DNA of 64,000 nucleotides from the NCBI GenBank assembly GCA_965218795.1, contig OZ244653.1:3648001-3712000 (forward strand), read 5' to 3'. Both the position numbers and the translations under genes were made by a program. This DNA is from a bacterium. GTDB lineage: Bacteria; UBA8248; JACPRG01; G963555815. The notes beneath the pieces are model-generated. The model was not told the DNA's origin. It saw only the letters and a program-made list of their open reading frames with translations, and searched no databases. This document shows, piece by piece, positions 1-64,000 of the stretch (position 1 is the first letter of the stretch; every line of letters starts with the position of its first letter).

Positions 1-940
1 TTCCCCACGGTTTCAGGTTGGCCAGCAGCGGCGTCTTTTGGCTGATGGTGTCAAAATCCTCCATGGCCAGCGCGACGCCCATCTCTTTGGCGATCGCGAG
101 GAGGTGGAGCACCCCGTTCGTGGAGCCGCCGGTCGCCGCGATCGAGGCGATGGCGTTCTCTAGGGATCCCCGGGTAATGATCCGGCTGGGACGCAAGTCG
201 TCTTTCAGGATCTCCATGATCTGGCGCCCGACCTGCCGGCAAACCTCGTCCTTCTTGGGGTTCGTGGCGGGCACGCAGGAGCTGCCCATAACGGAGATGC
301 CCAGGCATTCCATGGCCGTCGACATGGTATTGGCCGTGAACTGGCCCCCGCAGGCCCCCGGGCCGGGACAGGCGCTGCATTCCAGGTCATAGAGCTCCGC
401 GTCCGTCATCGTCCCGGCTGCATGGGCGCCCACGCCTTCAAAGACGTCCTGGATGGTGACGTCGCGATCCTGGAATCGGCCGGGGTCGATGGAGCCGCCG
501 TAGAGCATCAGGGCCGGGATGTCCAGCCGGGCCAGCGCCATGACCGTGCCCGGGATGGTCTTGTCGCACCCGGAAAGCGCGATCACGCCGTCAAACAGGT
601 GGCCCCGCGCGACGAGCTCGATGGAGTCGGCGATGACCTCACGGCTGACGAGCGAAGCCTTCATCCCCTCCGTGCCCATCGTAATCCCGTCGGAGATGAC
701 GACCGAGTTGTACTCCATGGGGGTGCCCCCGGCTTCCCGGACGCCCTCCTTCACCTTTTCGGCCAATTCCCTCAGGTGATAGTTGCAGGGCGTCACCTCG
801 GTCCAGGTGTTCGCAATCCCGATCAGGGGTTTTTTGAGAGCGTCATCGTCAAAGCCGCACGCCCTGAGCATCGCGCGGGCGGGGGCGTGGTCCCAGCCGT
901 CGGTGATGGCGCGGCTCCTGCTTTTCGGGTCAACGGTCAT
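1..940 (-). CDS. ilvD: Dihydroxy-acid dehydratase (N-terminal part; runs off window start)
   Basis: Not in ORF track. Manual translation from ATG at 940 (GGAGG upstream): MTVDPKSRSRAITDGWDHAPARAMLRACG...TPCNYHL...SDGITMGTEGMKASLVSREVIADSIE...GCDKTIPG...PGPGACGGQFTANTM...TGGSTNGVLHL, all IlvD motifs. Confidence 0.96.
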   Translation of the reverse strand, partial: MTVDPKSRSRAITDGWDHAPARAMLRACGFDDDALKKPLIGIANTWTEVTPCNYHLRELAEKVKEGVREAGGTPMEYNSVVISDGITMGTEGMKASLVSREVIADSIELVARGHLFDGVIALSGCDKTIPGTVMALARLDIPALMLYGGSIDPGRFQDRDVTIQDVFEGVGAHAAGTMTDAELYDLECSACPGPGACGGQFTANTMSTAMECLGISVMGSSCVPATNPKKDEVCRQVGRQIMEILKDDLRPSRIITRGSLENAIASIAATGGSTNGVLHLLAIAKEMGVALAMEDFDTISQKTPLLANLKPWG

Positions 941-1360
941 GGCTGCCTCCTCGCGGGCTTGTCCATTCGAAGCGGACAAGCATTTCGTCCACACCGGAGC
1001 GTCCATCGACGCCGGGTCTGTGGATTGTCCGCCGAAAATGCGCAGAGTTCAGACGAAATACCCCGCCCCGTCCGACTGAATTCGGGGGCGCCATGCGGCC
1101 CGCGCGTGGGCGGTCCACTCTCGGGGTCATTCAATTGTAGCGGGAATCCCGGATAAAGAGAATAGCGGGGGCCGTACGGAATATGAAGGCGGGGCCGTGA
1201 CATCCTCAACGGATCTGGAATGGACCGATTTTTTTTCATCCAGCGATCGGGATCAGAGAGGGCCTTGTCGGATGAATCGGCGTGCCCTATCTTGGTGAAG
1301 ATAAGAGGGGTTGAAGAACTCGAATTTCAACTTGACTCGCTTCCAATGGATTTGTGAAAA

Positions 1361-4012
1361 ATGACGGGCGACGAGATTCGCGAAAAGTTCCTCGATTATT
1401 TCGGACGCAGCGGCCACCAGAAGGTGAAGAGCGATTCCCTTGTGCCTGCCGGGGATCCAACGCTGATGTTTGCCAACGCCGGCATGGTGCAGTTCAAGAA
1501 TGTATTCACCGGAGAGGATAAGCGGGACTATTCCCGGGCCGCCTCTTCGCAGAAGTGCATGCGGGTGAGCGGGAAACACAACGACCTCGAGCAGGTGGGC
1601 TACACCGCACGCCATCACACCTTCTTCGAAATGCTGGGGAACTTCTCTTTCGGGGACTACTTCAAGGAGGAGGCCATCCGCTTCGGCTGGGAATTCCTCG
1701 TGGATGAGATGGGCCTGCCGGGCGATCGCATGTGGGCGTCCGTCTATCACGAGGATGAAGAGGCCCATCGCATCTGGAACGAGGCGGTCGGCGTCCCGGA
1801 ATCGCGCATCCTCAGGCTCGGCGAGAAAGACAATTTCTGGTCCATGGGCGACACCGGCCCGTGCGGTCCCTGTTCGGAGATGATTCTCCAGCTTCACCCG
1901 CGCGAGGACGCGGATTCGCCGCTGACCGAGGAAGAGCTGGACGGCGACGGCTTTCTCGAGATCTGGAATCTCGTCTTTATGCAGTTCGACCAGTCCGCCG
2001 CCGGCAGGCGGACCCCGCTGCCCAAGCCCAGCATCGACACGGGCATGGGGCTGGAGCGCCTCGCATCCGTCGTCCAGAACGTCGCGGGCAACTTCCACAC
2101 GGACCTGTTGTTCCCCATCATCCGGGCGACGGAAGAGTGGACCGAAACGCGCTACGACCTGGAGGGGGATTTTTACTCCCGCGCCAATATGAACTTTCGG
2201 GTCATCGCCGACCATGCCCGCGCCACGTGTTTTCTGATCGGGGACGGGATCATGCCCTCCAACGAAGGGAGGGGCTACGTTCTCCGGCGCATCCTTCGGC
2301 GCGCTGCGAGGCACGGGCGGATGCTGGGTATCGAAGATCCCTTCCTGTATCGAGCGGTCGGCACGGTGGCCGACGTCATGAAGACCGCCTATCCGGAGCT
2401 GACGGACGACTTGAGCTACATTTCCCGCGTGACCCTGGCGGAGGAGGATCGTTTCGCCCATACCCTGAGCCAGGGCCTCCCCATCCTGACCGACCTGATT
2501 GCGGCGGCCAAGGACAACAGCGGGGTGATTGACGGACAGGCGGTGTTCCAGCTCTATGACACGCACGGATTTCCGGTGGACCTGGCCGCGGACGCCGCTC
2601 AGGAAGAGGGGCTTCAGATCGACCGGGCCGCATTCGACGCCGCCATGGAGGGCCAGCGGGAGCGCGCCCGGGCCTCCTGGAAGGGGTTTGCGGAGTCGGC
2701 GGCGGCGCCCGCCCATCAATCCCTGGCCGAGGATTTCCCCGCGTCCGGGTTCGTCGGCTATGAGCAATGGAAGACCGACGCAAAGGTTCTGGCCGTCCTG
2801 AAGGATGGAGGGCGGGCCGATGAGGCGTCGGAAGGGGAGCGGGCCGAAGTCCTTCTGGACCGGACCCCGTTTTACGCTGAGTCGGGCGGACAGATCGGGG
2901 ACCGCGGGGTTCTGGAAGCCGAGGGCCTGCGGTTTGAGGTGGAAGACTGTCAGGCCCCTGTGCCCGGCTACCGGATGCATGTCGGCATATTGCGGCGGGG
3001 AACCCTCCGTGTCGGGGTCGAGGTCGAGGCCACCGTTGATGCCGGAAGCAGAAGCTCCACCCAGCTCAATCACACGGCGACTCACCTGCTCCAGGCCGCC
3101 CTTCGGGACGTTCTCGGCGACCATGTGAAACAGGCCGGTTCCCTGGTGGCGCCGGACCGGCTCCGGTTCGATTACACGCACTTCTCCGCCATGAGCCCGA
3201 GGGAGCGGGAGCGCGTCGAGGAGATCGTCAACGATCACATTCGGGCCAACGCGCCCGTCCGCTGGTCGGAGATCCCCATCGACGAGGCCCTCGCCCAGGG
3301 GGCCACGGCGCTGTTTGGAGAAAAGTACGGCGACGTCGTCCGCATGGTGTCCGTCGATTCGATCAGCAAGGAGCTTTGCGGGGGCACCCACACGGCGGCC
3401 TCCGGCGATATCGGACTGTTCAAGATCGTTCATGAGGGGAGCGTGTCATCGGGCGTCCGGCGGATTGAGGCCGTCACCGGGGGCGAAGCGCTCGGTCATG
3501 TGCGGAAAGAGGAAGAGGAGCTGGCGCGCGTCGGCGAGCTGCTGAAGACGTCTCCCCGCCAGGCGTCGGAGCGGGTGGAGAAGCTTCTGGAGGAGCAAAG
3601 ACGGCTGGAGAAGGAGCTCCAGGCGCTCAAGCAGCGGCTGGCCCGCGGCGAAACCCATGATTTGGTCAAGGGCGCACGGGAGGTCGGCGGCGCGCGGGTG
3701 GTCGCCGCGCAGGTCGATGAGTCGAACCCCAAGGGTCTTCGGGAATTGGTCGACGCGCTCAAAGGGAGGCTCAAGTCGGGCATCGTTGTGCTGGCGGCCG
3801 ATGTCGGAGGCAAGGCGGCCCTGGCCGCGGGCGTGACCCAAGACCTGACGGACCGGTTCCACGCGGGAGATATCCTGAAGGAGGCCGCAAAGGCCGTCGG
3901 CGGCAAAGGCGGGGGCCGTCCCGACATGGCCCAGGCGGGCGGCAAGGACGCCGGGAGGATCGGGGAGGCTTTGGAGAAGGCCGTTCAGTTCATCGAAAAC
4001 ACGGCGGGATGA
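1361..4012 (+). CDS. alaS: Alanine--tRNA ligase
   Basis: 883 aa; DPTLMFANAGMVQFK, HHTFFEMLGNFSFGDYFK, NHTATHLL, ELCGGTH editing motifs, C-terminal GGKGGGRPDMAQAGG. Confidence 0.99.
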   Translation: MTGDEIREKFLDYFGRSGHQKVKSDSLVPAGDPTLMFANAGMVQFKNVFTGEDKRDYSRAASSQKCMRVSGKHNDLEQVGYTARHHTFFEMLGNFSFGDYFKEEAIRFGWEFLVDEMGLPGDRMWASVYHEDEEAHRIWNEAVGVPESRILRLGEKDNFWSMGDTGPCGPCSEMILQLHPREDADSPLTEEELDGDGFLEIWNLVFMQFDQSAAGRRTPLPKPSIDTGMGLERLASVVQNVAGNFHTDLLFPIIRATEEWTETRYDLEGDFYSRANMNFRVIADHARATCFLIGDGIMPSNEGRGYVLRRILRRAARHGRMLGIEDPFLYRAVGTVADVMKTAYPELTDDLSYISRVTLAEEDRFAHTLSQGLPILTDLIAAAKDNSGVIDGQAVFQLYDTHGFPVDLAADAAQEEGLQIDRAAFDAAMEGQRERARASWKGFAESAAAPAHQSLAEDFPASGFVGYEQWKTDAKVLAVLKDGGRADEASEGERAEVLLDRTPFYAESGGQIGDRGVLEAEGLRFEVEDCQAPVPGYRMHVGILRRGTLRVGVEVEATVDAGSRSSTQLNHTATHLLQAALRDVLGDHVKQAGSLVAPDRLRFDYTHFSAMSPRERERVEEIVNDHIRANAPVRWSEIPIDEALAQGATALFGEKYGDVVRMVSVDSISKELCGGTHTAASGDIGLFKIVHEGSVSSGVRRIEAVTGGEALGHVRKEEEELARVGELLKTSPRQASERVEKLLEEQRRLEKELQALKQRLARGETHDLVKGAREVGGARVVAAQVDESNPKGLRELVDALKGRLKSGIVVLAADVGGKAALAAGVTQDLTDRFHAGDILKEAAKAVGGKGGGRPDMAQAGGKDAGRIGEALEKAVQFIENTAG

Positions 4013-4021
4013 CTTTTTTGC

Positions 4022-4100
4022 GGGGCAGGCACGGCCTGCTCCGGTTTCGCCGGGCACAAGACTTCCGTTCAGTTCGATACCCTCCTCCAGCCCGGCTGCG
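4022..4100. repeat. Diverged inverted partial copy of the 199-bp repeat at 15571-15968, with terminal hairpin
   Basis: GGGGCAGGCACGGCCTGCTCCGGTTTCGCCG matches the reverse complement of the unit end (GGGGCAGGCGCGGCCTGCTCCGTTTTCGCCG); directly after alaS stop. Confidence 0.6.
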
Positions 4101-4106
4101 GTACTT

Positions 4107-4496
4107 TTGAGAAGCCCGGAAATCGCGGAGGACCGTCGCAGACGAAAGGGAGAGCCCCCGCTTCGCTCGGACAGGCTCCGCCCCTCCCTGAAAATCCTGG
4201 AGGCGCGTTCTCTTTTGGATATCGATAAGCCTTTGGCCGTCGAAATCGAGATCGAGAAAGAGAAAGCCGAGGCCCTTGGGCGGACGGGACGAAAGCTCGA
4301 ATCCTGCGTCCAGAAGGTCCGGGAGATCGAAGCGGGCTGGCGGGGTTCGCTCGACTCTCTCAAGCGGCAGAAGGCCTACCGCCTGGCGGTGGAGCGGGCT
4401 CATCGTTACAAGTATTACCTGATCGTTCAACGGGAGGCCGTGGGCCTGACGGCCCATCAAGACGTCGAGCGCCTGTACGCCCTTCCAGAGCTGTAA
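4107..4496 (+). CDS. Conserved hypothetical protein (DUF6665-like); start uncertain
   Basis: EIEKEKAEALGRTGRKLE and YYLIVQREAVGL motifs recalled from this small family. Confidence 0.6.
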   Translation: MRSPEIAEDRRRRKGEPPLRSDRLRPSLKILEARSLLDIDKPLAVEIEIEKEKAEALGRTGRKLESCVQKVREIEAGWRGSLDSLKRQKAYRLAVERAHRYKYYLIVQREAVGLTAHQDVERLYALPEL

Positions 4497-4522
4497 CCCA
4501 TCGCATTCACGAAGAAGCCGCC

Positions 4523-5326
4523 TTGAGACTTTACGGCTGGATCGGCCTGGCCATCCTGGTCCTCGCCGAGACTCTTCTGTTCGCCGGAAACCCCGTGGCG
4601 GCGGCCAACATGACGCCGGTCGCCTGGACAGGGTACATCCTGCTGGCGGACGCCGTCGTCTTCCGCCTCGCGGGCCAATCCTGGCTGATGACCCGAAGGC
4701 GGGAGTTCTGGCATCTCCTGCCCGTCTCGGTGATTTCCTGGCTCATTTACGAGTTCTACAACTACAGGATGCAGGGGTGGCATTACATCGGCCTCCCCGA
4801 CGATACCTGGGCCAGGGGGTTCGGCTACTTCTGGGCGTTTGCGACGATCTTTCCGGGATTGTTCGTGACCGCGGATCTGCTGCTGGCTCTCCGGTGGTTC
4901 CGAAGGTTCCGGGGGAGGCCGAGACCCTGGTCGGCCCAAACGCTGCGCGTATTGTTCACCTTGGGCTTCATCTGCCTGGCTGTCCCGCTGCTCTATCCTT
5001 CCGGCTATCTCTGGGCGCTCGTGTGGGTCGGGACGGTGTTTTTTCTGGGTCCCATCAATTTGATGTACGCGCCGGACAGCCTCTTCCGCGATTTCGCCGA
5101 AGGGGATTACGAGCGAATCGCCGCGCTTTTCGCAGGCGGTATCATCTGCGGTTTTCTATGGGAGCTCTGGAACTTCTGGGCGACCGCCAAGTGGTACTAC
5201 ACCGTGCCCATCCTCTCGGACGTGAAGATCTTTGAAATGCCCGTCGTCGGTTTTCTGGGCTTCCCCCCCTTCGCCCTGGAGTGCTTCGCCATGTACCAGA
5301 CGGCCCGCGCGATCCTGAGGTTCTAG
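4523..5326 (+). CDS. Conserved multi-pass membrane protein of unknown function
   Basis: 267 aa with many hydrophobic segments; internally repeated WxxYEFYN/WELWN..W.Y motifs and KIFEMPVVGFLGFPPFALECF. Confidence 0.8.
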   Translation: MRLYGWIGLAILVLAETLLFAGNPVAAANMTPVAWTGYILLADAVVFRLAGQSWLMTRRREFWHLLPVSVISWLIYEFYNYRMQGWHYIGLPDDTWARGFGYFWAFATIFPGLFVTADLLLALRWFRRFRGRPRPWSAQTLRVLFTLGFICLAVPLLYPSGYLWALVWVGTVFFLGPINLMYAPDSLFRDFAEGDYERIAALFAGGIICGFLWELWNFWATAKWYYTVPILSDVKIFEMPVVGFLGFPPFALECFAMYQTARAILRF

Positions 5327-5327
5327 G

Positions 5328-5518
5328 TGTCCTCTAAATCTTCTTTCCGTGCGATTTTACATTGCAAGGAGGTCTTTTTTATGGGACGAACGGCAACCGG
5401 GGCTGCAAGCGGTGGGAAGCGCGTTGCGGCGAGCCAGCTTGCCGAGCATCCACTGAGCGTTCTGGAGTTGGTGCACGAACTGAGCAACGTCTCGGAGGCC
5501 TGCCCCCGAGTATTGTAG
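5328..5518 (+). mobile_element. IS481-family 5' remnant (copy 1)
   Basis: AAGGAGG then ATG 5381 gives ...LAEHPLSVLELVHELSNVSEAC, resembling the IS481 transposase N-terminus (RLSVLELAxxLGNVSEAC); homologous to 42258-42430. Confidence 0.6.
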
Positions 5519-5526
5519 TCGGGAAA

Positions 5527-5696
5527 TGGATTCCTGCTACAGCCTGCCAGCTTACCCCCCCCTGAATTCCTGCCTGCGCAGGAATGACAGTCAGGGGCAG
5601 GGGGCGTGTCCCCCAGTGTTTTAGTCGAGGCAGGAATGACAGAGCAGGACCATGCAACCCCCCGTCTTGTCATTCCCGCGCAGGCGGGAATCCACA
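5527..5696. repeat. Nested REP-like palindrome cluster (GTCATTCCCGCGCAGGCGGGAATCC family)
   Basis: Copies near 5564-5590, 5620-5642 and 5669-5694 in both orientations. Confidence 0.85.
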
Positions 5697-5752
5697 CCGA
5701 ACGACCCCATCCGGCGCATCGCAACAATCAAATCATTCGTCAGACAAGAAGG

Positions 5753-6676
5753 TTAAGGGATATCATCATCAAAATCTGGTTCAAAGTCATCTGCTGGGTC
5801 CACGGTTTCTTCGATAATATTTTCACCATACTTTTCGGCAAGAAATCGTTCCCTATATAAGTAGAAAGCAGCATCACAAATCTTGTTGGTGTAATAGGCA
5901 TTAAAACTGCCCCCCACTACTGCACCTGTCACAGGAACCACTTGGGCTAATTTAGCTTTAGTAAGACGTATGCCGAGCGAAGAAGCAATTGTTTTAATGA
6001 TTGTTACAAAAGAATGCTTCTCTAAATCTTGCCACGCCTTCTTTTTAGCAACATCTTTCGCAATCCTAACGAGTTGAGCCATTGCGACTTGCTTGGCAGC
6101 GTCATTTGGGCTTGATGCTAACCCCAAAATATTCAGGGCAAACAATCTTTCCTGTTGAGATGAAATATCAAATCCATAATAGGTAGCATATTCTCCAATT
6201 GCTCGCTGATTTAGTGTAATAAGAGCTACAATATCAGGAGGGATTCCTGGTAAACCAACAGACCCCGCCCCCGCCCCTTCGGCAGTTGCAAGGGTTTTGT
6301 ATTTTGCTGACAACCAACCACATACCCTGTCGGCATCTTCTAAATCCAATGTGAATATGTCGCTCGGTGCTTCGATGTGCTCAAAACCGGCTTTTTGATA
6401 TTGTTTGTATATTGCATCGGGGCGAACTGTCCATGCAGCCAAATCATTAAGCAAACCAACCAAGCCACCTATAGCTTTTTCAATTACCCAATTAACACCT
6501 GGCGCTTCTGTTATCAGGTCTCCCGCTTTTTTAAGAGGCCAATTAATAACTTCCATAGTTTTTCCGAACCAGCCAATTTGTGGATTTTTCCACTCATGGA
6601 TGCTTGAAATTGCTAATCTTTCGTATTCACTTGGTCCATTTTTTATGAGGTGGCTCCGGTTCTGAGATGGTCCCAC
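5753..6676 (-). CDS. EcsC family protein (AT-rich, probably acquired); true start uncertain
   Basis: EGAGAGSVGLPGIPPDI, YATYYGFD, KLAQVVPVTGAVVGGSFN, YLYRERFL; visibly AT-richer than flanks; annotated GTG lies inside an IS3-like end. Confidence 0.85.
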   Translation of the reverse strand: MGPSQNRSHLIKNGPSEYERLAISSIHEWKNPQIGWFGKTMEVINWPLKKAGDLITEAPGVNWVIEKAIGGLVGLLNDLAAWTVRPDAIYKQYQKAGFEHIEAPSDIFTLDLEDADRVCGWLSAKYKTLATAEGAGAGSVGLPGIPPDIVALITLNQRAIGEYATYYGFDISSQQERLFALNILGLASSPNDAAKQVAMAQLVRIAKDVAKKKAWQDLEKHSFVTIIKTIASSLGIRLTKAKLAQVVPVTGAVVGGSFNAYYTNKICDAAFYLYRERFLAEKYGENIIEETVDPADDFEPDFDDDIP

Positions 6677-6745
6677 TTTCTTGGACAGTCTGGCGGCTGA
6701 TGTTAAGGTGTATTTCGATTGTCGATCAAGCCGCCAGAATCTCTT
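6663..6745 (-). mobile_element. IS3-family right end remnant
   Basis: Minus strand reads ...EEILAA-TGA...CTTAACATCAGCCGCCAGACTGTCCAAGAAAGTGGGACCATCTCA, like an IS3 OrfB C-terminus plus a terminal repeat ending CA. Confidence 0.6.
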
Positions 6746-6833
6746 CGAAATCGATCTCCTGCATTCCAGGCTTGTAACGCGATAGGAATATTCTTTCGAT
6801 GATTGCGGAATAGGTTCCCTTGCGTTGGTTCAC
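6726..6833 (-). pseudogene. Truncated N-terminus of putative type II restriction endonuclease partner of the MTase
   Basis: GTG 4 nt after the MTase stop gives MNQRKGTYSAIIERIFLSRYKPGMQEIDFE then IS-like EILAA*; resembles from recall the YSxIIExIF..Y..G..E..FER start of endonucleases found beside such MTases. Confidence 0.55.
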
Positions 6834-6837
6834 AACC

Positions 6838-8190
6838 TTATTCTCCAGGCCAATGGAGGAGAACGACTTCCTCTCGAAGTTCCGACCTCGTTGCCGTTGC
6901 CCTTCTGGTTCGGAATAAGTCGATACCTGTCACGTCATAACCGAGGGACTCGGCAATGTCCGCCAATAGCCGCCCGGTCCGGATCATGACTCTGAAATAC
7001 GAGGCTTGATCGCCTGCAACATATGCAAGTTGAGCGCCGGGACGAAGTATCGAGCGGAGATCCGAAAGGTGCCGCATCATCCCTCCGAAATACAGCCTTG
7101 CGACTCTTCCATAAAGCCGTTCAAAGCCGGAGGTCTTCTTCAGTTCTGTCCGCCGGTCTTCGATGGTCTCCGCAAGCTGCTGTATCTCCTTGTGATCCGC
7201 GACGATCAGATCGTCCGTGTCATCTTGATATACGTTACGGGTGTTGGACCTGACCAAATGCTGTTTGAGTTCCCGCAACTCTTGCCTGTTTCTGATAAAG
7301 CCCAAAAGAACGGATTCGAGGCGAGTCGTCCTGGTGTAATCCTTCTCGTTCGGATAAGGAGGCGAAGTGATCACTGCATCAACAGAACGTGGAGGGAGGA
7401 TCTCCCCAAGGGTTCGCGCGTCTCCCTGATGAACGGCTGCTTCGGTTCTGTTACGGCAACTCGGTTTTTTCAGGTCTTCCGCCATGCTCTCAACCCCATG
7501 CAGCCAGGAGGAGAGTACAGGGGCATCGGTCTTCGGAGGTCCAACGCCGACTTCCGGCCCGAAACGCAGGTTGCCAATTCCAGAGACGAGCGCCCGCGCC
7601 AACGCCAACCGTTCGTGATCATGAAATCGATGGTCTTTGTTCTCTTCCAAGGTTTCAAGGAGAACCAATGACTTGTGCAGAGGCAAGGGGCTTATGGAAT
7701 TTTTCAAAAGAAGTTTTGAGGTTTCTTCCGGCAGGCGTCGAAGGCTGCTCTCTGAAACGGTTTCTTCTCCCCCTGAAAATAAAGGAAGGTCCCCTCCTTC
7801 ATGGATTCCTGCGTCCTTGAGCTTTTTCGAGGCGATTCGGGAAACCTTTTTCGCGTGATGGAGCAGGCCGGCAGGGTCAATGTCCCAGTTCACTTTGACC
7901 TTGGTGGCGAAACCGGCCATTGGATTCACTTCAACCCCGAAGCTCGGGATTCCATGCTTTTTGCACTCTACGAGGGTTGTCCCGGTTCCGCAGAAAGGAT
8001 CCAGAACGCGCATTTCCCGGTTTACGCCCAATCGGCTCAGGTATTGCCTGACAAGGTGTGGAGGAAACGCAAGAACGAATCGATACCAATCGTGAGCAGC
8101 GCGATCGTCACGCTTGACTTTATTGTCTTCACGCTTGGCGACGAAAACCTGCTCCTCTGCCGTTCTCACGGTGAAGAAAACCCCATCCAT
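6838..8190 (-). CDS. DNA amino-methyltransferase (probable m4C; motif I before motif IV)
   Basis: HDWYRF, VLDPFCGTGTT (SAM binding), ITSPPYPN (catalytic SPPY). Confidence 0.92.
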   Translation of the reverse strand: MDGVFFTVRTAEEQVFVAKREDNKVKRDDRAAHDWYRFVLAFPPHLVRQYLSRLGVNREMRVLDPFCGTGTTLVECKKHGIPSFGVEVNPMAGFATKVKVNWDIDPAGLLHHAKKVSRIASKKLKDAGIHEGGDLPLFSGGEETVSESSLRRLPEETSKLLLKNSISPLPLHKSLVLLETLEENKDHRFHDHERLALARALVSGIGNLRFGPEVGVGPPKTDAPVLSSWLHGVESMAEDLKKPSCRNRTEAAVHQGDARTLGEILPPRSVDAVITSPPYPNEKDYTRTTRLESVLLGFIRNRQELRELKQHLVRSNTRNVYQDDTDDLIVADHKEIQQLAETIEDRRTELKKTSGFERLYGRVARLYFGGMMRHLSDLRSILRPGAQLAYVAGDQASYFRVMIRTGRLLADIAESLGYDVTGIDLFRTRRATATRSELREEVVLLHWPGE

Positions 8191-8239
8191 ACGGGTCGAA
8201 GAGGGTTTGTCGAAGCGGAGTCCAATGAAAATGCGGGAT

Positions 8240-8665
8240 TCAAATCCGTCCCAGCCAGACCCCCAAAAAGAAGACGATCACGAACAGGTGGATGTTGATG
8301 ATCATCCAGCGCCTGCGGTTTTGCTTCATTGATTGAAACGCCTTGCCGGGCAGCGTCAGTGCGATGGCGATGGTGAAGATGACGATGGCCAGGATGATCT
8401 TGATCCCCAATATGGAATGGTAGAGGGGGCTCGGGACAGCGGTCATCACCACGATGATCATCCAGATGCCCGTGATGATGAGAAGGGCGATGGCGATCCA
8501 GATCATCCGGCTGAACCGGACCGTGACGCTCTCCATCAACTTGCCGGACGCCTCTGAGTCGATCCGGCCCGCGGACGGCATCAGCGCCCAGAGCACAAAA
8601 GCCACCCCGCCAAAGGCGATGGCTGCCGACATCACGTGAAGAAATTTCGCGATCACAAAATCCAC
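8240..8665 (-). CDS. Small 4-TM membrane protein (CopD/DUF4149-like)
   Basis: KFLHVMSAAIAFGG, ITGIW, Y..ILGIKIIL; GAGGAG upstream of GTG. Confidence 0.75.
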   Translation of the reverse strand: MDFVIAKFLHVMSAAIAFGGVAFVLWALMPSAGRIDSEASGKLMESVTVRFSRMIWIAIALLIITGIWMIIVVMTAVPSPLYHSILGIKIILAIVIFTIAIALTLPGKAFQSMKQNRRRWMIINIHLFVIVFFLGVWLGRI

Positions 8666-8882
8666 GGTCGGTCTCCTCGTTTGAAATCATACCCTCCGCG
8701 CTCGCACTCCGCAGTTTAGCAGGCATCGCAAAAAAGGAAAACCAGGGTCCGGGCGTTTTCTATGGTGTTTGCCGAGGGGAGGGTGTATAATTCTTTGACA
8801 CTGAAGCTTCTGATATGGATCTCTGAACCGATCCGGATTTCCGGGGTCCAAATCGCGGGAAGTTCTCAAGGAGCCCGCAACC

Positions 8883-9023
8883 ATGACGAAAATTCCTGTC
8901 CGAAACGACTCTTTATGGGTGCAAGAGATTGGCCGGGTCACGCCGCGCAGGCTAATGAAATTCCGGACGCGCGGCAGGCCTTCAGGCCGGCGGACAGGGA
9001 TTTCGAGCAAGAATCCCGCCTAG
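8883..9023 (+). CDS. Possible 46-aa basic small protein
   Basis: AAGGAG before ATG 8883; TATAAT at 8786-8791; MTKIPVRNDSLWVQEIGRVTPRRLMKFRTRGRPSGRRTGISSKNPA. Confidence 0.25.
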   Translation: MTKIPVRNDSLWVQEIGRVTPRRLMKFRTRGRPSGRRTGISSKNPA

Positions 9024-9294
9024 GTACAACCCCAGAGCAGACTCGAATCGAAATCCCTGATTCTTTTGGATTGGGAGGAAGGCCGCCCGTTTTCGGACCG
9101 GCATTTTCGTCAATCCTGCAAGGCGCAGGCTTCTATTGCAGGGATTCAGGATTGAAACCGTGAAAACCATCGAAGAAAAGGCGGATGAGAGGCGCCCCCA
9201 GCCGATGCTTCCGGGAGAAGGTTTGAGCATCCCGGGGAAAGGCGACCCGGGCATGGCCCGGAGGAGCGTCTCTCAGCCGGGATAATGGATCACC

Positions 9295-9663
9295 ATGGCA
9301 AAAAGAAAATCAAGGGAAAGGGCGACCGTCAAGGTCTTCCGATACGATCCCGACGTCAACAAAGAACCCCATTTCGACACCTATGAGGTCCCCTACGACG
9401 CTCAAAACAGCGTCCTTCAGGTTTTGACGGACATCCGCGAACAGCAGGACCCCACCCTGGCCGTGCGCGAGTCCTGCTGGGTCGGCTGCTGTCTCATCTG
9501 TACCTATCGCGTCAACGGGAGATCGGAGGTCACCTGCCGGACGCGGATGGAGAAGGAGATGGTCATCGAGCCGCTGAAGAAGGAGCGGGTGGTCCGCGAC
9601 CTGATTCAGCTCGAACGAATGGACGTGGTTGACGGACGCGACGAGGCCGAAGAGGAAGAGTAG
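9295..9663 (+). CDS. 2Fe-2S protein equal to the N-terminal domain of SdhB/FrdB only
   Basis: VFRYDP, DPTLAVRESCWVGCCLIC...VNG....TC, IEPL...VVRDL; no 4Fe-4S/3Fe-4S domain. Confidence 0.9.
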   Translation: MAKRKSRERATVKVFRYDPDVNKEPHFDTYEVPYDAQNSVLQVLTDIREQQDPTLAVRESCWVGCCLICTYRVNGRSEVTCRTRMEKEMVIEPLKKERVVRDLIQLERMDVVDGRDEAEEEE

Positions 9664-9684
9664 CCCCCGGCCCGTGGGAAGGGA

Positions 9685-11478
9685 GTGATCAAGATGCGAA
9701 TCAACGGTACGAACGTGAGGGTGGTCGAGACGGACCTGCTCATCATCGGAACCGAGGCGACCGGCGGGAAGGCGGCCCTGGAGGCGGCCGAGAAGTTTCC
9801 GGAATGCCGAATCACCGTCGTCAATAAGCAGGTGATCGCGCGGAGCGCGGTCACGATCACCGCCGTGGCCACGTATAACGCTGCGGTGAATCCATACGAC
9901 GACCCCGACACTCACACAGCGGACACGATCAACGGCGGCTCGCACCTGGCGGACCAGACCCTCGCCAAACTGATGTGCGATGTCGGGGTGCAATGCGTGC
10001 ACGAGCTGGAGGCCTGGGGCTGCCGGTTCGCCCGGCAGGAGAAGAATCCGGAGTTGTACGACTGCTTCGAGTATCCGGGACATTCGAAGGCCAGAGGCGC
10101 TTACACGTTTCCCTACGGCACGACAGGCCGGAAGATGGTCCAGATCATGAAGCGGCAAATCTTCAAGCAGCCCAACATCACGGTCATGAACGACGTGTAC
10201 ATCTCCGACATGCTCATGGCCGACGGCAAGTGCGTGGGGGCGGTCGGCGTTTGTCTGGTCGAGACCCGGCCTGTCGTCATTCGGGCCAAGGCGGTCATCA
10301 TCGGCGCGGGCGGCGGGATGGAGATCTTCAAGAACAGCGATGCCGCCCGCGATGCTGTGGGCAACGGTTACGGCTGGGCCTACCGGGCGGGGAGCACCCT
10401 GGTCGACATGGAGCTCTGCCAGTTCTTCCCCACCAATGTCGTCACGCCGAAGACCATGTACGCCCAACAGCCGGTGGCCGTCATCCGTTACGCCCTCGGG
10501 GCGCGTCTTTACAACAGCAAGGGCGAGCGGTTCATGCACCGGTATGATCCCGTCCGGGGCGAATACAGCACCCGGGATCTCACCTCGCGCGCCATGTGGA
10601 TGGAAATTCTGGAAGGGCGGGGCGGGCCCAACGGCGGCGTCTACCTGTCGGTCGCCCATCTTCCCGACAACCTGATTGACGACTGGGTCGCCAAGAACAA
10701 TCCCGGGTACAATTTCGGGGGCGTGAAGCTCGAGGAGGAAGGCGTCGATATCAAGCACGATGCCTTGGAGGTCGCTCCCATGGCGCACTTCTATCTGGGC
10801 GGGATCAAGATCAACGGCCGTTGCGAGACCGACATCCCCGGTATGTACGCCGGAGGGGAGGTCGCGGGCAACGTTCACGGGGCCAACCGGCTCGGCGGCA
10901 ACGCCCTCACCGATTGCCAGGTCTTCGGCAAAATCGCCGGGGCGGAGGCGGCCGGGTACGCGTCGAAGGAAGAAGGGTACGGGGCGGTCAATGAAGACCA
11001 GGTGAAAGACCTGGTCGAGAAGATCGATGCCCTGTACGCCCGCGAAAACGGAACCCCGCCTCATGAAACGCGGAACAGAATCCGTGACGCCATGTACGAG
11101 GTCAGCCTGGTCAAGCACGGCGACTGGATCGAGAATGCCATGGGCATTCTGAAGGAAGTGAGAGAGAATGAACTTCCCGCGCCGGTCCTGGTCGGGAAGA
11201 GCAAGACCTTCAGCAAGGAGCTCATGCTGGCCCTGGAGAACGAGGATCTTTTATTGACGGCCGAACTTCACCTCAAGGGGGCCCTGATGCGGGAAGAGAC
11301 CCGGGGCGCCCAGTGCCGGCTCGATTTTCCGGATACCGACAACGAGAACTGGTGCAAGAACATCCACTACCGAAAAGACGGGGACGACGTGGAAATCTGG
11401 ACCGAAGACGTGGACCTCCACTTCTACAAGCCGGATTGGTATCTGGAAAAGGAGAAAGAGACCGCCGGCGCAGTGTAA
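9685..11478 (+). CDS. SdhA/FrdA/NadB-family flavoprotein with atypical active site
   Basis: DMELCQFFPT, RDLTSRA, HFYLGGI, GEVAGNVHGANRLGGNAL, REETRGAQCRLDFP; no covalent-FAD His. Confidence 0.92.
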   Translation: MIKMRINGTNVRVVETDLLIIGTEATGGKAALEAAEKFPECRITVVNKQVIARSAVTITAVATYNAAVNPYDDPDTHTADTINGGSHLADQTLAKLMCDVGVQCVHELEAWGCRFARQEKNPELYDCFEYPGHSKARGAYTFPYGTTGRKMVQIMKRQIFKQPNITVMNDVYISDMLMADGKCVGAVGVCLVETRPVVIRAKAVIIGAGGGMEIFKNSDAARDAVGNGYGWAYRAGSTLVDMELCQFFPTNVVTPKTMYAQQPVAVIRYALGARLYNSKGERFMHRYDPVRGEYSTRDLTSRAMWMEILEGRGGPNGGVYLSVAHLPDNLIDDWVAKNNPGYNFGGVKLEEEGVDIKHDALEVAPMAHFYLGGIKINGRCETDIPGMYAGGEVAGNVHGANRLGGNALTDCQVFGKIAGAEAAGYASKEEGYGAVNEDQVKDLVEKIDALYARENGTPPHETRNRIRDAMYEVSLVKHGDWIENAMGILKEVRENELPAPVLVGKSKTFSKELMLALENEDLLLTAELHLKGALMREETRGAQCRLDFPDTDNENWCKNIHYRKDGDDVEIWTEDVDLHFYKPDWYLEKEKETAGAV

Positions 11479-11580
11479 TCCGGGAACGACGGTATCCAGG
11501 GAGCGGACGGAGGTCTGCCCCGGAGGCGAATCGGATCCGGACGAAGCCATTCATGAATTCGGAGACAGAGGAGATAGCCC

Positions 11581-12255
11581 ATGGCGCGCGATATGCTTGA
11601 ATCCCTGGCCAATAAGATCGACCCGAAGAATGCCGCTTTGCTGATTGTGGACGTCCAGAATGACTTTGCCGCGGAAGGCGGAATGATGGACCGTGAAGGG
11701 AACGACCTGTCGATGTCCCAGGGGATCATCCCCCGGTTGCAGCAGCTCATCGACGAAGCCCATGAGGCGGACGTTCCCATCATTTTTATCCGCAACGTCT
11801 ACAACACCGACGCCAACTGGTATCTCTCCGACGTCTGGCTCGAGCAGGCCAAGCGCGTGCGCCAGGGCAGCTACGTCATCCATTCCGTTTGCGCGCCGGA
11901 TTCCTGGGCGGGGGATTTCTATGAGATCCGGCCGACCGAGAAGGACGTCATTGTCACCAAGCACCGGTTCAGCGCCTTCCAGGACACCGACCTCGACCTG
12001 ATCCTCCGCAGCCGGGGGATCCGCACGCTCATCATGACGGGCATCGCCACCAACGTCTGCGTGGAGAGCACGGCCCGGGACGGGTTTTTCCGGGATTATT
12101 ACATCGTCTTCACCTCGGACTGTACGGCCACCTATTCGAAGGAAGACCACGAGGGTACGTTGAACAACATTCGGCGGTTCTTCGGAGAAGTCGTCACGGC
12201 GGACGAGGTGGCGGGCGCCTGGAAGGGCGCGGCGGTCAAGGCGGCGACGTCCTAG
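11581..12255 (+). CDS. Cysteine hydrolase (isochorismatase/RutB/NicF family)
   Basis: Catalytic triad in VDVQND, TKHRFSAF, GIATNVCVES. Confidence 0.93.
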   Translation: MARDMLESLANKIDPKNAALLIVDVQNDFAAEGGMMDREGNDLSMSQGIIPRLQQLIDEAHEADVPIIFIRNVYNTDANWYLSDVWLEQAKRVRQGSYVIHSVCAPDSWAGDFYEIRPTEKDVIVTKHRFSAFQDTDLDLILRSRGIRTLIMTGIATNVCVESTARDGFFRDYYIVFTSDCTATYSKEDHEGTLNNIRRFFGEVVTADEVAGAWKGAAVKAATS

Positions 12256-12321
12256 CCGGTCCGGTTATCCCGAATGGGGGGGAGGGCCGCGATGAAGTCC
12301 AGCGGTCCCGACGAGAGCTCC

Positions 12322-12362
12322 GGGGGGACATTTTGAAAACCGTCCCCCCTCGAAAACTTTCG
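12322..12362. repeat. Palindromic GGGGGACATTTTGAAAA..GTCCCCC repeat family copy
   Basis: Same motif at 17851-17900, 32388-32432, 32597-32641, 34366-34560, 35284-35345, 37136-37186. Confidence 0.75.
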
Positions 12363-12530
12363 TTTCCCAATCGTGGCGGGCATAAAGGCCCGCCACGATT
12401 GGAATAAGCGCAAAACCCGGGCGGACACTTTTGATGATTGCCGCGAAGCGTCCCGAACGGCGTGAGGGAGCTATCAAGCTCGAAACTTTTTGTTTTTGAA
12501 CGGATTGACAAAAAATTCCCCTATTGGAAG

Positions 12531-12586
12531 AAGGTTCTTCGCGCGGCTCGATGACTTCGGGTCGTTGACCCCTCGCTCAGAATGAC
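12531..12586 (-). repeat. REP-like TGTCATTCTGAGCG...CGAAGAACCT element with inserted hairpin
   Basis: Reverse complement TGTCATTCTGAGCGAGGGGTCAACGACCCGAAGTCATCGAGCCGCGCGAAGAACCT; core GGCTCGATGACTTCGG recurs near 14375. Confidence 0.55.
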
Positions 12587-12859
12587 ATGGGGGCTGCATC
12601 ACGGGCCTCGACATCGTTTTTCCGCAGCCTGTCATGCGCTCCTCCCCGATTTCAGCCCTCTTCAATTTTTTTTGAACCCTTTTTGCCGTAATACCCTTCA
12701 AACATGCCGCTCCCGTATGGGACAATTGTGCGGCCGGGTGAATCCATGATCTCCGTGGTTCCGCGCGATTGATTCCGGCATGAGGAGGAATTGCGGGCGG
12801 CCTCCTGTTGACGACTTCATCGTTTGAGGCCCCGGTCTGTGTCTGGGAAGAGATATTCG

Positions 12860-14254
12860 ATGGCAAAGATTCTCATTGGAACCGGTACGGTCATCACGAT
12901 GGATGCCAAGCGGCGAATCATCAAGAACGGGGCCGTTCTCGTCGAGAATGATCGAATCGCCTGGGTGGGGAAGGCTTCAAGGATCAAACCGGAAGCGGCC
13001 GGCGGGGCCAGGAAGATCAACGCCGACGGAAAGATCATCATGCCCGGGCTGATCGATGCCCACGTCCACAACGTTCAGTCCCTCGCCCGGGGTCTCGGCG
13101 ACGACATCGATCTCATCGATTGGATCCACGAGCGGATCTATCCCTACGAAGCGGCCATGACGCCCCAGGATACCTACTGGAGCGCCATGTTGGCCTGCGT
13201 GGAAATGGTGCGCACGGGAACCACCTGCGTGGCCGACCCGGGCAGTTATTTGATGGACGACGTCGCGCGCGCCTGGGTGGATTTCGGAATGCGGGGGATG
13301 CTGTGCTGGGCCGGAGCCGATCAGTGGAGCCGGGACCGGCGGCTGGAGAAGGGGTTTCGCGGCAGGCTGAACACCGACGAGACCATGGAAGCGGAAGAAG
13401 TCCTCATCGAGCGCTGGCACGGAAAGGCCAAAGGGCGCATCCGCGCCTCGGCGGGCGTCCGCGTGGAGCCGAACTGTTCCCCCGAACTGCTGAAGCGCTG
13501 CGACGCCCTCGCGAAACAGAAAGACCTCATCGTGCAATTTCACGCCTGTGTGAATTGGGATCAGGTGAACTGGGTGAAGCGGCGATGGGGGAAACCGACC
13601 ATCGAGTGGATGGACTCCCTTGGCGTACTCAGCGACCGCTGGCTGTTGACCCACATGTCGGCTGTCACCGATCGCGACGTGGACCTGGTGAAAAGGCGCA
13701 GCGTCAGCGTCTGCCACAATCTGGGCGCCACGCTCCACGGGGCCTACGGGGCCGTCTCCGGGGGAAAGTTTCCCGAGATGATCGAGGGGGGCGTCACCGT
13801 CGTCCTGGGGTGCGACAGCACCGCGGCCAGCAACAGCCTCGACATGTTCCGGGCCATGCATCAGGTGGCCACCTGCCACAAAGAGGCCCGGATGATCCCG
13901 GACCTCATCCTTCCCGAGAAGGCCCTGGAGATGACGACCGTGGATGCCGCCAAGGCTCTGAGGTGGGAGGAGATCGGCTCGCTTGAGAAGGGCAGGAAGG
14001 CGGACCTGATCGTGGTGGACGGGACCAAGACGAACTGGACGCCGAGTTACGATTTCGCCCTTGTGCCGAACCTGGTCTACTCCGGGGAAGGACGGGACGT
14101 GGAGACCGTTCTGATCGACGGGAAGGTGGTCTACAAGGACCGGAAGTTCACCACGGTGAACGAAGCGGAGGTCAACCGGGAGGCGCAAAAAGCCGGCGAG
14201 CGCATATTGCGGCGCCTTCCCTACAGGCTCAAGCCGCGGTGGCCGCTCGTGTGA
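12860..14254 (+). CDS. Amidohydrolase superfamily protein (MtaD/AtzA/SsnA-like)
   Basis: PGLIDAHVH, RTGTT, LTHMS, LGCDS, GSLEKGRKADLIVVD, DVETVLIDGK. Confidence 0.93.
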   Translation: MAKILIGTGTVITMDAKRRIIKNGAVLVENDRIAWVGKASRIKPEAAGGARKINADGKIIMPGLIDAHVHNVQSLARGLGDDIDLIDWIHERIYPYEAAMTPQDTYWSAMLACVEMVRTGTTCVADPGSYLMDDVARAWVDFGMRGMLCWAGADQWSRDRRLEKGFRGRLNTDETMEAEEVLIERWHGKAKGRIRASAGVRVEPNCSPELLKRCDALAKQKDLIVQFHACVNWDQVNWVKRRWGKPTIEWMDSLGVLSDRWLLTHMSAVTDRDVDLVKRRSVSVCHNLGATLHGAYGAVSGGKFPEMIEGGVTVVLGCDSTAASNSLDMFRAMHQVATCHKEARMIPDLILPEKALEMTTVDAAKALRWEEIGSLEKGRKADLIVVDGTKTNWTPSYDFALVPNLVYSGEGRDVETVLIDGKVVYKDRKFTTVNEAEVNREAQKAGERILRRLPYRLKPRWPLV

Positions 14255-14400
14255 CAGCGGCGGGTCCGGACGGAAGATCCGGAGAAATGCCCCTCATTTG
14301 ACTTGATCTGCGGGGCGGTCTGCGGTCCTGCATGAACGGCAATCCAAAAAAGCCCCGCACGGTTTCCCGCGCGAGGCTCGATGACTTCGGCTCCTCCGGT

Positions 14401-15411
14401 CTAATTCGGCGCGAACAAATCCAGCAGTCTTTGCGCCTGATGCGGCTGGGCCGGCCGGACCACTGGAAGCTGAACACCCGCCTCGCGGAACTTCTCCACC
14501 CGCGCCAACACCTGCTCCGGGGTCCCCGAGGCCGTGAGATTTTCCACGTAGGATTCCGGAATCGTCTTGGCGAGCAGTTCTTTGCCCCCCGTTTCCTCCG
14601 CCTCGCGGAACTTCGGAAAGTCCTCCTTGTTGAGCCACGGGTCTCCGACGCGGATGCGCTGCCCGGCGTTGAAATCGATCTGGATCCGGTTGAACTTGCT
14701 GGCGACCTCCCAGCGAATCTGCTCGATGGCTTCGTCGCGGCTGTCTTCAACCGACGATACGATGATGCAGCCGACCCCGAAATCGCTGAAATCCCTCCCG
14801 GCGGCTTCGCAGGATTCCTTGCAGATCCGGATGGCGTTCTGGATGTACTCGGGCGAGGTGATTGCGTTGAGCATGACGCCGTCGCCGATCTCGCCGGCAA
14901 GCTTCAGTCCGGTCTTGCTCGTGGCCGCCACCCACATGGGAATGTGCTCCCGGTAGGGCTTCCACGCCAGCTCGGCCCGGTCCAGCTTGATGGTTTCCCC
15001 TTCCCAGACAATCTGCTTCTCGCCCCGGAGGAACTTGCGGATGACTTCGACGTAGTCCTTGAGGGACCCCACCGGGTCTTCGGGCTCGAGGGAGTTCCAG
15101 ACGGCATGGGTCCGTGTGCAGGCACCGGGGGCCAGGATGAAGCGACCTTCGGAGAGCTCGTCGATCGTGGCCACGGTCTGGGCGTGGATGATCGGTGTCC
15201 TCAGCCGGACGATCTGCGTGCAGCCGATGTTGATCTTTTTGGTGGCCAAGGCGAAGGCCGCCATCGCCGAGACGGAGTCGCGCATCACCTCGATGGTTTC
15301 CGAAAAAAAACCCATCTCATAGCCGCGCTCGTCGGCCTGTCGGACGAAATCCGCCATCTCGCGGACGTTCAATTTGGGCGAGTAACCCTGAGCAAAGCCG
15401 ATTCTTGTCAT
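14401..15411 (-). CDS. LLM-class (luciferase-like) flavin/F420-dependent oxidoreductase
   Basis: ALATKKINIG, ATIDELSEGRFIL, IPMWVAA...LKLAGEIGDG, GTPEQV. Confidence 0.9.
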   Translation of the reverse strand: MTRIGFAQGYSPKLNVREMADFVRQADERGYEMGFFSETIEVMRDSVSAMAAFALATKKINIGCTQIVRLRTPIIHAQTVATIDELSEGRFILAPGACTRTHAVWNSLEPEDPVGSLKDYVEVIRKFLRGEKQIVWEGETIKLDRAELAWKPYREHIPMWVAATSKTGLKLAGEIGDGVMLNAITSPEYIQNAIRICKESCEAAGRDFSDFGVGCIIVSSVEDSRDEAIEQIRWEVASKFNRIQIDFNAGQRIRVGDPWLNKEDFPKFREAEETGGKELLAKTIPESYVENLTASGTPEQVLARVEKFREAGVQLPVVRPAQPHQAQRLLDLFAPN

Positions 15412-15570
15412 TGAATTCAAATCCTTTTCCACCGGCCCCCACGGATCGGTTGATGGGACGGAACAGAGGCCCACGCCTCTACGCCGCCGGCTCCGGGGAG
15501 CACGCAACGCTCCGCCCTCGTAATTTGGCCGAAATTGACCATTAGGCTGGAAACAAAGAACCTTCTTCTA

Positions 15571-15968
15571 CCCTTTGAGAGGATCGCTGTCAAGCCGTTC
15601 TGGGGCTGAGTGGTTCCCGGTTTCCTGGGGAGGTCGGTCTGGGGTACGTATTGGAGGCAACGCGCCTTTGCGAGCTCACGGCGCCTGGAGGCGCCGCCGC
15701 CGCGCTCAAAAAGAGCATCGGATATCGACAACTCGAATGCGCGGCGAAAACGGAGCAGGCCGCGCCTGCCCCTTTGAGGAGGTCGCTGTCAAGCCGTTCG
15801 GGGGCTGAGTGACTCCCGGTTTCCTGGGGAGGTCGGTCTGGGGTGCGTTTTGGAGGCAACGCGCCTTTGCGAACCCACGGCGCCTGGAGGCGCCGCAGCC
15901 GCGCTCAAAAAGAGCATCGGATATCGACAACTCAAATGCGCGGCGAAAACGGAGCAGGCCGCGCCTGC
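15571..15968. repeat. Tandem direct duplication of a 199-bp unit
   Basis: Units start at 15571 and 15770; 12 substitutions by manual count, no indels. Confidence 0.95.
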
Positions 15969-16101
15969 CCCCCGAACGACTGAGCAGACAGGGCGGGGCT
16001 GCATTCCCGTAGAACAGGTTCTGTTTCATAAATCCGCACAAGCCGGTAAAATCACGCCTTCACACGTTGCCGAAAACAGACCTGTTCTATCGGGGGTGAA
16101 A

Positions 16102-17691
16102 ATGGCGTCCTATGACGGAATCATTGTAGGAAGCGGCCACAATGGCCTGATCTGCGGGAGCTACTTGGCGCGGGCGGGGAAGAAGGTCCTCATCGTTGAA
16201 CGGAACGACCGCGTCGGCGGCGGGCTCCTGACCGAGGAAGCCATCCTGCCCGGGTTTCATCACAACCTGCACGCCAACTTCTTCATGGGTGTGGAGCTGT
16301 CGCCTTACTACGACGACCTTGAGCTGGCGAAGCACGGGTTCGAGATCATTTTCCCGCCCGTCCAGCACGGAATCGCATTCCCCGACGGCACCGGAATGTG
16401 CATCCACCAGAACCCCGAGAAAACGGCGGCGTCCATCGCCCGGTTTTCGAAAAAAGACGCGGATAACTACCGGGAGATCCACGCGAACTTCACCCTGGGG
16501 ATGCGGAATTTTATCACGTCTTCCATGTTCACCTGTCCGCTGCCGCCTGCGGAGATGGCGGATCGCCTCAATGGTGAAATCGGAGAGGAAGTCAAAGCGT
16601 ACAACCGGATGACGATGTATGAGGCCGTCGAAAAAAATTTCGAGGAGGCCCACGTCCGCACACTGTTCAAGCTCTGGTTCCATATTCTCGCCCTGGAGAA
16701 CGACCCCGGCACGGGCTCGTTCTTCCCCCGCGTCTTTTCACGGATGGACCGGTTCTCCCTGGTGAAGGGCGGGTCCGTTCACTTCGCCGACGTTCTCGCC
16801 GAAGTCTTCCGAAAAAACGGCGGCGAGATCCGCCAGGGGGTGCACGTCTCGGCCATTACGCATCAGAACGGCAAGGTCTCGGGCGTTCGCCTCGAGGACG
16901 GGTCCGCCATCGAGGCGAATGAATTCGTCGTCAGTACGGTCGACCCGCCGCAGACGCTCCGAATGGTGGGGGACGATGGGTTCGGCCCGGAGACCTCGGA
17001 AAAGCTGCGTCACTTCAAGCCCTCGCCCCACGCCATCTGCACGCTTCACCTGGCCCTGAATGAGCCGCCGGAGTATTCGGCCGCCGCGTTCGACCCCGAC
17101 CTGAACCGGGCATTCAATATGTTCGTCGGCGTCGAGGACGAGGAAACCCTGGAAGAAAATTTCGAGGCGACGATTCACGGCCAGTTTCCGCCCTTCCCCA
17201 TGGGCAACGGGGCCTGCAACTCGCTGTTCGATCCCTCCTATGCGCCTCCCGGCAAGCACGTCGCCTTCTGGTGGCCGTTCGTCCCCTATGCAGTCGGCGA
17301 TGAGGGTCCGGATTATTGGGACAACAACCGCAAGGAGGTCACGGATCGGCTGCTGGAGGTGTGGCGCGCCTACGCGCCGAACCTGGATGGAAAGAACGTC
17401 CTGGGTACGCATTTGTTCACGCCCCTCGATACGGAACGAAGCTGTATCAACATGATCCGGGGCAGTCACCACGTTGGGGCCTACACGCTGGACCAGGTCG
17501 GCTACAACCGGCCGACGCCCGAGCTCTCCCACTACCGCACGCCGGTCGAGGGCGTATACATGGCCGGATCGGGAAACCACGTGGGAGGGTCGATCAACGG
17601 AGCCGCAGGATACAATGCGGCCGGCGTGATCGCGGACGATCTGGGCGTCAGGAAGTGGTGGACGCCGGTCCCCGAACCGGCATTGGCTTGA
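16102..17691 (+). CDS. Phytoene desaturase-family (PYROXD2-like) FAD-dependent oxidoreductase
   Basis: IVGSGHNGL...ERNDRVGG, FDPSYAPPGKH, YRTPVEGVYMAGSGNHVGGSINGAAGYNAA. Confidence 0.92.
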   Translation: MASYDGIIVGSGHNGLICGSYLARAGKKVLIVERNDRVGGGLLTEEAILPGFHHNLHANFFMGVELSPYYDDLELAKHGFEIIFPPVQHGIAFPDGTGMCIHQNPEKTAASIARFSKKDADNYREIHANFTLGMRNFITSSMFTCPLPPAEMADRLNGEIGEEVKAYNRMTMYEAVEKNFEEAHVRTLFKLWFHILALENDPGTGSFFPRVFSRMDRFSLVKGGSVHFADVLAEVFRKNGGEIRQGVHVSAITHQNGKVSGVRLEDGSAIEANEFVVSTVDPPQTLRMVGDDGFGPETSEKLRHFKPSPHAICTLHLALNEPPEYSAAAFDPDLNRAFNMFVGVEDEETLEENFEATIHGQFPPFPMGNGACNSLFDPSYAPPGKHVAFWWPFVPYAVGDEGPDYWDNNRKEVTDRLLEVWRAYAPNLDGKNVLGTHLFTPLDTERSCINMIRGSHHVGAYTLDQVGYNRPTPELSHYRTPVEGVYMAGSGNHVGGSINGAAGYNAAGVIADDLGVRKWWTPVPEPALA

Positions 17692-17850
17692 AGTCCTTGG
17701 GGACGGGCGCAACGGCAACGTGCCGCTCCGATTTCGCCTCCCTGCGGGCGGCAGAGGCGGGCGGATAGAAACATCCTCCCCTGTGGCCAGGGACGTTATT
17801 CGGTCGCAGGGGCCGGTTTCCGTATCGGCCCGTCATTCTTGTTGGACGAA

Positions 17851-17900
17851 ACGAAAGTTTTCGAGGGGGTCTGGGGGACAGTTTTCAAAATGTCCCCCAG
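17851..17900. repeat. Palindromic repeat family copy (GAAAGTTTTCGAGGGGG..GGGGACAGTTTTCAAAATGTCCCCC)
   Basis: Inverted relative to the 12322 copy. Confidence 0.75.
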
Positions 17901-17930
17901 AATCCCTTCTCAGAGAGAAAGGGATAGCCA

Positions 17931-18335
17931 ATGACCCGAACCGCCGTCAATCCCGCAGCCATCGGTGTGCCGGTGGCGCCTTATTCGCACGCCATCAAGA
18001 CCACCGGGAGCGAGATCCTCTTTCTCGCCGGTCAGGTGCCGATCGACAAAGACGGAAGCACCGTCGGTGTCGGAGATTTCGAAGCCCAGGCCCGTTGCGT
18101 CTTCGATTTGCTGACCGAAATCCTGAAAGCCGGCGGAATGGATTGGGGAAACGTGGCGAAGTTGAACGTATTCATGACGCGCCGGGAGGATCGGGAAAGG
18201 ATCACCGCCCTGCGGGAGGAATTGTTTTCCGAATGGTTCCCCAGCGGCGATTACCCCATCAGCACGCTGCTCTTCATCTCCGGTCTTTACCGTGAAGAGT
18301 TTCTGATTGAGATTGAGGCCATCGCCGTCCGCTGA
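17931..18335 (+). CDS. RidA/YjgF family protein (no catalytic Arg)
   Basis: APYSHA, LAGQVP, YPISTL, LIEIEAIA. Confidence 0.92.
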   Translation: MTRTAVNPAAIGVPVAPYSHAIKTTGSEILFLAGQVPIDKDGSTVGVGDFEAQARCVFDLLTEILKAGGMDWGNVAKLNVFMTRREDRERITALREELFSEWFPSGDYPISTLLFISGLYREEFLIEIEAIAVR

Positions 18336-18380
18336 GCGCGGACCCGGTGGGCATTTCGAAAACCCTCGGGGTGGCTTTCT

Positions 18381-19337
18381 TTAAAGCTGATACGTCGTCC
18401 CAACGCTGTTCTGGATAAACTGCTCTGGAAATTCTTCCTGGAACTTCCGCACGGCCTTCCAGCCGGTGCAGTGGGTGGGGATGATCCAGCGGGGATTGAG
18501 CTTCGTCAAAGCCTCGACCGTGGGGTCGATGATCGGTTCGAATATTCCTCCGGTCAGGTGAAATCCCCCCATGACCGCCAGCACATCTCGGACGCCCGTA
18601 ATTTCTCGGGCGTGATGGACCGTGTTGACGATCCCCGAGTGACCGCATCCACTGACGACTACGAGGCCCTTGTCCCGGACGTGGATGATCAGGGATTGGT
18701 CATCCCAGATCCAGGGGTCTGGTTCCAGTGCTCCCTCCCGTTCACAGTAGTGGATCGGAAAACCTCGCTCAAAGTCGGTCTTGCGTTCGATCTGTCCGGT
18801 CAGGGCCATGGTTCCGTCACCCAGCAATTTCGGCTCTTTCCCCGTCATGATCTGCGCGCCTGCATCGATCAGGCGTTCTTTCTGAAAAGGGGGCATGATG
18901 TGATGTTTCCCATCGGGCATGATGGCGCGTCGACTGAGATACGCATCCGGGTGGAAATGAACCGGAAGGTCTTTTTTCCCCGTTCGCTCGATCATCTCCG
19001 CCAACGCGGCCCGATGATCGACGTGGCCATGACTCAAGAAAACAGCCTCCACGGAGGATAGATCGGCTTCCAGGCGCTCCACATTGTGGAGGAGCCCTTT
19101 CACGCTCACCCCTCCATCCATGAGAACCGTGCGGGATGCGCCTCCCTCATGCGTTCGGATGAGGAGCGAGAGACCGTGCTCCGCCAGGAGCGGGGTTTTC
19201 ATGGTTCCCTGATCGTCCGACATGGGAGGACGCATGACGCATTCCTGATTGGGGAGCAGGGTATCGACGTAGTTGTCAATCAGAAACTGAATTTCGGCAT
19301 GATCGACGGGTTTCAGTTCGAGCTTCGAAGGGGACAT
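18381..19337 (-). CDS. MBL-fold hydrolase (COG1237-like)
   Basis: AEHGLS, LSHGHVDH, DDQSL, SGCGHSG, GGFHL, PTHCTG. Confidence 0.9.
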   Translation of the reverse strand: MSPSKLELKPVDHAEIQFLIDNYVDTLLPNQECVMRPPMSDDQGTMKTPLLAEHGLSLLIRTHEGGASRTVLMDGGVSVKGLLHNVERLEADLSSVEAVFLSHGHVDHRAALAEMIERTGKKDLPVHFHPDAYLSRRAIMPDGKHHIMPPFQKERLIDAGAQIMTGKEPKLLGDGTMALTGQIERKTDFERGFPIHYCEREGALEPDPWIWDDQSLIIHVRDKGLVVVSGCGHSGIVNTVHHAREITGVRDVLAVMGGFHLTGGIFEPIIDPTVEALTKLNPRWIIPTHCTGWKAVRKFQEEFPEQFIQNSVGTTYQL

Positions 19338-19500
19338 GTCTTTTCCTTCGCGGATGGAGAGCGGACCGATTGAGGAGACTGCCTCTCGCTGCGAATTCAG
19401 ATACGATTTGCCTTGGGATGGGTTGGATTTCTTGTTCTATCGTACGGCGATATGAATACCCGCATCCTCGATCAGGAATCGGTTCCGAGAGGAGAATCCC

Positions 19501-19902
19501 GTGAAAGAAATGTTAAACCCTGATTCGGTGGCAAGGCCCGTTGCCCCCTATTCCAATGTCGCCCTGACCGACGCCCGGGAGACTCTGTACATCGCAGGCC
19601 AGTTTCCGGTGGACAAGGACGGCTGCCTCATCAGGCCAGGCGATATCGAGGCTCAGGCCCAGGCCTGTTTTGACGCCATCGGCCGGATTTTGGGAGAGGT
19701 TGAGATGGCCTGGACGAACGTGGTCAAATTCAATGTGTTCATGACGCGCCGGGAGGATCGGGACGGATTTACCGCCCTGCGGCAAAGAATCTTTCCCCAA
19801 ATGTTCCCGGCCGGCGACTATCCCATCAGCACGCTGATCTTCATCAACGGCCTCTATCACGAGGATTACCTCATCGAGATCGACGCGACCGCGGTCAGGT
19901 GA
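19501..19902 (+). CDS. RidA/YjgF family protein, paralog of 17931-18335
   Basis: Shares PVAPYS, NVFMTRREDR, GDYPISTL, LIEI with the first copy. Confidence 0.92.
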   Translation: MKEMLNPDSVARPVAPYSNVALTDARETLYIAGQFPVDKDGCLIRPGDIEAQAQACFDAIGRILGEVEMAWTNVVKFNVFMTRREDRDGFTALRQRIFPQMFPAGDYPISTLIFINGLYHEDYLIEIDATAVR

Positions 19903-19925
19903 TTCGTCGAGAAGAAAGACGAAGA

Positions 19926-19948
19926 CCGCCGGCTCCGGGGGCCGGCGG
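19926..19948. terminator. GC hairpin between convergent genes
   Basis: CCGCCGGCT-CCGGG-GGCCGGCGG; A-rich 5' flank gives a T-rich tail on the minus strand. Confidence 0.5.
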
Positions 19949-19979
19949 CCTCACTGGATGGCAACGCTCGTCTTCGGGG

Positions 19980-21029
19980 TCAGGGAGCCTTCGGCATCAG
20001 CTTGGGCAGGAACTCATTGGTGAAGAGATCGCCCGCCTTGACGGTGATGGACTCCTTGGACGTCTGCTTCACCACGTTGAGGGTCAGTTCCCACTTCTCC
20101 CCCGTCATGTGTCCGATTCCGAGCGTTTTCGACTCGGGCGTGAGCAGGTGCTCCACGGTCAGGGCCCAGATCGCTTCGACCGTCGGGCGCTTGGTCGTCG
20201 GCATGCCCTTCTGAAAGATGTCGAGGGCCTCCTTGGGATTCTCCACCGACCAGGCAAGTCCCCTCATGGACGCCTTCATGAACTTGTCGACCATGCCCCG
20301 CCGTTCCCGAATCGTTTTCTTCCGCGCCATGATCGCTACGGGATAGACGTCCACGCCGTATTCGCTGTAGGGGATCACAACGGGCTCCTTGCCGTGCTTC
20401 CCGACGGCCCCTTTCACGATGGGGTAAGAGATGGTGAACAGCGTGATGGCGTCGACCTTTCCGGTCGCCAGACTGGGGACCATCGCCTGCGGCGACATGG
20501 GAATATGCTTGATCTTCGAGATGTCTACGTTGTTCGCCATGGCCAGGGCCGGGAGGTTCACGAACACGGTTTCTCCCGGCGGCGCCCCCAAGGACTTCCC
20601 TTCCAGGTCCTTGGGCTTCATGATCCTGTTCCCCTTGAGGGAATAGATGGCGTACACCCCTTTCGCATGAATAACGCCGACGGCCTGAAGGTCTCCTCCC
20701 TGGCCGCGGAGCTTGATGAGGGACCGCGGGTCCGCGTGGCCCAGCTCAATGGCCCCTGCAGAGATGTCCTTGGCGACCGCCGAGCCGCCATACCCCCTGA
20801 CGAGTTTGATATTCAGGCCGGCCTTCTTGTACCAGCCTTTGTCCTGAGCGACGAGAAAGCCGGTATCGCGCGGCAGGAAAATCCAGCCGGTCGAGTACGT
20901 GGCGGATTCGGCCGAGAAAGCCGTCCCCTGCGCCCACGGGGCAAGAGTCAATATGGCTATGGCCAACAGGACGTTTCGTACCATTCGGAATCCGGTCACC
21001 GTTATCCTTCTCTTCCCATGCGGTTTCAT
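19980..21029 (-). CDS. ABC transporter substrate-binding protein, NMT1/THI5/SsuA family; start uncertain
   Basis: Signal peptide, VAQDKGWYKKAGL, PKDLEGK, LATGKVDA, DLFTNEFL; no cognate permease nearby. Confidence 0.88.
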   Translation of the reverse strand: MKPHGKRRITVTGFRMVRNVLLAIAILTLAPWAQGTAFSAESATYSTGWIFLPRDTGFLVAQDKGWYKKAGLNIKLVRGYGGSAVAKDISAGAIELGHADPRSLIKLRGQGGDLQAVGVIHAKGVYAIYSLKGNRIMKPKDLEGKSLGAPPGETVFVNLPALAMANNVDISKIKHIPMSPQAMVPSLATGKVDAITLFTISYPIVKGAVGKHGKEPVVIPYSEYGVDVYPVAIMARKKTIRERRGMVDKFMKASMRGLAWSVENPKEALDIFQKGMPTTKRPTVEAIWALTVEHLLTPESKTLGIGHMTGEKWELTLNVVKQTSKESITVKAGDLFTNEFLPKLMPKAP

Positions 21030-21170
21030 TTCGTCGAAGATTACGCATCTCCCTTCGGGGTGAAAAAATCAACAAGGCCCTGGAATGACGTTCTCGTCAT
21101 TCGGATTTTGCCGGCCGCCGGGCTGCTGCCCGGCTCGCCATCCGGGGTGGGAAGCCGTTGCCCGCCCGGA

Positions 21171-21788
21171 TCATGCCGGTCGGACCATCTCGAAAATCTC
21201 CTGGCACCGTGTGTAGTAGTTCTTCGAGAGCCGGGCGATCGGCCGGAGGTTGTGAATGTCGATGGTTCCGTCCCTGTAAAGGTCGTCCCGGACGTGGAAC
21301 ATGACCACGCGGCCGATGATGAGGTTGTGACTGCCCAAATCGACCGCCTGATGAACCTCGCACTCCAGGGATCCCGGAGATTCGGCCACGCGGGGCGGTT
21401 TTACGATTTTGCTGGGCGCCGTCGTCAGGCCGGCCTGCTCCAACTCGTCGACCTCGGGCTCATACGTGCCGGCGCAGATGTTGATCGCATCGCCGATGTC
21501 CTCTGTCACGATGTTCACGACGAACTCACCCGTCTCCTCCACGTTCCGCAGCGTGTCCTTCTTGACCTTTCCGCCCGAGTATCCTGGTTTCTCCGCCCCC
21601 TGGTATGTGGGTGAGAACATGACCAACGGCGGATCATTGCCGATGGCGTTGAAGTAGGCGAAGGGGGCCGCGTTCAAAGCACCGTCCACGCTGAGCGTCG
21701 TCACGAATGCGATCGGACGGGGAACCACCAGCCCGCTCAGCAACTGGTAATTCTGCCGTCCCGTATGTCCAATGGGGTCGATTTCCAC
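21171..21788 (-). CDS. Flavin reductase family protein
   Basis: VVPRPIAFVTT, NAAPFAYF, KDTLRNVEETGEFVVN, PPRVAESP..LEC. Confidence 0.92.
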   Translation of the reverse strand: MEIDPIGHTGRQNYQLLSGLVVPRPIAFVTTLSVDGALNAAPFAYFNAIGNDPPLVMFSPTYQGAEKPGYSGGKVKKDTLRNVEETGEFVVNIVTEDIGDAINICAGTYEPEVDELEQAGLTTAPSKIVKPPRVAESPGSLECEVHQAVDLGSHNLIIGRVVMFHVRDDLYRDGTIDIHNLRPIARLSKNYYTRCQEIFEMVRPA

Positions 21789-22130
21789 GTTGAATCCTCG
21801 TTCTCAGAAAGGACTCCGCGCCATCTTCAAGACCTCGGAGCCGTACGGTTGGGGTTTCGGAAAAACCCTCTTGGCCTTGATCGACGCACATTCATCCATT
21901 GCGCGTCCCGGATGGTGAATGCGAACGGTCCAATGGTTTATTGCAATCGAGGCTAGCAAAGGGGGTCGAATCGTGTCAACGAAAACCGTCAATCCGCGGG
22001 ATGGTTCCCGGGAGCAGGTCCGGTTCGAAAATCGCAGGCGTTCGGACCGAGTTTCGGTTGACACCACCGATGGTCTTGCTCACACTGAACAAAGGAAGAA
22101 TTCACTTCATCACTCACGATCGAGAGAACG

Positions 22131-22388
22131 ATGGAATTGGACCCCCGGGTTCCCGGTAAAGAAAGCAAGGCAGCGGCCGAGAAACTGAGTCGAATTCTGA
22201 ACGATGATGTTCCTGGTGTGGCGACGGACATTCGATACCACTTCGCGAAGTCCGGCTTTCAATTGACGGCGCGTCCGTCAAGCGAGAGAGCGGATTCGCT
22301 GTTCCTGTCGTTTGCTCAAATCCAAGAGCTCAACGACAACGAGATCGGAAACCTGATCCGCTCGGCCTTCCAGGGCGGAGACGTCTAA
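22131..22388 (+). CDS. Hypothetical protein (85 aa)
   Basis: ATG with GAGAG upstream, protein-like composition. Confidence 0.5.
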   Translation: MELDPRVPGKESKAAAEKLSRILNDDVPGVATDIRYHFAKSGFQLTARPSSERADSLFLSFAQIQELNDNEIGNLIRSAFQGGDV

Positions 22389-22518
22389 AGGTCGCTGCGG
22401 TCCCCTTCCGGCATCTATTGGGAAAATTTTCACCCCAGCGCAGCCTAGATGCCAGTGGAAGAGGTGCATAGGTGTATTTGTATTGAGTACGGTAATCACC
22501 TGACAGTCTGACCGTCGT

Positions 22519-22662
22519 CGCGCGACCTTCGCCTTAAAGGCCGATGAATGGTGACGGCGCTTTCTTCGGGTCATCTTCCCCTCCTTCTCCTCGGAGAACT
22601 GTACGGCAGAAGATACCACTTATCAGGCCCCCTTCTCTGTCCAACTACTAAGGTCCAGCTCT
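22519..22662 (-). mobile_element. IS3-family left end plus orfA stub
   Basis: AGAGCTGGACCTTAGTAGTTGGACAG terminal-repeat-like sequence; AAGGAGG + ATG 22574 gives MTRRKRRHHSSAFKAKVA then breaks off. Confidence 0.75.
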
Positions 22663-22684
22663 GCCCACCTCACAATTCCTTTTT

Positions 22685-23315
22685 TTAGACATCCGAACCG
22701 GCTACCTGTTCTTTTGTTAATTCTCCATATTTTTTGGAGAAAGACGATGTTATAAAGTTTTCGTCATAGTTCCAAATGCTACCATCCGCTAATCGTGCCT
22801 GCCGAACATATATTCCGATCACTCCATATTTCTTGAACTTAAATAGATAGGCTGGACTGTAATCCCATTGCATGCCGTTGGTTGGTGGATCCATAGTGAT
22901 CGCCGTAAGGCCACCGAGATACTCTTTGAATGCGTCATAGACGATCGCCGTACACCTTTGAAATTTACACCAAAATTTACTGCAACTACGTTCTTGCCAC
23001 TTGCATCTATAGTGATCGTTAGCGTCTCCCTCGCTAACCGTTTAAGTCTGTCTTTTTCACGGTCTCCAAGATATCGAAACAGACTGTTTCGGTATGCATC
23101 AGCGAGTGCAGCAGTTTCCCTTGGAATGTGGCGTCCTGTTACATTTACAATACGAACGGGTGCATCCTTTTCGTTAATGTAAAATGCCTCGTTATGGTAA
23201 ACGGTGCCCTTTATATCCTTGTAGATAGTAACATCCTCGATCTTCGCTTCTGCGCCTGTGCGACAGAAGAAATCAAGACTGCCAGCGTAGCAGAAACGAA
23301 ACCAAACACGCTCAT
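22685..23315 (-). pseudogene. Frameshifted secreted hypothetical protein (AT-rich)
   Basis: Signal peptide MSVFGFVSATLAVLISSVAQA, then protein-like frames AKIEDVTIYKDIKG... and AIVYDAFKEYLGG...DGSIWNYDENF joined by two frameshifts. Confidence 0.5.
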
Positions 23316-23325
23316 AGCGCCAATC

Positions 23326-23664
23326 CTATTTCGTGAAATTTTCGTTGGCCGTCCAAACAACGACAGGCGCGCCTCCATCTGGTGGATGTACGTAAATCTG
23401 TGACTTTCCCCACATACTATAATCTTTAAGTGTGACCCTAAGTCCGCTCCTCAGGCGAATACATACTCCGCTCTTGTAGAGGCTGATCATCCATGATGCG
23501 TCCCTCGTCTTATGAGCATGAATCGCAGCATCCATATATTCGTCATAAGCCTTCTCGGTGAAACAAGCAGCCCCACCGGCCCTATTGGTTGTGTAGTAGT
23601 CTTGCGCCGTAGCACTGCAGAGCATATTTAGTGAGACGAGGGCACAGGCTACGATGATGCGCAT
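23326..23664 (-). CDS. Secreted hypothetical protein (112 aa)
   Basis: Signal peptide MRIIVACALVSLNMLCSATA; G-rich SD-like upstream; AT-rich island. Confidence 0.65.
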   Translation of the reverse strand: MRIIVACALVSLNMLCSATAQDYYTTNRAGGAACFTEKAYDEYMDAAIHAHKTRDASWMISLYKSGVCIRLRSGLRVTLKDYSMWGKSQIYVHPPDGGAPVVVWTANENFTK

Positions 23665-23679
23665 GAAGAACCTACCCCC

Positions 23680-23865
23680 CCGTCTTTTCTTCTCGATGTA
23701 CTAGCACGTTCCCAAGAGTGTCGAGCGCACCTTCAACCCGTGCCATTCGCTCTCGCAGCGAAGCGACGTCTCTGCGCAACTCACGAAGACCGGGCGCGAT
23801 TGCCGTCCAAAGCCAATGCCCGTGCCGACAATGATACAGATAATAGCTATAGTATCTGCGTCCAT
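23680..23865 (-). pseudogene. Frameshifted small TM plus coiled-coil protein
   Basis: AAAGGAG + MDADTIAIICIIVGTGIG, then a shifted frame AIAPGLRELRRDVASLRERMARVEGALDTL. Confidence 0.45.
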
Positions 23866-23959
23866 CGAACTCTCTCCTTTAGGTGGACTAAATAATAGAC
23901 TAGGGGACGCCCTGTCGTCAACCTGCCCTCACGCTTGCTACGATGGCTGCAAACCCCAT

Positions 23960-24059
23960 CCTGATTATGCACGAAGCTCAGGTTGGGGGCACGGGATTCC
24001 CGGGATCGCCGCCTTCCAGGAAACCGGCGGCCACAACCTGAGCTTCGTGCGTAATCAGG
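23960..24059. mobile_element. 100-bp MITE with 26-bp terminal inverted repeats
   Basis: CCTGATTATGCACGAAGCTCAGGTTG ... CAACCTGAGCTTCGTGCGTAATCAGG (1 mismatch); flanks AACCCCAT / AACCCCAA. Confidence 0.8.
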
Positions 24060-24207
24060 AACCCCAATTTCGTCAATCGAGACTGGACAATCTAAGCTGG
24101 ATGGCTATCGCGACCCGCTCAGCTGCCTTTTCGCTCTATGATCACAACCGAAAACCCTCAACCCACTTGGCCCTAAACCAGGGGGAAGGTCACGCAGAAA
24201 CGTTATG

Positions 24208-25122
24208 TTACCCGCAATCTGTCATCTCTAAGATTTCATCCAGAGAATATCCACAATCCAATAGTTCGTTTGCCATCTTTCCCTTTTTTATGTCACCTAA
24301 AGATACTCTCTCTAGGGAAAAATCCAAGTCATACATCGGCACTTGCCAAAATCGCAACAGTGTCTGTACATGACGGTCTGTTGCATTGTCTCTCACTAGA
24401 CCTTCCTCAAACAATTTTCTTACATTCTCTCGCAAAAGAACGTCCCATCGGGGATACTCTTGTGCGTTAGACTGGCTAATCTTTGTAAAGAAATATTTCC
24501 CCCAAATATTTGATGTGATCGACACCCCTCTGGGCGTGAAAAAGCCAAGACAACACATAGCATCTACAACTTCAAGAGCGGGCATAAAGCTTTCTAGAGA
24601 ATCGATATTCAACGGCGCATGCCAGTAGGCTATTCCATCATCGGTAGATGCAACGTCTGCGTACAGGTTAGCTTCTCGCTCCCATAGCTCCCACTGTGGG
24701 ACAATGGGAGCTCCCGGACCGTCAATCCGAAGTGATTTTCGCATAAAGTCAGCATATTCCCTCTGCAATTCAACGACATCATACCCGGTCACCGAAGCCG
24801 CTTCCGCATAGATCAAACGCACATGGTGGTTGTAGAACCACTTGCACATCTTCGGAAGACATTCATTGAGAAGGGAATCAGGACAACGCACAACGTCCAT
24901 AAGGATAAGTATTTTTGCTGCCTCTTCCTTAGAAAATCCGTTCAAAACACATGCCTCGCGTGGACTGTCTCTTATCTGGAGCGCTGCGTTTCTATAGTTT
25001 CTTGCGCTGGACAGGATGATTGGAAATCCCTCAGCAAGGAAGGATAACTGCTTCTTTCGGGACATTTGGCACAATGATTTCAATTTTCTGAATCCTGTTG
25101 AAGTCATTGAACTCTCTTTCAC
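24208..25122 (-). CDS. Putative AbiV-family (HEPN-like) abortive infection protein
   Basis: LAEGFPIILSSA...SKEEAAKILILMDVVRCP...WFYNHHVRLIYAEA...REANLYAD resembles from recall proteins annotated as AbiV family; AT-rich. Confidence 0.6.
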   Translation of the reverse strand: MKESSMTSTGFRKLKSLCQMSRKKQLSFLAEGFPIILSSARNYRNAALQIRDSPREACVLNGFSKEEAAKILILMDVVRCPDSLLNECLPKMCKWFYNHHVRLIYAEAASVTGYDVVELQREYADFMRKSLRIDGPGAPIVPQWELWEREANLYADVASTDDGIAYWHAPLNIDSLESFMPALEVVDAMCCLGFFTPRGVSITSNIWGKYFFTKISQSNAQEYPRWDVLLRENVRKLFEEGLVRDNATDRHVQTLLRFWQVPMYDLDFSLERVSLGDIKKGKMANELLDCGYSLDEILEMTDCG

Positions 25123-25335
25123 TTATCCTGGTGCCTTCGGGTCGCTTTCATTCTAACCCCCAGAGGGCCGCGTAAATTCTCATAGAGCGTGAACAGGTAC
25201 TCGATACGTTCTCGCTCGCTGACGAATTCAGCACGTCGATAAAGGCGGTCCACGGCGCGGTCGAGAGCTTGGTGCGCACGGCGCAGGTTCGGCGGCATGA
25301 GGTCGAGGTCGTAGAGGCCGGCCAGCGTCGCATCC
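25119..25335 (-). pseudogene. C-terminal fragment of MmeI-like (type IIL) restriction-modification enzyme
   Basis: DATLAGLYDLDLMPPNLRRAHQALDRAVDRLY...ERERIEYLFTLYENL. Confidence 0.8.
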
Positions 25336-25465
25336 GGGCGTACGGCCCGAGCGAACCAGCTCAACCATCTGGCGCCGGTATTCCGGCGCGTAGGGTGAAT
25401 GAGTTTTCGCCATCTGAACACCTCCTGCGCACAGTCTGAAGGTGTCCACTAAAACGGTCAACTCG
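25334..25465 (-). mobile_element. IS3-family left end plus orfA stub
   Basis: GAGTTGACCGTTTTAGTGGACACC repeat; AGGAGG + ATG 25413 gives MAKTHSPYAPEYRRQMVELVRSGRTP, joined to the MmeI fragment. Confidence 0.8.
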
Positions 25466-25637
25466 ACACGCAACGGGGCGGGAGACGTTTCCCCACATGC
25501 GCGGCGGACGCTGCCGCTCAAGCGCCGCTCGGGCTAACGGCCGGATACACAACGGCTTGTATCGCCCGAGGGCTTGAGCGGAACGGAAGCACGATGCAGA
25601 CGCCAGTCGGCGTTTCACTCTCACCCCACGCAGCCCG

Positions 25638-26927
25638 CTAGCGATTTGGTCCGGAACCGCCGCCGGAGGCCAGAGGGAAGGATCGGGATTTTGTGAACCA
25701 AAACCGTTTTTGGAAGATCCCAAGGGGGAGCGCCAAATCCGTCTGGGTGGGACCGACGATTGAACCCTGCTGTATCTGATCCAATAGTTTCTGAACGTTT
25801 GGAAGGATGTCCCTTCGGTACCGGAAGGCCTCTTTGGCGAAGAGCACATAGGTTGAAACCCATTGCGATGTCGTAGATAGCCTTCCCGGTATCCCATATC
25901 GCCGGCCTTCCTCAATTCGCTTGCTGAGATCAGCGCCGCGTGCAGGGAACAGAACCTGGGCCTGGCCTTCGCTGTTGATGCGCAAGAGCAGGACGTATAT
26001 CGACTGCGTGGGGAGAAAGCTGATCAGATAGGATGCGGAGGCGTTGACGCTTGCCCCGTCCAGACCCTTGCGGCGGTGTCCATCGGCCTCTATCACCTCG
26101 TACCAGACGCTCAACGGGCTCCAGGTCCAATCCCTCGGCACAACGGGGAGGATATTTCGCTTCCGGGACGGGATGCGGCCGCTCACCTCTGTGTGCTGGA
26201 GAGAACCCAGAGGCAGCGTCACCCGGGCCCTGGCAACGGACAAGGTTCCCGTTGCCAGGGCCGGCGCCATCCGGAGGAGCTGGGCGCTGATGACCACGCG
26301 GTTTCCGAGGACTTGATAGCGGCCTCCTACAAGGGTATCCACTCCGCCGAGGGCGGCAGCGCGAATGCTGAAGTCGGGGCTGAGGGGTCTCATCCCAATC
26401 CGGTCTGGAACCCCCCTCATCGCCAAATCCTCTTCCCAAGCAACCATGAGATTTCTCGGGAATACCGGGCGGCCGCTGATTTTTCCGAGACTTTTCACCA
26501 GCCCGTTCTCCAATCGCTGAGAGAGCAAAGTTCTGTAGCCACTGGTGTCCAGCACACTGCCGACGGCGATTCGGCTCACCGGGACGATCAGGCTTCGGTA
26601 CCGCCCCAGTTTGAATTTTCCCCCTTCACTCCATAGGGTCTGCACAAGCTTGGCTGCCGCCGTTTCCGCGTCCTTCGCTATTCCGGGAATTTCAATCCAT
26701 TTTTCCTCATCCGGCGTTGGCTTGATGGCACAGGCGCATATGGTGAGACACAACGTCATCCAGCAGGAGGCCCTTCGTAATCTTCGGCTTCCGGTTGTCA
26801 AGGACCTCTCGGGCCGGAAAAATCGGCGGAACGAAGAAATGGAAAGTCGTTTTCTACCTTGTTTCAGCATTTTTCCCGTCCGGAACTCTTGGCGAAAATC
26901 CGCCGACTCCGCATGGGCGCTCGACAA
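25638..26927 (-). CDS. Putative lipoprotein, FlgO/CsgG-like domain plus DUF4384-like domain; start uncertain
   Basis: Lipobox-like TICAC; GVDTLVGGRYQVLGNRVVISAQLL; YVLLLRINSEGQAQVLFP. Confidence 0.6.
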   Translation of the reverse strand: MSSAHAESADFRQEFRTGKMLKQGRKRLSISSFRRFFRPERSLTTGSRRLRRASCWMTLCLTICACAIKPTPDEEKWIEIPGIAKDAETAAAKLVQTLWSEGGKFKLGRYRSLIVPVSRIAVGSVLDTSGYRTLLSQRLENGLVKSLGKISGRPVFPRNLMVAWEEDLAMRGVPDRIGMRPLSPDFSIRAAALGGVDTLVGGRYQVLGNRVVISAQLLRMAPALATGTLSVARARVTLPLGSLQHTEVSGRIPSRKRNILPVVPRDWTWSPLSVWYEVIEADGHRRKGLDGASVNASASYLISFLPTQSIYVLLLRINSEGQAQVLFPARGADLSKRIEEGRRYGIPGRLSTTSQWVSTYVLFAKEAFRYRRDILPNVQKLLDQIQQGSIVGPTQTDLALPLGIFQKRFWFTKSRSFPLASGGGSGPNR

Positions 26928-27139
26928 GGCCTTCTGCGCTCATCCCTTGCCGGGCGATGGTCGACGGGCTGGCGATTGAGTATTTTCGTTGCCATCTTGA
27001 ATATCCGTTGATTTTCAATGGGCGCAGGCCTCTTCATTGAACTTGACTGAACGGGACAAATTCATTAAAGTCCAATCTGGTTCCGTTGAGAAATCCTCAC
27101 TCCATTCTTGTGTTTTAATCAGACGGAACGCCATAGAGG

Positions 27140-27769
27140 ATGATCCAAGCCATCAACACGGATGCCGTCGTAAAGATATATTCCAGATATTCTTCCTTTT
27201 ACGACCTTTTGTTCAAGAACATTTTCTCCGAAGGCCGGGAAGTCGCCATCAAGCTTCTCGACATTCGTCCAGGAGAACGGGTCTTGGATGTGGGCGCGGG
27301 GACCGGTCTCTCTCTGCCTATTTTCCCCAACTGGTGCCAGGTTGTCGCGATGGACATCTCCGAGAAAATGTTGGCCCAGGCCGCCAAAAAAGTGGAAAAG
27401 TTCGGGCTCGAGAATGTCTCGTTGATGACCCAAGACGCCTGTCACACCAGCTTTCAGGATGACGCCTTCGATTGCGTATCCGCGGCGTATGTCGCCAGTG
27501 TCGTTCCTGACGCCAATGGATTGGTTGGGGAGATGAAGCGGGTCTGCCGGCCGGGGGGCCGCATCGTCTTCCTCAACCATTTCAAGAGCCAAAATCCAAT
27601 ATTGGCCCGGTTGGAAGAACTTTCCAACGGACTGTGGAACAAGATGGGCTGGAACTCCAACCTCGATCTCTGGAAATTGATCGAGGAGAACGACCTGAGG
27701 GTCGAACGCGTAGAGCACGTCAACATCTTTGGCTATTGGAAAGGTGTGCTCTGCATCAATGACAAATAA
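27140..27769 (+). CDS. Class I SAM methyltransferase, PmtA-like phospholipid N-methyltransferase
   Basis: YSRYSSFYDLLF, VLDVGAGTGLSL, YVASVVPD, RVCRPGGRIVFLNHF. Confidence 0.85.
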   Translation: MIQAINTDAVVKIYSRYSSFYDLLFKNIFSEGREVAIKLLDIRPGERVLDVGAGTGLSLPIFPNWCQVVAMDISEKMLAQAAKKVEKFGLENVSLMTQDACHTSFQDDAFDCVSAAYVASVVPDANGLVGEMKRVCRPGGRIVFLNHFKSQNPILARLEELSNGLWNKMGWNSNLDLWKLIEENDLRVERVEHVNIFGYWKGVLCINDK

Positions 27770-27830
27770 TCCCCTTCCTGTATTTCCCGAGTCCTTTCCG
27801 GGTTGCCCTGCTGCCGACTGAATCCGGGCC

Positions 27831-28765
27831 ATGGCCGTTCTGAACTGCCTGATGGATTGCGACCCGGGCGTTGACGACGCCCTGGCGCTGATACTGGCTC
27901 TCGGGCATCCGATACCCGTTTACTCGCAATTACGACCGTCGCGGGGAATGCGCCGCTTGAGGCCTGCACCCGAAACGCCCTCCGGGTGTTGGAGGCTGTG
28001 TCCCCTCAGCGGGCGCCTCCGGTGCACGAAGGGGCTGCCGCGCCCATCGACGGAAACGCTCGGGAGCGGGCCCTCCACGTTCACGGGGAGGATGGTTTGG
28101 GGGATCTCGCTCCCACGGTCTATCCGGAGCCGGCGGGCGGACCGGTTTCGCCGCCAGCGCCCAAGGCCATCCTGCAATACGCCGATGATTTTCCGGGCGA
28201 GGTGACATTGGTCGCTACCGGCCCGCTGACCAATCTGGCCCTGGCCGCGCGGGAAAAACCCGAGCGGTTACACCTCTTCCGGGAAATCGTCGTCATGGGC
28301 GGGGCCGTTCGTGTGCCTGGGAACGTGACGCCCCACGCCGAGTTCAACATCTGGTCCGACCCCGAGGCGTTGGCCATCCTTCTGGCATTGGGCGTTTCCC
28401 CTCTTCTCGTCCCTCTGGACGTGACGATGCAGGTCGTGTTGACGCCGGACCACCTCGAGCGTCTTCCGTTGCAAAACCCTCGAGCGCGTCTCGTCTTGGA
28501 CTGCACCCGAGGATACATGGCCTTTCACAACAAGACGCGGGGAGTAGACGGTTGTTTTCTGCATGATCCCCTGGCGCTCGGTGTCGCCATCGACTCCTCT
28601 TTCGTTGAAATAGAAGAAGTGTATCTGGACGTCACCACGAGCGAATCGGAGGTGAGGGGAAAAACCTTCGAAACGTCACCCGACCGGGGCCACCCCGCTC
28701 GGATATGTACCCGGGTGGATGCAGATCGATTTCTCGATTTCTTTTTGGACTGGATTTCCGTCTAG
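27831..28765 (+). pseudogene. Nucleoside hydrolase (IU-NH/Rih family) with one frameshift near 27910
   Basis: DCDPGVDDALA in frame of 27831; LLAITTVAGN, TGPLTNLA, AEFNIWSDPEA, LHDPLA in frame of 27986. Confidence 0.88.
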
Positions 28766-28822
28766 CCGGGAATCGGATTTCCTCATGGTGGGTTCAACTC
28801 GACCCATCGGATACCGTTTCCA

Positions 28823-29788
28823 TTGACTCCCGAAATCGTCGTCATCGGCAGCGCAAACCTCGACCGCGTGGTCGAAGCCCCCAGGCTGCCGATGCCTGGG
28901 GAGACGGTTCTGGGAGGTGAATATCGGGAATTCTTCGGGGGCAAGGGAGCGAACCAGGCGGTCGCCGCCCGAAAGGCAGCCGGGGCGTCCCTCCGCGCCG
29001 CCTTTGCGGGGAAGATCGGAACCGATGCGGGCGGAGAGAAGTACGTCCGGTACCTGGAGGCCGAAGGCCTGGACCTGACCTTCCTGGCGAAGGATGAGAA
29101 TGCCCCGACCGGTGTTGCGCTCATTGTGGTCGACCCGGGCGGAGAGAACCAGATCGCCGTCGCCCCGGGGGCCAACGCGCGGTTCTCCCCGCAGGATATG
29201 GAAGCGGCCGGAGAATGGATTCGCGGAGCCCGCATCCTTCTGGCGCAGCTTGAAGTTCCGCTGGAAACCGTCCGGACGGCTTTCCGGCTTGGCCGGGAAG
29301 CCGGCGTGAGGACTGTGCTGAACCCGTCACCCGCGTCACCCGGAGCCGAGCTTGAGGAATTATTGGGCTGGACCGACCTCGTCGTTCTCAACCGGGGGGA
29401 GGCGGAGGCCCTCGCCGGCCGGCCGGCGGATTCCGCCGGGCCCGCGCGCGAGGCCTGCGAAATTCTGGCGGCCATGGGGCCGGAGGGTGTCGTGATCACC
29501 CTGGGCGGCGACGGCGCGGTGTTTTCCGGCCCGCGGGGTTCCGGCCACGTCGAGTCCGTTGCCGTCGAGGTCCGCGATACCACGGGCGCCGGCGATGCCT
29601 TTTGCGGCGCCCTGGCCGTCGCATTGTCGGAGGGCGGGGATCTTGAAACCGCTGTCCGATTCGCCTCCGCCGCGGCGGCCCTGGCCTGCACGGTTCCTGG
29701 GGCGCAGCCCTCTCTCCCAATCCGTCCGGACATCGACAAAATGCTTGCAGGGCCCGATCATTCCGCCGCGCGGCGGTCCACTCCTTGA
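28823..29788 (+). CDS. rbsK: Ribokinase
   Basis: GSANLD, GGKGANQAVAA, LAQLEVP, DTTGAGDAF, GAQPS. Confidence 0.93.
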   Translation: MTPEIVVIGSANLDRVVEAPRLPMPGETVLGGEYREFFGGKGANQAVAARKAAGASLRAAFAGKIGTDAGGEKYVRYLEAEGLDLTFLAKDENAPTGVALIVVDPGGENQIAVAPGANARFSPQDMEAAGEWIRGARILLAQLEVPLETVRTAFRLGREAGVRTVLNPSPASPGAELEELLGWTDLVVLNRGEAEALAGRPADSAGPAREACEILAAMGPEGVVITLGGDGAVFSGPRGSGHVESVAVEVRDTTGAGDAFCGALAVALSEGGDLETAVRFASAAAALACTVPGAQPSLPIRPDIDKMLAGPDHSAARRSTP

Positions 29789-29857
29789 AGACGGCTCGTC
29801 CGTCTCCACCTTGCGGGCATGCGGGGCAGATGCTACGATTCCAACCGCTTGCAATGA

Positions 29858-30943
29858 ATGCGTCTTGCCGATTCTCCGGATTCCCGAGACGTACCGGATG
29901 ACGGGCGGAACGGGGGAATTTCTTTCTTGTCTGCAACCAACGGCGGCCAGCACCAGCTGCAGATCAGCGGTCTCCAGACCCACTTCTTCACCTCGGACGG
30001 CGTAGCCCGGGCGGTCGATGGCGTGTCTCTCACCCTGGATGAGGGAGAGACGCTTTGCGTCGTGGGCGAGTCCGGCTGCGGGAAGACGGTTACGGCCCTG
30101 TCGATCCTTCGTCTGATTCCCGATCCGCCCGGCAGAATCGTCGGCGGTGAAATCCGCTTTCAAGGCAAGGATCTCCTCACCTTCTCGGACCGGGAGATCC
30201 GGGCCGTCCGGGGGAACGACATCTCGATGATCTTCCAGGAGCCCATGACCTCCCTGAACCCCGTGTTCTCGGTGGGTTACCAAATCGTGGAGGCCGTCAC
30301 CCTCCACCAGGGCCTGGGCAGCCGCGACGCCTGGGACAAGGCGGTGGAGATGCTCGACAAGGTCGGCATCCCGGACCCGGCTCAGCGGGCCCGCGAGTAC
30401 CCCCACCAGCTTTCGGGCGGAATGCGGCAGCGGGCGATGATCGCCATGGCCCTTTCGTGCAATCCGAAGATCCTGATCGCCGATGAGCCCACCACCGCGC
30501 TGGACGTCACCATCCAGGCCCAAATCATCGAGCTGATGCAGCGTCTCCAGGAGGATTTCGGGACGGCCATCATCATGATCACCCACGACCTCGGCGTCGT
30601 GGCCGAGATGGCGAACCGGGTGGCGGTGATGTACGCGGGCGTGGTGGTCGAGGAGGGAAGCGCCGAGCAGATATTCACCGAGCCCAGGCACCCTTACACC
30701 CAGGGCCTGCTGGAGTCGGTTCCCCGGATCGACGCGGGCCGCGGCGGGCGGCTCCAGGAGATTCCAGGCGTCGTCCCCAGCCTGTACCGCGTTCCCAAGG
30801 GCTGCAAGTTCGAGCCCCGGTGCCCCCATGCCGCGGACCGCTGCCGGGACAGGGAGCCTGCGCTGTTTCAAATCTCCGACGGCCATACGGCCCGCTGCTG
30901 GCTGGAAGACCCCGTGGATCCCATTCCCAGGCGAAGCGCCTGA
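29858..30943 (+). CDS. Oligopeptide/dipeptide ABC transporter ATPase (OppD/DppD); start uncertain
   Basis: [30 protein letters not shown]-terminal Cys cluster. Confidence 0.95.
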
Positions 30944-30958
30944 AAGGTTCTTTCCCGC

Positions 30959-31945
30959 ATGGCAGACAATGTTCCGAAAGATGACGTTCTCCTCGAAGTC
31001 GAGGACCTGAAAAAATACTTCCCTGTGCGGGGCGGCGTCTTCGGTAAGAAGGTCGGAGAGGTCAAAGCCGTTGACGGCATCAGCTTCTCCATCCAAAAGG
31101 GGGAAACCCTGGGCCTCGTTGGCGAGAGCGGCTCCGGAAAGTCCACCGCCGGCCGATCCATCCTCCGTCTGATCGAACCCACCAGCGGGCAGGTCCGCTT
31201 CAACGGCCAGAATGTATTCAAGCTCGGCAAGGAAGAACTTCGCGAAATGCGCCGCCGGATGCAGATCATCTTTCAGGACCCCTACGCCTCCTTGAACCCC
31301 CGGATGACCGTGGGCAGCATCGTGGGCGAGCCCTTCGCCATCCACAAGATCGCCGCCGGGCGGGACCGCGTGGAGCGTGTGGAGGCGCTGCTCATGCGCG
31401 TGGGGCTGTCGGCCGACCACATGCGGCGCTACCCCCACGAGTTCAGCGGCGGGCAGCGGCAGCGAATCGGCATCGCCCGGGCCCTGGCGCTCCATCCCGA
31501 GTTCATCATCGGCGACGAGCCGGTCTCGGCCCTGGACGTCTCCATCCAGGCGCAGGTGATCAATCTGCTGGAGGAGCTCCAACAAGAGATGGGCCTGAGC
31601 TACCTGATCATCGCCCACGACCTCAGCGTGGTCCGGCACATCAGCCACCGGATAGCGGTGATGTACCTCGGAAAGCTCGTCGAGATCGCCGGCAATGAGC
31701 AGTTGTACAATAACCCCCTCCACCCCTATACGGAGGCCCTGCTGTCGGCCGTGCCCGTTCCCGATCCCAGGATGAAGAAGGAACGTATCGTCCTGACGGG
31801 CGATATCCCGAGCCCCATCAACCCGCCCTCCGGCTGCGTTTTCCATACCCGCTGCCCCATTGCCGAAGACCGCTGCAAAATCGAAATCCCCGAGCTCCGC
31901 AAACTCGATGACGGCCGCCTTCTGGCCTGTCACCTGAGGGGATGA
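30959..31945 (+). CDS. Oligopeptide/dipeptide ABC transporter ATPase (OppF/DppF)
   Basis: [34 protein letters not shown]. Confidence 0.95.
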
Positions 31946-31976
31946 GAGGATTTGGGGGACATGTTGGCGGCAACGC

Positions 31977-32232
31977 GCCTGTCTGCGTGCGACGCACAGG
32001 CAGGCCGGGCGAATGCCTGGCCGGGCAGGGCGGCCATTGAAGGGCGGGTACGGAGCCCCGCCCCTACGGGGCCGCTCGCTGAGCGGCGGGCCATTGCCGC
32101 CCGGTTTCGATGGGCCTTCGGCCCCGCCTGGATTCCTGTTGCAGCCTGCCCTCGAATGTCTTAGTCGAGGGCAGGAATGACAGACTATTGTGCGCGGGCC
32201 TCGTTCGTCATTCCTGCGCAAGCAGGAATCCA
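31977..32232. repeat. Mixed REP cluster
   Basis: GCCTGTCTGCGTGCGACGCACAGGCAGGC palindrome; GTAG-type REP on minus strand (AGGGCGGGTACGGAGCCCCGCCCCTAC); GGATTCC..GGAATGAC with insert; GTCATTCCTGCGCAAGCAGGAATCC. Confidence 0.85.
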
Positions 32233-32272
32233 CTTCCCCCCTTCTGATCCAACGAATTACGTGGGGGGGAGA

Positions 32273-32641
32273 TTTTGGGCACTTGCGCGCCGGCCATTTC
32301 GCGGATGAGGATCTTTCTGAGAATCATGGCCTCTGCGGCGCACGTCCATGCGACAGCTTGATGAGCAGGCATGCAAGTGCATAAATTGGGGGGACATTTT
32401 GAAAAATGTCCCCCCAAACCCCCCTCAAAAACTTTCATCTCGCGATGTTCATTTCGCGATGGAGGATCGCCCATGTTCATGGGCGATCCTCCATCGCAGC
32501 AGTTTTCCTCATGGTTCATGTTCCGCGCCGGCAGACCTGTGGTCAGCAGACCCGCCTACGCCGCGAGCAGGCCGAGCATTGGCTCGGCCGTCGAAAGTTT
32601 CTCGGGGGGTGAGGGGGGCGGCTTTTCAAAGAAGCCCCCCT
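32273..32641. repeat. Long modular repeat, inverted relative to 35280-35597
   Basis: GCCGGCCATTTCGCGGATGAG..GCACGTCCATGCG..CTTGATGAGCAGGCATGCAAGTGCAT and GTTCATGTTCCGCGC..CGCCGCGAGCAGGCCG..GCTCGGCCGTCGAAAGTTT match the reverse complement of the 35.3-35.6 kb copy. Confidence 0.9.
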
Positions 32642-33053
32642 CTGACTTGACCCTTCGCTCCGCTTCAGGCCGGCTTCAGAGTGCCCCCCGTTCCCCAAGG
32701 AGCCTGTTCGGCGTCTGTGGATCCCTTCCAAAGCCAAAAGCCAAATAAAAAGTCCAAGCTATTCCTTGAAAATTTGGCTTTGTTTGGTCCTTTTTTTAAT
32801 GTTTCGGCCCTCATTGGAACGCGGATTCACTCCCCCATCGAACATCAGTCACGCGCATTCCAACCCATCTCGATTCCACCATTCCCCCCTTTTTCTTCCG
32901 CCAAGCCGTCTTTGAGGATCGAATATTGGCCCTTATTAAACGAAAGTCAATCGAAAATACGATCTGCATTTGAAAAAATCGGCGAAGAAATTCGGGTCAG
33001 AGGCGAACTGGTATGCTGAAAAGACGCCCGGAGATGATCGGCTAAAGCAGGGA

Positions 33054-34214
33054 TTACCCGACCGGCTTTCTCGGCAACGAAGCGGTTCCCGCCATGCACA
33101 CAAAGACAACCACCAACACCAGGACCCAGCTCGCCGTGAAGCTGTCGGTCAGGTCATGAACCAGACCCATCAGGAACGGGCCGACAAAGGCGCCCGCATA
33201 TCCCACCAGGAAGTTCGCCCCGGCGACGCTCCCGACTTTGTGAGGCTCCACGTAATCCAGCGGCAACGCGAAGTTCATCGCGAAAACGCCCCCTGAAGCG
33301 AGCCCCATAATCACGAAATTCGTTTGGGGCGCTTTCAAGGGAAAGAAAATCATCCCCAGCAACGTCAATAGAAGAATGAAGTTCGAGAAAATCAGGGTTC
33401 CCCTTCGACCGCCAACCCGGTCGGATAGGTAAGGGAGACCCAGGCTGGAAGGCAAGGCCATCAGGATGAAGAGGGTCAGGAGCAAAGCGCCCCCCTCCAG
33501 ATTCATACCGAGCTCATGATAGTAGGTCGGCGTCCATGTGATCACGCAATAAAAGAAGATATTGTGCGTCAGGAAGAGCGTGTTCAGCTTCCAGACGGTC
33601 TTGTCCCGCCAAATCTCAGCCAGTTGAGGGGCCCTTCCGCCGTGCGCGGGAGGGGTTGGACGGGCCAAAATCACCCATCCCAGCAGGGTGAAAAACGCAA
33701 CGCCGCCCCACACCATGAACGTTCCCCGCCAAGACCCCGACCACTGGAGGAGATAGGGCACGGTCAGCCATGAGCCCAACGTGGCGCCGATGACAAAGCC
33801 GGTGGTGTTGATTCCCGTCGCCGTTCCCGGCATGTCGGAAAAATGGTCTTTGACCATCCGTGTCAGGCCCGGAGTCGCGATACCCACCCCGAAGCCCAAC
33901 AGGGCGGTCCAGATCACCAGGGACAAGTACCCGCTCACCATCGCCCGGAACAGACCTCCCACCAAAATGGCGAGCATTCCCAGGGTGAGGGCGCGCTTCA
34001 CGCCTTTGGTGTCCGCAAGCCATCCCCCCGGCAGGCCGAAAATCGCCATCATCACGGTGGGGATGCTGAAAAGGAATCCCGCTTCCGCGTAGCTGAGACC
34101 CAGGTCGGTTTTAATGAGGGGCAGGATCGGGGAGACTCCTAAAACGCTCGCGCGCATATTCAAGGCCACGCACCACGTCAAGGCAAGAAGGAACCAACGA
34201 TTCTGTGTCGGCAA
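33054..34214 (-). CDS. MFS transporter (CynX/NimT-like)
   Basis: ALNMRAS, GWLADTKG, LSDRVGGRR, GPFLMGLVHDLTDSF; likely TTG start at 34214 with GAGGAAG upstream. Confidence 0.9.
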   Translation of the reverse strand: MPTQNRWFLLALTWCVALNMRASVLGVSPILPLIKTDLGLSYAEAGFLFSIPTVMMAIFGLPGGWLADTKGVKRALTLGMLAILVGGLFRAMVSGYLSLVIWTALLGFGVGIATPGLTRMVKDHFSDMPGTATGINTTGFVIGATLGSWLTVPYLLQWSGSWRGTFMVWGGVAFFTLLGWVILARPTPPAHGGRAPQLAEIWRDKTVWKLNTLFLTHNIFFYCVITWTPTYYHELGMNLEGGALLLTLFILMALPSSLGLPYLSDRVGGRRGTLIFSNFILLLTLLGMIFFPLKAPQTNFVIMGLASGGVFAMNFALPLDYVEPHKVGSVAGANFLVGYAGAFVGPFLMGLVHDLTDSFTASWVLVLVVVFVCMAGTASLPRKPVG

Positions 34215-34357
34215 GGGTTTCGACTTCCTCGTTGATGACGGATTGATTTGTGAACGAAGAACAGGAAGATCCAACGTAAATATTATCGCACACGCCGAAG
34301 CAAAGGATCTTATCGATTGATGCGAGGAGGAAGTCTCGGTCTGCTGGTCTGCCAATT

Positions 34358-34625
34358 GAGGAAATAGAAAACTTCTGGAGGGGCATTTTGGAAATTGCTC
34401 CTCCATGCCTCCTGACGCCGTCCTTCGGGATCGTACGTAACACGCACGATCCCGAAGAGGAAAGTTGTTGCGATGGGGCGCGAAGCGCGCCATCGCGAAA
34501 TGGAAGTTTTCGAAGGGGGGTTTTAGGGGGGAGCAGTTTTCAAAATGTTCCCCCCTGAAAGTCTCTGAAACTGTCTATTCTCACCACTCCGGTAATAGAT
34601 TGATCGGCATGACGATTGCGAAGGA
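34358..34625 (+). repeat. Direct copy of the 35275-35672 block including the glcD promoter and first codons
   Basis: GAGGAAATAGAAAACTTCTGGAGGGGCATTTTG, GAGGAAAGTTGTTGCGATGGGGCGCGAAGCGCGCCATCGCGA and CAAAATGTTCCCCCCTGAAAGTCTCTGAAA..TCACCACT..TAGATTGAT..CATG.CGATTGCG present in both. Confidence 0.9.
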
Positions 34626-34670
34626 CCTGAATGAGAGAATATATTCTTGTCTTCCTACGAGGAGGTACGC

Positions 34671-35258
34671 ATGAACGATGAAACCGATCCCAGGAGTTCC
34701 AGTGGAGGCAGAGGTGAGTTGATCGCCTATGTTGTGGCGGACTGTAAGGCGAGCGATACGCTGGTCCACGAAGTCGTCGGATATCAGGAGATCATGAAGA
34801 ACGAGGATGAGTATCCGGGACAAAGCGCGGGCCAAACCAAACCCGAGATGATCGGCGCAAACCAGACATTCTACGTCGACGAGCCGCCGATCCTCGGCGG
34901 GGAAGGCAAATATCCCCAGCCGCTCACCTACGTGGCCGGAGGCATCGGTGCCTGACTGCTCACCCAGGTGAAGCGGTTCGCTTCGATGATGAAGATCAAG
35001 CTGAACGCCGCAAGCGTCCGGGTGGAAATGGATTACTTTCGCAGCGGGTCGGTCCTCCGGGGAGACATGACAAGCGGCTGCCGGGAGGTCCGCACGTTTT
35101 TCGAAATTGAATCCGACGCGCCCAAAGATGAGCTACGCCAACTCGTCCGAAACGCCAAAGGCGGATGCTTCGCCGAAAACATGGTCCAGACAGCAGTCTC
35201 GCTCAAAAGCGTCATCACTGTGAACGGAGAAAAACTGGATCCTTCCGAGCTCAAGTGA
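34671..35258 (+). CDS. OsmC/Ohr-family protein with in-frame UGA (probable selenocysteine), 195 aa
   Basis: GAGGAGG SD; VDEPPILGGEGKYPQPLTYVAGGIGA-UGA(34953-34955)-LLTQ continues in frame to AKGGCFAE; the UGA sits at the first catalytic Cys position. Confidence 0.88.
34956..34992 (+). promoter_or_regulatory. Candidate bacterial SECIS element
   Basis: Perfect stem GAAGCG(34970-75)-GTT-CGCTTC(34979-84); G-led apical loop about 20 nt after the UGA. Confidence 0.6.
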
Positions 35259-35274
35259 TCGTACAACTTTACAG

Positions 35275-35612
35275 GAGGAAATAGAAAACTTCTGGAGGGG
35301 CATTTTGAAAATTGCCCCTCCAGGCCTCCCGCAAAAACTTTCGACGGCCGAGCGAATGTTCGGCCTGCTCGCGGCGGCGTCTTGCAGCTATTCGCCAGTC
35401 CTGCCGCGCGGAACATGAACAATGAGGAAAGTTGTTGCGATGGGGCGCGAAGCGCGCCATCGCGAGAGGACACATCGTGTCAGCTTGATGCACTTGCATG
35501 CCTGCTCATCAAGCAATCGCATGGACGTGCGCCACAGAGGCCATGAGTCTGAGAAAGATTCTCATCCGCGAAATGGCCGGCACGCAAGCGCCCAAAATGT
35601 TCCCCCCTGAAA
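35275..35612. repeat. Long modular repeat copy
   Basis: Direct match to parts of 34358-34625; inverted match to 32273-32641. Confidence 0.9.
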
Positions 35613-35622
35613 GTCTCTGAAA

Positions 35623-35651
35623 TTGTCTACTCACCACTTCGGTGATAGATT
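35623..35651 (+). promoter_or_regulatory. Sigma70-like promoter, probably giving a leaderless glcD mRNA
   Basis: TTGTCT-17 bp-TAGATT, ATG 7 nt downstream, no SD. Confidence 0.5.
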
Positions 35652-35658
35652 GATTCCC

Positions 35659-37053
35659 ATGGCGATTGCGGAAGTCTTACTCGACCGGTTGCGGGAGATG
35701 TTCCCGGCGGAACGGGTCCTCGAGGCCATCGAGGAGCGGATCACCTACGCGCGGGACGGCACCCAGCGGGCCGAATCCGTCCCGGACGTCGTCGTGCGCG
35801 CCGTCTCGGCCGACGAGGTGGAGGCGATCGTCCGCTTCGCCCACGAAGAAGAAATCCCCATCACGCCGCGCGGCGCGGGGACCAGTACCACCGGCGGGGC
35901 TATCCCCGTCCGGCAGGGGATCCTCCTCGACCTCACGGCCATGAACAGGATCAAGGAGATCGACGAGGCCAACCTCCTGGCGGTGGTTCAACCGGGGTTG
36001 ATCACGGCCCGGTTTCAGGCCGAGGTGGAGAAGCGGGGGCTCTTTTACCCGCCGGACCCGGCCAGCAGGTCGGCGTGCACCTTGGGCGGTAACGCAGCCA
36101 TGTGCGCGGGCGGGCCCCGAGGGGTGAAGTACGGCGTCACGAAGGACTACGTCATCGGCCTGGAAGCCGTCACGCCGGCCTTCGGCCGGATTCGCACGGG
36201 CGTGCGGACGGTGAAGGGCGTAGTCGGCTACGACCTCACGAAGCTCCTGGTGGGCTCGGAGGGAACGCTGGGCGTCATCACGGAGATGACCCTGCGGCTC
36301 ATCCCGAAGCCCGAGGCCACGGGTCTGATGCTGGCGGCCTTTCCCGGCCTCCTGGCCGCTTCGGAGACGGTGTCGCGGATCATCGCCGCCCGCATCATTC
36401 CCTCCACACTGGAGTTTCTCGACAAGCATTGCATCCGGGCGGCGGAGCACCACCTCCACGCGGGTCTGCCGCTGGACGCCGAAGCCCTGCTCCTCATCCA
36501 GGTGGACGGCCCGAAGGAGTCCATCGCGCCCCAGCTTGAGCGCATTCGGGAAATCTGCCGCGGGAGGGGGGCCGCCCCGATCCGCGTTGCGGAAACCCCC
36601 GAGGAGGCGGCCGCGTTGATGACGGTCCGGACGAGCCTGGCGAACGCGATCCTCCACATTCAGCCGACGAAGATCAACGAGGATATCGCGGTGCCGCGCT
36701 CGCGTATTCCGGAGATGATCCAGCGGCTCCAGGAAATCGGCGACCGAAGGGGCCACTTGATCATCACGTTCGGACACGCCGGAGACGGCAACCTGCACGT
36801 GAACGTGATGACGGATGAACGAGACGCGGAGAAAATGGCCAGCGCCATGGAGGCCGTGCGGGATATCTTTGAATCAACGGTCGAGATGGACGGCACGCTG
36901 TCGGGCGAGCACGGGATCGGGATCACGAAGTCGGAGTACCTGCCCCTGGAACAACCCCCCCACCTTATCGAGCTTCAAAAACAAATCAAGGCGGTCTTCG
37001 ATCCCCATCACATCATGAACCCCGGCAAGATCTTCTGGCCGGTAAAGCATTGA
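35659..37053 (+). CDS. glcD: FAD-linked oxidase, glycolate oxidase subunit GlcD/D-lactate dehydrogenase family
   Basis: PRGAGTSTTGG, YPPDPAS, KYGVTKDYV, GSEGTLG, GHAGDGNLH, SGEHGIG, MNPGK. Confidence 0.88.
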   Translation: MAIAEVLLDRLREMFPAERVLEAIEERITYARDGTQRAESVPDVVVRAVSADEVEAIVRFAHEEEIPITPRGAGTSTTGGAIPVRQGILLDLTAMNRIKEIDEANLLAVVQPGLITARFQAEVEKRGLFYPPDPASRSACTLGGNAAMCAGGPRGVKYGVTKDYVIGLEAVTPAFGRIRTGVRTVKGVVGYDLTKLLVGSEGTLGVITEMTLRLIPKPEATGLMLAAFPGLLAASETVSRIIAARIIPSTLEFLDKHCIRAAEHHLHAGLPLDAEALLLIQVDGPKESIAPQLERIREICRGRGAAPIRVAETPEEAAALMTVRTSLANAILHIQPTKINEDIAVPRSRIPEMIQRLQEIGDRRGHLIITFGHAGDGNLHVNVMTDERDAEKMASAMEAVRDIFESTVEMDGTLSGEHGIGITKSEYLPLEQPPHLIELQKQIKAVFDPHHIMNPGKIFWPVKH

Positions 37054-37084
37054 GAAAACAGCGGGTTCCGCGCAGAAGGATTGG

Positions 37085-37186
37085 CGAGCAGGCGTAACGC
37101 CATCGCCGCGGGCAGGCCCGGTTGCACCGGGCCGTCAAAAGTTTTTGGGGGAGGTCTGAAGGGGCAATTTTCAAATTGCCCCTTCA
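37085..37186. repeat. Partial copy of the long modular/palindromic repeat
   Basis: GGCCGTCAAAAGTTTTTGGGGGAGGTCTGAAGGGGCAATTTTCAAATTGCCCCTTCAG between convergent genes. Confidence 0.75.
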
Positions 37187-37194
37187 GTGGTTTT

Positions 37195-37794
37195 TCATTT
37201 CCGAATCACCACCCAGAGACCGTGTCTTTTGTCCAGCCGTGATTTTTCCCAGACACCGGCTTCTCGGGCGAAGGCTTCCGCTTCCTCATGGCTCACCACC
37301 TTTTTGCCGAGTTGTCGGTTGAGGTCGCGGGCTTCCGCCGCGATCTTATCGATTTCCTCGTTCGGGGCGGTTGCGCCGAAGCCTCCCCCGATGAAGGCCG
37401 CGCCGCCCGGCTTGAGAACCCGATGTCCTTCCCGGAGGAGTTTCACGGAGTCCCAGATGAAGAAGAGCGCGCCGCGGAAATAGACCAGGTCGAAAGTCTC
37501 ATCTTCGTAAGGCAGGGCTTCCACGTCGGCTTCATCCAGCTTCACCTTTTGCAGGACCCCGGCTTGGCCGAGGTAATCCTCGAAGTGGGGACGAAGGCCC
37601 GGCGTATTGTCGCCGATGGTGATCTCCAAGTCCGGCGCGCATTCAAGGAGCGCCGCGGAGATACCGGGCGCGTAGGGGCCCATTTCCAGCGTCCGACCGG
37701 AGGTGCGGCCGTAATCGTCCAGGATTTGTCGGGCGATGTACGGATAGAAATCCTTGTACATCCAGTTGACCGTGATGATGTCGTTCAGCTCCAT
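37195..37794 (-). CDS. Class I SAM-dependent methyltransferase
   Basis: LEMGPYAPG, ADVEALPYEDETFDLV, RGALFF, RVLKPGG...GGGFG. Confidence 0.85.
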   Translation of the reverse strand: MELNDIITVNWMYKDFYPYIARQILDDYGRTSGRTLEMGPYAPGISAALLECAPDLEITIGDNTPGLRPHFEDYLGQAGVLQKVKLDEADVEALPYEDETFDLVYFRGALFFIWDSVKLLREGHRVLKPGGAAFIGGGFGATAPNEEIDKIAAEARDLNRQLGKKVVSHEEAEAFAREAGVWEKSRLDKRHGLWVVIRK

Positions 37795-37899
37795 GGGAGG
37801 CCTTTCTTCGGTGAGGTCGGGTTCATTCTCCCCCGTCGGGGGGTCCGTGTAAGGGTCTCTCGGATTTCGGGGCAACGTCACAGGAGATTCTAACATTGC

Positions 37900-37928
37900 C
37901 TGACATCGGGTTTCGGCCTCCGTATAAT
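37900..37928 (+). promoter_or_regulatory. Sigma70-like promoter
   Basis: CTGACA-17 bp-TATAAT upstream of 37984. Confidence 0.6.
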
Positions 37929-37983
37929 GCGGGTTGCGATCATTCCTCGGATGTCATTGTGATTCCAGGACAGGAGAAAAATC

Positions 37984-38511
37984 GTGCAGGTCGATTCGGA
38001 TAAAGTGCAGTACTTCAAAGCGAACGACGGGAGGACCGTGGCGGTGTTTGTCCGCGGGGACCTGGAGGACTATTCCGCGTTTCCGCCGAAGATCGAGACC
38101 GAGGAAGACAAGGCCCACATGGCCCGCCATTACGATCTGTCGAAAATCGACATGGACACCTACACCAAAGCCCATCTCACCGATAACGAGCTCCCCCTGC
38201 AGGTGGTCTTGCTGAACCGGGAATTGGGCTCCAAGGTGAGGCCGCACTATCACAAGGTTCTGTCGCCTGTCTCGGGAGACAGCAAATTCCAGCTCATGAT
38301 GTGCCAGAGGGGGTTGGGGCGCATCGGCGTCTACACGCGGGAAGGGGACCACCTGGGCGACGTGGACCTGAGGCCCTTTGACTTCATTTTGTTGATGGAG
38401 GGCCATTCTATCGAGTTTATCGAGGAGAACACCAAGCTCATCGAGCTCAAGCAGGGCCCCTTCCCGGACGGGGGGGATGCCGAAGACATGGTGGGGTTGG
38501 CCAGAGAGTAG
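37984..38511 (+). CDS. Cupin-like hypothetical protein
   Basis: AGGAG + GTG; RPHYH, EGHSIEF, IELKQGPF. Confidence 0.75.
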   Translation: MQVDSDKVQYFKANDGRTVAVFVRGDLEDYSAFPPKIETEEDKAHMARHYDLSKIDMDTYTKAHLTDNELPLQVVLLNRELGSKVRPHYHKVLSPVSGDSKFQLMMCQRGLGRIGVYTREGDHLGDVDLRPFDFILLMEGHSIEFIEENTKLIELKQGPFPDGGDAEDMVGLARE

Positions 38512-38584
38512 GGCTTTGCCCGCCTCACTTCCGGCGGCGTAAGAGCGGCGAGGTACAACGAGGTACAAGACAATGGGTCAAAGC

Positions 38585-38629
38585 AAAGGGCTCATGGCCC
38601 TCCCGAAAGGGAAGGTCTGAGCCCTTTTT
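38585..38629. terminator. Probable bidirectional intrinsic terminator
   Basis: AAAGGGCTCA...CCC-GAAA-GGG...TGAGCCCTTTTT between convergent genes. Confidence 0.75.
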
Positions 38630-38675
38630 GCCAGCTCAGGAAAGGAAACGCCCTGCGACCGGGGTCGCTCCTTTG

Positions 38676-39089
38676 TTATTTCTTCCTGCGCGACGCGTCC
38701 CGACCGTGATAATGGCAGGCGTTACAGTTATGCAGGATTTGGCCGAGCTTGTTGGTGACGGTTTCCTCGTCGCCCTTGTTCGCGGCGGCAGTGATGTCGG
38801 CGGCCAAGGCCGCAATCGTCCCATGGATTTCCCGGGATTTGGCGGAGAGCCGCTTGATGCCGGAGACATATTTTTCTCTCTTCGAAAGCCCGGCGGAGAT
38901 GTCCGCAACCCTCTTCATGTCGAAAACTGTCAGCGCGGCGACGATGCCCTGAACATCAGCCAAGTTGGCCAGCATGCCCACCCAGACTGCCTTTGGCGTG
39001 TGCTTCTTCATCTGAGCCACAGATGGAGCCGCGACCAAGGCCATAGAAGCGAATGCGGCGACCAGAACAATCGCAAGAATCCTCTTCAT
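38676..39089 (-). CDS. Periplasmic class II cytochrome c (cytochrome c'-like)
   Basis: Signal peptide, helical composition, single C-terminal CNACH; AAGGAAGG upstream. Confidence 0.85.
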   Translation of the reverse strand: MKRILAIVLVAAFASMALVAAPSVAQMKKHTPKAVWVGMLANLADVQGIVAALTVFDMKRVADISAGLSKREKYVSGIKRLSAKSREIHGTIAALAADITAAANKGDEETVTNKLGQILHNCNACHYHGRDASRRKK

Positions 39090-39336
39090 GGAAGCCCCCT
39101 TCCTTGAGTTTCGACGTTCGTGATGAAAAACTGTTACGAAGTCAACTCGTGTTCAGGCCAAACATTCTAACAGATTCATCCCCTGTCGTCCCATTTTAAT
39201 GGAATGGGTCGAAAATGATTCTGTTCCCGAATCATTGGGTTTTTTGGAGCCGGTCGAGAGAGATAAGGACTCTGCTAGAATATCCTCGACCGTGCCCGGC
39301 AGGACGATTCGGAATTCGAGAGACTTCAGACGATTG

Positions 39337-39807
39337 ATGGGATTCGTCAAGAACATTCGTATCGGTAGAAGAGATTTCTTCTATTGGGGTTTCGCTGCCT
39401 TTGCCGGCCTCGGAATCCTCGCGCTGGTTTCAGGGTTTCTCAGTTATCTTTTTCCGCCAAACCTCCGTAAACGTATCCGTTCTCCCGTGGAAGTCCCCGG
39501 GGCGGATTTCCTCTCCACGGGGCAAACCGAGCAGCTCCTGATTGACGGAGAGCCGGCGCTCTTGCTGAAAGCCGATTCCGGTTACCGCGCCTTCTCGCTG
39601 ACCTGCACCCACCTGGGATGCGTCGTCCGGTGGCGGGGGGGAGAGGAAGGTTCGGATTCGGCCGGCGACAAAAAACCGGGGCGCTTTGCCTGCCCATGTC
39701 ACGGCGGCTTCTTCGATGCGGAGGGGAAGGTCCTTTCCGGCCCTCCGTCCAGACCGCTCGAACGACTCGAGGTCCGCCAGCGGGACGGACGGATCTTCAT
39801 CGTCTAA
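39337..39807 (+). CDS. Rieske 2Fe-2S subunit of a cytochrome bc complex; start uncertain
   Basis: Tat-like RRDFF plus TM helix; CTHLGC and CPCHG; GPPSRPL. Confidence 0.93.
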   Translation: MGFVKNIRIGRRDFFYWGFAAFAGLGILALVSGFLSYLFPPNLRKRIRSPVEVPGADFLSTGQTEQLLIDGEPALLLKADSGYRAFSLTCTHLGCVVRWRGGEEGSDSAGDKKPGRFACPCHGGFFDAEGKVLSGPPSRPLERLEVRQRDGRIFIV

Positions 39808-39821
39808 CGCGGGGGGCACGC

Positions 39822-40961
39822 GTGGTGGCGCCTCATCATTTGGACGATCGTCCGGCGGACGCCCACCGAACTTCATTGGGAGAAATCCGCGCCTGGATTG
39901 GGGAACTGCGGAATCTGTTCTCCCGCCATTCGGTCCCGCGGGGGCTCCGCGCCTACCACACCCTGGGAGCCGTTCTCCTCACGATTTTCGGCATTCAGGT
40001 TTTGACCGGCGTTCTGCTGATGTTCTACTACCAGCCTTCGCCCGAGCGGGCCCACGCCAGCGTCAGCTTTCTCATGAACCGGGTGAGCTGGGGCTGGGCG
40101 GTGCGGAGCCTCCATCGCTGGGCGGGCGAGGCAATGATCATCGCCGTGTTTCTGCACATGTGCCGGGTATTTTTCACCGGGGCTTTCAAGCGGCCGCGGG
40201 AATCCATCTGGCTGGCCGGGTTCGCCCTGTTGGTCACGATACTCGGGATGGCGTTTACCGGATACCTGCTCCCCTGGGATCAGAAGGCCTACTGGGGGAC
40301 GACCATCGGAGCCCGGATGGTCCACCAGACCCCGCTGCTGGGGGATTTCATCGCGGGCTTGATGAAGGGCGGAAGGCAGGTGGGGGCGGCGACGCTGACC
40401 CGGTTCTTCGCCCTTCACGTCGTCGTATTGCCGGCGGTTATGCTTGCGGCCATCGGGGTTCATCTCGGCCTGATCTACCGGATCGGCGTGGCCGATCCCC
40501 TTCCGAGGCGAAAGGGTCCCGGTGGTCCCGCGGGCCGGATCCCCTACGGACAGTTCATACGGAAGGAAATCCTGGCCGCCCTGCTGACAGGGGCCGTACT
40601 CCTTCTTTGGACGGCGTGGAACCCCGCTCCGCTGGGCGTTCCGGCCGACCCCGCAATCACGCCCGAGCACATCAAGCCGGAGTGGCCCTTCCTGGCCTTT
40701 TACCAGAGCCTGAAGATCTTTCCTTCCGGGGACCTGTTGCCCGGCTTTTCATATCTTCAGCTGGCCCTGGTTCTGCAGGGCCTGCCGTTCGCCCTCATCC
40801 TGTTGGCCCCGTTCCTGGACCGGTCGGAGCACCGTCAGCCCGGCCGCCGAAAAGCTGCGGTGGGCATTGCACTGATTCTCATTCTGGTTTGGGCGGTGTT
40901 CACGTATCTCGGTCATTATGCGGGCGGGACGGAGCCGATCTTTGGTATCGAGGTCTCGTGA
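39822..40961 (+). CDS. Cytochrome b (b6 plus subunit IV fused)
   Basis: RSLHRW...FLHMCR, FTGYLLPWDQKAYW, FFALHV...GVHL, IKPEWPFL. Confidence 0.94.
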   Translation: MVAPHHLDDRPADAHRTSLGEIRAWIGELRNLFSRHSVPRGLRAYHTLGAVLLTIFGIQVLTGVLLMFYYQPSPERAHASVSFLMNRVSWGWAVRSLHRWAGEAMIIAVFLHMCRVFFTGAFKRPRESIWLAGFALLVTILGMAFTGYLLPWDQKAYWGTTIGARMVHQTPLLGDFIAGLMKGGRQVGAATLTRFFALHVVVLPAVMLAAIGVHLGLIYRIGVADPLPRRKGPGGPAGRIPYGQFIRKEILAALLTGAVLLLWTAWNPAPLGVPADPAITPEHIKPEWPFLAFYQSLKIFPSGDLLPGFSYLQLALVLQGLPFALILLAPFLDRSEHRQPGRRKAAVGIALILILVWAVFTYLGHYAGGTEPIFGIEVS

Positions 40962-42232
40962 TGCGCGGATGGCTGATCTGCATGGGTCTGATTGCGGCGC
41001 TCCTGCTCCTTCCGGCGAATGCGCGGCCTGTCCGCGCTTCTACGCTGAAGGTCCACCCCGCTCCAACGGCACCGGCCGTCGATTCCTGCTGGGACTGCCA
41101 TCAGGAGGACAAGCAGGGGAGGCGGCACCGGGCGAGCATTCACTTCACCTTCGGGGTCGGCTGTGCGGGCTGCCACGGCGGCGACCCGACGAAGACCAGG
41201 CGCGAGGACGCGGAAGCCGAGGGGGCCGGGTTCAAGGGCGAGATATCGGTGTTCGACATCCCCGAGGTCTGCGCCAAGTGCCACGGGGAAGCGGAGAACG
41301 CGCAATGGTCGAGGCTCAAGCGAAACGCCTTCGAGGAGTACAAGCAGGGTTTTCACGCCGAGGCGTTATGGGGAAAGGAAGAGCCGGGAGCGCCCCAGTG
41401 CGCCACTTGCCACGGCGCCCACCGGATACTCCGCTCCGATGACCCCGAATCGCCCAGCCATCCGGCCAACGTCAACCGGACCTGCGCGAAATGCCACGGA
41501 GACGAACAGTACAAGGAGGACTTCGGCCTGGATCCGGAGGTCCCGGCCCGCGTGGCGAAAAGCGTCCACGGCCCGAGGGATGTCTGGGATCCGGAACGGA
41601 ATCTTCCCAACTGCGCTTCCTGTCACGGGGCCCACTGGAACGCCCGGCCCAAGGGAAAGCAGGTGTTCGACTCCTGCGGCATGTGCCACCGGCCCGAGCG
41701 GGAGGCCTTCCACGCCGCCAATCCTCATTTTTCAAAGGATGTCCACTGCGCCAAGTGTCACGGCTCTCACGCCGTCAAGCCGGCCACGCCGGCCCTGTTT
41801 CGGGATCCCGAGGTGTGCGGAGCCTGCCACAGCCCGGCGAAGAACGCGCAGGACCCCGCGCTCGAATACATCGACCGGGTGCTCAAGGCCGCCGCGCCGG
41901 TGGAGGCCTCGCTGACGAACGCGCGCGCGACCCTGGCTCGACTGCGAAAGGCGGGCTTCGATCCGGAGGACGGGGCCAGCCGTCTCGGGCGCGCCCGGCG
42001 CGCTCTGCTGACCCGCTTCGGGCAGGTCCAGCACCGGCTGCATCTCGTCAAGAACTTCAAGGCGCTGGAGGCGGTCGGCGAGCAGGCGAAGGCGGCCGAG
42101 GCATCGCTCCTGGCGGCCCGGCGCGGGCATCGGTGGACGCGCATCGCGCTGTGGGTCGGCGCGGCCTATCTGATTTTTTTGGGGGCGCTCCTGTGGCGAA
42201 GAATGTCCAGGAATCAGTCCTTTTACAGATGA
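40961..42232 (+). CDS. Membrane-anchored nonaheme cytochrome c (423 aa)
   Basis: Signal peptide; 9 CxxCH (CWDCH, CAGCH, CAKCH, CATCH, CAKCH, CASCH, CGMCH, CAKCH, CGACH); C-terminal TM; TGATG overlap with cytochrome b. Confidence 0.93.
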   Translation: MRGWLICMGLIAALLLLPANARPVRASTLKVHPAPTAPAVDSCWDCHQEDKQGRRHRASIHFTFGVGCAGCHGGDPTKTRREDAEAEGAGFKGEISVFDIPEVCAKCHGEAENAQWSRLKRNAFEEYKQGFHAEALWGKEEPGAPQCATCHGAHRILRSDDPESPSHPANVNRTCAKCHGDEQYKEDFGLDPEVPARVAKSVHGPRDVWDPERNLPNCASCHGAHWNARPKGKQVFDSCGMCHRPEREAFHAANPHFSKDVHCAKCHGSHAVKPATPALFRDPEVCGACHSPAKNAQDPALEYIDRVLKAAAPVEASLTNARATLARLRKAGFDPEDGASRLGRARRALLTRFGQVQHRLHLVKNFKALEAVGEQAKAAEASLLAARRGHRWTRIALWVGAAYLIFLGALLWRRMSRNQSFYR

Positions 42233-42257
42233 AAAAGATATCTTCCATAACACTTTC

Positions 42258-42430
42258 ATCTTATTTTTGTGCTATTCTGGTTTGAAAGGAGGGCTTTACG
42301 GGACGAACGACAACCGGGGCTGCAAGCGGTGGGAAGCGCGCTGCGACGAGCAAATCTTGCCGAGCATCGACTGTGCGTTCTGGAGTTGGCCGATGTCCTG
42401 GGCAACGTATCGGGGGCTTGGCCCCTGTAT
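42258..42430 (+). mobile_element. IS481-family 5' remnant (copy 2, more decayed)
   Basis: GGGACGAACGACAACCGGGGCTGCAAGCGGTGGGAAGCGCG nearly identical to 5383-5423; LAEHRLCVLELADVLGNVSGA. Confidence 0.6.
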
Positions 42431-42433
42431 TCT

Positions 42434-42622
42434 GGATTCCCGCCTACGCGGGAATGACGATCAAAAGGGTTGGACAGGGGGAGTGCGACGGAGGTGTGGG
42501 AATTCCGCGCTGTCTGAGTCGTTTGTCATTCCTGCTCCGATAGAAACCTTCGAAGGCGAGCTGCACGCAAGAATCCATTCGGCAGGCTCTTTGTCTGTCA
42601 TTCCTGCGCAGGCGGGAATCCA
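42434..42622. repeat. REP-like cluster (GTCATTCC..GGAATCC family)
   Basis: TGGATTCCCGCCTACGCGGGAATGAC, an insert-bearing copy near 42525, GTCATTCCTGCGCAGGCGGGAATCCA. Confidence 0.85.
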
Positions 42623-42739
42623 GAAGGACGAAGCAGGAGGAGAGCGGCGGTGCTCAGAACAATGCGATGTCCGGACTTCCTCGGGCAAGGGGGTTTTCCC
42701 CTTGGAGCCGCCTGTAGCATGATGGGGTTGCAGCCGGAA

Positions 42740-42945
42740 TTCAGGGTCAAGCCCCTGCTTGCAAGGGTCGGGGATTGGAAGGGGTTTCTTCTGGTCGTCG
42801 GCCTGACGGAGGAGGAGATTGAGCGGATACGGCGTCATGAGAGCGACAGGCAGACCCTTGGGCGATGACGGTTTTGTTGGAAGGCTTGAACAGGCATTGG
42901 CCGTATCCTGCAAAGGAAGAAAACAGGACGAAAAAGGGCATAAGC
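42740..42945 (+). pseudogene. C-terminal relic of a REP-associated tyrosine transposase (RAYT, IS200-like)
   Basis: VKPLLARVGDWKGFL...EEEIERIRRHE, frameshift, TGRPLGDDGFVGRLEQAL. Confidence 0.65.
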
Positions 42946-43025
42946 ATAGATCGGGGTGGGGTCCGCTCGATGCCGATTTCTTGAAAAAGCGTCGGAGCTT
43001 CTGCACGGGGGACCACTGACCACCA

Positions 43026-43796
43026 CTAATGGAAAGAGGATTCGTTCGGTTCTTTTCGGTCTGCGATGGCCGGGGAAAAGTCGGCGAGAAGACGGGCTAA
43101 AAATTCCTGAAGTGTCTGCAGCGCTCGCCGCATGACCCCGGCGCGTGTCAAAAAACCGGCTCCGTCCGTCAGCGTGCGAACGGGATGTTTCCATCCCCTG
43201 CGGAAATCCGGCAGCGTCGTGTGAGCATTATCGGTAATAACGCGGACGGACAGATACGGCATTCCGCGCACCAACCCTCCCACGGCGGCGCTTTCCATGT
43301 CCACGGCCGACCCGCCTGACGCCTTTCGGAGGGCGTCTTTTTCTCTGGGCGAGGAGGCCGGCTCATCGACGCTGATCACACCGCCGGATGTGGCGCGGAA
43401 ACCGCCTTGTTCGGCTTTACGTTTCGCTTCCGCGCCCCAAATCGGATCGCAGACGGATTTTCCGGCTTCCCCTTTCGCCTCCATCACCCACTCGGCGAGG
43501 ACCAGGTCGCCCACTTGCAGATCGGGATCCAGGGCCCCCGCCGAGCCGGTACACAGGACGGCCGAAACGCCTTTGGTCATCAGCGCGCGCGCTGCGTCCG
43601 CGGCTTTCCCCGGGCCCATCCCCCCCGGGACTATCAAGACGCGCGATGTCCCCAGGCGGCCTTCCCAGGCGCTCCTTCCGCTCAAATCGACGCTTCGCGG
43701 ATCGATGAGGCTTCCGGCCAGGGAGGAGACCTCCGCCCGAAAGGCGCTGATCACCCCGACGATGGATTCGGCATTCCGGTGAGCTTCCGGGTTCAC
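43026..43796 (-). CDS. hpnG: Hopanoid-associated phosphorylase/nucleosidase (HpnG-like)
   Basis: GGMGP, GSAGALDPDLQVGD, AVDMES, VRVITD; directly downstream of shc. Confidence 0.75.
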   Translation of the reverse strand: MNPEAHRNAESIVGVISAFRAEVSSLAGSLIDPRSVDLSGRSAWEGRLGTSRVLIVPGGMGPGKAADAARALMTKGVSAVLCTGSAGALDPDLQVGDLVLAEWVMEAKGEAGKSVCDPIWGAEAKRKAEQGGFRATSGGVISVDEPASSPREKDALRKASGGSAVDMESAAVGGLVRGMPYLSVRVITDNAHTTLPDFRRGWKHPVRTLTDGAGFLTRAGVMRRALQTLQEFLARLLADFSPAIADRKEPNESSFH

Positions 43797-43820
43797 CGGA
43801 GGACTCGCTTCACGGAGGAA

Positions 43821-45809
43821 TCACTGCGTGAGGTGGTGATAGCGCCCGAGGGCCGCCAGCGGGAAGTAGTGGCGATAGAAGTGGTACCGGAGGTAGAAGA
43901 CCTTGGGAAATCCCGTCCCTGTCCATTCCTCCTCATTCCAGGTTCCTCCGGCGGTCTGGCCGTTTAAGAGGAAGTCGATGCCCCGTTGCGTAGCCGGATG
44001 GCTCACCTCACCGCCCGCCATCAGGCCCATCAGCGCCCAGGCGGTCTGCGAGGGGGTGCTGACGCCCTGGCCGCGCAGGCCCGGATCGTCATAGGACGCG
44101 ATGGTCTCGCCCCAGCCGCCGTCTTCGTTCTGATGATCGAAGAGCCATTGGACGGCCTGCCGGACATAGGGCGCATTCATGTCCTCCTTGACGCTGGCCA
44201 AGCCCTGGAGCACGATGTGCGTGCCGTAGATATAGTTGACTCCCCAGCGGCCGTACCAGCAGCCATCCTCCTCTTGCTGCTTGTTGAGGAAGCGGATGGC
44301 CCGTCGGACGGCAGGCGTTTTCCTGCCGTGGCCGAAGCGTCCCAAAAGCTCCAGCACCCTGCCCGTCAGGTCGGCGGTGCTGGGGTCCAGGACGGCCCCG
44401 TGATCCGCGTAGGGAATATTGTTCAGGATGGTCTTGTTGTTGTTCCGCTCGAAGGCCGCCCAGCCGCCGTCACTGCATTGCATCCCGAGCGCCCAGTTGA
44501 GACCCCGCTGAATGGCCTCAGCCTTCTCCTTCTCATCCTTCAGAGCGATTCGCTGCAAGCTCATCAGGACGGCGCTGGTGTCGTCATTGTCCGGGTAAGA
44601 CTCGTTATTGAACTGGAAGGCCCAACCGCCCGGCTCCGCTCCGTTCCCCTTGATACGCCAATCCCCATGGGTGGAGGTCTGTTTCGTCAGCAGCCATTCC
44701 GCGGCTCGGACCAGCGCGGGATGCTCTCCGGATACGCCGGCCTCGAGAAGGGCGTAGCACGCCAAGGCGGTGTCCCAGACAGGCGAGACGCAAGGTTGGA
44801 CGCGGAGATGATCGCTTTCTTCAATCACCAGGTCTTCAAAATCCTGGATGGACTTGCCCAGTGCGGGATTATCCTCCTTGTCGTACCCGAGCACGTGCAT
44901 GGCGATGATGGAGTTGGCCATTGCGGGGTAGATCGCGCCCAGGCCGTCAGTCTTGAAATGGCGTTTCTGGATCCACGCTTCCGCTTTCTGAATGGACCGG
45001 GTCCGGATCTCCGATATGTTTTTCTTCTCAAGAAATTTGAGGACGGCGTCTCCCATGAGGAAGAGCGTCCGCAGGAAGGTCCGGTTCTGGCTCCCTCCGT
45101 GGAACCAATCCGCTTTGGAAGGTCCTTTGAGGTAGAGATCATCCAGGCTGTCGGGCGGCAGGGTCTGGACCTTGGGTTTGATGGCCGCCACGATGAGCAG
45201 CGGAACGATGATCGTTCGCGTCCAGTACGAGATCTCGTAGATGTTCACATACAGCCAGTTGGGCGCGAAGATCAACTCGACCGGCATCGAAGGGATTTGA
45301 TCCCATTCGATCTGTCCGTTGAGGGCAAGGTAGATTTTCGTGAAAACGTTGGCTCGTTCCAATCCGCCGAGACGGTGCACCGCCTCCCGGGCGTGGACCA
45401 TCATGGCGTGGCCTTCTTCCACGCCGGCCAGCTTCAAGGCGAAGTATGCCTTGACGGTGACGTTGATCTCCGACGGCCCCCCCCGATAGATGTTCCATCC
45501 GCCGTCGGGAAGTTGTTCCATCTCGATATGGCGGACGGCCTTTCGCTTGATGTTTTCGGTGAGCGTGCCCAGAAAGGCCTTGAGCATGATGTAATCGGAC
45601 GTCAGGGTGGTGTCGGCCTGCAACTCAGCCACCCAGTACCCCTCGTCCGGGTCCTGTCGGGCGAGCAGCCAATCCCGGGCCCGCTCGATAGCCTTCCGGG
45701 TGTCCTCCGTCCTCTCGTAAAGGTCCCGTTCTGTGGTTCGGACGACTGCCAGGGGTATCGGGTTCGTCAATGCGATTTTACTCAAAAGGTCAGGGGTTTC
45801 ATCTTCCAC
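43821..45809 (-). CDS. shc: Squalene--hopene cyclase
   Basis: QPCVSPVWDT, GGWAFQ..N..YPDNDDT, QW repeats, WYGRWGVNYIYGT, GTGFPKVFYLRY. Confidence 0.97.
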   Translation of the reverse strand: MEDETPDLLSKIALTNPIPLAVVRTTERDLYERTEDTRKAIERARDWLLARQDPDEGYWVAELQADTTLTSDYIMLKAFLGTLTENIKRKAVRHIEMEQLPDGGWNIYRGGPSEINVTVKAYFALKLAGVEEGHAMMVHAREAVHRLGGLERANVFTKIYLALNGQIEWDQIPSMPVELIFAPNWLYVNIYEISYWTRTIIVPLLIVAAIKPKVQTLPPDSLDDLYLKGPSKADWFHGGSQNRTFLRTLFLMGDAVLKFLEKKNISEIRTRSIQKAEAWIQKRHFKTDGLGAIYPAMANSIIAMHVLGYDKEDNPALGKSIQDFEDLVIEESDHLRVQPCVSPVWDTALACYALLEAGVSGEHPALVRAAEWLLTKQTSTHGDWRIKGNGAEPGGWAFQFNNESYPDNDDTSAVLMSLQRIALKDEKEKAEAIQRGLNWALGMQCSDGGWAAFERNNNKTILNNIPYADHGAVLDPSTADLTGRVLELLGRFGHGRKTPAVRRAIRFLNKQQEEDGCWYGRWGVNYIYGTHIVLQGLASVKEDMNAPYVRQAVQWLFDHQNEDGGWGETIASYDDPGLRGQGVSTPSQTAWALMGLMAGGEVSHPATQRGIDFLLNGQTAGGTWNEEEWTGTGFPKVFYLRYHFYRHYFPLAALGRYHHLTQ

Positions 45810-45929
45810 AGGGGTGAATCGAACCCAAGCATTGAAATGTTTCCGACCGGGGCCATTGATTGCGGTTCTGGGGCTTCTCGGGGCGGCGTGAGAAGCCGCT
45901 TCCGGACCAGGAATGGATCAGGATCAATC

Positions 45930-46196
45930 TCAAGCCGGAGTCAGGAGCGAATCGAGATCTCCTGATTCTTGAAGCTGCAGCAATTCGGGGTAACCCCCAA
46001 CGGACTTGCCGTCGATGACGATTTGAGGGACCGTCTTGGCGCCCCCCGTGATCGTCATCATCTCTTCCCATTCGGGGGTTCCGCCGAATACCATCTTCTC
46101 CTCGTACGCGATGCCCTTCTTCTCCAACAGCATCTTCGCCATTCGGCAGTAGCCGCAGGGCTCTGTCGTATACACAAAAACCTTTGGTTCCGACAC
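45930..46196 (-). CDS. grxC: Glutaredoxin 3-like
   Basis: CGYC, TVPQI, VGGY; GTG at 46196 with AAGGAGG upstream. Confidence 0.88.
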   Translation of the reverse strand: MSEPKVFVYTTEPCGYCRMAKMLLEKKGIAYEEKMVFGGTPEWEEMMTITGGAKTVPQIVIDGKSVGGYPELLQLQESGDLDSLLTPA

Positions 46197-46832
46197 TTCC
46201 GCTCGACCTCCTTGCATGAACGCATGTCCTTGCCGAATTCTGACGTTCAAGTCTAGACCTCCAACTGATTTCCGTCAAATCATCAGGCGATCGGGTCGTG
46301 GGTCATTTTGGCACGGATGAATCACGATACATCTTTTCCCTCACGAAACGATCATCCTTCGGGTGTGGTTCTTTTGCAGGAGAGACCCTTGCGGTTTCCG
46401 CCGGAGGGATCAATCTTTCCCCCTCCGTTTGGGACGTTGCTGCGACGCGACGGACCCTCAAATGCCATTCCGGTCGCAAATCGTTGCCCGCGCGAGGAAT
46501 CTCCACTTCGCAGCCTGGAAATTACCCTTCAGATTCAGTGGAACGGGGCTGGTGCTCCATCCTCTGTGACTTTCATCGGTCCAATTTTTTCAAGCCTGAA
46601 AAAATCAAAATGACCCACAACCGGCGATCTCTCGGGGGCGAGGAAAGAGCATTGGATCCCAACCTGTGACCTGCACGGGGGAACGGTGGGCGCAGGCCGT
46701 CGGTTCTGTCCATTTCTTTTTCTTCAGAGGTTGCATTTTCCGGGTCAATCGACCATTCAGTATAGAAGCGCGTTCAGATAGGGGTATATTTCTTACATTC
46801 GTGGAAATTTTCGGAGCCCGAACCCGTCACCG

Positions 46833-47942
46833 ATGGATCATCAGTGGGACAGGCGAAAATTCCTCCGGCATGCGGCCCGATCGGGATTGGGAGCGATGGC
46901 GATGCTTTCCGGTTGTGGACGATTTGATCTGCTTTCACCCCCGGTTGGGCAGTCGCGGGAGGAGGCGGGTCTGGTTTCCCGCGATCCGGAATCCTTGTAC
47001 GCGCAGCATGGCCGCCCCGGTCACTGGTTCAACCCGTGGTGGAAGAACCCCCTGAAGTTTTACAGCTACTACAAGATGAGACTGATGTACAAGAACGAGT
47101 GGCTGGAGGCGAAAAGCCGTCCGCCGGTTGTCCCGAGGGTGGAAAACGGCGGGGATTACCTCTCCCGGCCGGAGCGATCGGCATCCATCACCTGGGTGGG
47201 GCACTGCACCTTTGTGATCAAGGACGGCCGGGATACGATTTTGACGGACCCCCAGTTCAACCGGCGCGCCTTGCTCCCGCGGCGGGTGTATCCCCCCGGC
47301 GTTCCCATCGAGAAAATCCCATCCGACGCCATTGCCCTGCTGTCCCACAATCATTACGACCACATGGACTCGTGGACCATCGAGACCCTGCCGAAGTCCC
47401 TCGCCTGGTTCGTGCCGGCCGGACTGGGGAAATGGTTCCGGGGCGTCGGCCGGAAGCGGGTCGTCGAGCTCGATTGGTGGGAAACGGCGCGCCACGGACC
47501 CTGGAAGGTGACCTGTCTCCCGGCCCAGCATTGGTCCAACCGGTTGGGGGTGTCGAGAAACAGCACCCTGTGGTGCTCCTGGCTCATTGAATCGGACGAG
47601 CGGAAGTACTTTTTCGCGGGGGATACCGGTTATTTTCACGGGTTTGCGGAGTACGGCCGGAAGCTGGGCCCCATCGACCTTGCGATGCTGCCCATCGGGG
47701 CTTATGTGCCGCGATGGTTCATGCGGTATTCTCATATGGATCCCGCAGAGGCTTACCGGGCCTTCGGGGAGCTTCGCGCGCGGTGGATGGTGCCGATGCA
47801 CTGGGGGACGTTCGACCTGACCAATGAGCCGATCGATCAGCCGCCGAAGGAGTTGAAAAAGGCGGTCCGGGACTCCGGTGGGGACCCGCGTGCGGTTCGG
47901 TTGATGGCCATCGGCGAACGCTGGTATCTTCCCGAGACGTAG
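46833..47942 (+). CDS. Tat-exported MBL-fold hydrolase (NAPE-PLD/RomA-like), possible lipoprotein
   Basis: RRKFL Tat motif, LSGC lipobox, SHNHYDH, PAQHWS, FAGDTGY, PIGAY, PMHWGTF. Confidence 0.9.
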   Translation: MDHQWDRRKFLRHAARSGLGAMAMLSGCGRFDLLSPPVGQSREEAGLVSRDPESLYAQHGRPGHWFNPWWKNPLKFYSYYKMRLMYKNEWLEAKSRPPVVPRVENGGDYLSRPERSASITWVGHCTFVIKDGRDTILTDPQFNRRALLPRRVYPPGVPIEKIPSDAIALLSHNHYDHMDSWTIETLPKSLAWFVPAGLGKWFRGVGRKRVVELDWWETARHGPWKVTCLPAQHWSNRLGVSRNSTLWCSWLIESDERKYFFAGDTGYFHGFAEYGRKLGPIDLAMLPIGAYVPRWFMRYSHMDPAEAYRAFGELRARWMVPMHWGTFDLTNEPIDQPPKELKKAVRDSGGDPRAVRLMAIGERWYLPET

Positions 47943-48088
47943 CGGACTTCTCGCGTTCCCCCACTTGCCAGCGGAGAAATCATTGGAGCGAGTGGGGCGG
48001 TCCCGCCCTTGCGAATTACAAAATTCTCGAAATCGACGAAGTACTTTTGGAAAATTTATCGGTTTGTTTTTGAAGTGGACTCAACCTG

Positions 48089-48817
48089 TTGGCCACCCTG
48101 ATCTCCACGGTGTGGCTCTCGGTCCACCCCCCGCACGGGGGATCGGAACCAAAGGTTCCAGAAAGCGGTTTCCCTGTAAACCTGGTGAGCGCTTCCGACA
48201 GTAAACGGTTGCGGGAAATCCTCGAAGATTTCTCCATCTTCCGTCAGGATGTCATCCGCTTTGAAAGCGCGCCGAAGGTCTATCGATACCTTCTCGATCG
48301 GATTCCTCTCTCGGCCACGCTCATTCGCCTGCTCAAATTCGGGAAGTACAGGATTACGGAATCCACCGAAGGGCAGCTCCTTATGGACAATCAGGAAGGG
48401 CTGACCATGAAAGTGTGGATTTTCCACAAGGATGAGAAGCAGCTCGTCGCGCTGGCCGAAGGCGCCTATCATTCCTGGTGGACCACCGGAATCCGCGGCC
48501 GGGGGGCAATCTGGATTCAATTTCGTCCGCGGTTGATCAAGAGCGGCCCCGTGATGGAAAACAATTTTGTCGGTTACATCAAGTTTCGCAATCCGGTGGT
48601 CGAGATCGTCGCCAAGGTGGCGGACTTCTTCTTAAGACGGATGACGGACCGGGAGATCGGGAGAGGTCAAAGCGCCGGCCGGCTATTGGCGGAGCTGCTC
48701 GCGAAGGAGCCGGCCAAGGTTTATGAGGCCATGCAAAAGAGCCCGGAAGTCACCCCCCGGCAGGTGGAAGAGTTTCGGGACTATTTCCTCCGTTCTTTGG
48801 TTTCCGCGGAGCCATAG
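48089..48817 (+). CDS. Hypothetical protein; start uncertain
   Basis: 242-aa ORF with typical codon pattern, same strand as the upstream gene. Confidence 0.7.
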   Translation: MATLISTVWLSVHPPHGGSEPKVPESGFPVNLVSASDSKRLREILEDFSIFRQDVIRFESAPKVYRYLLDRIPLSATLIRLLKFGKYRITESTEGQLLMDNQEGLTMKVWIFHKDEKQLVALAEGAYHSWWTTGIRGRGAIWIQFRPRLIKSGPVMENNFVGYIKFRNPVVEIVAKVADFFLRRMTDREIGRGQSAGRLLAELLAKEPAKVYEAMQKSPEVTPRQVEEFRDYFLRSLVSAEP

Positions 48818-48855
48818 GCTCGGGGGTTGGAACGGTCTGGCGGCCCATCCGCAGG

Positions 48856-49848
48856 CTATTCTTGCGGAAAGAAACCCAGTGCAACCGGTACGGGCGACCC
48901 TTTGACCCCCAGGGCGTGGGCTGGGGCAAAGGTTCTTTCCACAAACAACTGAGCGGATGTTCCGCCATCCATATTGAGCGCCCATTCAATTCGGCTCTCC
49001 GAAGCGTCCGTCTCCGAGCCCCCGTCGCTGTACTGGAGAAGCACGTCTCGAATCTCGCACCAGTTCATTCCGCCCAGGGGCGATGACGTCACCCAGATGA
49101 GAATCCTCCCTCTGGCGTCCAACGCAAGGATCGTGCGCCCGTCCAGCCGTTTTGCGTCATTCAACCCGTTCAGAGATGAAACATCCCTCCCGTTGGCGAT
49201 CAACAACGGACCTGCCTGGAGTGCGACTTCCTCCCCGTCAGGGCGGTAATCCTCGTTCCGCTGAATGGACGGGCGTCCATTTTTCATGAGGAACACACCG
49301 TCGTACAGGACGTCGCTCCGGCGGCCCCGCAGTCTGACGAGGGATTTCTTGCGCTTCCCATCGACAATCACAAGACCGAGGGGCCGAAAGGTCGTATCGA
49401 AGTACCCGCCGTTCGTCACGGCCAACGCACCGGAGCGATTGGCAAATTCATCAACCGTGGCGCTCTCCTGGCCGAAGGCCTTGGAGACCAGCCCCCGAAC
49501 GGCAACGGCGGCGGGGTCGGCTCGAACGATGTGCAGCGTTGCAGACGTGTCGCCGCCTTCCAGTGAGACACGGAGAATGCGCCCTTCAAGACCCTTGTAC
49601 AGTGTCCGCCAAGCGTCTCCCCGCGCGGTCAGAGACATTCCGCAGGGCCGCTCGCCGAGAAGCAGTCTTCTCGCGTGTTTCATCTTGTCCAGGATTTCGT
49701 CTGAAATGGATTGGGCCGAAGCCCTTCGGGCATTCTCGGAGTGGGGGGAGCCGCCGGCAAGAAACCCGACGGTGATGGACAGGAGAACAACCGCAACTTT
49801 TCTTGGCGTCAGTGATCGGCTTCGGGAGCCGGCGGAAGCGAAAATCAT
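48856..49848 (-). CDS. Phosphodiester glycosidase (NAGPA/DUF2233) family protein
   Basis: TNGGYFD..RPLGL, QAGPLL, RT, ALNMDGGTS; N-terminal hydrophobic segment. Confidence 0.85.
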   Translation of the reverse strand: MIFASAGSRSRSLTPRKVAVVLLSITVGFLAGGSPHSENARRASAQSISDEILDKMKHARRLLLGERPCGMSLTARGDAWRTLYKGLEGRILRVSLEGGDTSATLHIVRADPAAVAVRGLVSKAFGQESATVDEFANRSGALAVTNGGYFDTTFRPLGLVIVDGKRKKSLVRLRGRRSDVLYDGVFLMKNGRPSIQRNEDYRPDGEEVALQAGPLLIANGRDVSSLNGLNDAKRLDGRTILALDARGRILIWVTSSPLGGMNWCEIRDVLLQYSDGGSETDASESRIEWALNMDGGTSAQLFVERTFAPAHALGVKGSPVPVALGFFPQE

Positions 49849-50007
49849 GGGAGAATTTTACCCCACCCGCAATTTCAGATGGAATGCTTTTTATTCATCC
49901 GGGAGAATCAGCGGATCTCGGGATCATGGAATGACCGTCCAGAGGCCGGTCCAGGTGCGGCGAAACCGGAGCGGCGCGTTGCCGTTTTTTCTCGTGAGCG
50001 ATGGGGG

Positions 50008-51138
50008 TCAAGGCTGCGTCATCCAGCGGACCAGAAACAGGCTTGCATCCGGCCAATACGTAATGATGAGCAGAGCGAAGAGCAGCAGGGCCAGAAAGGG
50101 AAGGGAGGCGCGGTAGAGTTCGGTGACGGGGCGCTCGAACCGGTAACTCGCAATGAACAGGTTGAGTCCCACCGGCGGCGTTGCGTATCCGATCTCCAGG
50201 TTGGTGAGGAAGATAATCCCCAGGTGAACCGGATGGACGCCGAACTCCCTGGCGATGGGCGTGATCAGCGGAACGACAACGATGATGGCCGAGAAAATAT
50301 CCATCATCATTCCCACGACCAGGAGAAACAGGTTCAGAATCATCAGGAACGCGATTCGGCTGTCGATGTTCTCGCGAACCGCCTCCAGCAGCCGCATGGG
50401 GATTTCTTCGTCGATGAGAAAGCTCGTGAACCCCAGGGCCGTTCCGAGAATGATGAGGATTCCCCCGACGAGGATCATGCTTTCCCGAATGATTCTCGGC
50501 AGATCCCTCTTGAGGTTCAGGTCCTTGTAGACGAAGACTTCAACCACGAGCAGGTAGAAGGCCGTCACGGAGGCCGCAGGGCCGCCCGGTGTGATTTCAT
50601 TCCGGTCCGCATGCAGTAGAGGGCCAGGACCGCGATGATCAGGATTCCGGGAAAGAAACCGGCCAGGAAGAGGTGGTCCACCCGCGTCTGGGCGACCAGA
50701 CCGTAGAGTATCAAGGGAAGACTCGGTGCGAAGAGAAGGCCGAGACTGCCCGATGTGGTCAGCAGGCCGAGGGAGAACTTCTCCCCAAAACCCTCCTGCA
50801 TCAGCATCGGCGCCAGAAGCCCTGAAGGCCGTGAATCCGGCGCAGGCGACCAGGGTCACAAAGGCCACCCCTCCCGGCATCCATCCGAACAACGCGCGGG
50901 AGACGGCCAGCAGACGCTGGGGGGCGCCGCTTTTGGCCAGCAGGTATCCGGCAAAGGTGAAGAGCGGAATGGCCAGGAGGGTCGGCGCGCTGGCCATTCG
51001 GTAGAATTCGATCAGCACTGCGGCCGGGTGGATGCCCGCCGATTGAAATCCCAGGAGCGCGGCCCCCCCGATGACCCCGAACAAGGGCATGCCCAAGAGG
51101 GCCAGGAGAATCAGGACGAGCGAGCCCGCAAGGATCAT
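50008..51138 (-). pseudogene. TRAP large permease DctM with two internal deletions/frameshifts
   Basis: LLAIPLFTFAGY and NLEIGYATPPVGLNLF in one frame; middle part TSGSLGLLFAPSLPLILYG in another frame (50565-50807). Confidence 0.85.
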
Positions 51139-51640
51139 GACGAGCCCTCCTCGTCCGCGGCAGCCTCGAGCGGCCCGCCCGCGGCAAGAAGCCCGAGGCG
51201 AAACGTGATGATCAGGAACTCCAGCGGGATGATGACCTGCGCGGCCCAGGTGGGCACTCCGAGCGCCAGGACCGTCTTCGCCTCTCGTTCCAGCGCGACC
51301 AGCGTCCATCCGGCCCAGGCGAGCGTCCCCGCGACGGCGAGAACCGCGATGGCGGTGATGCGTTCCACCCAGACCTGGCAGCCGGCGGGGATGAGCCGGG
51401 GGACGATGTCGATCCGAATATGACGGGCCCGGCGGGTCGCGAGAGAGGCTCCCACCAGAGCGATCCAGAGGACCCCGTGGCGGAGCAGAACGTCCGTGCC
51501 TTCCACTCCGGCATGAAAGAGGTTGCGGAGAAGGACTTGGAGAAAGGAACCGCCGATCATGACGATCAGCAGGATGACGAGCGCGATTCCCTCCGCCCTC
51601 GCCAGCGACCGCTCAAAGGCCCGGAGGGTCCCGGAAGGGG
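51135..51640 (-). CDS. TRAP small permease DctQ; start codon not evident
   Basis: QVLLRN, LWIALVGASLATRRARHIRID, P.WAAQVIIP. Confidence 0.75.
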
Positions 51641-52702
51641 GTGGTCCCGCCGGTAATCCTTCAGTGCGGCCAAGACATCGGCCAACAGGTCGGGCGGAAA
51701 GAGCTTCCCGCTGAGCCGGTCCCAGGTGGAGCGGCCGATCTCCGGAAATGCCTTCAGGTCTTTTGGGGGAGGCATGGGGAGGAGCTTCACGCCTTCCTTT
51801 TGGATCTCGCGGACGGCCTCCCGGTTCTCCTTGCGGCTCAGGCGGATCAGTCGGGGAAAATGCCGTTTGCCCTCCTCCTTCAGAACGGTCTGCTGTTTTG
51901 GCGAGAGGCGATCGAAGGTCTTTTTGGAAATCAGAATGGCGCCGGTCGCGTTGCTGATCGGCAGGGCGGTCATATACTCGACCCGGGTGAACCATTGCAA
52001 TGCGACCGCGCCAAGAGGGGAGGCGTATACCGTGTCGATCAGGCCGGTTTGCAGCGAGGTCAGAACGTCCGTGATGGAGAGCGCAATCGGCGTGATACGG
52101 AGGGCCTGGAAGTAGGCCTTGACCAGAAGATCGCCCTCCCAGGCCCAGAGCTTGGCATGGGTCAAGTCCTCTTGCGTGCGAATCGCACGTTTGGAGAACA
52201 GATGGACCAGGCCGACCTCGGCCCAACCCAAGAGGACGAATCCCTTGTCTTCAAACGCGGCAAACAGCCGGGGACCGACGCGCTTGTGCACGAAATCGCT
52301 CTCTCCCTCCCGAAAAAAGAGAAAGGGCAGCTCCAGAACGCGCGCCTCGGGAAGGATCTCGCCAAGCCCCACCCCGGTGAACCCGGCGCTGTGAAGCTGG
52401 CCGATCCGCATCTTCCGCACAACGTCCTTTTCGTCCCCCTGAACCCCTCCGGCATAAATCCTGAAGCGGACCTGCCCGCCGGTCTTCTGCTTGACCCCCC
52501 GAGCGAAGTCCCGCATCACGTTCATCCAGGTGGACCCCTCCGGGGCCAGGGTGGCGAACTTGATCCGGTGTTTTCGCGCGGCCGCGGCGTCGGACGGTCC
52601 CAGCGGTCCCATCCCCGGCGGCACGGCGAGGATGGCGGCGCACAGGACTCCGGCGACGGAGGCGAAGAGAGGGCTTCGAAAGCCTTTTGGCGCGTGTCTC
52701 AT
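51566..52702 (-). CDS. TRAP substrate-binding protein DctP (TPAT type); stop runs into dctQ
   Basis: IKFATLAPEGSTW, GGVQGDEKD, DVLTSLQTGLID, ALQW. Confidence 0.9.
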   Translation of the reverse strand: MRHAPKGFRSPLFASVAGVLCAAILAVPPGMGPLGPSDAAAARKHRIKFATLAPEGSTWMNVMRDFARGVKQKTGGQVRFRIYAGGVQGDEKDVVRKMRIGQLHSAGFTGVGLGEILPEARVLELPFLFFREGESDFVHKRVGPRLFAAFEDKGFVLLGWAEVGLVHLFSKRAIRTQEDLTHAKLWAWEGDLLVKAYFQALRITPIALSITDVLTSLQTGLIDTVYASPLGAVALQWFTRVEYMTALPISNATGAILISKKTFDRLSPKQQTVLKEEGKRHFPRLIRLSRKENREAVREIQKEGVKLLPMPPPKDLKAFPEIGRSTWDRLSGKLFPPDLLADVLAALKDYRRDHPLPGPSGPLSGRWRGRRESRSSSC

Positions 52703-53537
52703 CAGAAAAACTCGTCCGCGTCCTCAAGCATAAGGCGCGCTCGTTTTCGCGCCATGGTATTGGCGAGGGTTTCGGCGGGGAGGATACCGGCCGGCGTATC
52801 CGTCACCTTGCGCAACAGCCTCTCGTATTCCGCCCGGTTCTGAGCCGGAACGGCATAATAGCGGGCGTAGAATACCCAATTCATGAGGAACCTTCCCCCC
52901 GAAATCTCGACCGCCCGGTCAAAGTGCCGTTGAGCCGCGGCGACGTCTCCGCCCGCGAGCTTCGGCCTGCCTCCGAAATACGAGCCGAGGAACACGTGGG
53001 CTCCGCCGTAGAAGTAGGATTCCTCGACGGCCACGACGCGCTCCATTATTGCGGCCACGCGGGGAGTGGATTGGTTCAGGTTGATCCAGCCGGCCCAATT
53101 GTAGGCCGTCCAGAACAGGGCGGGTTGAACCCCCGAAGGCGGAGCAGCCTGAGGCCGTAATCGCGCTCCCGGAGATAGAGCTTTCCGGCCCGCTTCCGGT
53201 CGCCTCCCTCGGCGAAAGCCAATGCGTATCCGCCGAAGCCCCTGGCCGCCAGCAGCAAGAGTCCCCGGTGATCCGGATCGGATTTCAACAACCCTTCGAG
53301 AAGCTTGAGATTGGAGGCCGCCTCCGATTCCGCGAGGATGAGGTCGTCCTCTTCATTGAATGCGGCAAAGGCATCCTGGACGACTTCCGCGGTGGCGCGC
53401 ACGGCGATCTGCTTCAGCGTGCATCCGGAGATTGCCAGGATGATCCCCAGCAGGGGGAGCCAAAACCGGAACGAAGACCGTGGTGAAGAGCCGGTTCCCC
53501 GTCCCCAGGGGAATGGGTTTTTTGAAACGTTCCGCAC
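52702..53537 (-). pseudogene. TRAP TatT-component lipoprotein, frameshifted near 53125
   Basis: ISGC lipobox, EEDDLILA..NLKLLEGL, YALAF; second frame PALFWTAYNWAG...YFYGGAH...GGD....RHF..A...N..AR.RA..L. Confidence 0.8.
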
Positions 53538-53721
53538 CGGTGCGTTGAGAGAGAAGGCGCAGGCTCATGCGGGTTTCAGTCTTGGTTGCCGATGTTTTGA
53601 ATGGTCAAGCGGGGTATTTCCACGGCCGTCGCCCGGTTCCTTTATTCCAATGCGATTGCGCAGGTACAACGGGTGCCGCCTTGTCCTTCGGCAACGCTTC
53701 ACCCGTTTCGGAGTCCGCCTT

Positions 53722-54187
53722 TCAGGGGATCATAAGGGTCAACGGGCCGTTCCTCTTTCTGGAGGTTCTCTCCGTCCGAGCGACCTGATGATGAATGAAA
53801 AGCTCCATTTGCCGGATAATTTCCGATGCTGTGGCGTGATCCTTCCGGAACCAGCTGCGCTTTGCATTGACGGTCACTCTCGAGGCCCGAGTCGTGACGC
53901 GCTCGATCTCGATCTCGATGGCCAGTTGCTTCGTCGCCGCCGAGATTTTGAAACCCGTACGGGTGGGGACGGTTTCTTCGTGATTGAACCCCATTTCTTC
54001 CAGGACCTCGATCGATACGCTTTTCACCGTCGCGACCTCGCTGGTGAAGGTCTTGTGGGCGAGATTATCGAATACGTATTCGAGCCCAGTCAGAGTGCCC
54101 GTGGCCCCCCCCCGCAATGATGGCGGTGCACCCTCCCGAGAAGAGCAGGGAGATCATCAGAAGGAAAGGAAGGGCGATGCGACTCAT
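53722..54187 (-). pseudogene. DUF3568-like lipoprotein frameshifted at a G9 tract
   Basis: MSRIALPFLLMISLLFSGGC lipobox; C9 at 54105-54113; G8 would join it to ATGTLTGLEY...KDHATASEII. Confidence 0.75.
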
Positions 54188-54550
54188 TGCGACCTGCCCG
54201 TAGAAGTCATCGGCATGTTCCGTGACCCGATTTCTCGGCGGTTCCCCGCGTCCACCCTGAACCGAAAACCAGTCTGTGTATGTCAGCCCCTTGATGAAGA
54301 ACCGCAGAAACAAGTATCCCGATTTATTCCAAAACGTCAACTGTTAATTTAAGAAAATACTCATAACATCTTGCAATTAAAACATAATTTCTCTTTGGTC
54401 TTGTTGCCTGCTTTGGAACACCTCAGCAGGTTCCGGGTTCCGTCCGGTGGCCGGTGGCGTCAACCGGACCGTCAACGAGAACGCCGGTTCCTGACAGACG
54501 GTTTGGAAGTTGCGGTGGTTCTTCTGATTCCCGCCCGAGCGGATCAATCT

Positions 54551-54593
54551 GGAAGGCCGAAACGGCTGTCAGGCCGTTCCGGCTTTCTTTTTT
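54551..54593 (+). terminator. Intrinsic terminator-like hairpin with T tract
   Basis: GAAGGCCGAAACGGC-TGTCAG-GCCGTTCCGGCTTTC-TTTTTT. Confidence 0.55.
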
Positions 54594-54635
54594 CGGGCAT
54601 CGTCCGCTCCGCGGACACTCGGTAAAATTCGCTTT

Positions 54636-55583
54636 CTATCCGGGCGGTGCGATCACCGGGTTCTCCAGGACTCCCACCTTTTCCACTTCACATTCCATCC
54701 GGTCCCCGGCCGCCAGGAAATGGGGGGGATCCATGGCGAATCCGCACCCTTCCGGCGTTCCGGTGGCGATGATGTCGCCGGGTTCGAGGGTGATGCCCCC
54801 GGAGTAGACCGAGACACAGGTGGGGATGTCGAAGATGAACTGGGAGGTGTTCGCGCTTTGGCGGATCTCGCCGTTGATTCGGCACGAGATATCGAGATTG
54901 TGCGGATCCGGAACCTCGTCCTTGGTGACAATCCACGGACCGATAGGGCAGGAGGTATCGAGGGATTTCCCCATATACCACTGGTTATGCCGGTGCTGCA
55001 GGTCCCGGGCGGAGACGTCGTTGCAGATGGTGTAGCCGAAGATGTGACCGATAACCCGTTCGGGGGGTATGCTGCGGCCTCCCGGTCCGATGATGACGAC
55101 CAGCTCGGCCTCGTAATCCAATTCCTTCGTGACCGGGTGATGGATCACCCCTTCCTTGTGTCCGACAAGGCTTGTGACCGTTTTGGTGAAGTAAATCGGG
55201 TTTTCGATGACCGCAGAGCCGATTTCGGCGCCGTAGACGCGCGCACCCTCCTCCGCGTGGGCCTGATAATTCCGGCCCAGCATGATCGGGTTCTTGCCGG
55301 GCCTCGGAAGCGGGGGAAGGAAGGAGACCCCGTCCACAGGTCGAGCGGCGCCTTCCGGAAGGAGATCGCTCAGACCGTCCAGCTTTTCCTCCAGCCTCCT
55401 CAGTGGCGATTCCCAAACGTCCCAGGCGGTGATGACGCCCTTCAGGTCAGGCAGCGTACCCGGCGGGGACTGTCCCAAATCCTTAGCCACCGTTTTCAGA
55501 CAGGCCTGGATGTCGTACACCGTTCCCTGCGCGTGGAGACCGACGGTCTCGCCGGCGTTCGTCCGGTAAGTCAAGAGCTGCAT
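54636..55583 (-). CDS. Fumarylacetoacetate hydrolase family protein
   Basis: GRNYQAH, LDYEAEL, NDVSARD, GKSLDT..PIGP, GDIIATGTP; AAGGAGG SD. Confidence 0.93.
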   Translation of the reverse strand: MQLLTYRTNAGETVGLHAQGTVYDIQACLKTVAKDLGQSPPGTLPDLKGVITAWDVWESPLRRLEEKLDGLSDLLPEGAARPVDGVSFLPPLPRPGKNPIMLGRNYQAHAEEGARVYGAEIGSAVIENPIYFTKTVTSLVGHKEGVIHHPVTKELDYEAELVVIIGPGGRSIPPERVIGHIFGYTICNDVSARDLQHRHNQWYMGKSLDTSCPIGPWIVTKDEVPDPHNLDISCRINGEIRQSANTSQFIFDIPTCVSVYSGGITLEPGDIIATGTPEGCGFAMDPPHFLAAGDRMECEVEKVGVLENPVIAPPG

Positions 55584-55811
55584 GATGTCCTCCTTCGCCA
55601 AGCGCGCGAAAATCATTTCGAGGCCACGCCCTCGAAGAGCCATTCTCCGAGATGATCTTCGAAACAGCTGCCGTGACGGCTTTCAAATGGGTTTCAAGGT
55701 TGGGGCGGCTGTTTCGACGCCCGTTTGTACGGCAATTCCGGATAGTCTAGTATCTTCGCGGTATTGCGATCTTTTTCTGTCCGCAAATCATCCCTAGAAC
55801 GGAACGAGCCG

Positions 55812-56480
55812 TTGCCCGCCATCGACTATGAGGGCTTGGGGTTCCGCTCCGGCCTGGAGGTCCATTATCAGCCGCTCACCTCCCGGAAGCTGTTTTGCCG
55901 TTGTCCGGCAGGCCGGTATTCTCCCAACTTCGACGCGGAGATACGCCGTCACATGCGCCCCACGCTTTCGGAGTTGGGGGAATATGACGGCACGGCCCTT
56001 GATGGAGTTCAAGACCCGGAAAGAGGTGGTTGACCAAAATCGCAACGACACGGTGTGCACCCGCGAGATGGACGACACGTCGCCCTTCCCGCCCGATCCC
56101 CAGGCCATTGATATCGTCTTGGAGATGAAACTCCTGTTGGATTGTAGCATTGTGGGCGCGGTCCACGTCACCCGCAAGCAGTACCTGGACGGAAGTATCC
56201 CGACGGGTTTCCAAAGAACGGCCATCATTGGGGTGAGCGGGACGATTCATCTCGCGGAGTGGAAGATCTCCATCATACAGCTGAGTATGAAAGAGGATTC
56301 CTGCCGGGAGGTGAAGGACGAAGGGCACTGGATTGCCTTTCGTACCGACCGCCTGGGAATGCCCTTGGTCGAAGTGGCCGAGGTCGGCCGCCGAATCGGC
56401 GGAATCCTCCGTTCCACCGGAAGGGCCCGCAGGGGACTCGGCTCGTCAACGTGAGCATCCGGGGCGCCCCCCGCGTTTCG
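55812..56480 (+). pseudogene. gatE: Fragmented Glu-tRNA(Gln) amidotransferase subunit E (archaeal-type GatE)
   Basis: IDYEGLGFRSGLEVH, KLFCRCP, RPTLSELGEYDGTAL, frameshift, EMDDT.PF, RKQYLDGSIPTGFQRT, EDSCR, DRLGMPLVE, RSTGRARRGLG, frameshift, VNVSIRG.PRV. Confidence 0.85.
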
Positions 56481-56556
56481 GATACTCCCTTCACCGTCGT
56501 CCGGTCCCTATCCGGCCGGGGCGCGCGGGACGATTCTTGTGAGCGGACCGCGGGCG

Positions 56557-57669
56557 TCACTCGGCCAGGGCGGTGAGTATCCGCTCGTTTTCCTCCCGCG
56601 TTCCGATGGAGATCCGGACGGTTCCCGGCGCGCCGAACCCTTTTCCCGCCCGGGCCAGAATGCCCCGGTCGAGCAGGCTCTCGAAGACTTCGTCGGCCTT
56701 TTTCTGATCGCCGAAGTCCATCAGAATGAAGTTGGTCTGCGAGGGGACGTAGCGCATCCCTCTCTCCCTGAGATCAGCCTCGATGTATCTCCGCTCCCCG
56801 ATGATGAATTCCCGGCTTTGCCGGTAGTGGTCATCGTCCTCCAGCGCCGCCAGTGCGGCGGCCTGCGCGACCCGGTTGACGTTGAAGAATTCTTTGGCGC
56901 GGAAAATATATGAGATCATCTCCGGCTCGCCCAACAGATAACCCACCCGAAGCCCGGCCAGGCCGTATACCTTGGAGAACGTCCGGACGATCAGCAGGTG
57001 AGGCGGAATCCCGTCTCGGAGGCGTCCGATGGTGTCTGCATAGAGGACTCCGTCTTCGACGAAGTCGCGGTAGGCCTCGTCCAAGACGACGACCGTATGG
57101 GGCGGGACCGCGGCCGCGATCCGCTCAAAATCCTCCGGGGCCAGCAGGGTGGCCGTCGGGTTGTTGGGGTTGCAGAGATAGAGCAGCTTGGTCCTCTCGT
57201 TCATCCGGCTCAGGACGTCCTCCACATCGATGGCGAAGTTCTTCAGCGGGCTCAGGATCACGCTGGCTCCCGCCACCTGCGCCCCCTGGACATAGGTCGA
57301 GAAAGCCGGCCAGGGGATCAGCACCTCGTCTTCCGGATTCAGAAGGACGCGGGAGAAGACGGAAATGACCTCATCGCCTCCATTTCCCACGAACACGTGG
57401 TCGGCCGTGAGACCGAGCTTGGCCCCAATGGCCTGCCGGAGTTCGAGGCTCATCGGGTCGGGGTACCGGTTGGGCTCGCCGAGGGCCTGCCGGGCGGCCT
57501 CGACGGCCTTGGGCGACGGGGGCAGGGGGTTTTCGTTGGTTCCGATGCGGGCCACCTCGCGGCCGGACCGCCGTTTCACCTCTTCGAGATCGGCAATGGG
57601 CGCAATGGGGGACAGATCGGCGATCCCCTTCCGTAAGACGCGCTCGACGGGGATTTTCTTTTCACTCAT
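56557..57669 (-). CDS. hisC: Histidinol-phosphate aminotransferase family protein
   Basis: TNENPLPPS, RYPD, GNGGDE, CNPNNPT, DEAY, RTFSKVYGLAGLRVGY. Confidence 0.9.
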   Translation of the reverse strand: MSEKKIPVERVLRKGIADLSPIAPIADLEEVKRRSGREVARIGTNENPLPPSPKAVEAARQALGEPNRYPDPMSLELRQAIGAKLGLTADHVFVGNGGDEVISVFSRVLLNPEDEVLIPWPAFSTYVQGAQVAGASVILSPLKNFAIDVEDVLSRMNERTKLLYLCNPNNPTATLLAPEDFERIAAAVPPHTVVVLDEAYRDFVEDGVLYADTIGRLRDGIPPHLLIVRTFSKVYGLAGLRVGYLLGEPEMISYIFRAKEFFNVNRVAQAAALAALEDDDHYRQSREFIIGERRYIEADLRERGMRYVPSQTNFILMDFGDQKKADEVFESLLDRGILARAGKGFGAPGTVRISIGTREENERILTALAE

Positions 57670-58892
57670 GTTCGATGGGGTTCCAGGTTGGAGGGGTTCA
57701 TGAGAAAGTGCAGGATCGCGCCCGCGCCGGCGGTGATCTCCTCGACAGGGACGAATTCATCTTTGGAATGGGCAAGGCCCAGGTCACCGGGGCCGAAGAT
57801 GAGAGTCGGCATCTTTTCGGCGAAGTAAGCGGCGTCCGTCCAGGCCCCCATTACGTTTCGAGCGGGCGCCCGGCCCACTTCCTCTTCCACGGCGGTCGAA
57901 AGCGCCGAGACCAGGGGGTGGTTCGGATCGATCTCCATCGGATACCGAATGACGCCCTGCCGCGCCTCGGCCTTGAGGTCGGGGTCCCCTTCCGCCAGAC
58001 GGTGCACCGCTTCCTGAATGATCGCGAAGATCTCCTCCGCCTCCTGCCGAAGGCAGGTGCGGACCTCCAGCGTGAGACGGCAATGATCCGGAACCGTGCT
58101 GACGCCGGTGCCCCCCTGGATGACGCCCATGTGAATTCTCGGATAGTCCAGCAGGGGATGAACGCGCTTTCGGAACTCCGGCTTGAGGTCTTCCATCGCC
58201 CGGATGACGTCCGCCATTTTCGCGATGGCGTCGACCCCCTCCTCCGGGACGCTGCCGTGAACCGCCTTCCCGCGCGTCTCAACCTCGACCCAGAAGAAAC
58301 CCTTATGGGCGAGCACAAGATCCAGGCCTGTGGGTTCGCCGATGATGCAGACGTCTCCCCGAAGGTCCGCCAGCGCGCTGCGGGCGCCGGCGCTCTGGTC
58401 CTCCTCATCGCTGACCGCGGCGAGGGTAACGTTGACGGACGGTGGAGGCTCCAGCTTTTGGGCCGCCTGGATCGCCGCCGCGAACATGACGAGCTGTCCC
58501 TTGGCGTCCAGGGAGCCGCGGCCGTACAGCCTGCCGTCCCGGAGGGCCGGCTCGAAGGGAGCGTCCATTCCGGTGGTCTCGACCGTGTCGAGATGCGAGC
58601 ACAGGACGATTTCGGGGGCGGAATCCCCGGCGGGGGCCCATGCCCAGCGCGCCGTCACGTTGGGACGAAGGTCTGCGTGCTCACCCGCCTCCGCGGAAGG
58701 CGTCACTTCGACCCGGGCGCCCAGGTCCTCCAGGGCGCCGGCGAAGCGGGCCGCCGCTTCTTTCTCGCCCGGTCGGTCCCGGCCCGGCGCCCCTCCCTGC
58801 GAGGCCATCGGGTTCACGCTGTTGATCCGGACCAGGTCGGACAACAGATGAAGCGCGAATTCGCGATCGATCGGCGGGGGCGTGGCGGTCAC
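57666..58892 (-). CDS. M20 family deacylase (ArgE/DapE-like)
   Basis: SHLDTV, GRGSLDAKG, SDEE, IGEPT, HKG, GKAVHGS, AHSKDE. Confidence 0.92.
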   Translation of the reverse strand: MTATPPPIDREFALHLLSDLVRINSVNPMASQGGAPGRDRPGEKEAAARFAGALEDLGARVEVTPSAEAGEHADLRPNVTARWAWAPAGDSAPEIVLCSHLDTVETTGMDAPFEPALRDGRLYGRGSLDAKGQLVMFAAAIQAAQKLEPPPSVNVTLAAVSDEEDQSAGARSALADLRGDVCIIGEPTGLDLVLAHKGFFWVEVETRGKAVHGSVPEEGVDAIAKMADVIRAMEDLKPEFRKRVHPLLDYPRIHMGVIQGGTGVSTVPDHCRLTLEVRTCLRQEAEEIFAIIQEAVHRLAEGDPDLKAEARQGVIRYPMEIDPNHPLVSALSTAVEEEVGRAPARNVMGAWTDAAYFAEKMPTLIFGPGDLGLAHSKDEFVPVEEITAGAGAILHFLMNPSNLEPHRT

Positions 58893-58951
58893 GGGGCATC
58901 CTTCCCCCCCGGTCCCGGCAACGAGGGCAGGGGGGAGTTCAGGGGACGTTC

Positions 58952-59848
58952 CTACAGCAGTCCCAGTTCCTGGAGGGCGGCCTTCACGCCCGCGCGTTCC
59001 TCATCCGTGAGGGGCAGGAGCGGCTTCCGCGCGTCGCCGCAGGGGATGCCCAACATGGCGAGCGCTTCCTTGGCGGGGGCCACGTATCCGGGGTCGTATT
59101 CCAGGAAGCGGTTGAGGACCTGCACCTTCATGTGCAATGCCCGGGCTTCCTCGTGACGCCCGGCGGTGAAGTGATCGTAGATCTCGGCCATCTGTTTGGG
59201 GATGACGCAGGAGGCCGTCGAGAAGATCCCCCGCGAGCCGACACAGAGCGCCGGGTAGAACTGGCTGTCGATTCCCGTGTTGACGGACACACTGCCGCAG
59301 GTCAGGCGGATGGTCTCGACCAGCTGCCCCATGTCGTCCTGGCTCAGCTTGCCGCCGATGATGTTCGGGTGCCGCATGATCTCCGCCATGAGCCGGGGCG
59401 ACATCGGATTCCCCGTATAGAGGGGATTGTTGTAGATGACGACGGAGATGTCCACGGATTCGGCGACGTCGAAAAAATGCTGTTTCAGGCCCGCTTCCGG
59501 AATCTTGAAATAGTAGGTCGGCGTCAGTATGGCGGCGGCGGCTCCGACCTCCTGGGCGTCCTGGGAGAGGAAGACGGCCTCCCGGGTGCTGCCCCCCGCG
59601 GTCCCAGCGATGACCGGGATTCGGCCGCCGGTCTGATCCACGATGATGGAAGTCGCTTCCTTTCGCTCCGCCCGCGTCATGTGGGGAAATTCGCCCGTTC
59701 CTCCGGTGGACATGATCGCGTGACAGCCGTTGGCGACAACGTATTCCGTCTGTTTGCGGAGAGCCTCTTCATCGATGGTTTCGTCGCTCTTGAACGGGGT
59801 GACGATGGCCGAATAGACGCCCCGCAGGGTTTCCGCAGTCAACTCCAT
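58952..59848 (-). CDS. DapA/NAL-family aldolase (not canonical DHDPS)
   Basis: IVTPF, GGTGEF (not GTTGE), IYNNP (no R of YNVPxR), Schiff-base K in GGKLS. Confidence 0.9.
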   Translation of the reverse strand: MELTAETLRGVYSAIVTPFKSDETIDEEALRKQTEYVVANGCHAIMSTGGTGEFPHMTRAERKEATSIIVDQTGGRIPVIAGTAGGSTREAVFLSQDAQEVGAAAAILTPTYYFKIPEAGLKQHFFDVAESVDISVVIYNNPLYTGNPMSPRLMAEIMRHPNIIGGKLSQDDMGQLVETIRLTCGSVSVNTGIDSQFYPALCVGSRGIFSTASCVIPKQMAEIYDHFTAGRHEEARALHMKVQVLNRFLEYDPGYVAPAKEALAMLGIPCGDARKPLLPLTDEERAGVKAALQELGLL

Positions 59849-59932
59849 CGTTTTTCCCTCCCAAAGTTTTCCCGTTGCGGGATTTCTTGTCGAGGAGTGC
59901 GCCTGTCGATCAGACTCGGGGGTCCTCAACGA

Positions 59933-60442
59933 TCAGTCGGTGAATGATTCAATGGCCTTTTGGACCTGCCTGGCGCCCCTCTCGATATGGCTCACCAGCA
60001 GGGCGCGCGCCTGCAGGGCTTTGATGATGCCGGCGTGATCGGGGGCGAGGATGTCAAGATTCCCCTCCCTGACCTCGTCCATCCCCGCGGTGATGCACAG
60101 GCGGAATTGAGAATGGACGGCGGACCAGATTTGCGAGAGCCGCTTGTGCCGCGCCAACTCCACGAGTCGGGCATGGAAATCCAGATCGGCCTCTACGACT
60201 TCCCTCATGGTCGGTTTCATGACGAAGGTGCCGCGATGGACGTTAATGACCACCAGGCCCTCGGATGCAAGAACGCGAAGCGCCTCCCGGATGGGTCCGC
60301 GGCTGACGCTCAAGCGTTCGGCGGGTTCGGTTTCCACAAGCCGCTGGCCGAGCTTCAGATCTCCTTTGAATATGGTCTCTCGAATCGCTCCGACGACGTT
60401 TTCCGATAACCGTTTTCTTTGGAGTGAGTGCAGGGTTTTCAA
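59933..60442 (-). pseudogene. GntR/FCD regulator with apparent in-frame internal deletions
   Basis: HTH VSRGPIREAL..L..EGL intact; MREV joins directly to VEADLDFH, so the first FCD helices are missing; 169 aa. Confidence 0.65.
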
Positions 60443-60660
60443 AGCTATGTTCCAGTGGATTGGGACTGGAGGCGGCCCCGCAGTGGATGGCCGGAAAGCC
60501 GACTCTGCGTCAGGGACGCACGGTGAACCGTGATGTTCCGGTCACCGTTCCCTTCGCTGCGGTTGCCGCCCTCGAGAATGATTCAAATCTAGCATGCCGG
60601 GGAGATTGCTGCAAAGCCTGACGTTTTCCGCCGGATCTCCCGATGCGTCGGAGATGCGGA

Positions 60661-61563
60661 TTATCCGAATCCTGTGATGACCACGGCGCCCGCCACGGTC
60701 AAACAGGCCGCAAAGACCAAGGTGGGAGATATCCGTTCCATTCTCCGGAACGCAGTCGCCATAATGGCCAGGATGAACAGCGGATAAATCACAATCAGCG
60801 GCGCCAAGGTCGATACGTTCCCCCGGCCCAGTGCGATGAAATACCAGTATACCCCCAAGGCGTAAATCGAGCCCGTCACTATATATTGAGCCGCGCCGAC
60901 GACGTTGAAGCTGAACCTCTGTACGCGCGGGATCAGGCGCATGCAGGACAGGAGGACCGCCATGCCGCCGATAGAGGAAATGACCATCCCCATCACGGGG
61001 GAGGGGAGAGAGTTCATCCCGGCCTTGCGCAGAATGGGTGTAACGCCGAAGCAGACCGCGCTCAATGCGGGCCAGACGAGGTCGCCGGCGCCCATGCGTT
61101 TTCCGGCCTCATCCTCCTCCAGGCTGATGAGCAGCACGCCCACGACAATCAGGGTGGTTCCGATCAGGGTGATCCAGGTCGGCCGCTCGCCCATGAACAG
61201 AACGGCGATGGAGGTGCTGATCAGGGGGGAGACCCCGATGATGGCAGTGGTTCTGGCGACGCCGACGCGCTCGAATCCCTTGAATAGCGTGATGAAGCCG
61301 AATCCAGGGTAAAAGACTCCGGCCGCCAGGAACCAGAGGGCTCCGTTCGAGTTGAAGTCCGTCCATGAAAACGCGCCCAGGGCGATCAGGAAGAACACCA
61401 CGAGACTGACGATGGTGCCCAACAGCGAGCCCGTATACGGCGTGGAATGGCGGACCGCCAGACGTCCGATGACGTCGCCGACGGCAAAGCTGATGGACGT
61501 CATGATCGCGAGGAATTCCGCAGGAATCGTAAAGTTCATCGGCGGTTCATCCGGATTCTCCAT
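60661..61563 (-). CDS. EamA/DMT family transporter (paralog 1)
   Basis: About 10 TM; RVGVART, GERP, LRKAGM, YPLF, ERIS. Confidence 0.9.
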   Translation of the reverse strand: MENPDEPPMNFTIPAEFLAIMTSISFAVGDVIGRLAVRHSTPYTGSLLGTIVSLVVFFLIALGAFSWTDFNSNGALWFLAAGVFYPGFGFITLFKGFERVGVARTTAIIGVSPLISTSIAVLFMGERPTWITLIGTTLIVVGVLLISLEEDEAGKRMGAGDLVWPALSAVCFGVTPILRKAGMNSLPSPVMGMVISSIGGMAVLLSCMRLIPRVQRFSFNVVGAAQYIVTGSIYALGVYWYFIALGRGNVSTLAPLIVIYPLFILAIMATAFRRMERISPTLVFAACLTVAGAVVITGFG

Positions 61564-61639
61564 GAAATCCGACGGAAGAACATTCGGTCATTCCGGTGAA
61601 ACAATGGATTTCGCCGGTTGTCGAACGGGTCCATGGCGG

Positions 61640-62503
61640 CTATCGCAGGCCGGTGATGACAGCGGCTCCCGCAACAACCAGTATCGCCCCCGCGGCCAGC
61701 CGGATCGTCAAGCGTTCGAGCTTGCGGATGGACAGATACGAAATGATAAGGACAAAAAGCGGATACGTGAACAGAAGGGGCGCCAGGACCGAAACCGTTC
61801 CCTTGTTGAGTGCGATGAAATAGAGGTACACGCCGAGAGCCAGGAGCACCCCCGCGGCCGAAAAGAGGGCCAGCTCCTTTTTCCGGGCGATGAAGCGTTC
61901 GCCGGGCGGAAAGAGCCTGGCGGCGGCCGCAAGCGCCGCAACCCCCGCGAGCGAAGAGGCGGCCATCCCGAAGATCGGCGACGGGATATGGTTCATCCCC
62001 GCCTTTCGAAGAACGGGCACCAGCCCGAAAAGAAAGGCGCCGAGGAAGGGATAACCCAGGTCCTTCCGCCGGATGGGACCCGCCGCCCCTTTCTCCAGGC
62101 TGATGATCACCACGCCGCAGACAACGAACAGTGTTCCCGCGGCCACAATCCATCCGGGCCGCTCCCCCAGAAAGAGCATCGAGACGATCAGCGTGAAAAA
62201 GGGGGAGGTGCCCATGAACGCGGCGGTTCTTGCAACGCCGATTCTCCGAAACGCCTGAAAGATGACCACAATCCCGAACGCGGGGTGGACCATCCCCGCC
62301 AGAAAAAACCAGAGCGTCCCGGGGGCGTTGACGGCCGCCGGGGAGGGCAGGAACAGCCAGAGAGCGCCGAACAGGACCAGGGCCACGGCGGACGTGAGGA
62401 CCCCGCCCGTGTAGGCGGACGAGGAGCGAACGGCGACGCGTCCGATGACGTCCCCCGCGGCAATCCCGATGGCCGCCATGACGGCGAAGACTTCAGCGGG
62501 CAA
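61640..62503 (-). CDS. EamA/DMT family transporter (paralog 2)
   Basis: Same motifs: RIGVART, LGERPG, LRKAGMNHIPSP, TYPLF. Confidence 0.9.
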   Translation of the reverse strand: MPAEVFAVMAAIGIAAGDVIGRVAVRSSSAYTGGVLTSAVALVLFGALWLFLPSPAAVNAPGTLWFFLAGMVHPAFGIVVIFQAFRRIGVARTAAFMGTSPFFTLIVSMLFLGERPGWIVAAGTLFVVCGVVIISLEKGAAGPIRRKDLGYPFLGAFLFGLVPVLRKAGMNHIPSPIFGMAASSLAGVAALAAAARLFPPGERFIARKKELALFSAAGVLLALGVYLYFIALNKGTVSVLAPLLFTYPLFVLIISYLSIRKLERLTIRLAAGAILVVAGAAVITGLR

Positions 62504-62549
62504 TTGGAAGTTCTCCCGTTTTTTGGGTTCGATCCGGTCTCTGTCTTGC

Positions 62550-63425
62550 TCACCGGAACCCGGTGATCGCGATCGCTCCCGAGACGATCAACCCGGCCCC
62601 CAGCACGAGCCGCAGGCTGATCCGCTCCAGCGTCCTGAGCACGAAATGGACCATCGGCAGGATAAACAGGGGATAGGTGAACAGGAGCGGGATGACGACG
62701 GAGACCGTTCCGCGTTCCAGCGCGAGAAAGTAGACGAAAACGAATACCGCATGAATGGCGCCGGACGCGGCATACAGCCGTATCCCTCTCTTGTCCTTGG
62801 TGAATCCCCGGCCGGCCGGAAACATCCTGGCGCAGGCGGTCAGGATGATCAACCCCGAAAAAGAGGCCACGGTCATGCCGAATAGGGGCGAAGGAATGTG
62901 ATTCAAACCGGATTTTCTCAGGACCGGGACCAGACCGAACAGCAAAGCCGTGAGGAACGGATAGCCCATGTCCTTCCATCTCACGGCGCCTTTCGTTCCT
63001 TCTTCCAGACTCAGGAGAATCACGCCGAAGACGATGAGGGCCGTTCCCGCGGCGACGCTCAGGCCCGGCCGCTCCCCGAGGAACAGGACGGCAATGGAGA
63101 CCCCGAACAGCGGCGAGGTTCCCATGATGGCGGCTGTTCGGGCGACGCCCACCCGCTCGAAAGCCTTCATCAGCGTGATGAACCCGAAGGCGGGCTGAGC
63201 CAATCCCGCCAACAGAAACCAGCCGATCCCGGTCAGGTTGACCGGCGCCCCCGGCCCCACCGCCCACAAGACGCTCCCGAACAGGAGAAATCCGATGACG
63301 GACGTCATGAAGGCCCCCATGAAGGGGGACGCATGCCGGAGGGCGAGCCGGGCGACCACGTCCCCCGTCGCGAATCCGATGGCCGTTATGACCGCAAGGA
63401 ATTCGGCTATGAAGAAGAAATTCAT
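62550..63425 (-). CDS. EamA/DMT family transporter (paralog 3)
   Basis: RVGVART, LGERPG, LRKSGLNHIPSP, TYPLF. Confidence 0.9.
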   Translation of the reverse strand: MNFFFIAEFLAVITAIGFATGDVVARLALRHASPFMGAFMTSVIGFLLFGSVLWAVGPGAPVNLTGIGWFLLAGLAQPAFGFITLMKAFERVGVARTAAIMGTSPLFGVSIAVLFLGERPGLSVAAGTALIVFGVILLSLEEGTKGAVRWKDMGYPFLTALLFGLVPVLRKSGLNHIPSPLFGMTVASFSGLIILTACARMFPAGRGFTKDKRGIRLYAASGAIHAVFVFVYFLALERGTVSVVIPLLFTYPLFILPMVHFVLRTLERISLRLVLGAGLIVSGAIAITGFR

Positions 63426-63630
63426 CCTCCGCTTCCCGGTCCTGCATGACCCCTTCCGGGCTTCACCGTGCTGTATGCGCACCGCGCATCACAGCTCACG
63501 CCACGGCGGGAGCATCATCCAATTTTTTCATGGAAAACGTTGCTCTTTTATGAAGAGGGGGCGCGCGCCCCTTACGGCTCAGCGTCTGCCCCGGCCCGGT
63601 GGGATCCGACTCCCGGAGCGGTTCTCCTTC

Positions 63631-64000
63631 TCACATCAGATCGACGCCCAGCTCTGCGATGAATTTCCGGTATTCCAGCGCGATGGCGTCCGGGCCCTTG
63701 AGGTGGAGTTCTTCGCGCAGGTCGAGCGGAAGGGCCTCGGGCCGCTGACGCTCGACGATGGCCTGGTCCTGGTCGAGGATCAGCTTGTAGAGGTTCTCCT
63801 GTCCTTCCCCTTCCCCTTGCTCGACGTCCGGGTCGTAGTTGCGGGCGATCATGAAGAACCACGTACAGGAGTCCTCCGTATGGGGCGTACAGAGAAACAC
63901 CAGCACCTCTTCCCGGTCGCCCGGCTCCTCTTTCCAGTTGTAAATGGAGAAGGGGCGGGCCAGGCGGTAGACCCGACGGTGGGGCATGGGATGAATCCGG
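63631..64000 (-). CDS. C-terminal part of a Rieske non-heme iron oxygenase (VanA-like); runs off window end
   Basis: TP......WF....RNY, ILDQDQAIVERQRPE.LPLDL.EELH...D.IALEYRK. Confidence 0.8.
   Translation of the reverse strand, partial: RIHPMPHRRVYRLARPFSIYNWKEEPGDREEVLVFLCTPHTEDSCTWFFMIARNYDPDVEQGEGEGQENLYKLILDQDQAIVERQRPEALPLDLREELHLKGPDAIALEYRKFIAELGVDLM

Follow-up and report, generated by a model that had tools for sequence, protein, structure and literature searches.

The succinate dehydrogenase/fumarate reductase superfamily is a classic example of a single flavin site retuned to new substrates, for instance in aspartate oxidase, urocanate reductase and APS reductase. A bacterial locus within a 64,000-nucleotide stretch of DNA (GCA_965218795.1, OZ244653.1:3648001-3712000; hereafter the window) raises the question of what reaction is catalyzed by an SdhA-like flavoprotein with an altered active site and a very small SdhB-like partner. 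A preliminary description of this locus had proposed a soluble two-subunit enzyme that acts on a non-dicarboxylate enoate and is coupled to a neighbouring cysteine hydrolase.

Gene organization and the Fe-S subunit

According to the ORF calls, positions 9295-12255 of the window hold three intact genes, all on the forward strand, for an Fe-S subunit, a flavoprotein and a hydrolase, in this order (Table 1). They are under purifying selection, with dN/dS values of 0.03-0.19 in those comparisons where the ratio was computable, dS being saturated. An antisense ORF at 9310-11118 (602 aa) was rejected as a gene, as it had no family match and the domains lie in the sense frame. An Rfam scan of positions 5000-23000 (E <= 0.1) gave no match, and a scan of positions 8600-13000 for sigma-70 promoters and terminators gave none above shuffled sequences.

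The Fe-S subunit matched the Pfam family Fer2_3 alone (residues 11-105, E 3.3e-24). When aligned with FrdB and SdhB of E. coli, it corresponds to their N-terminal [2Fe-2S] domain only and ends just past the RDL motif that closes this domain. It therefore has the same opening domain and cysteine pattern as SdhB and FrdB, but not their 4Fe-4S/3Fe-4S domain. All four cysteines that would ligate the cluster are present, and they are invariant in 16 of 16 mini Fe-S subunits aligned. The C-terminal tail of the protein is acidic. With this partner, and with no known membrane anchor family among the neighbouring genes scanned, the two-subunit, anchor-less organization proposed earlier holds. The sole adjacent membrane protein is a CopD/DUF2269-like ORF, whose position is kept in three relatives (G001, G002 and G003). 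It was rejected as an Sdh anchor, since it matches no anchor family and the Fe-S partner is devoid of the domain that contacts an anchor.

Table 1 Features of the locus, with positions counted from the first nucleotide of the window
Feature	Position	Strand	Basis or remark
Divergent 141-aa membrane protein, CopD/DUF2269-like	8240..8665	-	31.6 bits, just below cut-off
Small Fe-S subunit, 122 aa	9295..9663	+	Pfam Fer2_3 only; alignments to FrdB and SdhB
Cys ligands (putative) C61, C66, C69, C81	9475-9477, 9490-9492, 9499-9501, 9535-9537	+	Alignment
SdhA/TfrA-like flavoprotein, 597 aa	9685..11478	+	Pfam; alignments to E. coli SdhA, FrdA and NadB; model TM about 0.8
E24 at second Gly of GxGxxG	9754-9756	+	Both alignments
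A55 at covalent-FAD His (E. coli SdhA H45)	9847-9849	+	Both alignments
F248 at His242	10426-10428	+	Both alignments
V264/A265 at Thr254/Glu255	10474-10479	+	MAFFT
Catalytic-site residues kept: R297, H368, R402	10573-10575, 10786-10788, 10888-10890	+	Both alignments
RutB-like isochorismatase-family cysteine hydrolase, 224 aa	11581..12255	+	Pfam; match to RutB 8bkd
TRZ/ATZ (COG0402-type) amidohydrolase or deaminase	12824..14254	+	Family searches; kept in G003 and G001
Luciferase-like (LLM) oxidoreductase	14401..15507	-	Best matches are F420/Mer-type models, all below cut-off; kept in G003 and G001
CrtO/phytoene-desaturase-family FAD oxidoreductase	15850..17691	+	Family searches; kept in G003 and G001
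RidA/RutC-like imine/enamine deaminase	17931..18335	+	Family searches; kept in G003
Second RidA-family protein	19501..19902	+	Neighbour scan; kept in G003

The flavoprotein has lost one half of the dicarboxylate site

The flavoprotein matched the Pfam families FAD_binding_2 (E 1.6e-52) and Succ_DH_flav_C (E 2.5e-19). Its predicted structure has the full SdhA/FrdA fold (pTM 0.80; Foldseek TM 0.81-0.83 to SDHA, FrdA and Sdh1), in an AlphaFold2 model built from 13 sequences with pLDDT below 50 in the FAD/substrate-contact loops 51-66, 210-226, 243-247, 255-262 and 397-407. The best-scoring named family was that of methanogen thiol:fumarate reductase TfrA (NF004900; 420.6 bits, cut-off 718). All SdhA/FrdA models stayed below cut-off (TIGR01812: 350.4 bits, cut-off 567.3), as did the models for NadB (TIGR00551: 258.3 bits, cut-off 452.75) and AprA (135 bits, cut-off 557), and TIGR01813 for the UrdA/flavocytochrome c group (117.2 bits, cut-off 285.45).

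We placed the residues in register with E. coli SdhA both by HMMER against 1nek_A and in a MAFFT alignment of 91 rows that included E. coli SdhA, FrdA and NadB. The motifs quoted in the preliminary description (GTEATG, RSAVT, QFFPT, AVIRY, RD, HFYLGG and GANRLGGN) are all present as written. In the glycine motif, G14 and G19 of SdhA correspond to G22 and G27 of the flavoprotein, and G16 is replaced by E24. At the Thr254/Glu255 position, for which the MAFFT result is given in Table 1, HMMER aligns A260/Q261 instead; the Thr-Glu pair is lost in either register, and the loop is longer. Conversely, R258, R286, H354 and R399 of SdhA are kept as R268, R297, H368 and R402. The earlier proposal that the dicarboxylate residues are replaced is thus borne out by comparison with E. 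coli SdhA, FrdA and NadB: the equivalents of His242, Thr254 and Glu255 are lost in both alignments, and the Arg/His/Arg set that holds one carboxylate and protonates the alpha carbon is kept. Among relatives that share 39-91% identity, E24 never varies, position 248 holds Phe or Tyr, and the covalent-FAD His occurs in no row; of the 91 rows of the tree, 83 retain the R297/H368/R402 trio. Read as strings of the key columns of the 91-row alignment, the flavoprotein has GEGAFVARRHR, whereas the TfrA rows P0017 and P0029 and E. coli NadB have GGGGHTERRHR.

The heads of complex II (SdhA/SdhB and FrdA/FrdB; E. coli 1nek and 1kf6, M. smegmatis Sdh1 7d6v) share with the flavoprotein the two-domain fold, the C-terminal domain and the one-carboxylate Arg/His/Arg set, at about 27% identity; they differ from it in the covalent-FAD His, the GxGxxG motif, the three dicarboxylate residues and the anchor genes. 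TfrAB is soluble like the enzyme described here, but its flavoprotein rows keep both the H/T/E residues and GxGxxG. TfrB carries further clusters and CCG domains, and the partner in the window has only 122 aa. A soluble fumarate reductase or succinate dehydrogenase, serving a reductive or oxidative TCA cycle, would account for the full fold, for the retention of the catalytic Arg and one carboxylate site, and for TfrA and SdhA/FrdA being the best family matches. However, all scores lie far under the cut-offs, the three residues replaced here are kept in the TfrA rows, a canonical SdhA (with QFHPT and H45) and a 244-aa SdhB are encoded elsewhere in the same genome, and the gene context is that of N-compound catabolism. 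We consider this function very improbable.

A closer parallel to the active site is urocanate reductase UrdA. According to the published work on this enzyme (PMC7921117), the His that binds the C1 carboxylate of fumarate in fumarate reductase is an aromatic residue in UrdA and the relay Glu is lost, whereas the Arg/His/Arg carboxylate contacts and the proton-donor Arg are kept; the Y373H variant of UrdA regained some fumarate activity (PMC7921117). The flavoprotein shows the same kind of rewiring for a monocarboxylate enoate, set against UrdA and the flavocytochrome c fumarate reductases (6t85, 1qjd). This likeness is one of mechanism and not of descent, and we think that the enzyme works like UrdA. 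The two belong to different branches, and their match is limited to residues 361-425 (E 8e-18; about 358-428 overall). Moreover, the enzyme in the window has a separate 2Fe-2S subunit in place of an FMN-binding or cytochrome domain and is predicted to be cytoplasmic.

The GxGxxG motif normally requires its second Gly, and a Glu in place of this residue should disturb pyrophosphate binding, which counts against the oxidoreductase function that we propose below. All five solved structures listed as aligned to that segment lack Glu at this position. Both points would suit a flavin-free or inactive relic, in which the Glu has abolished FAD binding and a structural or regulatory protein remains. 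Nevertheless, 45 of the 268 homologues collected carry GxExxG, and the motif fills large tree clades, with GxE counts in the tree biased by the choice of metagenome contigs through the motif itself. The Glu is invariant over relatives as distant as 39% identity, in which the catalytic Arg and the carboxylate ligands are kept too, purifying selection is strong, and the Fe-S partner is conserved. We find a relic scarcely credible.

A branch of flavoproteins with a 2Fe-2S-only partner

The pair, which the preliminary description called a candidate undescribed enzyme system, is not a lone oddity but a member of a large uncharacterised radiation. It fits a nameless branch defined by Glu in place of the second Gly, the absence of the covalent His and an adjacent mini Fer2_3 gene. 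In this branch, 42 of 45 complete metagenome loci have the GxExxG flavoprotein adjoining a 2Fe-2S-only subunit; the synteny comes mainly from metagenome contigs selected by this very motif. A mini Fe-S gene also lies beside the flavoprotein in L002 and in four of four orthologous genomes. Of the best 80 matches of a genome-contig search, L001 (86%) was the single close locus, and L002 stood at 40%. In the literature listings and abstract openings covered, with few of the subscription journals among them, we found no biochemical study of any branch member and no paper on an enzyme composed of a flavoprotein and a 2Fe-2S-only subunit.

The tree places the radiation beside the TfrA rows, and L119/P0008 as the sister of the window clade (starred support). 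The locus of L119/P0008 carries genes for an orotate phosphoribosyltransferase (222.9 bits, cut-off 150.25) and for a PyrD-like protein. The next clade has seven rows, four of them with a scanned locus (L149, L120, L158 and L002); a HutH-type lyase is encoded at L149 (688 bits, cut-off 524) and L158, and an XDH-like enzyme at L149 and L120. No match to the urocanase family was listed among the neighbours scanned at these sister-clade loci. The product of histidine ammonia-lyase is urocanate. At 30 loci of the wider radiation, the neighbours included Amdase/Asp-Glu racemase-like proteins (11 loci), peptidase M20 (six) and creatinase/prolidase M24 (five), and the residues at the three specificity positions are very varied. 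The genome that contains the window encodes nine full-length paralogues of the flavoprotein, three of which adjoin a mini Fe-S gene; creatininase and M24 enzyme genes also adjoin paralogues.

Two further chemistries have to be weighed against this background. The first is that of a C-N dehydrogenase similar to L-aspartate oxidase NadB. Its substrate would be an amine-bearing monocarboxylate, for instance a cyclic amino-acid derivative or a beta-amino or N-substituted acid, and its oxidation product an imine or enamine for the two RidA proteins to hydrolyse, with the electrons leaving through the 2Fe-2S subunit. NadB belongs to the same superfamily; it is soluble, has the same fold and binds FAD non-covalently, as is predicted for the flavoprotein. 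Two RidA genes within the conserved cluster, the amino-acid-derivative genes frequent around the radiation and the creatininase and M24 neighbours of the paralogues would all fit. Yet the three residues lost here (H, T and E) are retained in NadB, which has no Fe-S partner and whose model scores the flavoprotein well below cut-off. The alpha-carboxylate of an amino acid would bind in NadB exactly at the site that is lost. The RidA proteins are also explained by a RutC-like role downstream of a RutB-like hydrolase. We therefore regard C-N oxidation as unlikely, although it deserves to be kept in mind.

The second is other flavin chemistry known in the superfamily, either an N5 adduct of the APS/PAPS-reductase type or action on a carboxylate-free group, such as the ring carbonyl of uracil or dihydrouracil. 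AprA and the PAPS reductase alpha subunit are detectable as relatives, and the variety at the specificity positions would allow for it. Against it stand the low AprA score, the retention of the carboxylate-holding trio in those 83 tree rows and the absence of sulfur-metabolism genes among the neighbours scanned; we give it little chance.

The hydrolase and the surrounding cluster

The hydrolase matched the isochorismatase domain PF00857 (E 2.4e-45, 155.2 bits). RutB is both its best family (TIGR03614; 147.6 bits, cut-off 377.95) and its closest solved relative (8bkd, E 3.5e-33), and D24, K127 and C160 align with the RutB residues that we take to be its catalytic triad. The likeness to the Rut pathway stays partial. 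RidA matched the RutC model weakly (51, cut-off 169.1), which like the RutB score is far below cut-off, and no RutA equivalent came up to its cut-off (34.9, cut-off 498.3).

The coupling of this hydrolase to the flavoprotein, as proposed earlier, proved to be lineage-specific: of the seven loci with 70% identity or more and with DNA available downstream, five have the gene, but it is absent from the 70%, 78% and 50% relatives. In contrast to this link among close relatives, the TRZ/ATZ amidohydrolase co-occurs over longer evolutionary distances, as its relatives (50-51% identity) adjoin flavoprotein/Fe-S pairs as distant as 50% and 38% identity (L119 and L190). The start of the TRZ/ATZ gene is probably the methionine of MAKIL, about 12 codons in, and that of the CrtO-family gene is probably residue 85, at about 16102.

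Proposed function

The reading that we favour, with somewhat more confidence than doubt, is that of a soluble oxidoreductase that works on the C=C/C-C bond of an N-substituted or heterocyclic monocarboxylate. The first two genes would encode a cytoplasmic heterodimer, in which a flavoprotein of the SdhA/TfrA lineage holds its flavin non-covalently and the one-cluster [2Fe-2S] subunit docks at the site of the SdhB N-domain. This subunit would pass electrons one at a time from the flavin to a soluble carrier or back, the carrier being ferredoxin, flavodoxin or an NAD(P)H module and not a membrane quinone; no electron-carrier gene is evident in the operon in the window. In the active site, the carboxylate clamp (H368 and R402) and the acid/base Arg (R297) are kept, and F248 and the longer hydrophobic loop stand where the second carboxylate of fumarate would bind. 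From this combination we infer that the enzyme is an alpha,beta C=C reductase or C-C dehydrogenase. It would interconvert R-CH=CH-COO- and R-CH2-CH2-COO-, in either direction, with an N-containing R such as a ureido group, an amide or a ring of the imidazole/pyrimidine type.

The sister clades, which adjoin histidine ammonia-lyase or orotate phosphoribosyltransferase with a PyrD-like gene, are consistent with a substrate of this heterocyclic or N-substituted kind. The non-dicarboxylate enoate proposed in the preliminary description is in line with these contexts and with the UrdA-like residue pattern, although the two RidA genes and the amino-acid-type neighbours around the wider radiation (M20, M24 and racemases) would suit NadB-type C-N oxidation equally. 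In the host, the enzyme may serve a nitrogen-releasing catabolic cluster together with the TRZ/ATZ deaminase, the RutB-like amidohydrolase and the two RidA proteins. Our best guess for the substrate pair is 3-ureidopropionate and 3-ureidoacrylate, or a dihydroorotate/orotate-like acid, the unsaturated product of which would then be broken down by the RutB-like hydrolase and RidA.

For the branch as a whole, we tentatively suggest, with rather more doubt than confidence, that these widespread soluble "mini complex II" heterodimers are carrier-linked C=C reductases or dehydrogenases for heterocyclic and N-substituted monocarboxylates, among them urocanate and orotate-like, ureidoacrylate-like and ectoine-like acids. 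They might underlie undescribed catabolism of histidine, pyrimidines and compatible solutes in bacteria and archaea, with the invariant Glu holding or tuning the flavin in a novel manner. The branch joins three departures, namely a Glu in the dinucleotide-binding glycine motif, the loss of the dicarboxylate half-site and a single-cluster partner. The family contexts point to catabolism of histidine and of pyrimidine-type, creatinine- or ectoine-type compounds, which is relevant to nitrogen recycling, for example in sponge-associated communities. Assigning a single substrate would open the annotation of many "FAD-binding protein" genes and could reveal urocanase-independent or DPD-independent pathways.

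In a sponge metatranscriptome library, short contigs match within the flavoprotein and hydrolase genes, with most of the stretch uncovered and DNA carry-over possible; they lend weak support to the oxidoreductase reading. Sequence of the window was also found in sponge-associated communities.

Gene trio and family assignment

ORF calling placed three genes on one strand within window positions 9295–12255, the flavoprotein ORF beginning 21 nt past the Fe-S ORF and the hydrolase ORF 102 nt past the flavoprotein ORF.

Genes of the trio and their Pfam domains
Gene	Position (nt)	Strand	Product
Small Fe-S subunit	9295–9663	+	122 aa; Fer2_3 alone (SdhB-type 2Fe-2S domain), E 3.3e-24
Flavoprotein	9685–11478	+	597 aa; FAD_binding_2 and fumarate-reductase C-terminal domain
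Cysteine hydrolase	11581–12255	+	224 aa; isochorismatase-type domain

The preliminary description had noted a partner consisting of the 2Fe-2S domain alone and no membrane anchor gene, and both points stood. In an alignment to FrdB and SdhB, the ligands C-x4-C-x2-C-x11-C were retained in the Fe-S subunit (C61, C66, C69 and C81), and the protein ended directly past the RDL motif, where FrdB and SdhB run on into the 4Fe-4S/3Fe-4S domain. None of the known anchor families was found among the neighbouring genes scanned, and no signal peptide was evident in the N-termini of the Fe-S subunit and the flavoprotein when inspected by eye. The C-terminus of the Fe-S subunit (9606–9663) forms a D/E-rich acidic tail of about 12 residues, shared by four Nitrospinota-type orthologues and the metagenome locus L116 and missing in ten more distant mini subunits in the alignment; it could serve as a docking site for a basic electron partner.

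The NCBIfam model closest to the flavoprotein was TfrA (420.6 bits, cut-off 718), the generic SdhA/FrdA model gave 350.4 bits (cut-off 567.3), and no curated NCBIfam cut-off was reached, the NadB and AprA models included. The hydrolase was closest to RutB (147.6 bits, cut-off 377.95); its top solved relative was E. coli RutB (8bkd, E 3.5e-33), to which D24, K127 and C160 align. We conclude that the flavoprotein truly belongs to the SdhA superfamily and that it falls outside SdhA/FrdA, TfrA, NadB and UrdA as these are defined. Our literature search returned no description of an enzyme made of a flavoprotein and a 2Fe-2S-only subunit, nor of GxExxG in the SdhA family; the subunit make-up and flavin motif of this enzyme appear to be unstudied.

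Active-site residues of the flavoprotein

The residue register was obtained in two ways, with HMMER against the solved E. coli SdhA (1nek_A) and M. smegmatis Sdh, and with MAFFT on 91 rows that take in E. coli SdhA, FrdA and NadB from the K-12 record. Positions are cited in E. coli SdhA numbering, followed by the window flavoprotein. In the glycine motif G14 and G19 correspond to G22 and G27, and G16 is replaced by E24; the covalent-FAD position H45 is A55. Neither His242 nor Thr254, whose conservation in register the preliminary description had named as evidence against a rewired site, is retained: the former corresponds to F248, and T254 and E255 to V264 and A265 (A260 and Q261 are favoured by HMMER). 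In both registers the Thr-Glu is lost and the loop lengthened. R258 (R268), R286 (R297), H354 (H368) and R399 (R402) are retained. Thus, the motifs described before, with Glu in the glycine motif, no covalent-FAD His, QFFPT and AVIRY, all hold by HMMER and by MAFFT. Relatives at 39–91% identity without exception have E24, the catalytic Arg and both H368 and R402; the His45 equivalent is missing from them, and residue 248 is F or Y. R286, H354 and R399 are retained in 83 of the 91 tree rows, and the three specificity positions vary freely across the radiation.

Distribution and phylogeny

The genome of the window is a single contig of 5.17 Mb, and close protein relatives bear the name Nitrospinota. 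It encodes nine full-length PF00890 paralogues, three of which adjoin a mini Fe-S gene and one of which is canonical (QFHPT, His45, 244-aa SdhB). This separate canonical SdhAB, the lost residues, the low family scores and the gene context make it most improbable that the window enzyme is a true fumarate reductase.

True orthologues (70–90% identity) were confined to four other genomes of the same family among 51 of the phylum, the rest reaching at most 38%. Among the 80 matches listed for representative genomes, only two were conspicuous, a close locus and a locus at 40% identity from an Asgard archaeon. Glu occupies the second glycine in 45 of 268 homologues from two protein searches, and by a simple pattern test only 98 combine canonical GxG with QFHPT. 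A metagenome scan returned 80 loci, a set biased toward the GxExxG type because the search patterns came from that N-terminus. Of these, 45 contained the flavoprotein in full and at least 350 nt of DNA downstream of it; in 42 of the 45 a mini Fer2_3 ORF (calls of 103–163 aa) was directly adjacent on the same strand, the exceptions being L118, L124 and L154.

In a FastTree of 91 hand-chosen rows, clustering of the GxE label is partly built in, since the metagenome rows were picked by the GxExxG motif. The window protein and its orthologues formed a starred clade of six with L119/P0008 (a Clostridia-named protein, 50% identity) as sister; next outward came a starred clade of seven, whose members with a scanned locus are L149, L120, L158 and L002. 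These 15 rows were united at support 100 and nested in a 62-row, mostly GxE clade inside a broad variant-site radiation, which branches next to methanogen TfrA rows and archaeal-type canonical SdhA.

Two paralogous loci of the same genome have their own neighbours. Just past the window end (contig 3712671–3714894; L198:4672–6895, minus strand) lies a second GxExxG flavoprotein (615 aa), paired with a mini Fe-S gene of its own (122 aa). The pair adjoins an M24 gene of the creatinase/prolidase type and the gene for an HTH-cupin regulator, with an XDH-like molybdoenzyme about 5.7 kb away. The flavoprotein falls within the large 'GEGGLPYS' tree clade, whose loci often hold M24, M20 and EutA-like genes, families that we take to be components of ectoine/hydroxyectoine utilisation sets. 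At about 4726965–4731928 (L199:4965–9929) there is a tandem pair of SdhA-like genes of the GxG type (QFVPS, QFLPS), with a 142-aa mini Fe-S ORF between them (phmmer), a creatininase gene directly downstream, and Amidohydro_3 and gamma-glutamyltranspeptidase genes nearby.

Gene context

Among the related genomes, G003 keeps the whole set of Fe-S subunit, flavoprotein, hydrolase, TRZ/ATZ amidohydrolase, LLM oxidoreductase, CrtO-like flavoprotein and two RidA, and G001 keeps it as far as CrtO. In G002 and L116 the trio is followed by an MFS transporter. The proposed coupling to the hydrolase held in part: the gene was present in five of the seven loci of at least 70% identity with downstream DNA, and missing beside the 70% orthologue of G006. 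There we found instead an SsuA-like binding protein, a C45 hydrolase, a dihydroorotase/hydantoinase-type cyclic amidohydrolase (pyrC_multi 302.5 bits, cut-off 279) and an agmatinase. On the 9 kb contig of L118, a 78% relative, there is an M24 gene of the creatinase/prolidase type, and an Fe-S gene is missing.

Upstream in the window, a low-GC stretch (5327–8240; GC 0.495 in 6001–8000) with an EcsC-family gene and a DNA methyltransferase sits between the genes for a 267-aa membrane protein and a CopD-like protein; it looks like an insertion, because these two genes are adjacent in G003. At the edge of the conserved cluster lie a metallo-beta-lactamase-fold gene (18381–19337) and a 571-aa ORF (19899–21614), which shares 4 nt with the end of the second RidA gene and had no Pfam or NCBIfam match. 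An 848-aa multihaem cytochrome with MtrC/MtrF-like and cytochrome c3/c7 motifs (39686–42232) and, farther along, a squalene-hopene cyclase (43821–45809) are also encoded.

In the more distant locus L119 (50%) the order is orotate phosphoribosyltransferase (222.9 bits, cut-off 150.25), flavoprotein, Fe-S subunit, cupin, amidohydrolase, unknown gene, PyrD-type gene (238 bits, slightly below the cut-off of 270) and GntR regulator. The amidohydrolases of L119 and L190 (38%) are 50% and 51% identical to the TRZ/ATZ amidohydrolase of the window. In the core of the 40–43% clade (L149, L120, L158 and L002, made up of metagenome contigs and one contig of an Asgard archaeon), D-glutamate-cyclase-like and EutA/arylmalonate-decarboxylase-like genes adjoin the flavoprotein and Fe-S genes. 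Two of the four loci, L149 (688 bits, cut-off 524) and L158, also hold a HutH-type lyase. L149 and L120 share DUF1989 and an XDH-like molybdoenzyme, UbiD was seen in L149, and a histidine-racemase-like gene scored in L149 only; the urocanase family did not appear among the matches listed for the scanned neighbours of the four loci. This cluster is a candidate alternative histidine/urocanate route.

Recurrent neighbours in 30 scanned loci were Amdase/Asp-Glu-racemase-like (11), peptidase M20 (6), aldehyde:ferredoxin oxidoreductase (6), creatinase/prolidase M24 (5), ATC hydrolase (5) and XDH-like enzymes (3). A GltD/PreT-like NAD(P)H module lies directly 3' of the Fe-S gene in one locus and two flavodoxins lie close by in another, which suggests that the electron partner differs between loci. 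NadB-type C-N oxidation is the serious rival here, though we consider it unlikely; the two RidA genes of the cluster, amino-acid-type neighbours across the radiation, and the creatininase and M24 genes adjoining paralogues in the same genome speak for it.

Proposed chemistry

We think that the window flavoprotein acts on a monocarboxylate, as an enoate reductase or a saturated-acid dehydrogenase, a reading drawn by analogy from its UrdA-like residue pattern; some other flavin chemistry seems improbable. According to the urocanate reductase (UrdA) structure paper (PMC7921117), the proton-donor Arg lies 3.6 Å from the alpha carbon, the fumarate C1-carboxylate His is replaced by Tyr, and reverting it to His restored some fumarate activity; both Arg are conserved and the relay Glu is not. 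Compared with UrdA as described there, the window flavoprotein likewise has lost His (to Phe) and Glu (to Ala) and kept both Arg, but it belongs to a separate branch and has another electron input. Two preprints describe Shewanella ammonia-lyases coupled to periplasmic flavocytochrome-type reductases, an analogue of the window system in another branch.

In the proposed enoate reductase or dehydrogenase, H368/R402 would hold the substrate carboxylate, R297 would lie opposite the alpha carbon, and flavin N5 opposite the beta carbon with its N-containing group. A covalent flavin bond is required for succinate oxidation, and the predicted lack of this link argues against that reaction. Either reduction, or the oxidation of a couple at lower potential, for instance dihydroorotate/orotate-type or ureido-substituted acids, is compatible with a non-covalent flavin. 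The cluster adjacent to the flavin in SdhAB is the 2Fe-2S one; a partner trimmed to this domain would, at the putative subunit contact, leave the cluster open to a soluble carrier. In the chain that we envisage, a deaminase would act on an amino-heterocycle, the flavoprotein would carry out ring or side-chain redox, the RutB-like enzyme would cut an amide or ureide, and RidA would clear an enamine or imine. We infer that 3-ureidopropionate/3-ureidoacrylate or an orotate-like acid would fit the cluster best as substrate.

Selection, structure model and expression

Between the window and the four orthologous genomes, dN/dS was 0.03–0.19 for all three genes (computable pairs; dS near saturation). 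An inactive relic is at odds with the conservation and scarcely credible. An AlphaFold2 model of the flavoprotein from 13 sequences (mean pLDDT 71.8, pTM 0.80) shows the complete SdhA/FrdA fold, with TM 0.81–0.83 to human SDHA, E. coli FrdA and M. smegmatis Sdh1; since its flavin- and substrate-contact loops are ill-defined, no reading was drawn from them.

Near-identical DNA occurs in sequencing runs of nine studies, part of them labelled sponge metagenome. Contigs from two metatranscriptome libraries match within the flavoprotein (10275–10527) and hydrolase (12016–12185) genes, and two runs guessed to be RNA match 9950–10331 and elsewhere; each match is a short single contig that may stem from DNA carry-over, so this is a weak hint of transcription. 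The gap of about 570 nt between the hydrolase and amidohydrolase genes (12256–12823) held no convincing ORF and no Rfam or sigma-70-type promoter match. A contig from one of the presumed RNA runs stops within it, at 12410, with an A-rich loose end; this and similar A-rich ends at 9013, 13281 and 18574 may mark the 3' ends of transcripts or be artefacts of the libraries.

Follow-up and report, generated by a model that had tools for sequence, protein, structure and literature searches.

An OsmC-like gene with an in-frame UGA and a conserved SECIS-like hairpin is predicted to encode a selenoprotein of the UxxT family

The 64,000-nucleotide stretch of bacterial DNA analysed here (the window) very probably contains, at positions 34671-35258 of the forward strand, a single gene for an OsmC-fold selenoprotein of 195 residues, which belongs to the published UxxT family represented by the NCBIfam model NF041052. 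The family is not new, having been described in 2005 and having since received its curated model. An OsmC-like protein is among the 15 prokaryotic selenoprotein families presented as new in the Sargasso Sea study (Zhang, Fomenko & Gladyshev 2005; PMC1088965), whose relevant passages define the family as COG1765, with the motif UXXT, three Sargasso sequences and a predicted SECIS, and whose Table 1 labels COG1765 'predicted redox protein' and not Ohr or OsmC proper. The corresponding entry in a 2026 review (PMC13188914) gives the OsmC-like protein as PF02566, UxxT. The residues U95-L-L-T98 of the window protein fit this published redox motif. The initial annotation of this DNA, which was made from the sequence alone, had presented the gene as a hidden selenoprotein, and this was overstated in that the family had already appeared in PMC1088965 and NF041052 is a curated model.

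In the list of open reading frames (ORFs) the gene appears as two entries, 34647..34955 (+, 102 aa) and 34968..35258 (+, 96 aa), which share a common frame and are separated solely by the TGA at 34953-34955 and the four sense codons CTG CTC ACC CAG. Translation from the ATG at 34671 with this TGA read as U gives 195 residues, including the stretches ...VDEPPILGGEGKYPQPLTYVAGGIGA-U-LLTQ... and ...NAKGGCFAEN..., and the peptide directly before U-LLTQ in the read-through product is DEPPILGGEGKYPQPLTYVAGGIGA. Both the arrangement of the two ORFs in one frame and the read-through, with its U-LLTQ and a second Cys in GGCFAE, had been noted in the initial annotation, and they are borne out by the ORF list together with the sequence and by the translation, respectively. 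The elements of the gene are the following.

34660..34665, forward strand: Shine-Dalgarno-like AGGAGG, 5 nt before the ATG at 34671 (direct sequence reading).
34671..35258, forward strand: coding sequence of the OsmC-like selenoprotein, 195 residues (translation, Pfam OsmC, NF041052 and alignment with the homologous locus L001).
34953..34955, forward strand: in-frame TGA, codon 95, predicted to be read as selenocysteine (Sec) in the motif U-L-L-T (TGA or Cys in this column of the homologues).
34970..34984, forward strand: SECIS-like hairpin, stem 34970-34975/34979-34984, loop GUU at 34976-34978 (covariation; 14-nt spacer after the UGA).
35166..35168, forward strand: TGC for Cys166, the putative resolving cysteine, in a G-C-F/Y-A-E motif (invariant in the 38-sequence alignment A4).
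35256-35258, forward strand: TGA, the true stop of the selenoprotein coding sequence (translation).

Two profile models run across the in-frame TGA. Pfam PF02566 (OsmC) matches with 52.7 bits (5.9e-14, gathering threshold 27.5) and aligns residues 77-179 with positions 1-98 of the 100 in the profile, while NF041052 (OsmC_like_Se, 'OsmC-related (seleno)protein') matches with 144.4 bits (E 2.1e-42, cut-off 95) and aligns residues 64-186 with profile positions 22-144 of 144. The other way of reading the ORF list is that 34647-34955 and 34968-35258 are two separate small genes, and database entries such as P0006 are indeed annotated in this manner, but a single OsmC domain and NF041052 both span the TGA, the homologues that carry Cys are single proteins of 171-199 aa, and neither half-ORF makes a complete OsmC fold in the AlphaFold model considered below, such that this reading is given next to no credence. 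The entry P0006, a 'hypothetical protein' of Nitrospinaceae, extends from just past one TGA to just short of the next in a tandem gene pair, and hence shows how ORF callers fragment genes of this type. The expectation that standard annotation would miss the enzyme therefore holds for plain ORF callers, which split such genes as in P0006; it does not hold for a pipeline that uses NF041052, which should name the gene. Besides P0006, the loci L013, L018 and L036 also have two OsmC-like selenoprotein genes in tandem, and a TGA and a hairpin are present in both members of each pair.

Homologous loci were collected by scanning contigs with a C-terminal motif that leaves the Sec/Cys column out. The scan gave 115 stretches, of which 108 were confirmed, and the best 80 loci were kept. 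The records of these best 80 loci carry the labels Nitrospinota/Nitrospinaceae, Tectomicrobia, Binatia, Dehalococcoidia/SAR202 and Burkholderiales/betaproteobacterium. A local tblastn search over the 80 loci yielded 83 matches that cover column 95, where the codon is TGA in 81 of the 83 and TGT in the other two (L006 and L007, both labelled Binatia). Of five relatives obtained by a protein search, four (P0002-P0005) are full-length and have Cys at column 95. A tblastn comparison of homologues had been proposed with the initial annotation as the way to find TGA or Cys in this column, and both were found. The L001 protein is 77% identical to the window protein across residues 1-195, and no paralogue is present in the 64-kb window, where tblastn with the window protein matches its own gene only. 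Conservation extends well past the TGA, since 10 of the 15 invariant columns of the 38-sequence protein alignment A4 lie after it (L96, L97, G126, S127, G131, R160, A162, C166, E169 and G186).

Within the window the TGA codon otherwise has its usual meaning. It is the stop of 18 of the 35 Pfam-supported genes, including those for alanyl-tRNA synthetase (AlaRS) and for the GlcD-like oxidase that follows the selenoprotein gene, which indicates that the standard code is in use and that the recoding is local. From the comparison of sequences, the predicted reading of the in-frame UGA as Sec is strongly supported. Homologues, profile models and fold agree in describing the locus as a single OsmC-fold gene in which a Sec-type UGA stands in the place of the first conserved Cys.

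Downstream of the UGA lies the perfect GAAGCG-GTT-CGCTTC hairpin that had been reported with its loop about 20 nt past this codon; it was found as described, and its loop begins 21 nt past the last base of the TGA. By itself the hairpin gives a marginal thermodynamic signal. As a 26-nt piece it folds with -7.8 kcal/mol (z = -1.9), which is equalled by 9 of 200 shuffled sequences, and when 61 nt are folded, another helix has the lowest energy (z = -1.07). No SECIS family was found with Rfam over the whole window at gathering thresholds, nor over 34900-35060 at E up to 10, where the matches were chance ones to snoRNA and miRNA families alone.

Although marginal alone, the hairpin becomes significant on comparison with its relatives, for which the window sequence and the 81 TGA-bearing homologues were combined into a set of 82 sequences (72 distinct). 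The 45 nt from the TGA onwards are free of gaps across this set, with the hairpin at columns 18-32 counted from the T of the TGA, and the loop positions G24 and U25 are invariant in all 82 sequences even though they are third and first codon positions. The six pairs from 18-32 to 23-27 are formed in 92.8% of cells, compared with 72.9 ± 1.4 in shuffles, the covariation score is 0.440 versus 0.127, and none of 500 shuffles matches any of these measures. Compensatory changes occur at five of the six pairs, such as G-C/U-A at 18-32 and A-U/C-G/G-C at 20-30, and the inner four pairs were recovered independently by RNAalifold. Controls in which the register was slid are 16-59% paired. In the two TGT forms (L006 and L007), only one and three of the six pairs are kept, as read by eye. 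Judged by this comparison, the hairpin shows the behaviour expected of a SECIS.

The SECIS of Escherichia coli fdhF is a hairpin within the coding sequence, placed 3′ of the UGA at a short and constant spacing, and has a conserved G and U in its apical loop. The window hairpin is like this type in that it also lies in the coding sequence, at a fixed short distance from the UGA and with a G and a U in the loop. It is unlike it in having a stem of 6 bp and a loop of 3 nt (5 if the closing G-C pair opens), in showing no evident bulged U and in matching no Rfam model. Compared with the OsmC-like selenoprotein family itself nothing essential differs, as the window gene shares with it a profile score above the cut-off, the U-x-x-T motif, a second conserved Cys and, according to the description in PMC1088965, a small SECIS hairpin right after the UGA with a G in the apical loop. 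The window copy has a 60-residue N-terminal extension, which is also found in L001, L002 and the Binatia forms and is missing from the shorter Dehalococcoidia forms, and it lies beside a glcD-like gene, the leader of which is duplicated.

These results also bear on two ways in which the UGA might be explained other than by Sec. One is that the locus is a pseudogene, an OsmC-like gene with a nonsense mutation next to which the hairpin is coincidental. There is indeed a single in-frame stop, the hairpin alone is not significant, and Sec machinery is missing from the window, where ARAGORN detects 0 tRNAs over the 64 kb, and thus no tRNA-Sec, and a Pfam scan of the 112 ORFs of at least 150 aa gave no SelA, SelB or SelD. 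A decayed gene is, however, difficult to reconcile with the presence of TGA in all but two of the 83 homologous matches, whose records bear at least five lineage labels, with strong conservation past the TGA and with covariation of the hairpin, and it is considered extremely unlikely. The other is that UGA is read as Trp, Gly or Cys, either through a reassigned code or by near-cognate suppression. UGA has been reassigned in some bacterial lineages, which provides a precedent, but TGA ends about half of the window's Pfam-supported genes, those for AlaRS and the GlcD-like oxidase included, the alternative residue in the homologues is always Cys, which is the signature of Sec, and plain reassignment needs no covarying stem-loop at a fixed distance. 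Such a reading is very unlikely.

With Sec as the preferred reading, the UGA at codon 95 (34953-34955) would be decoded as selenocysteine with the hairpin at 34970-34984, 14 nt past the UGA and with a G-U apical loop, acting as a bacterial SECIS, through which SelB bearing Sec-tRNA(Sec) would be brought to a ribosome that has paused at this codon. The terminal UGA at 35256-35258, which has no such element, would lead to termination. A second selenoprotein was also looked for in the window, and no domain was found to run across a TGA in the 54 frames scanned out of 166 TGA-bridged frames, the 54 having been picked by hand because they adjoin a truncated domain match or fall in or next to regions where no gene had been confirmed.

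Some other genes of the window appear incomplete. The TRAP-transporter T-component (TAtT) domain at 52705-53537 on the reverse strand is split over two frames, which match profile positions 1-86 and 117-263, and this points to a frameshift or to an error in the sequence. In the region 27831-28765 on the forward strand, an ORF for an inosine-uridine nucleoside hydrolase (27986-28765) matches its Pfam profile from position 54 on, and a different frame may encode the N-terminal portion. The 208-aa ORF at 55828-56451 on the forward strand matches positions 38-150 of the 277 of GatB_N only, TGA read-through adds no match, and it is a putative stand-alone GatB-like fragment. The GC content of the window is ~0.60 and falls to 0.50-0.52 at 22000-26000, where the ORFs of at least 150 aa have no Pfam match and where 21788-23816 has no ORF of at least 120 aa, and to 0.495 at 6000-8000, where a DNA methylase is present. 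Both of these low-GC stretches may be foreign DNA.

The fold of the window protein was modelled with AlphaFold from the alignment, with a mean pLDDT of 84.5. A Foldseek search of the PDB with this model placed the OsmC-like structures 2opl (E 8.6e-11) and 3cje (E 5.4e-9) at the top, followed by OsmC and Ohr structures. In a profile search against the PDB, the Sec column pairs with Cys in 3cje, 2opl, 9wo1, 2onf and 1vla, and Cys166 pairs with Cys in 3cje and 2onf, while 2opl has no second Cys. In the model U95 lies inside the helix 84-106, and C166 lies between the helices 152-165 and 167-173. The two-Cys layout that had been proposed for this protein is thus recovered, with U95 in a long helix and C166 near the C-terminal helices of the model, and both columns are invariant.

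The best matches in both sequence and structure are GSU2788 (2opl) and Jann_2040 (3cje), with profile E values of 1.8e-13 and 1.1e-15, respectively. Both have Cys where the window protein has Sec, and 2opl in addition has an N-terminal extension in common with it, over 173 aligned columns; both are structural-genomics entries with names that carry no function. The Ohr proteins (PDB 1n2f, 1zb9 and 6ecy) have the same fold (Foldseek E 1.8e-5 to 7.5e-4) and the same two-Cys layout with the first Cys on a long helix, but the window protein differs from them in having Sec in place of Cys, in an identity of 13-20%, in an N-terminal beta extension and in failing the Ohr equivalog model NF052637 of NCBIfam, with 26.5 bits where 240 would be needed. 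OsmC sensu stricto (E. coli OsmC 1qwi and Thermotoga maritima TM0919 1vla) again has the fold of the window protein and shares the DEP..GG...P.P stretch before the first Cys, with the Sec column corresponding to the Cys of 1vla, but identity is 9-15% and the profile match to 1vla spans the first half only.

In Ohr and OsmC it is the first Cys that reacts with the peroxide, and the second has the resolving role. By analogy, Sec95 on the long helix 84-106 would be the peroxidatic residue that attacks the hydroperoxide, the resulting selenenic acid would be resolved by Cys166 to give a selenenylsulfide, and an external thiol reductant would regenerate the enzyme, as in Ohr and OsmC. On the basis of homology, the chances lean somewhat towards the window protein functioning as a hydroperoxide reductase. 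The term OsmC/Ohr-family peroxidase used in the initial annotation is in this respect half right, as Pfam and Foldseek confirm the OsmC fold, the Ohr model rejects the protein, and the peroxidase part comes from homology. No assay of a Sec-containing OsmC-like protein is reported in the titles and abstracts found by a literature search.

A different role is tentatively possible, in which the protein is a true selenoprotein and no hydroperoxide reductase, and Sec95 and Cys166 serve in another redox or chalcogen-handling reaction, such as that of a selenenylsulfide/disulfide oxidoreductase or of a sulfur or selenium carrier. The label that PMC1088965 gives to COG1765 in its Table 1 and the failure of the Ohr model both point in this direction, whereas the protein agrees with Ohr and OsmC structures in its fold and in the location of both Cys positions. 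Additional evidence on this question comes from the genes nearby, and the features around the window gene are as follows.

33054-34493, reverse strand: MFS transporter, the neighbour on the upstream side.
34358..34620, forward strand: upstream copy of a mosaic intergenic repeat, in which REP-like palindromes and a copy of the 5′ end of the glcD-like gene are present (sequence comparison).
34609..34674, forward strand: 21-codon upstream ORF, MTIAKDL..., derived from the duplicated glcD-like start; its TGA overlaps the ATG of the selenoprotein gene (ATGA).
35275..35670, forward strand: downstream copy of the mosaic repeat, between the selenoprotein and glcD-like genes and extending into the glcD-like start (sequence comparison).
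35623/35659-37053, forward strand: GlcD-like FAD oxidase (449 bits versus a GlcD cut-off of 568).

Neighbours were surveyed by taking the longest flanking ORF on each side in the best 80 loci, with 146 of 154 picks scanned. No conserved operon partner or reductant gene is universal across the 80 loci, where the neighbours are clade-specific, namely an AIRS-like protein in 13 of 80, an NHL-repeat protein in 13 of 80 and the GlcD-like protein in L001 and L002. The AIRS/AIRS_C protein is encoded by the next gene, ~100-350 nt downstream, in L024, L025, L030, L032, L034, L037, L039-L044 and L076, all of one clade. Assignment of this neighbour as SelD was considered and no firm call could be made, since the eight proteins tested score 85.9-95.6 against a cut-off of 125 and have similar scores for HypE and ThiL; for the same eight, HypE gives 101-110 against a cut-off of 251.6, and ThiL is also below its cut-off. 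The AIRS-like neighbour is predicted to be an unclassified SelD/HypE-like enzyme beside a selenoprotein.

This resemblance to SelD, HypE and ThiL, even with scores below every cut-off, would favour a role in redox or chalcogen chemistry other than hydroperoxide reduction. The AIRS neighbour is, however, absent from the window, L001 and L002, which have the GlcD-like oxidase instead, and the 13 AIRS loci may reflect one ancestral arrangement. A further proposal, that the family may be no peroxidase and may act as a Sec-based chalcogen-handling protein or redox partner, is regarded as improbable. As part of this improbable proposal, the compact SECIS, whose position is kept base for base across records with five lineage labels, would fit a horizontally mobile unit of gene plus SECIS. 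Hydroperoxide reduction is kept as the preferred function of the window protein.

In L001 and L002, the two loci closest to the window gene, the GlcD-like gene follows the selenoprotein gene after a short spacer, with 88% and 82% identity to that of the window. In these two loci the spacer is much shorter than in the window and has no repeat blocks. In the window the two copies of the mosaic direct repeat share blocks of 55 nt (95% identity), 42 nt (100%), 40 nt (95%) and 41 nt (85%). The end of the downstream copy is the native start of the glcD-like gene, which is common to L001, and the upstream copy carries a diverged duplicate of this start (ATGACGATTGCG). A recent insertion of the selenoprotein gene between the repeats was considered and rejected, since the order of OsmC-like selenoprotein gene and glcD-like gene is kept in L001 and L002 and the glcD-proximal end of the repeat is ancestral. 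The REP-like palindrome GGGG(A)CATTTTGAAAA..GTCCCC is itself dispersed in the window, at 12324, 17875, 32390, 32616, 34377, 34530, 35296 and 37161, with 11 strand-matches where 0.04 would be expected by chance, and the sites that were checked are intergenic. The 21-codon ORF is a possible leader peptide or a possible means of translational coupling, and, within the improbable proposal above, the duplicated glcD-like leader together with this ORF could couple expression of the selenoprotein to that of the flavin oxidase.

The nearest named relatives of the window AlaRS are from 'Nitrospinota bacterium' MAGs, with 76-77% identity. A 2026 database paper (PMC13326102) lists the MAG FO_M_Nitrospinota_01 with 54 selenoprotein genes. 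Loci L010, L012 and L036 come from this MAG, which places the OsmC-like selenoprotein family in Sec-rich lineages and, for the use of Sec by the window's organism that the initial annotation had proposed, amounts to indirect support.

For annotation, these results mean that the locus is to be called one 195-residue selenoprotein and not two hypothetical ORFs. For the OsmC-like selenoprotein family, the set of 82 sequences, in which the spacer is always 14 nt and the G-U of the loop never varies, provides a clean, covariation-supported candidate SECIS, and as no Rfam family detects this element, the 82-sequence alignment could seed a covariance model. For the source organism, a relative of the Nitrospinota-labelled MAGs, the presence of the gene predicts that machinery for Sec insertion is encoded in its genome.
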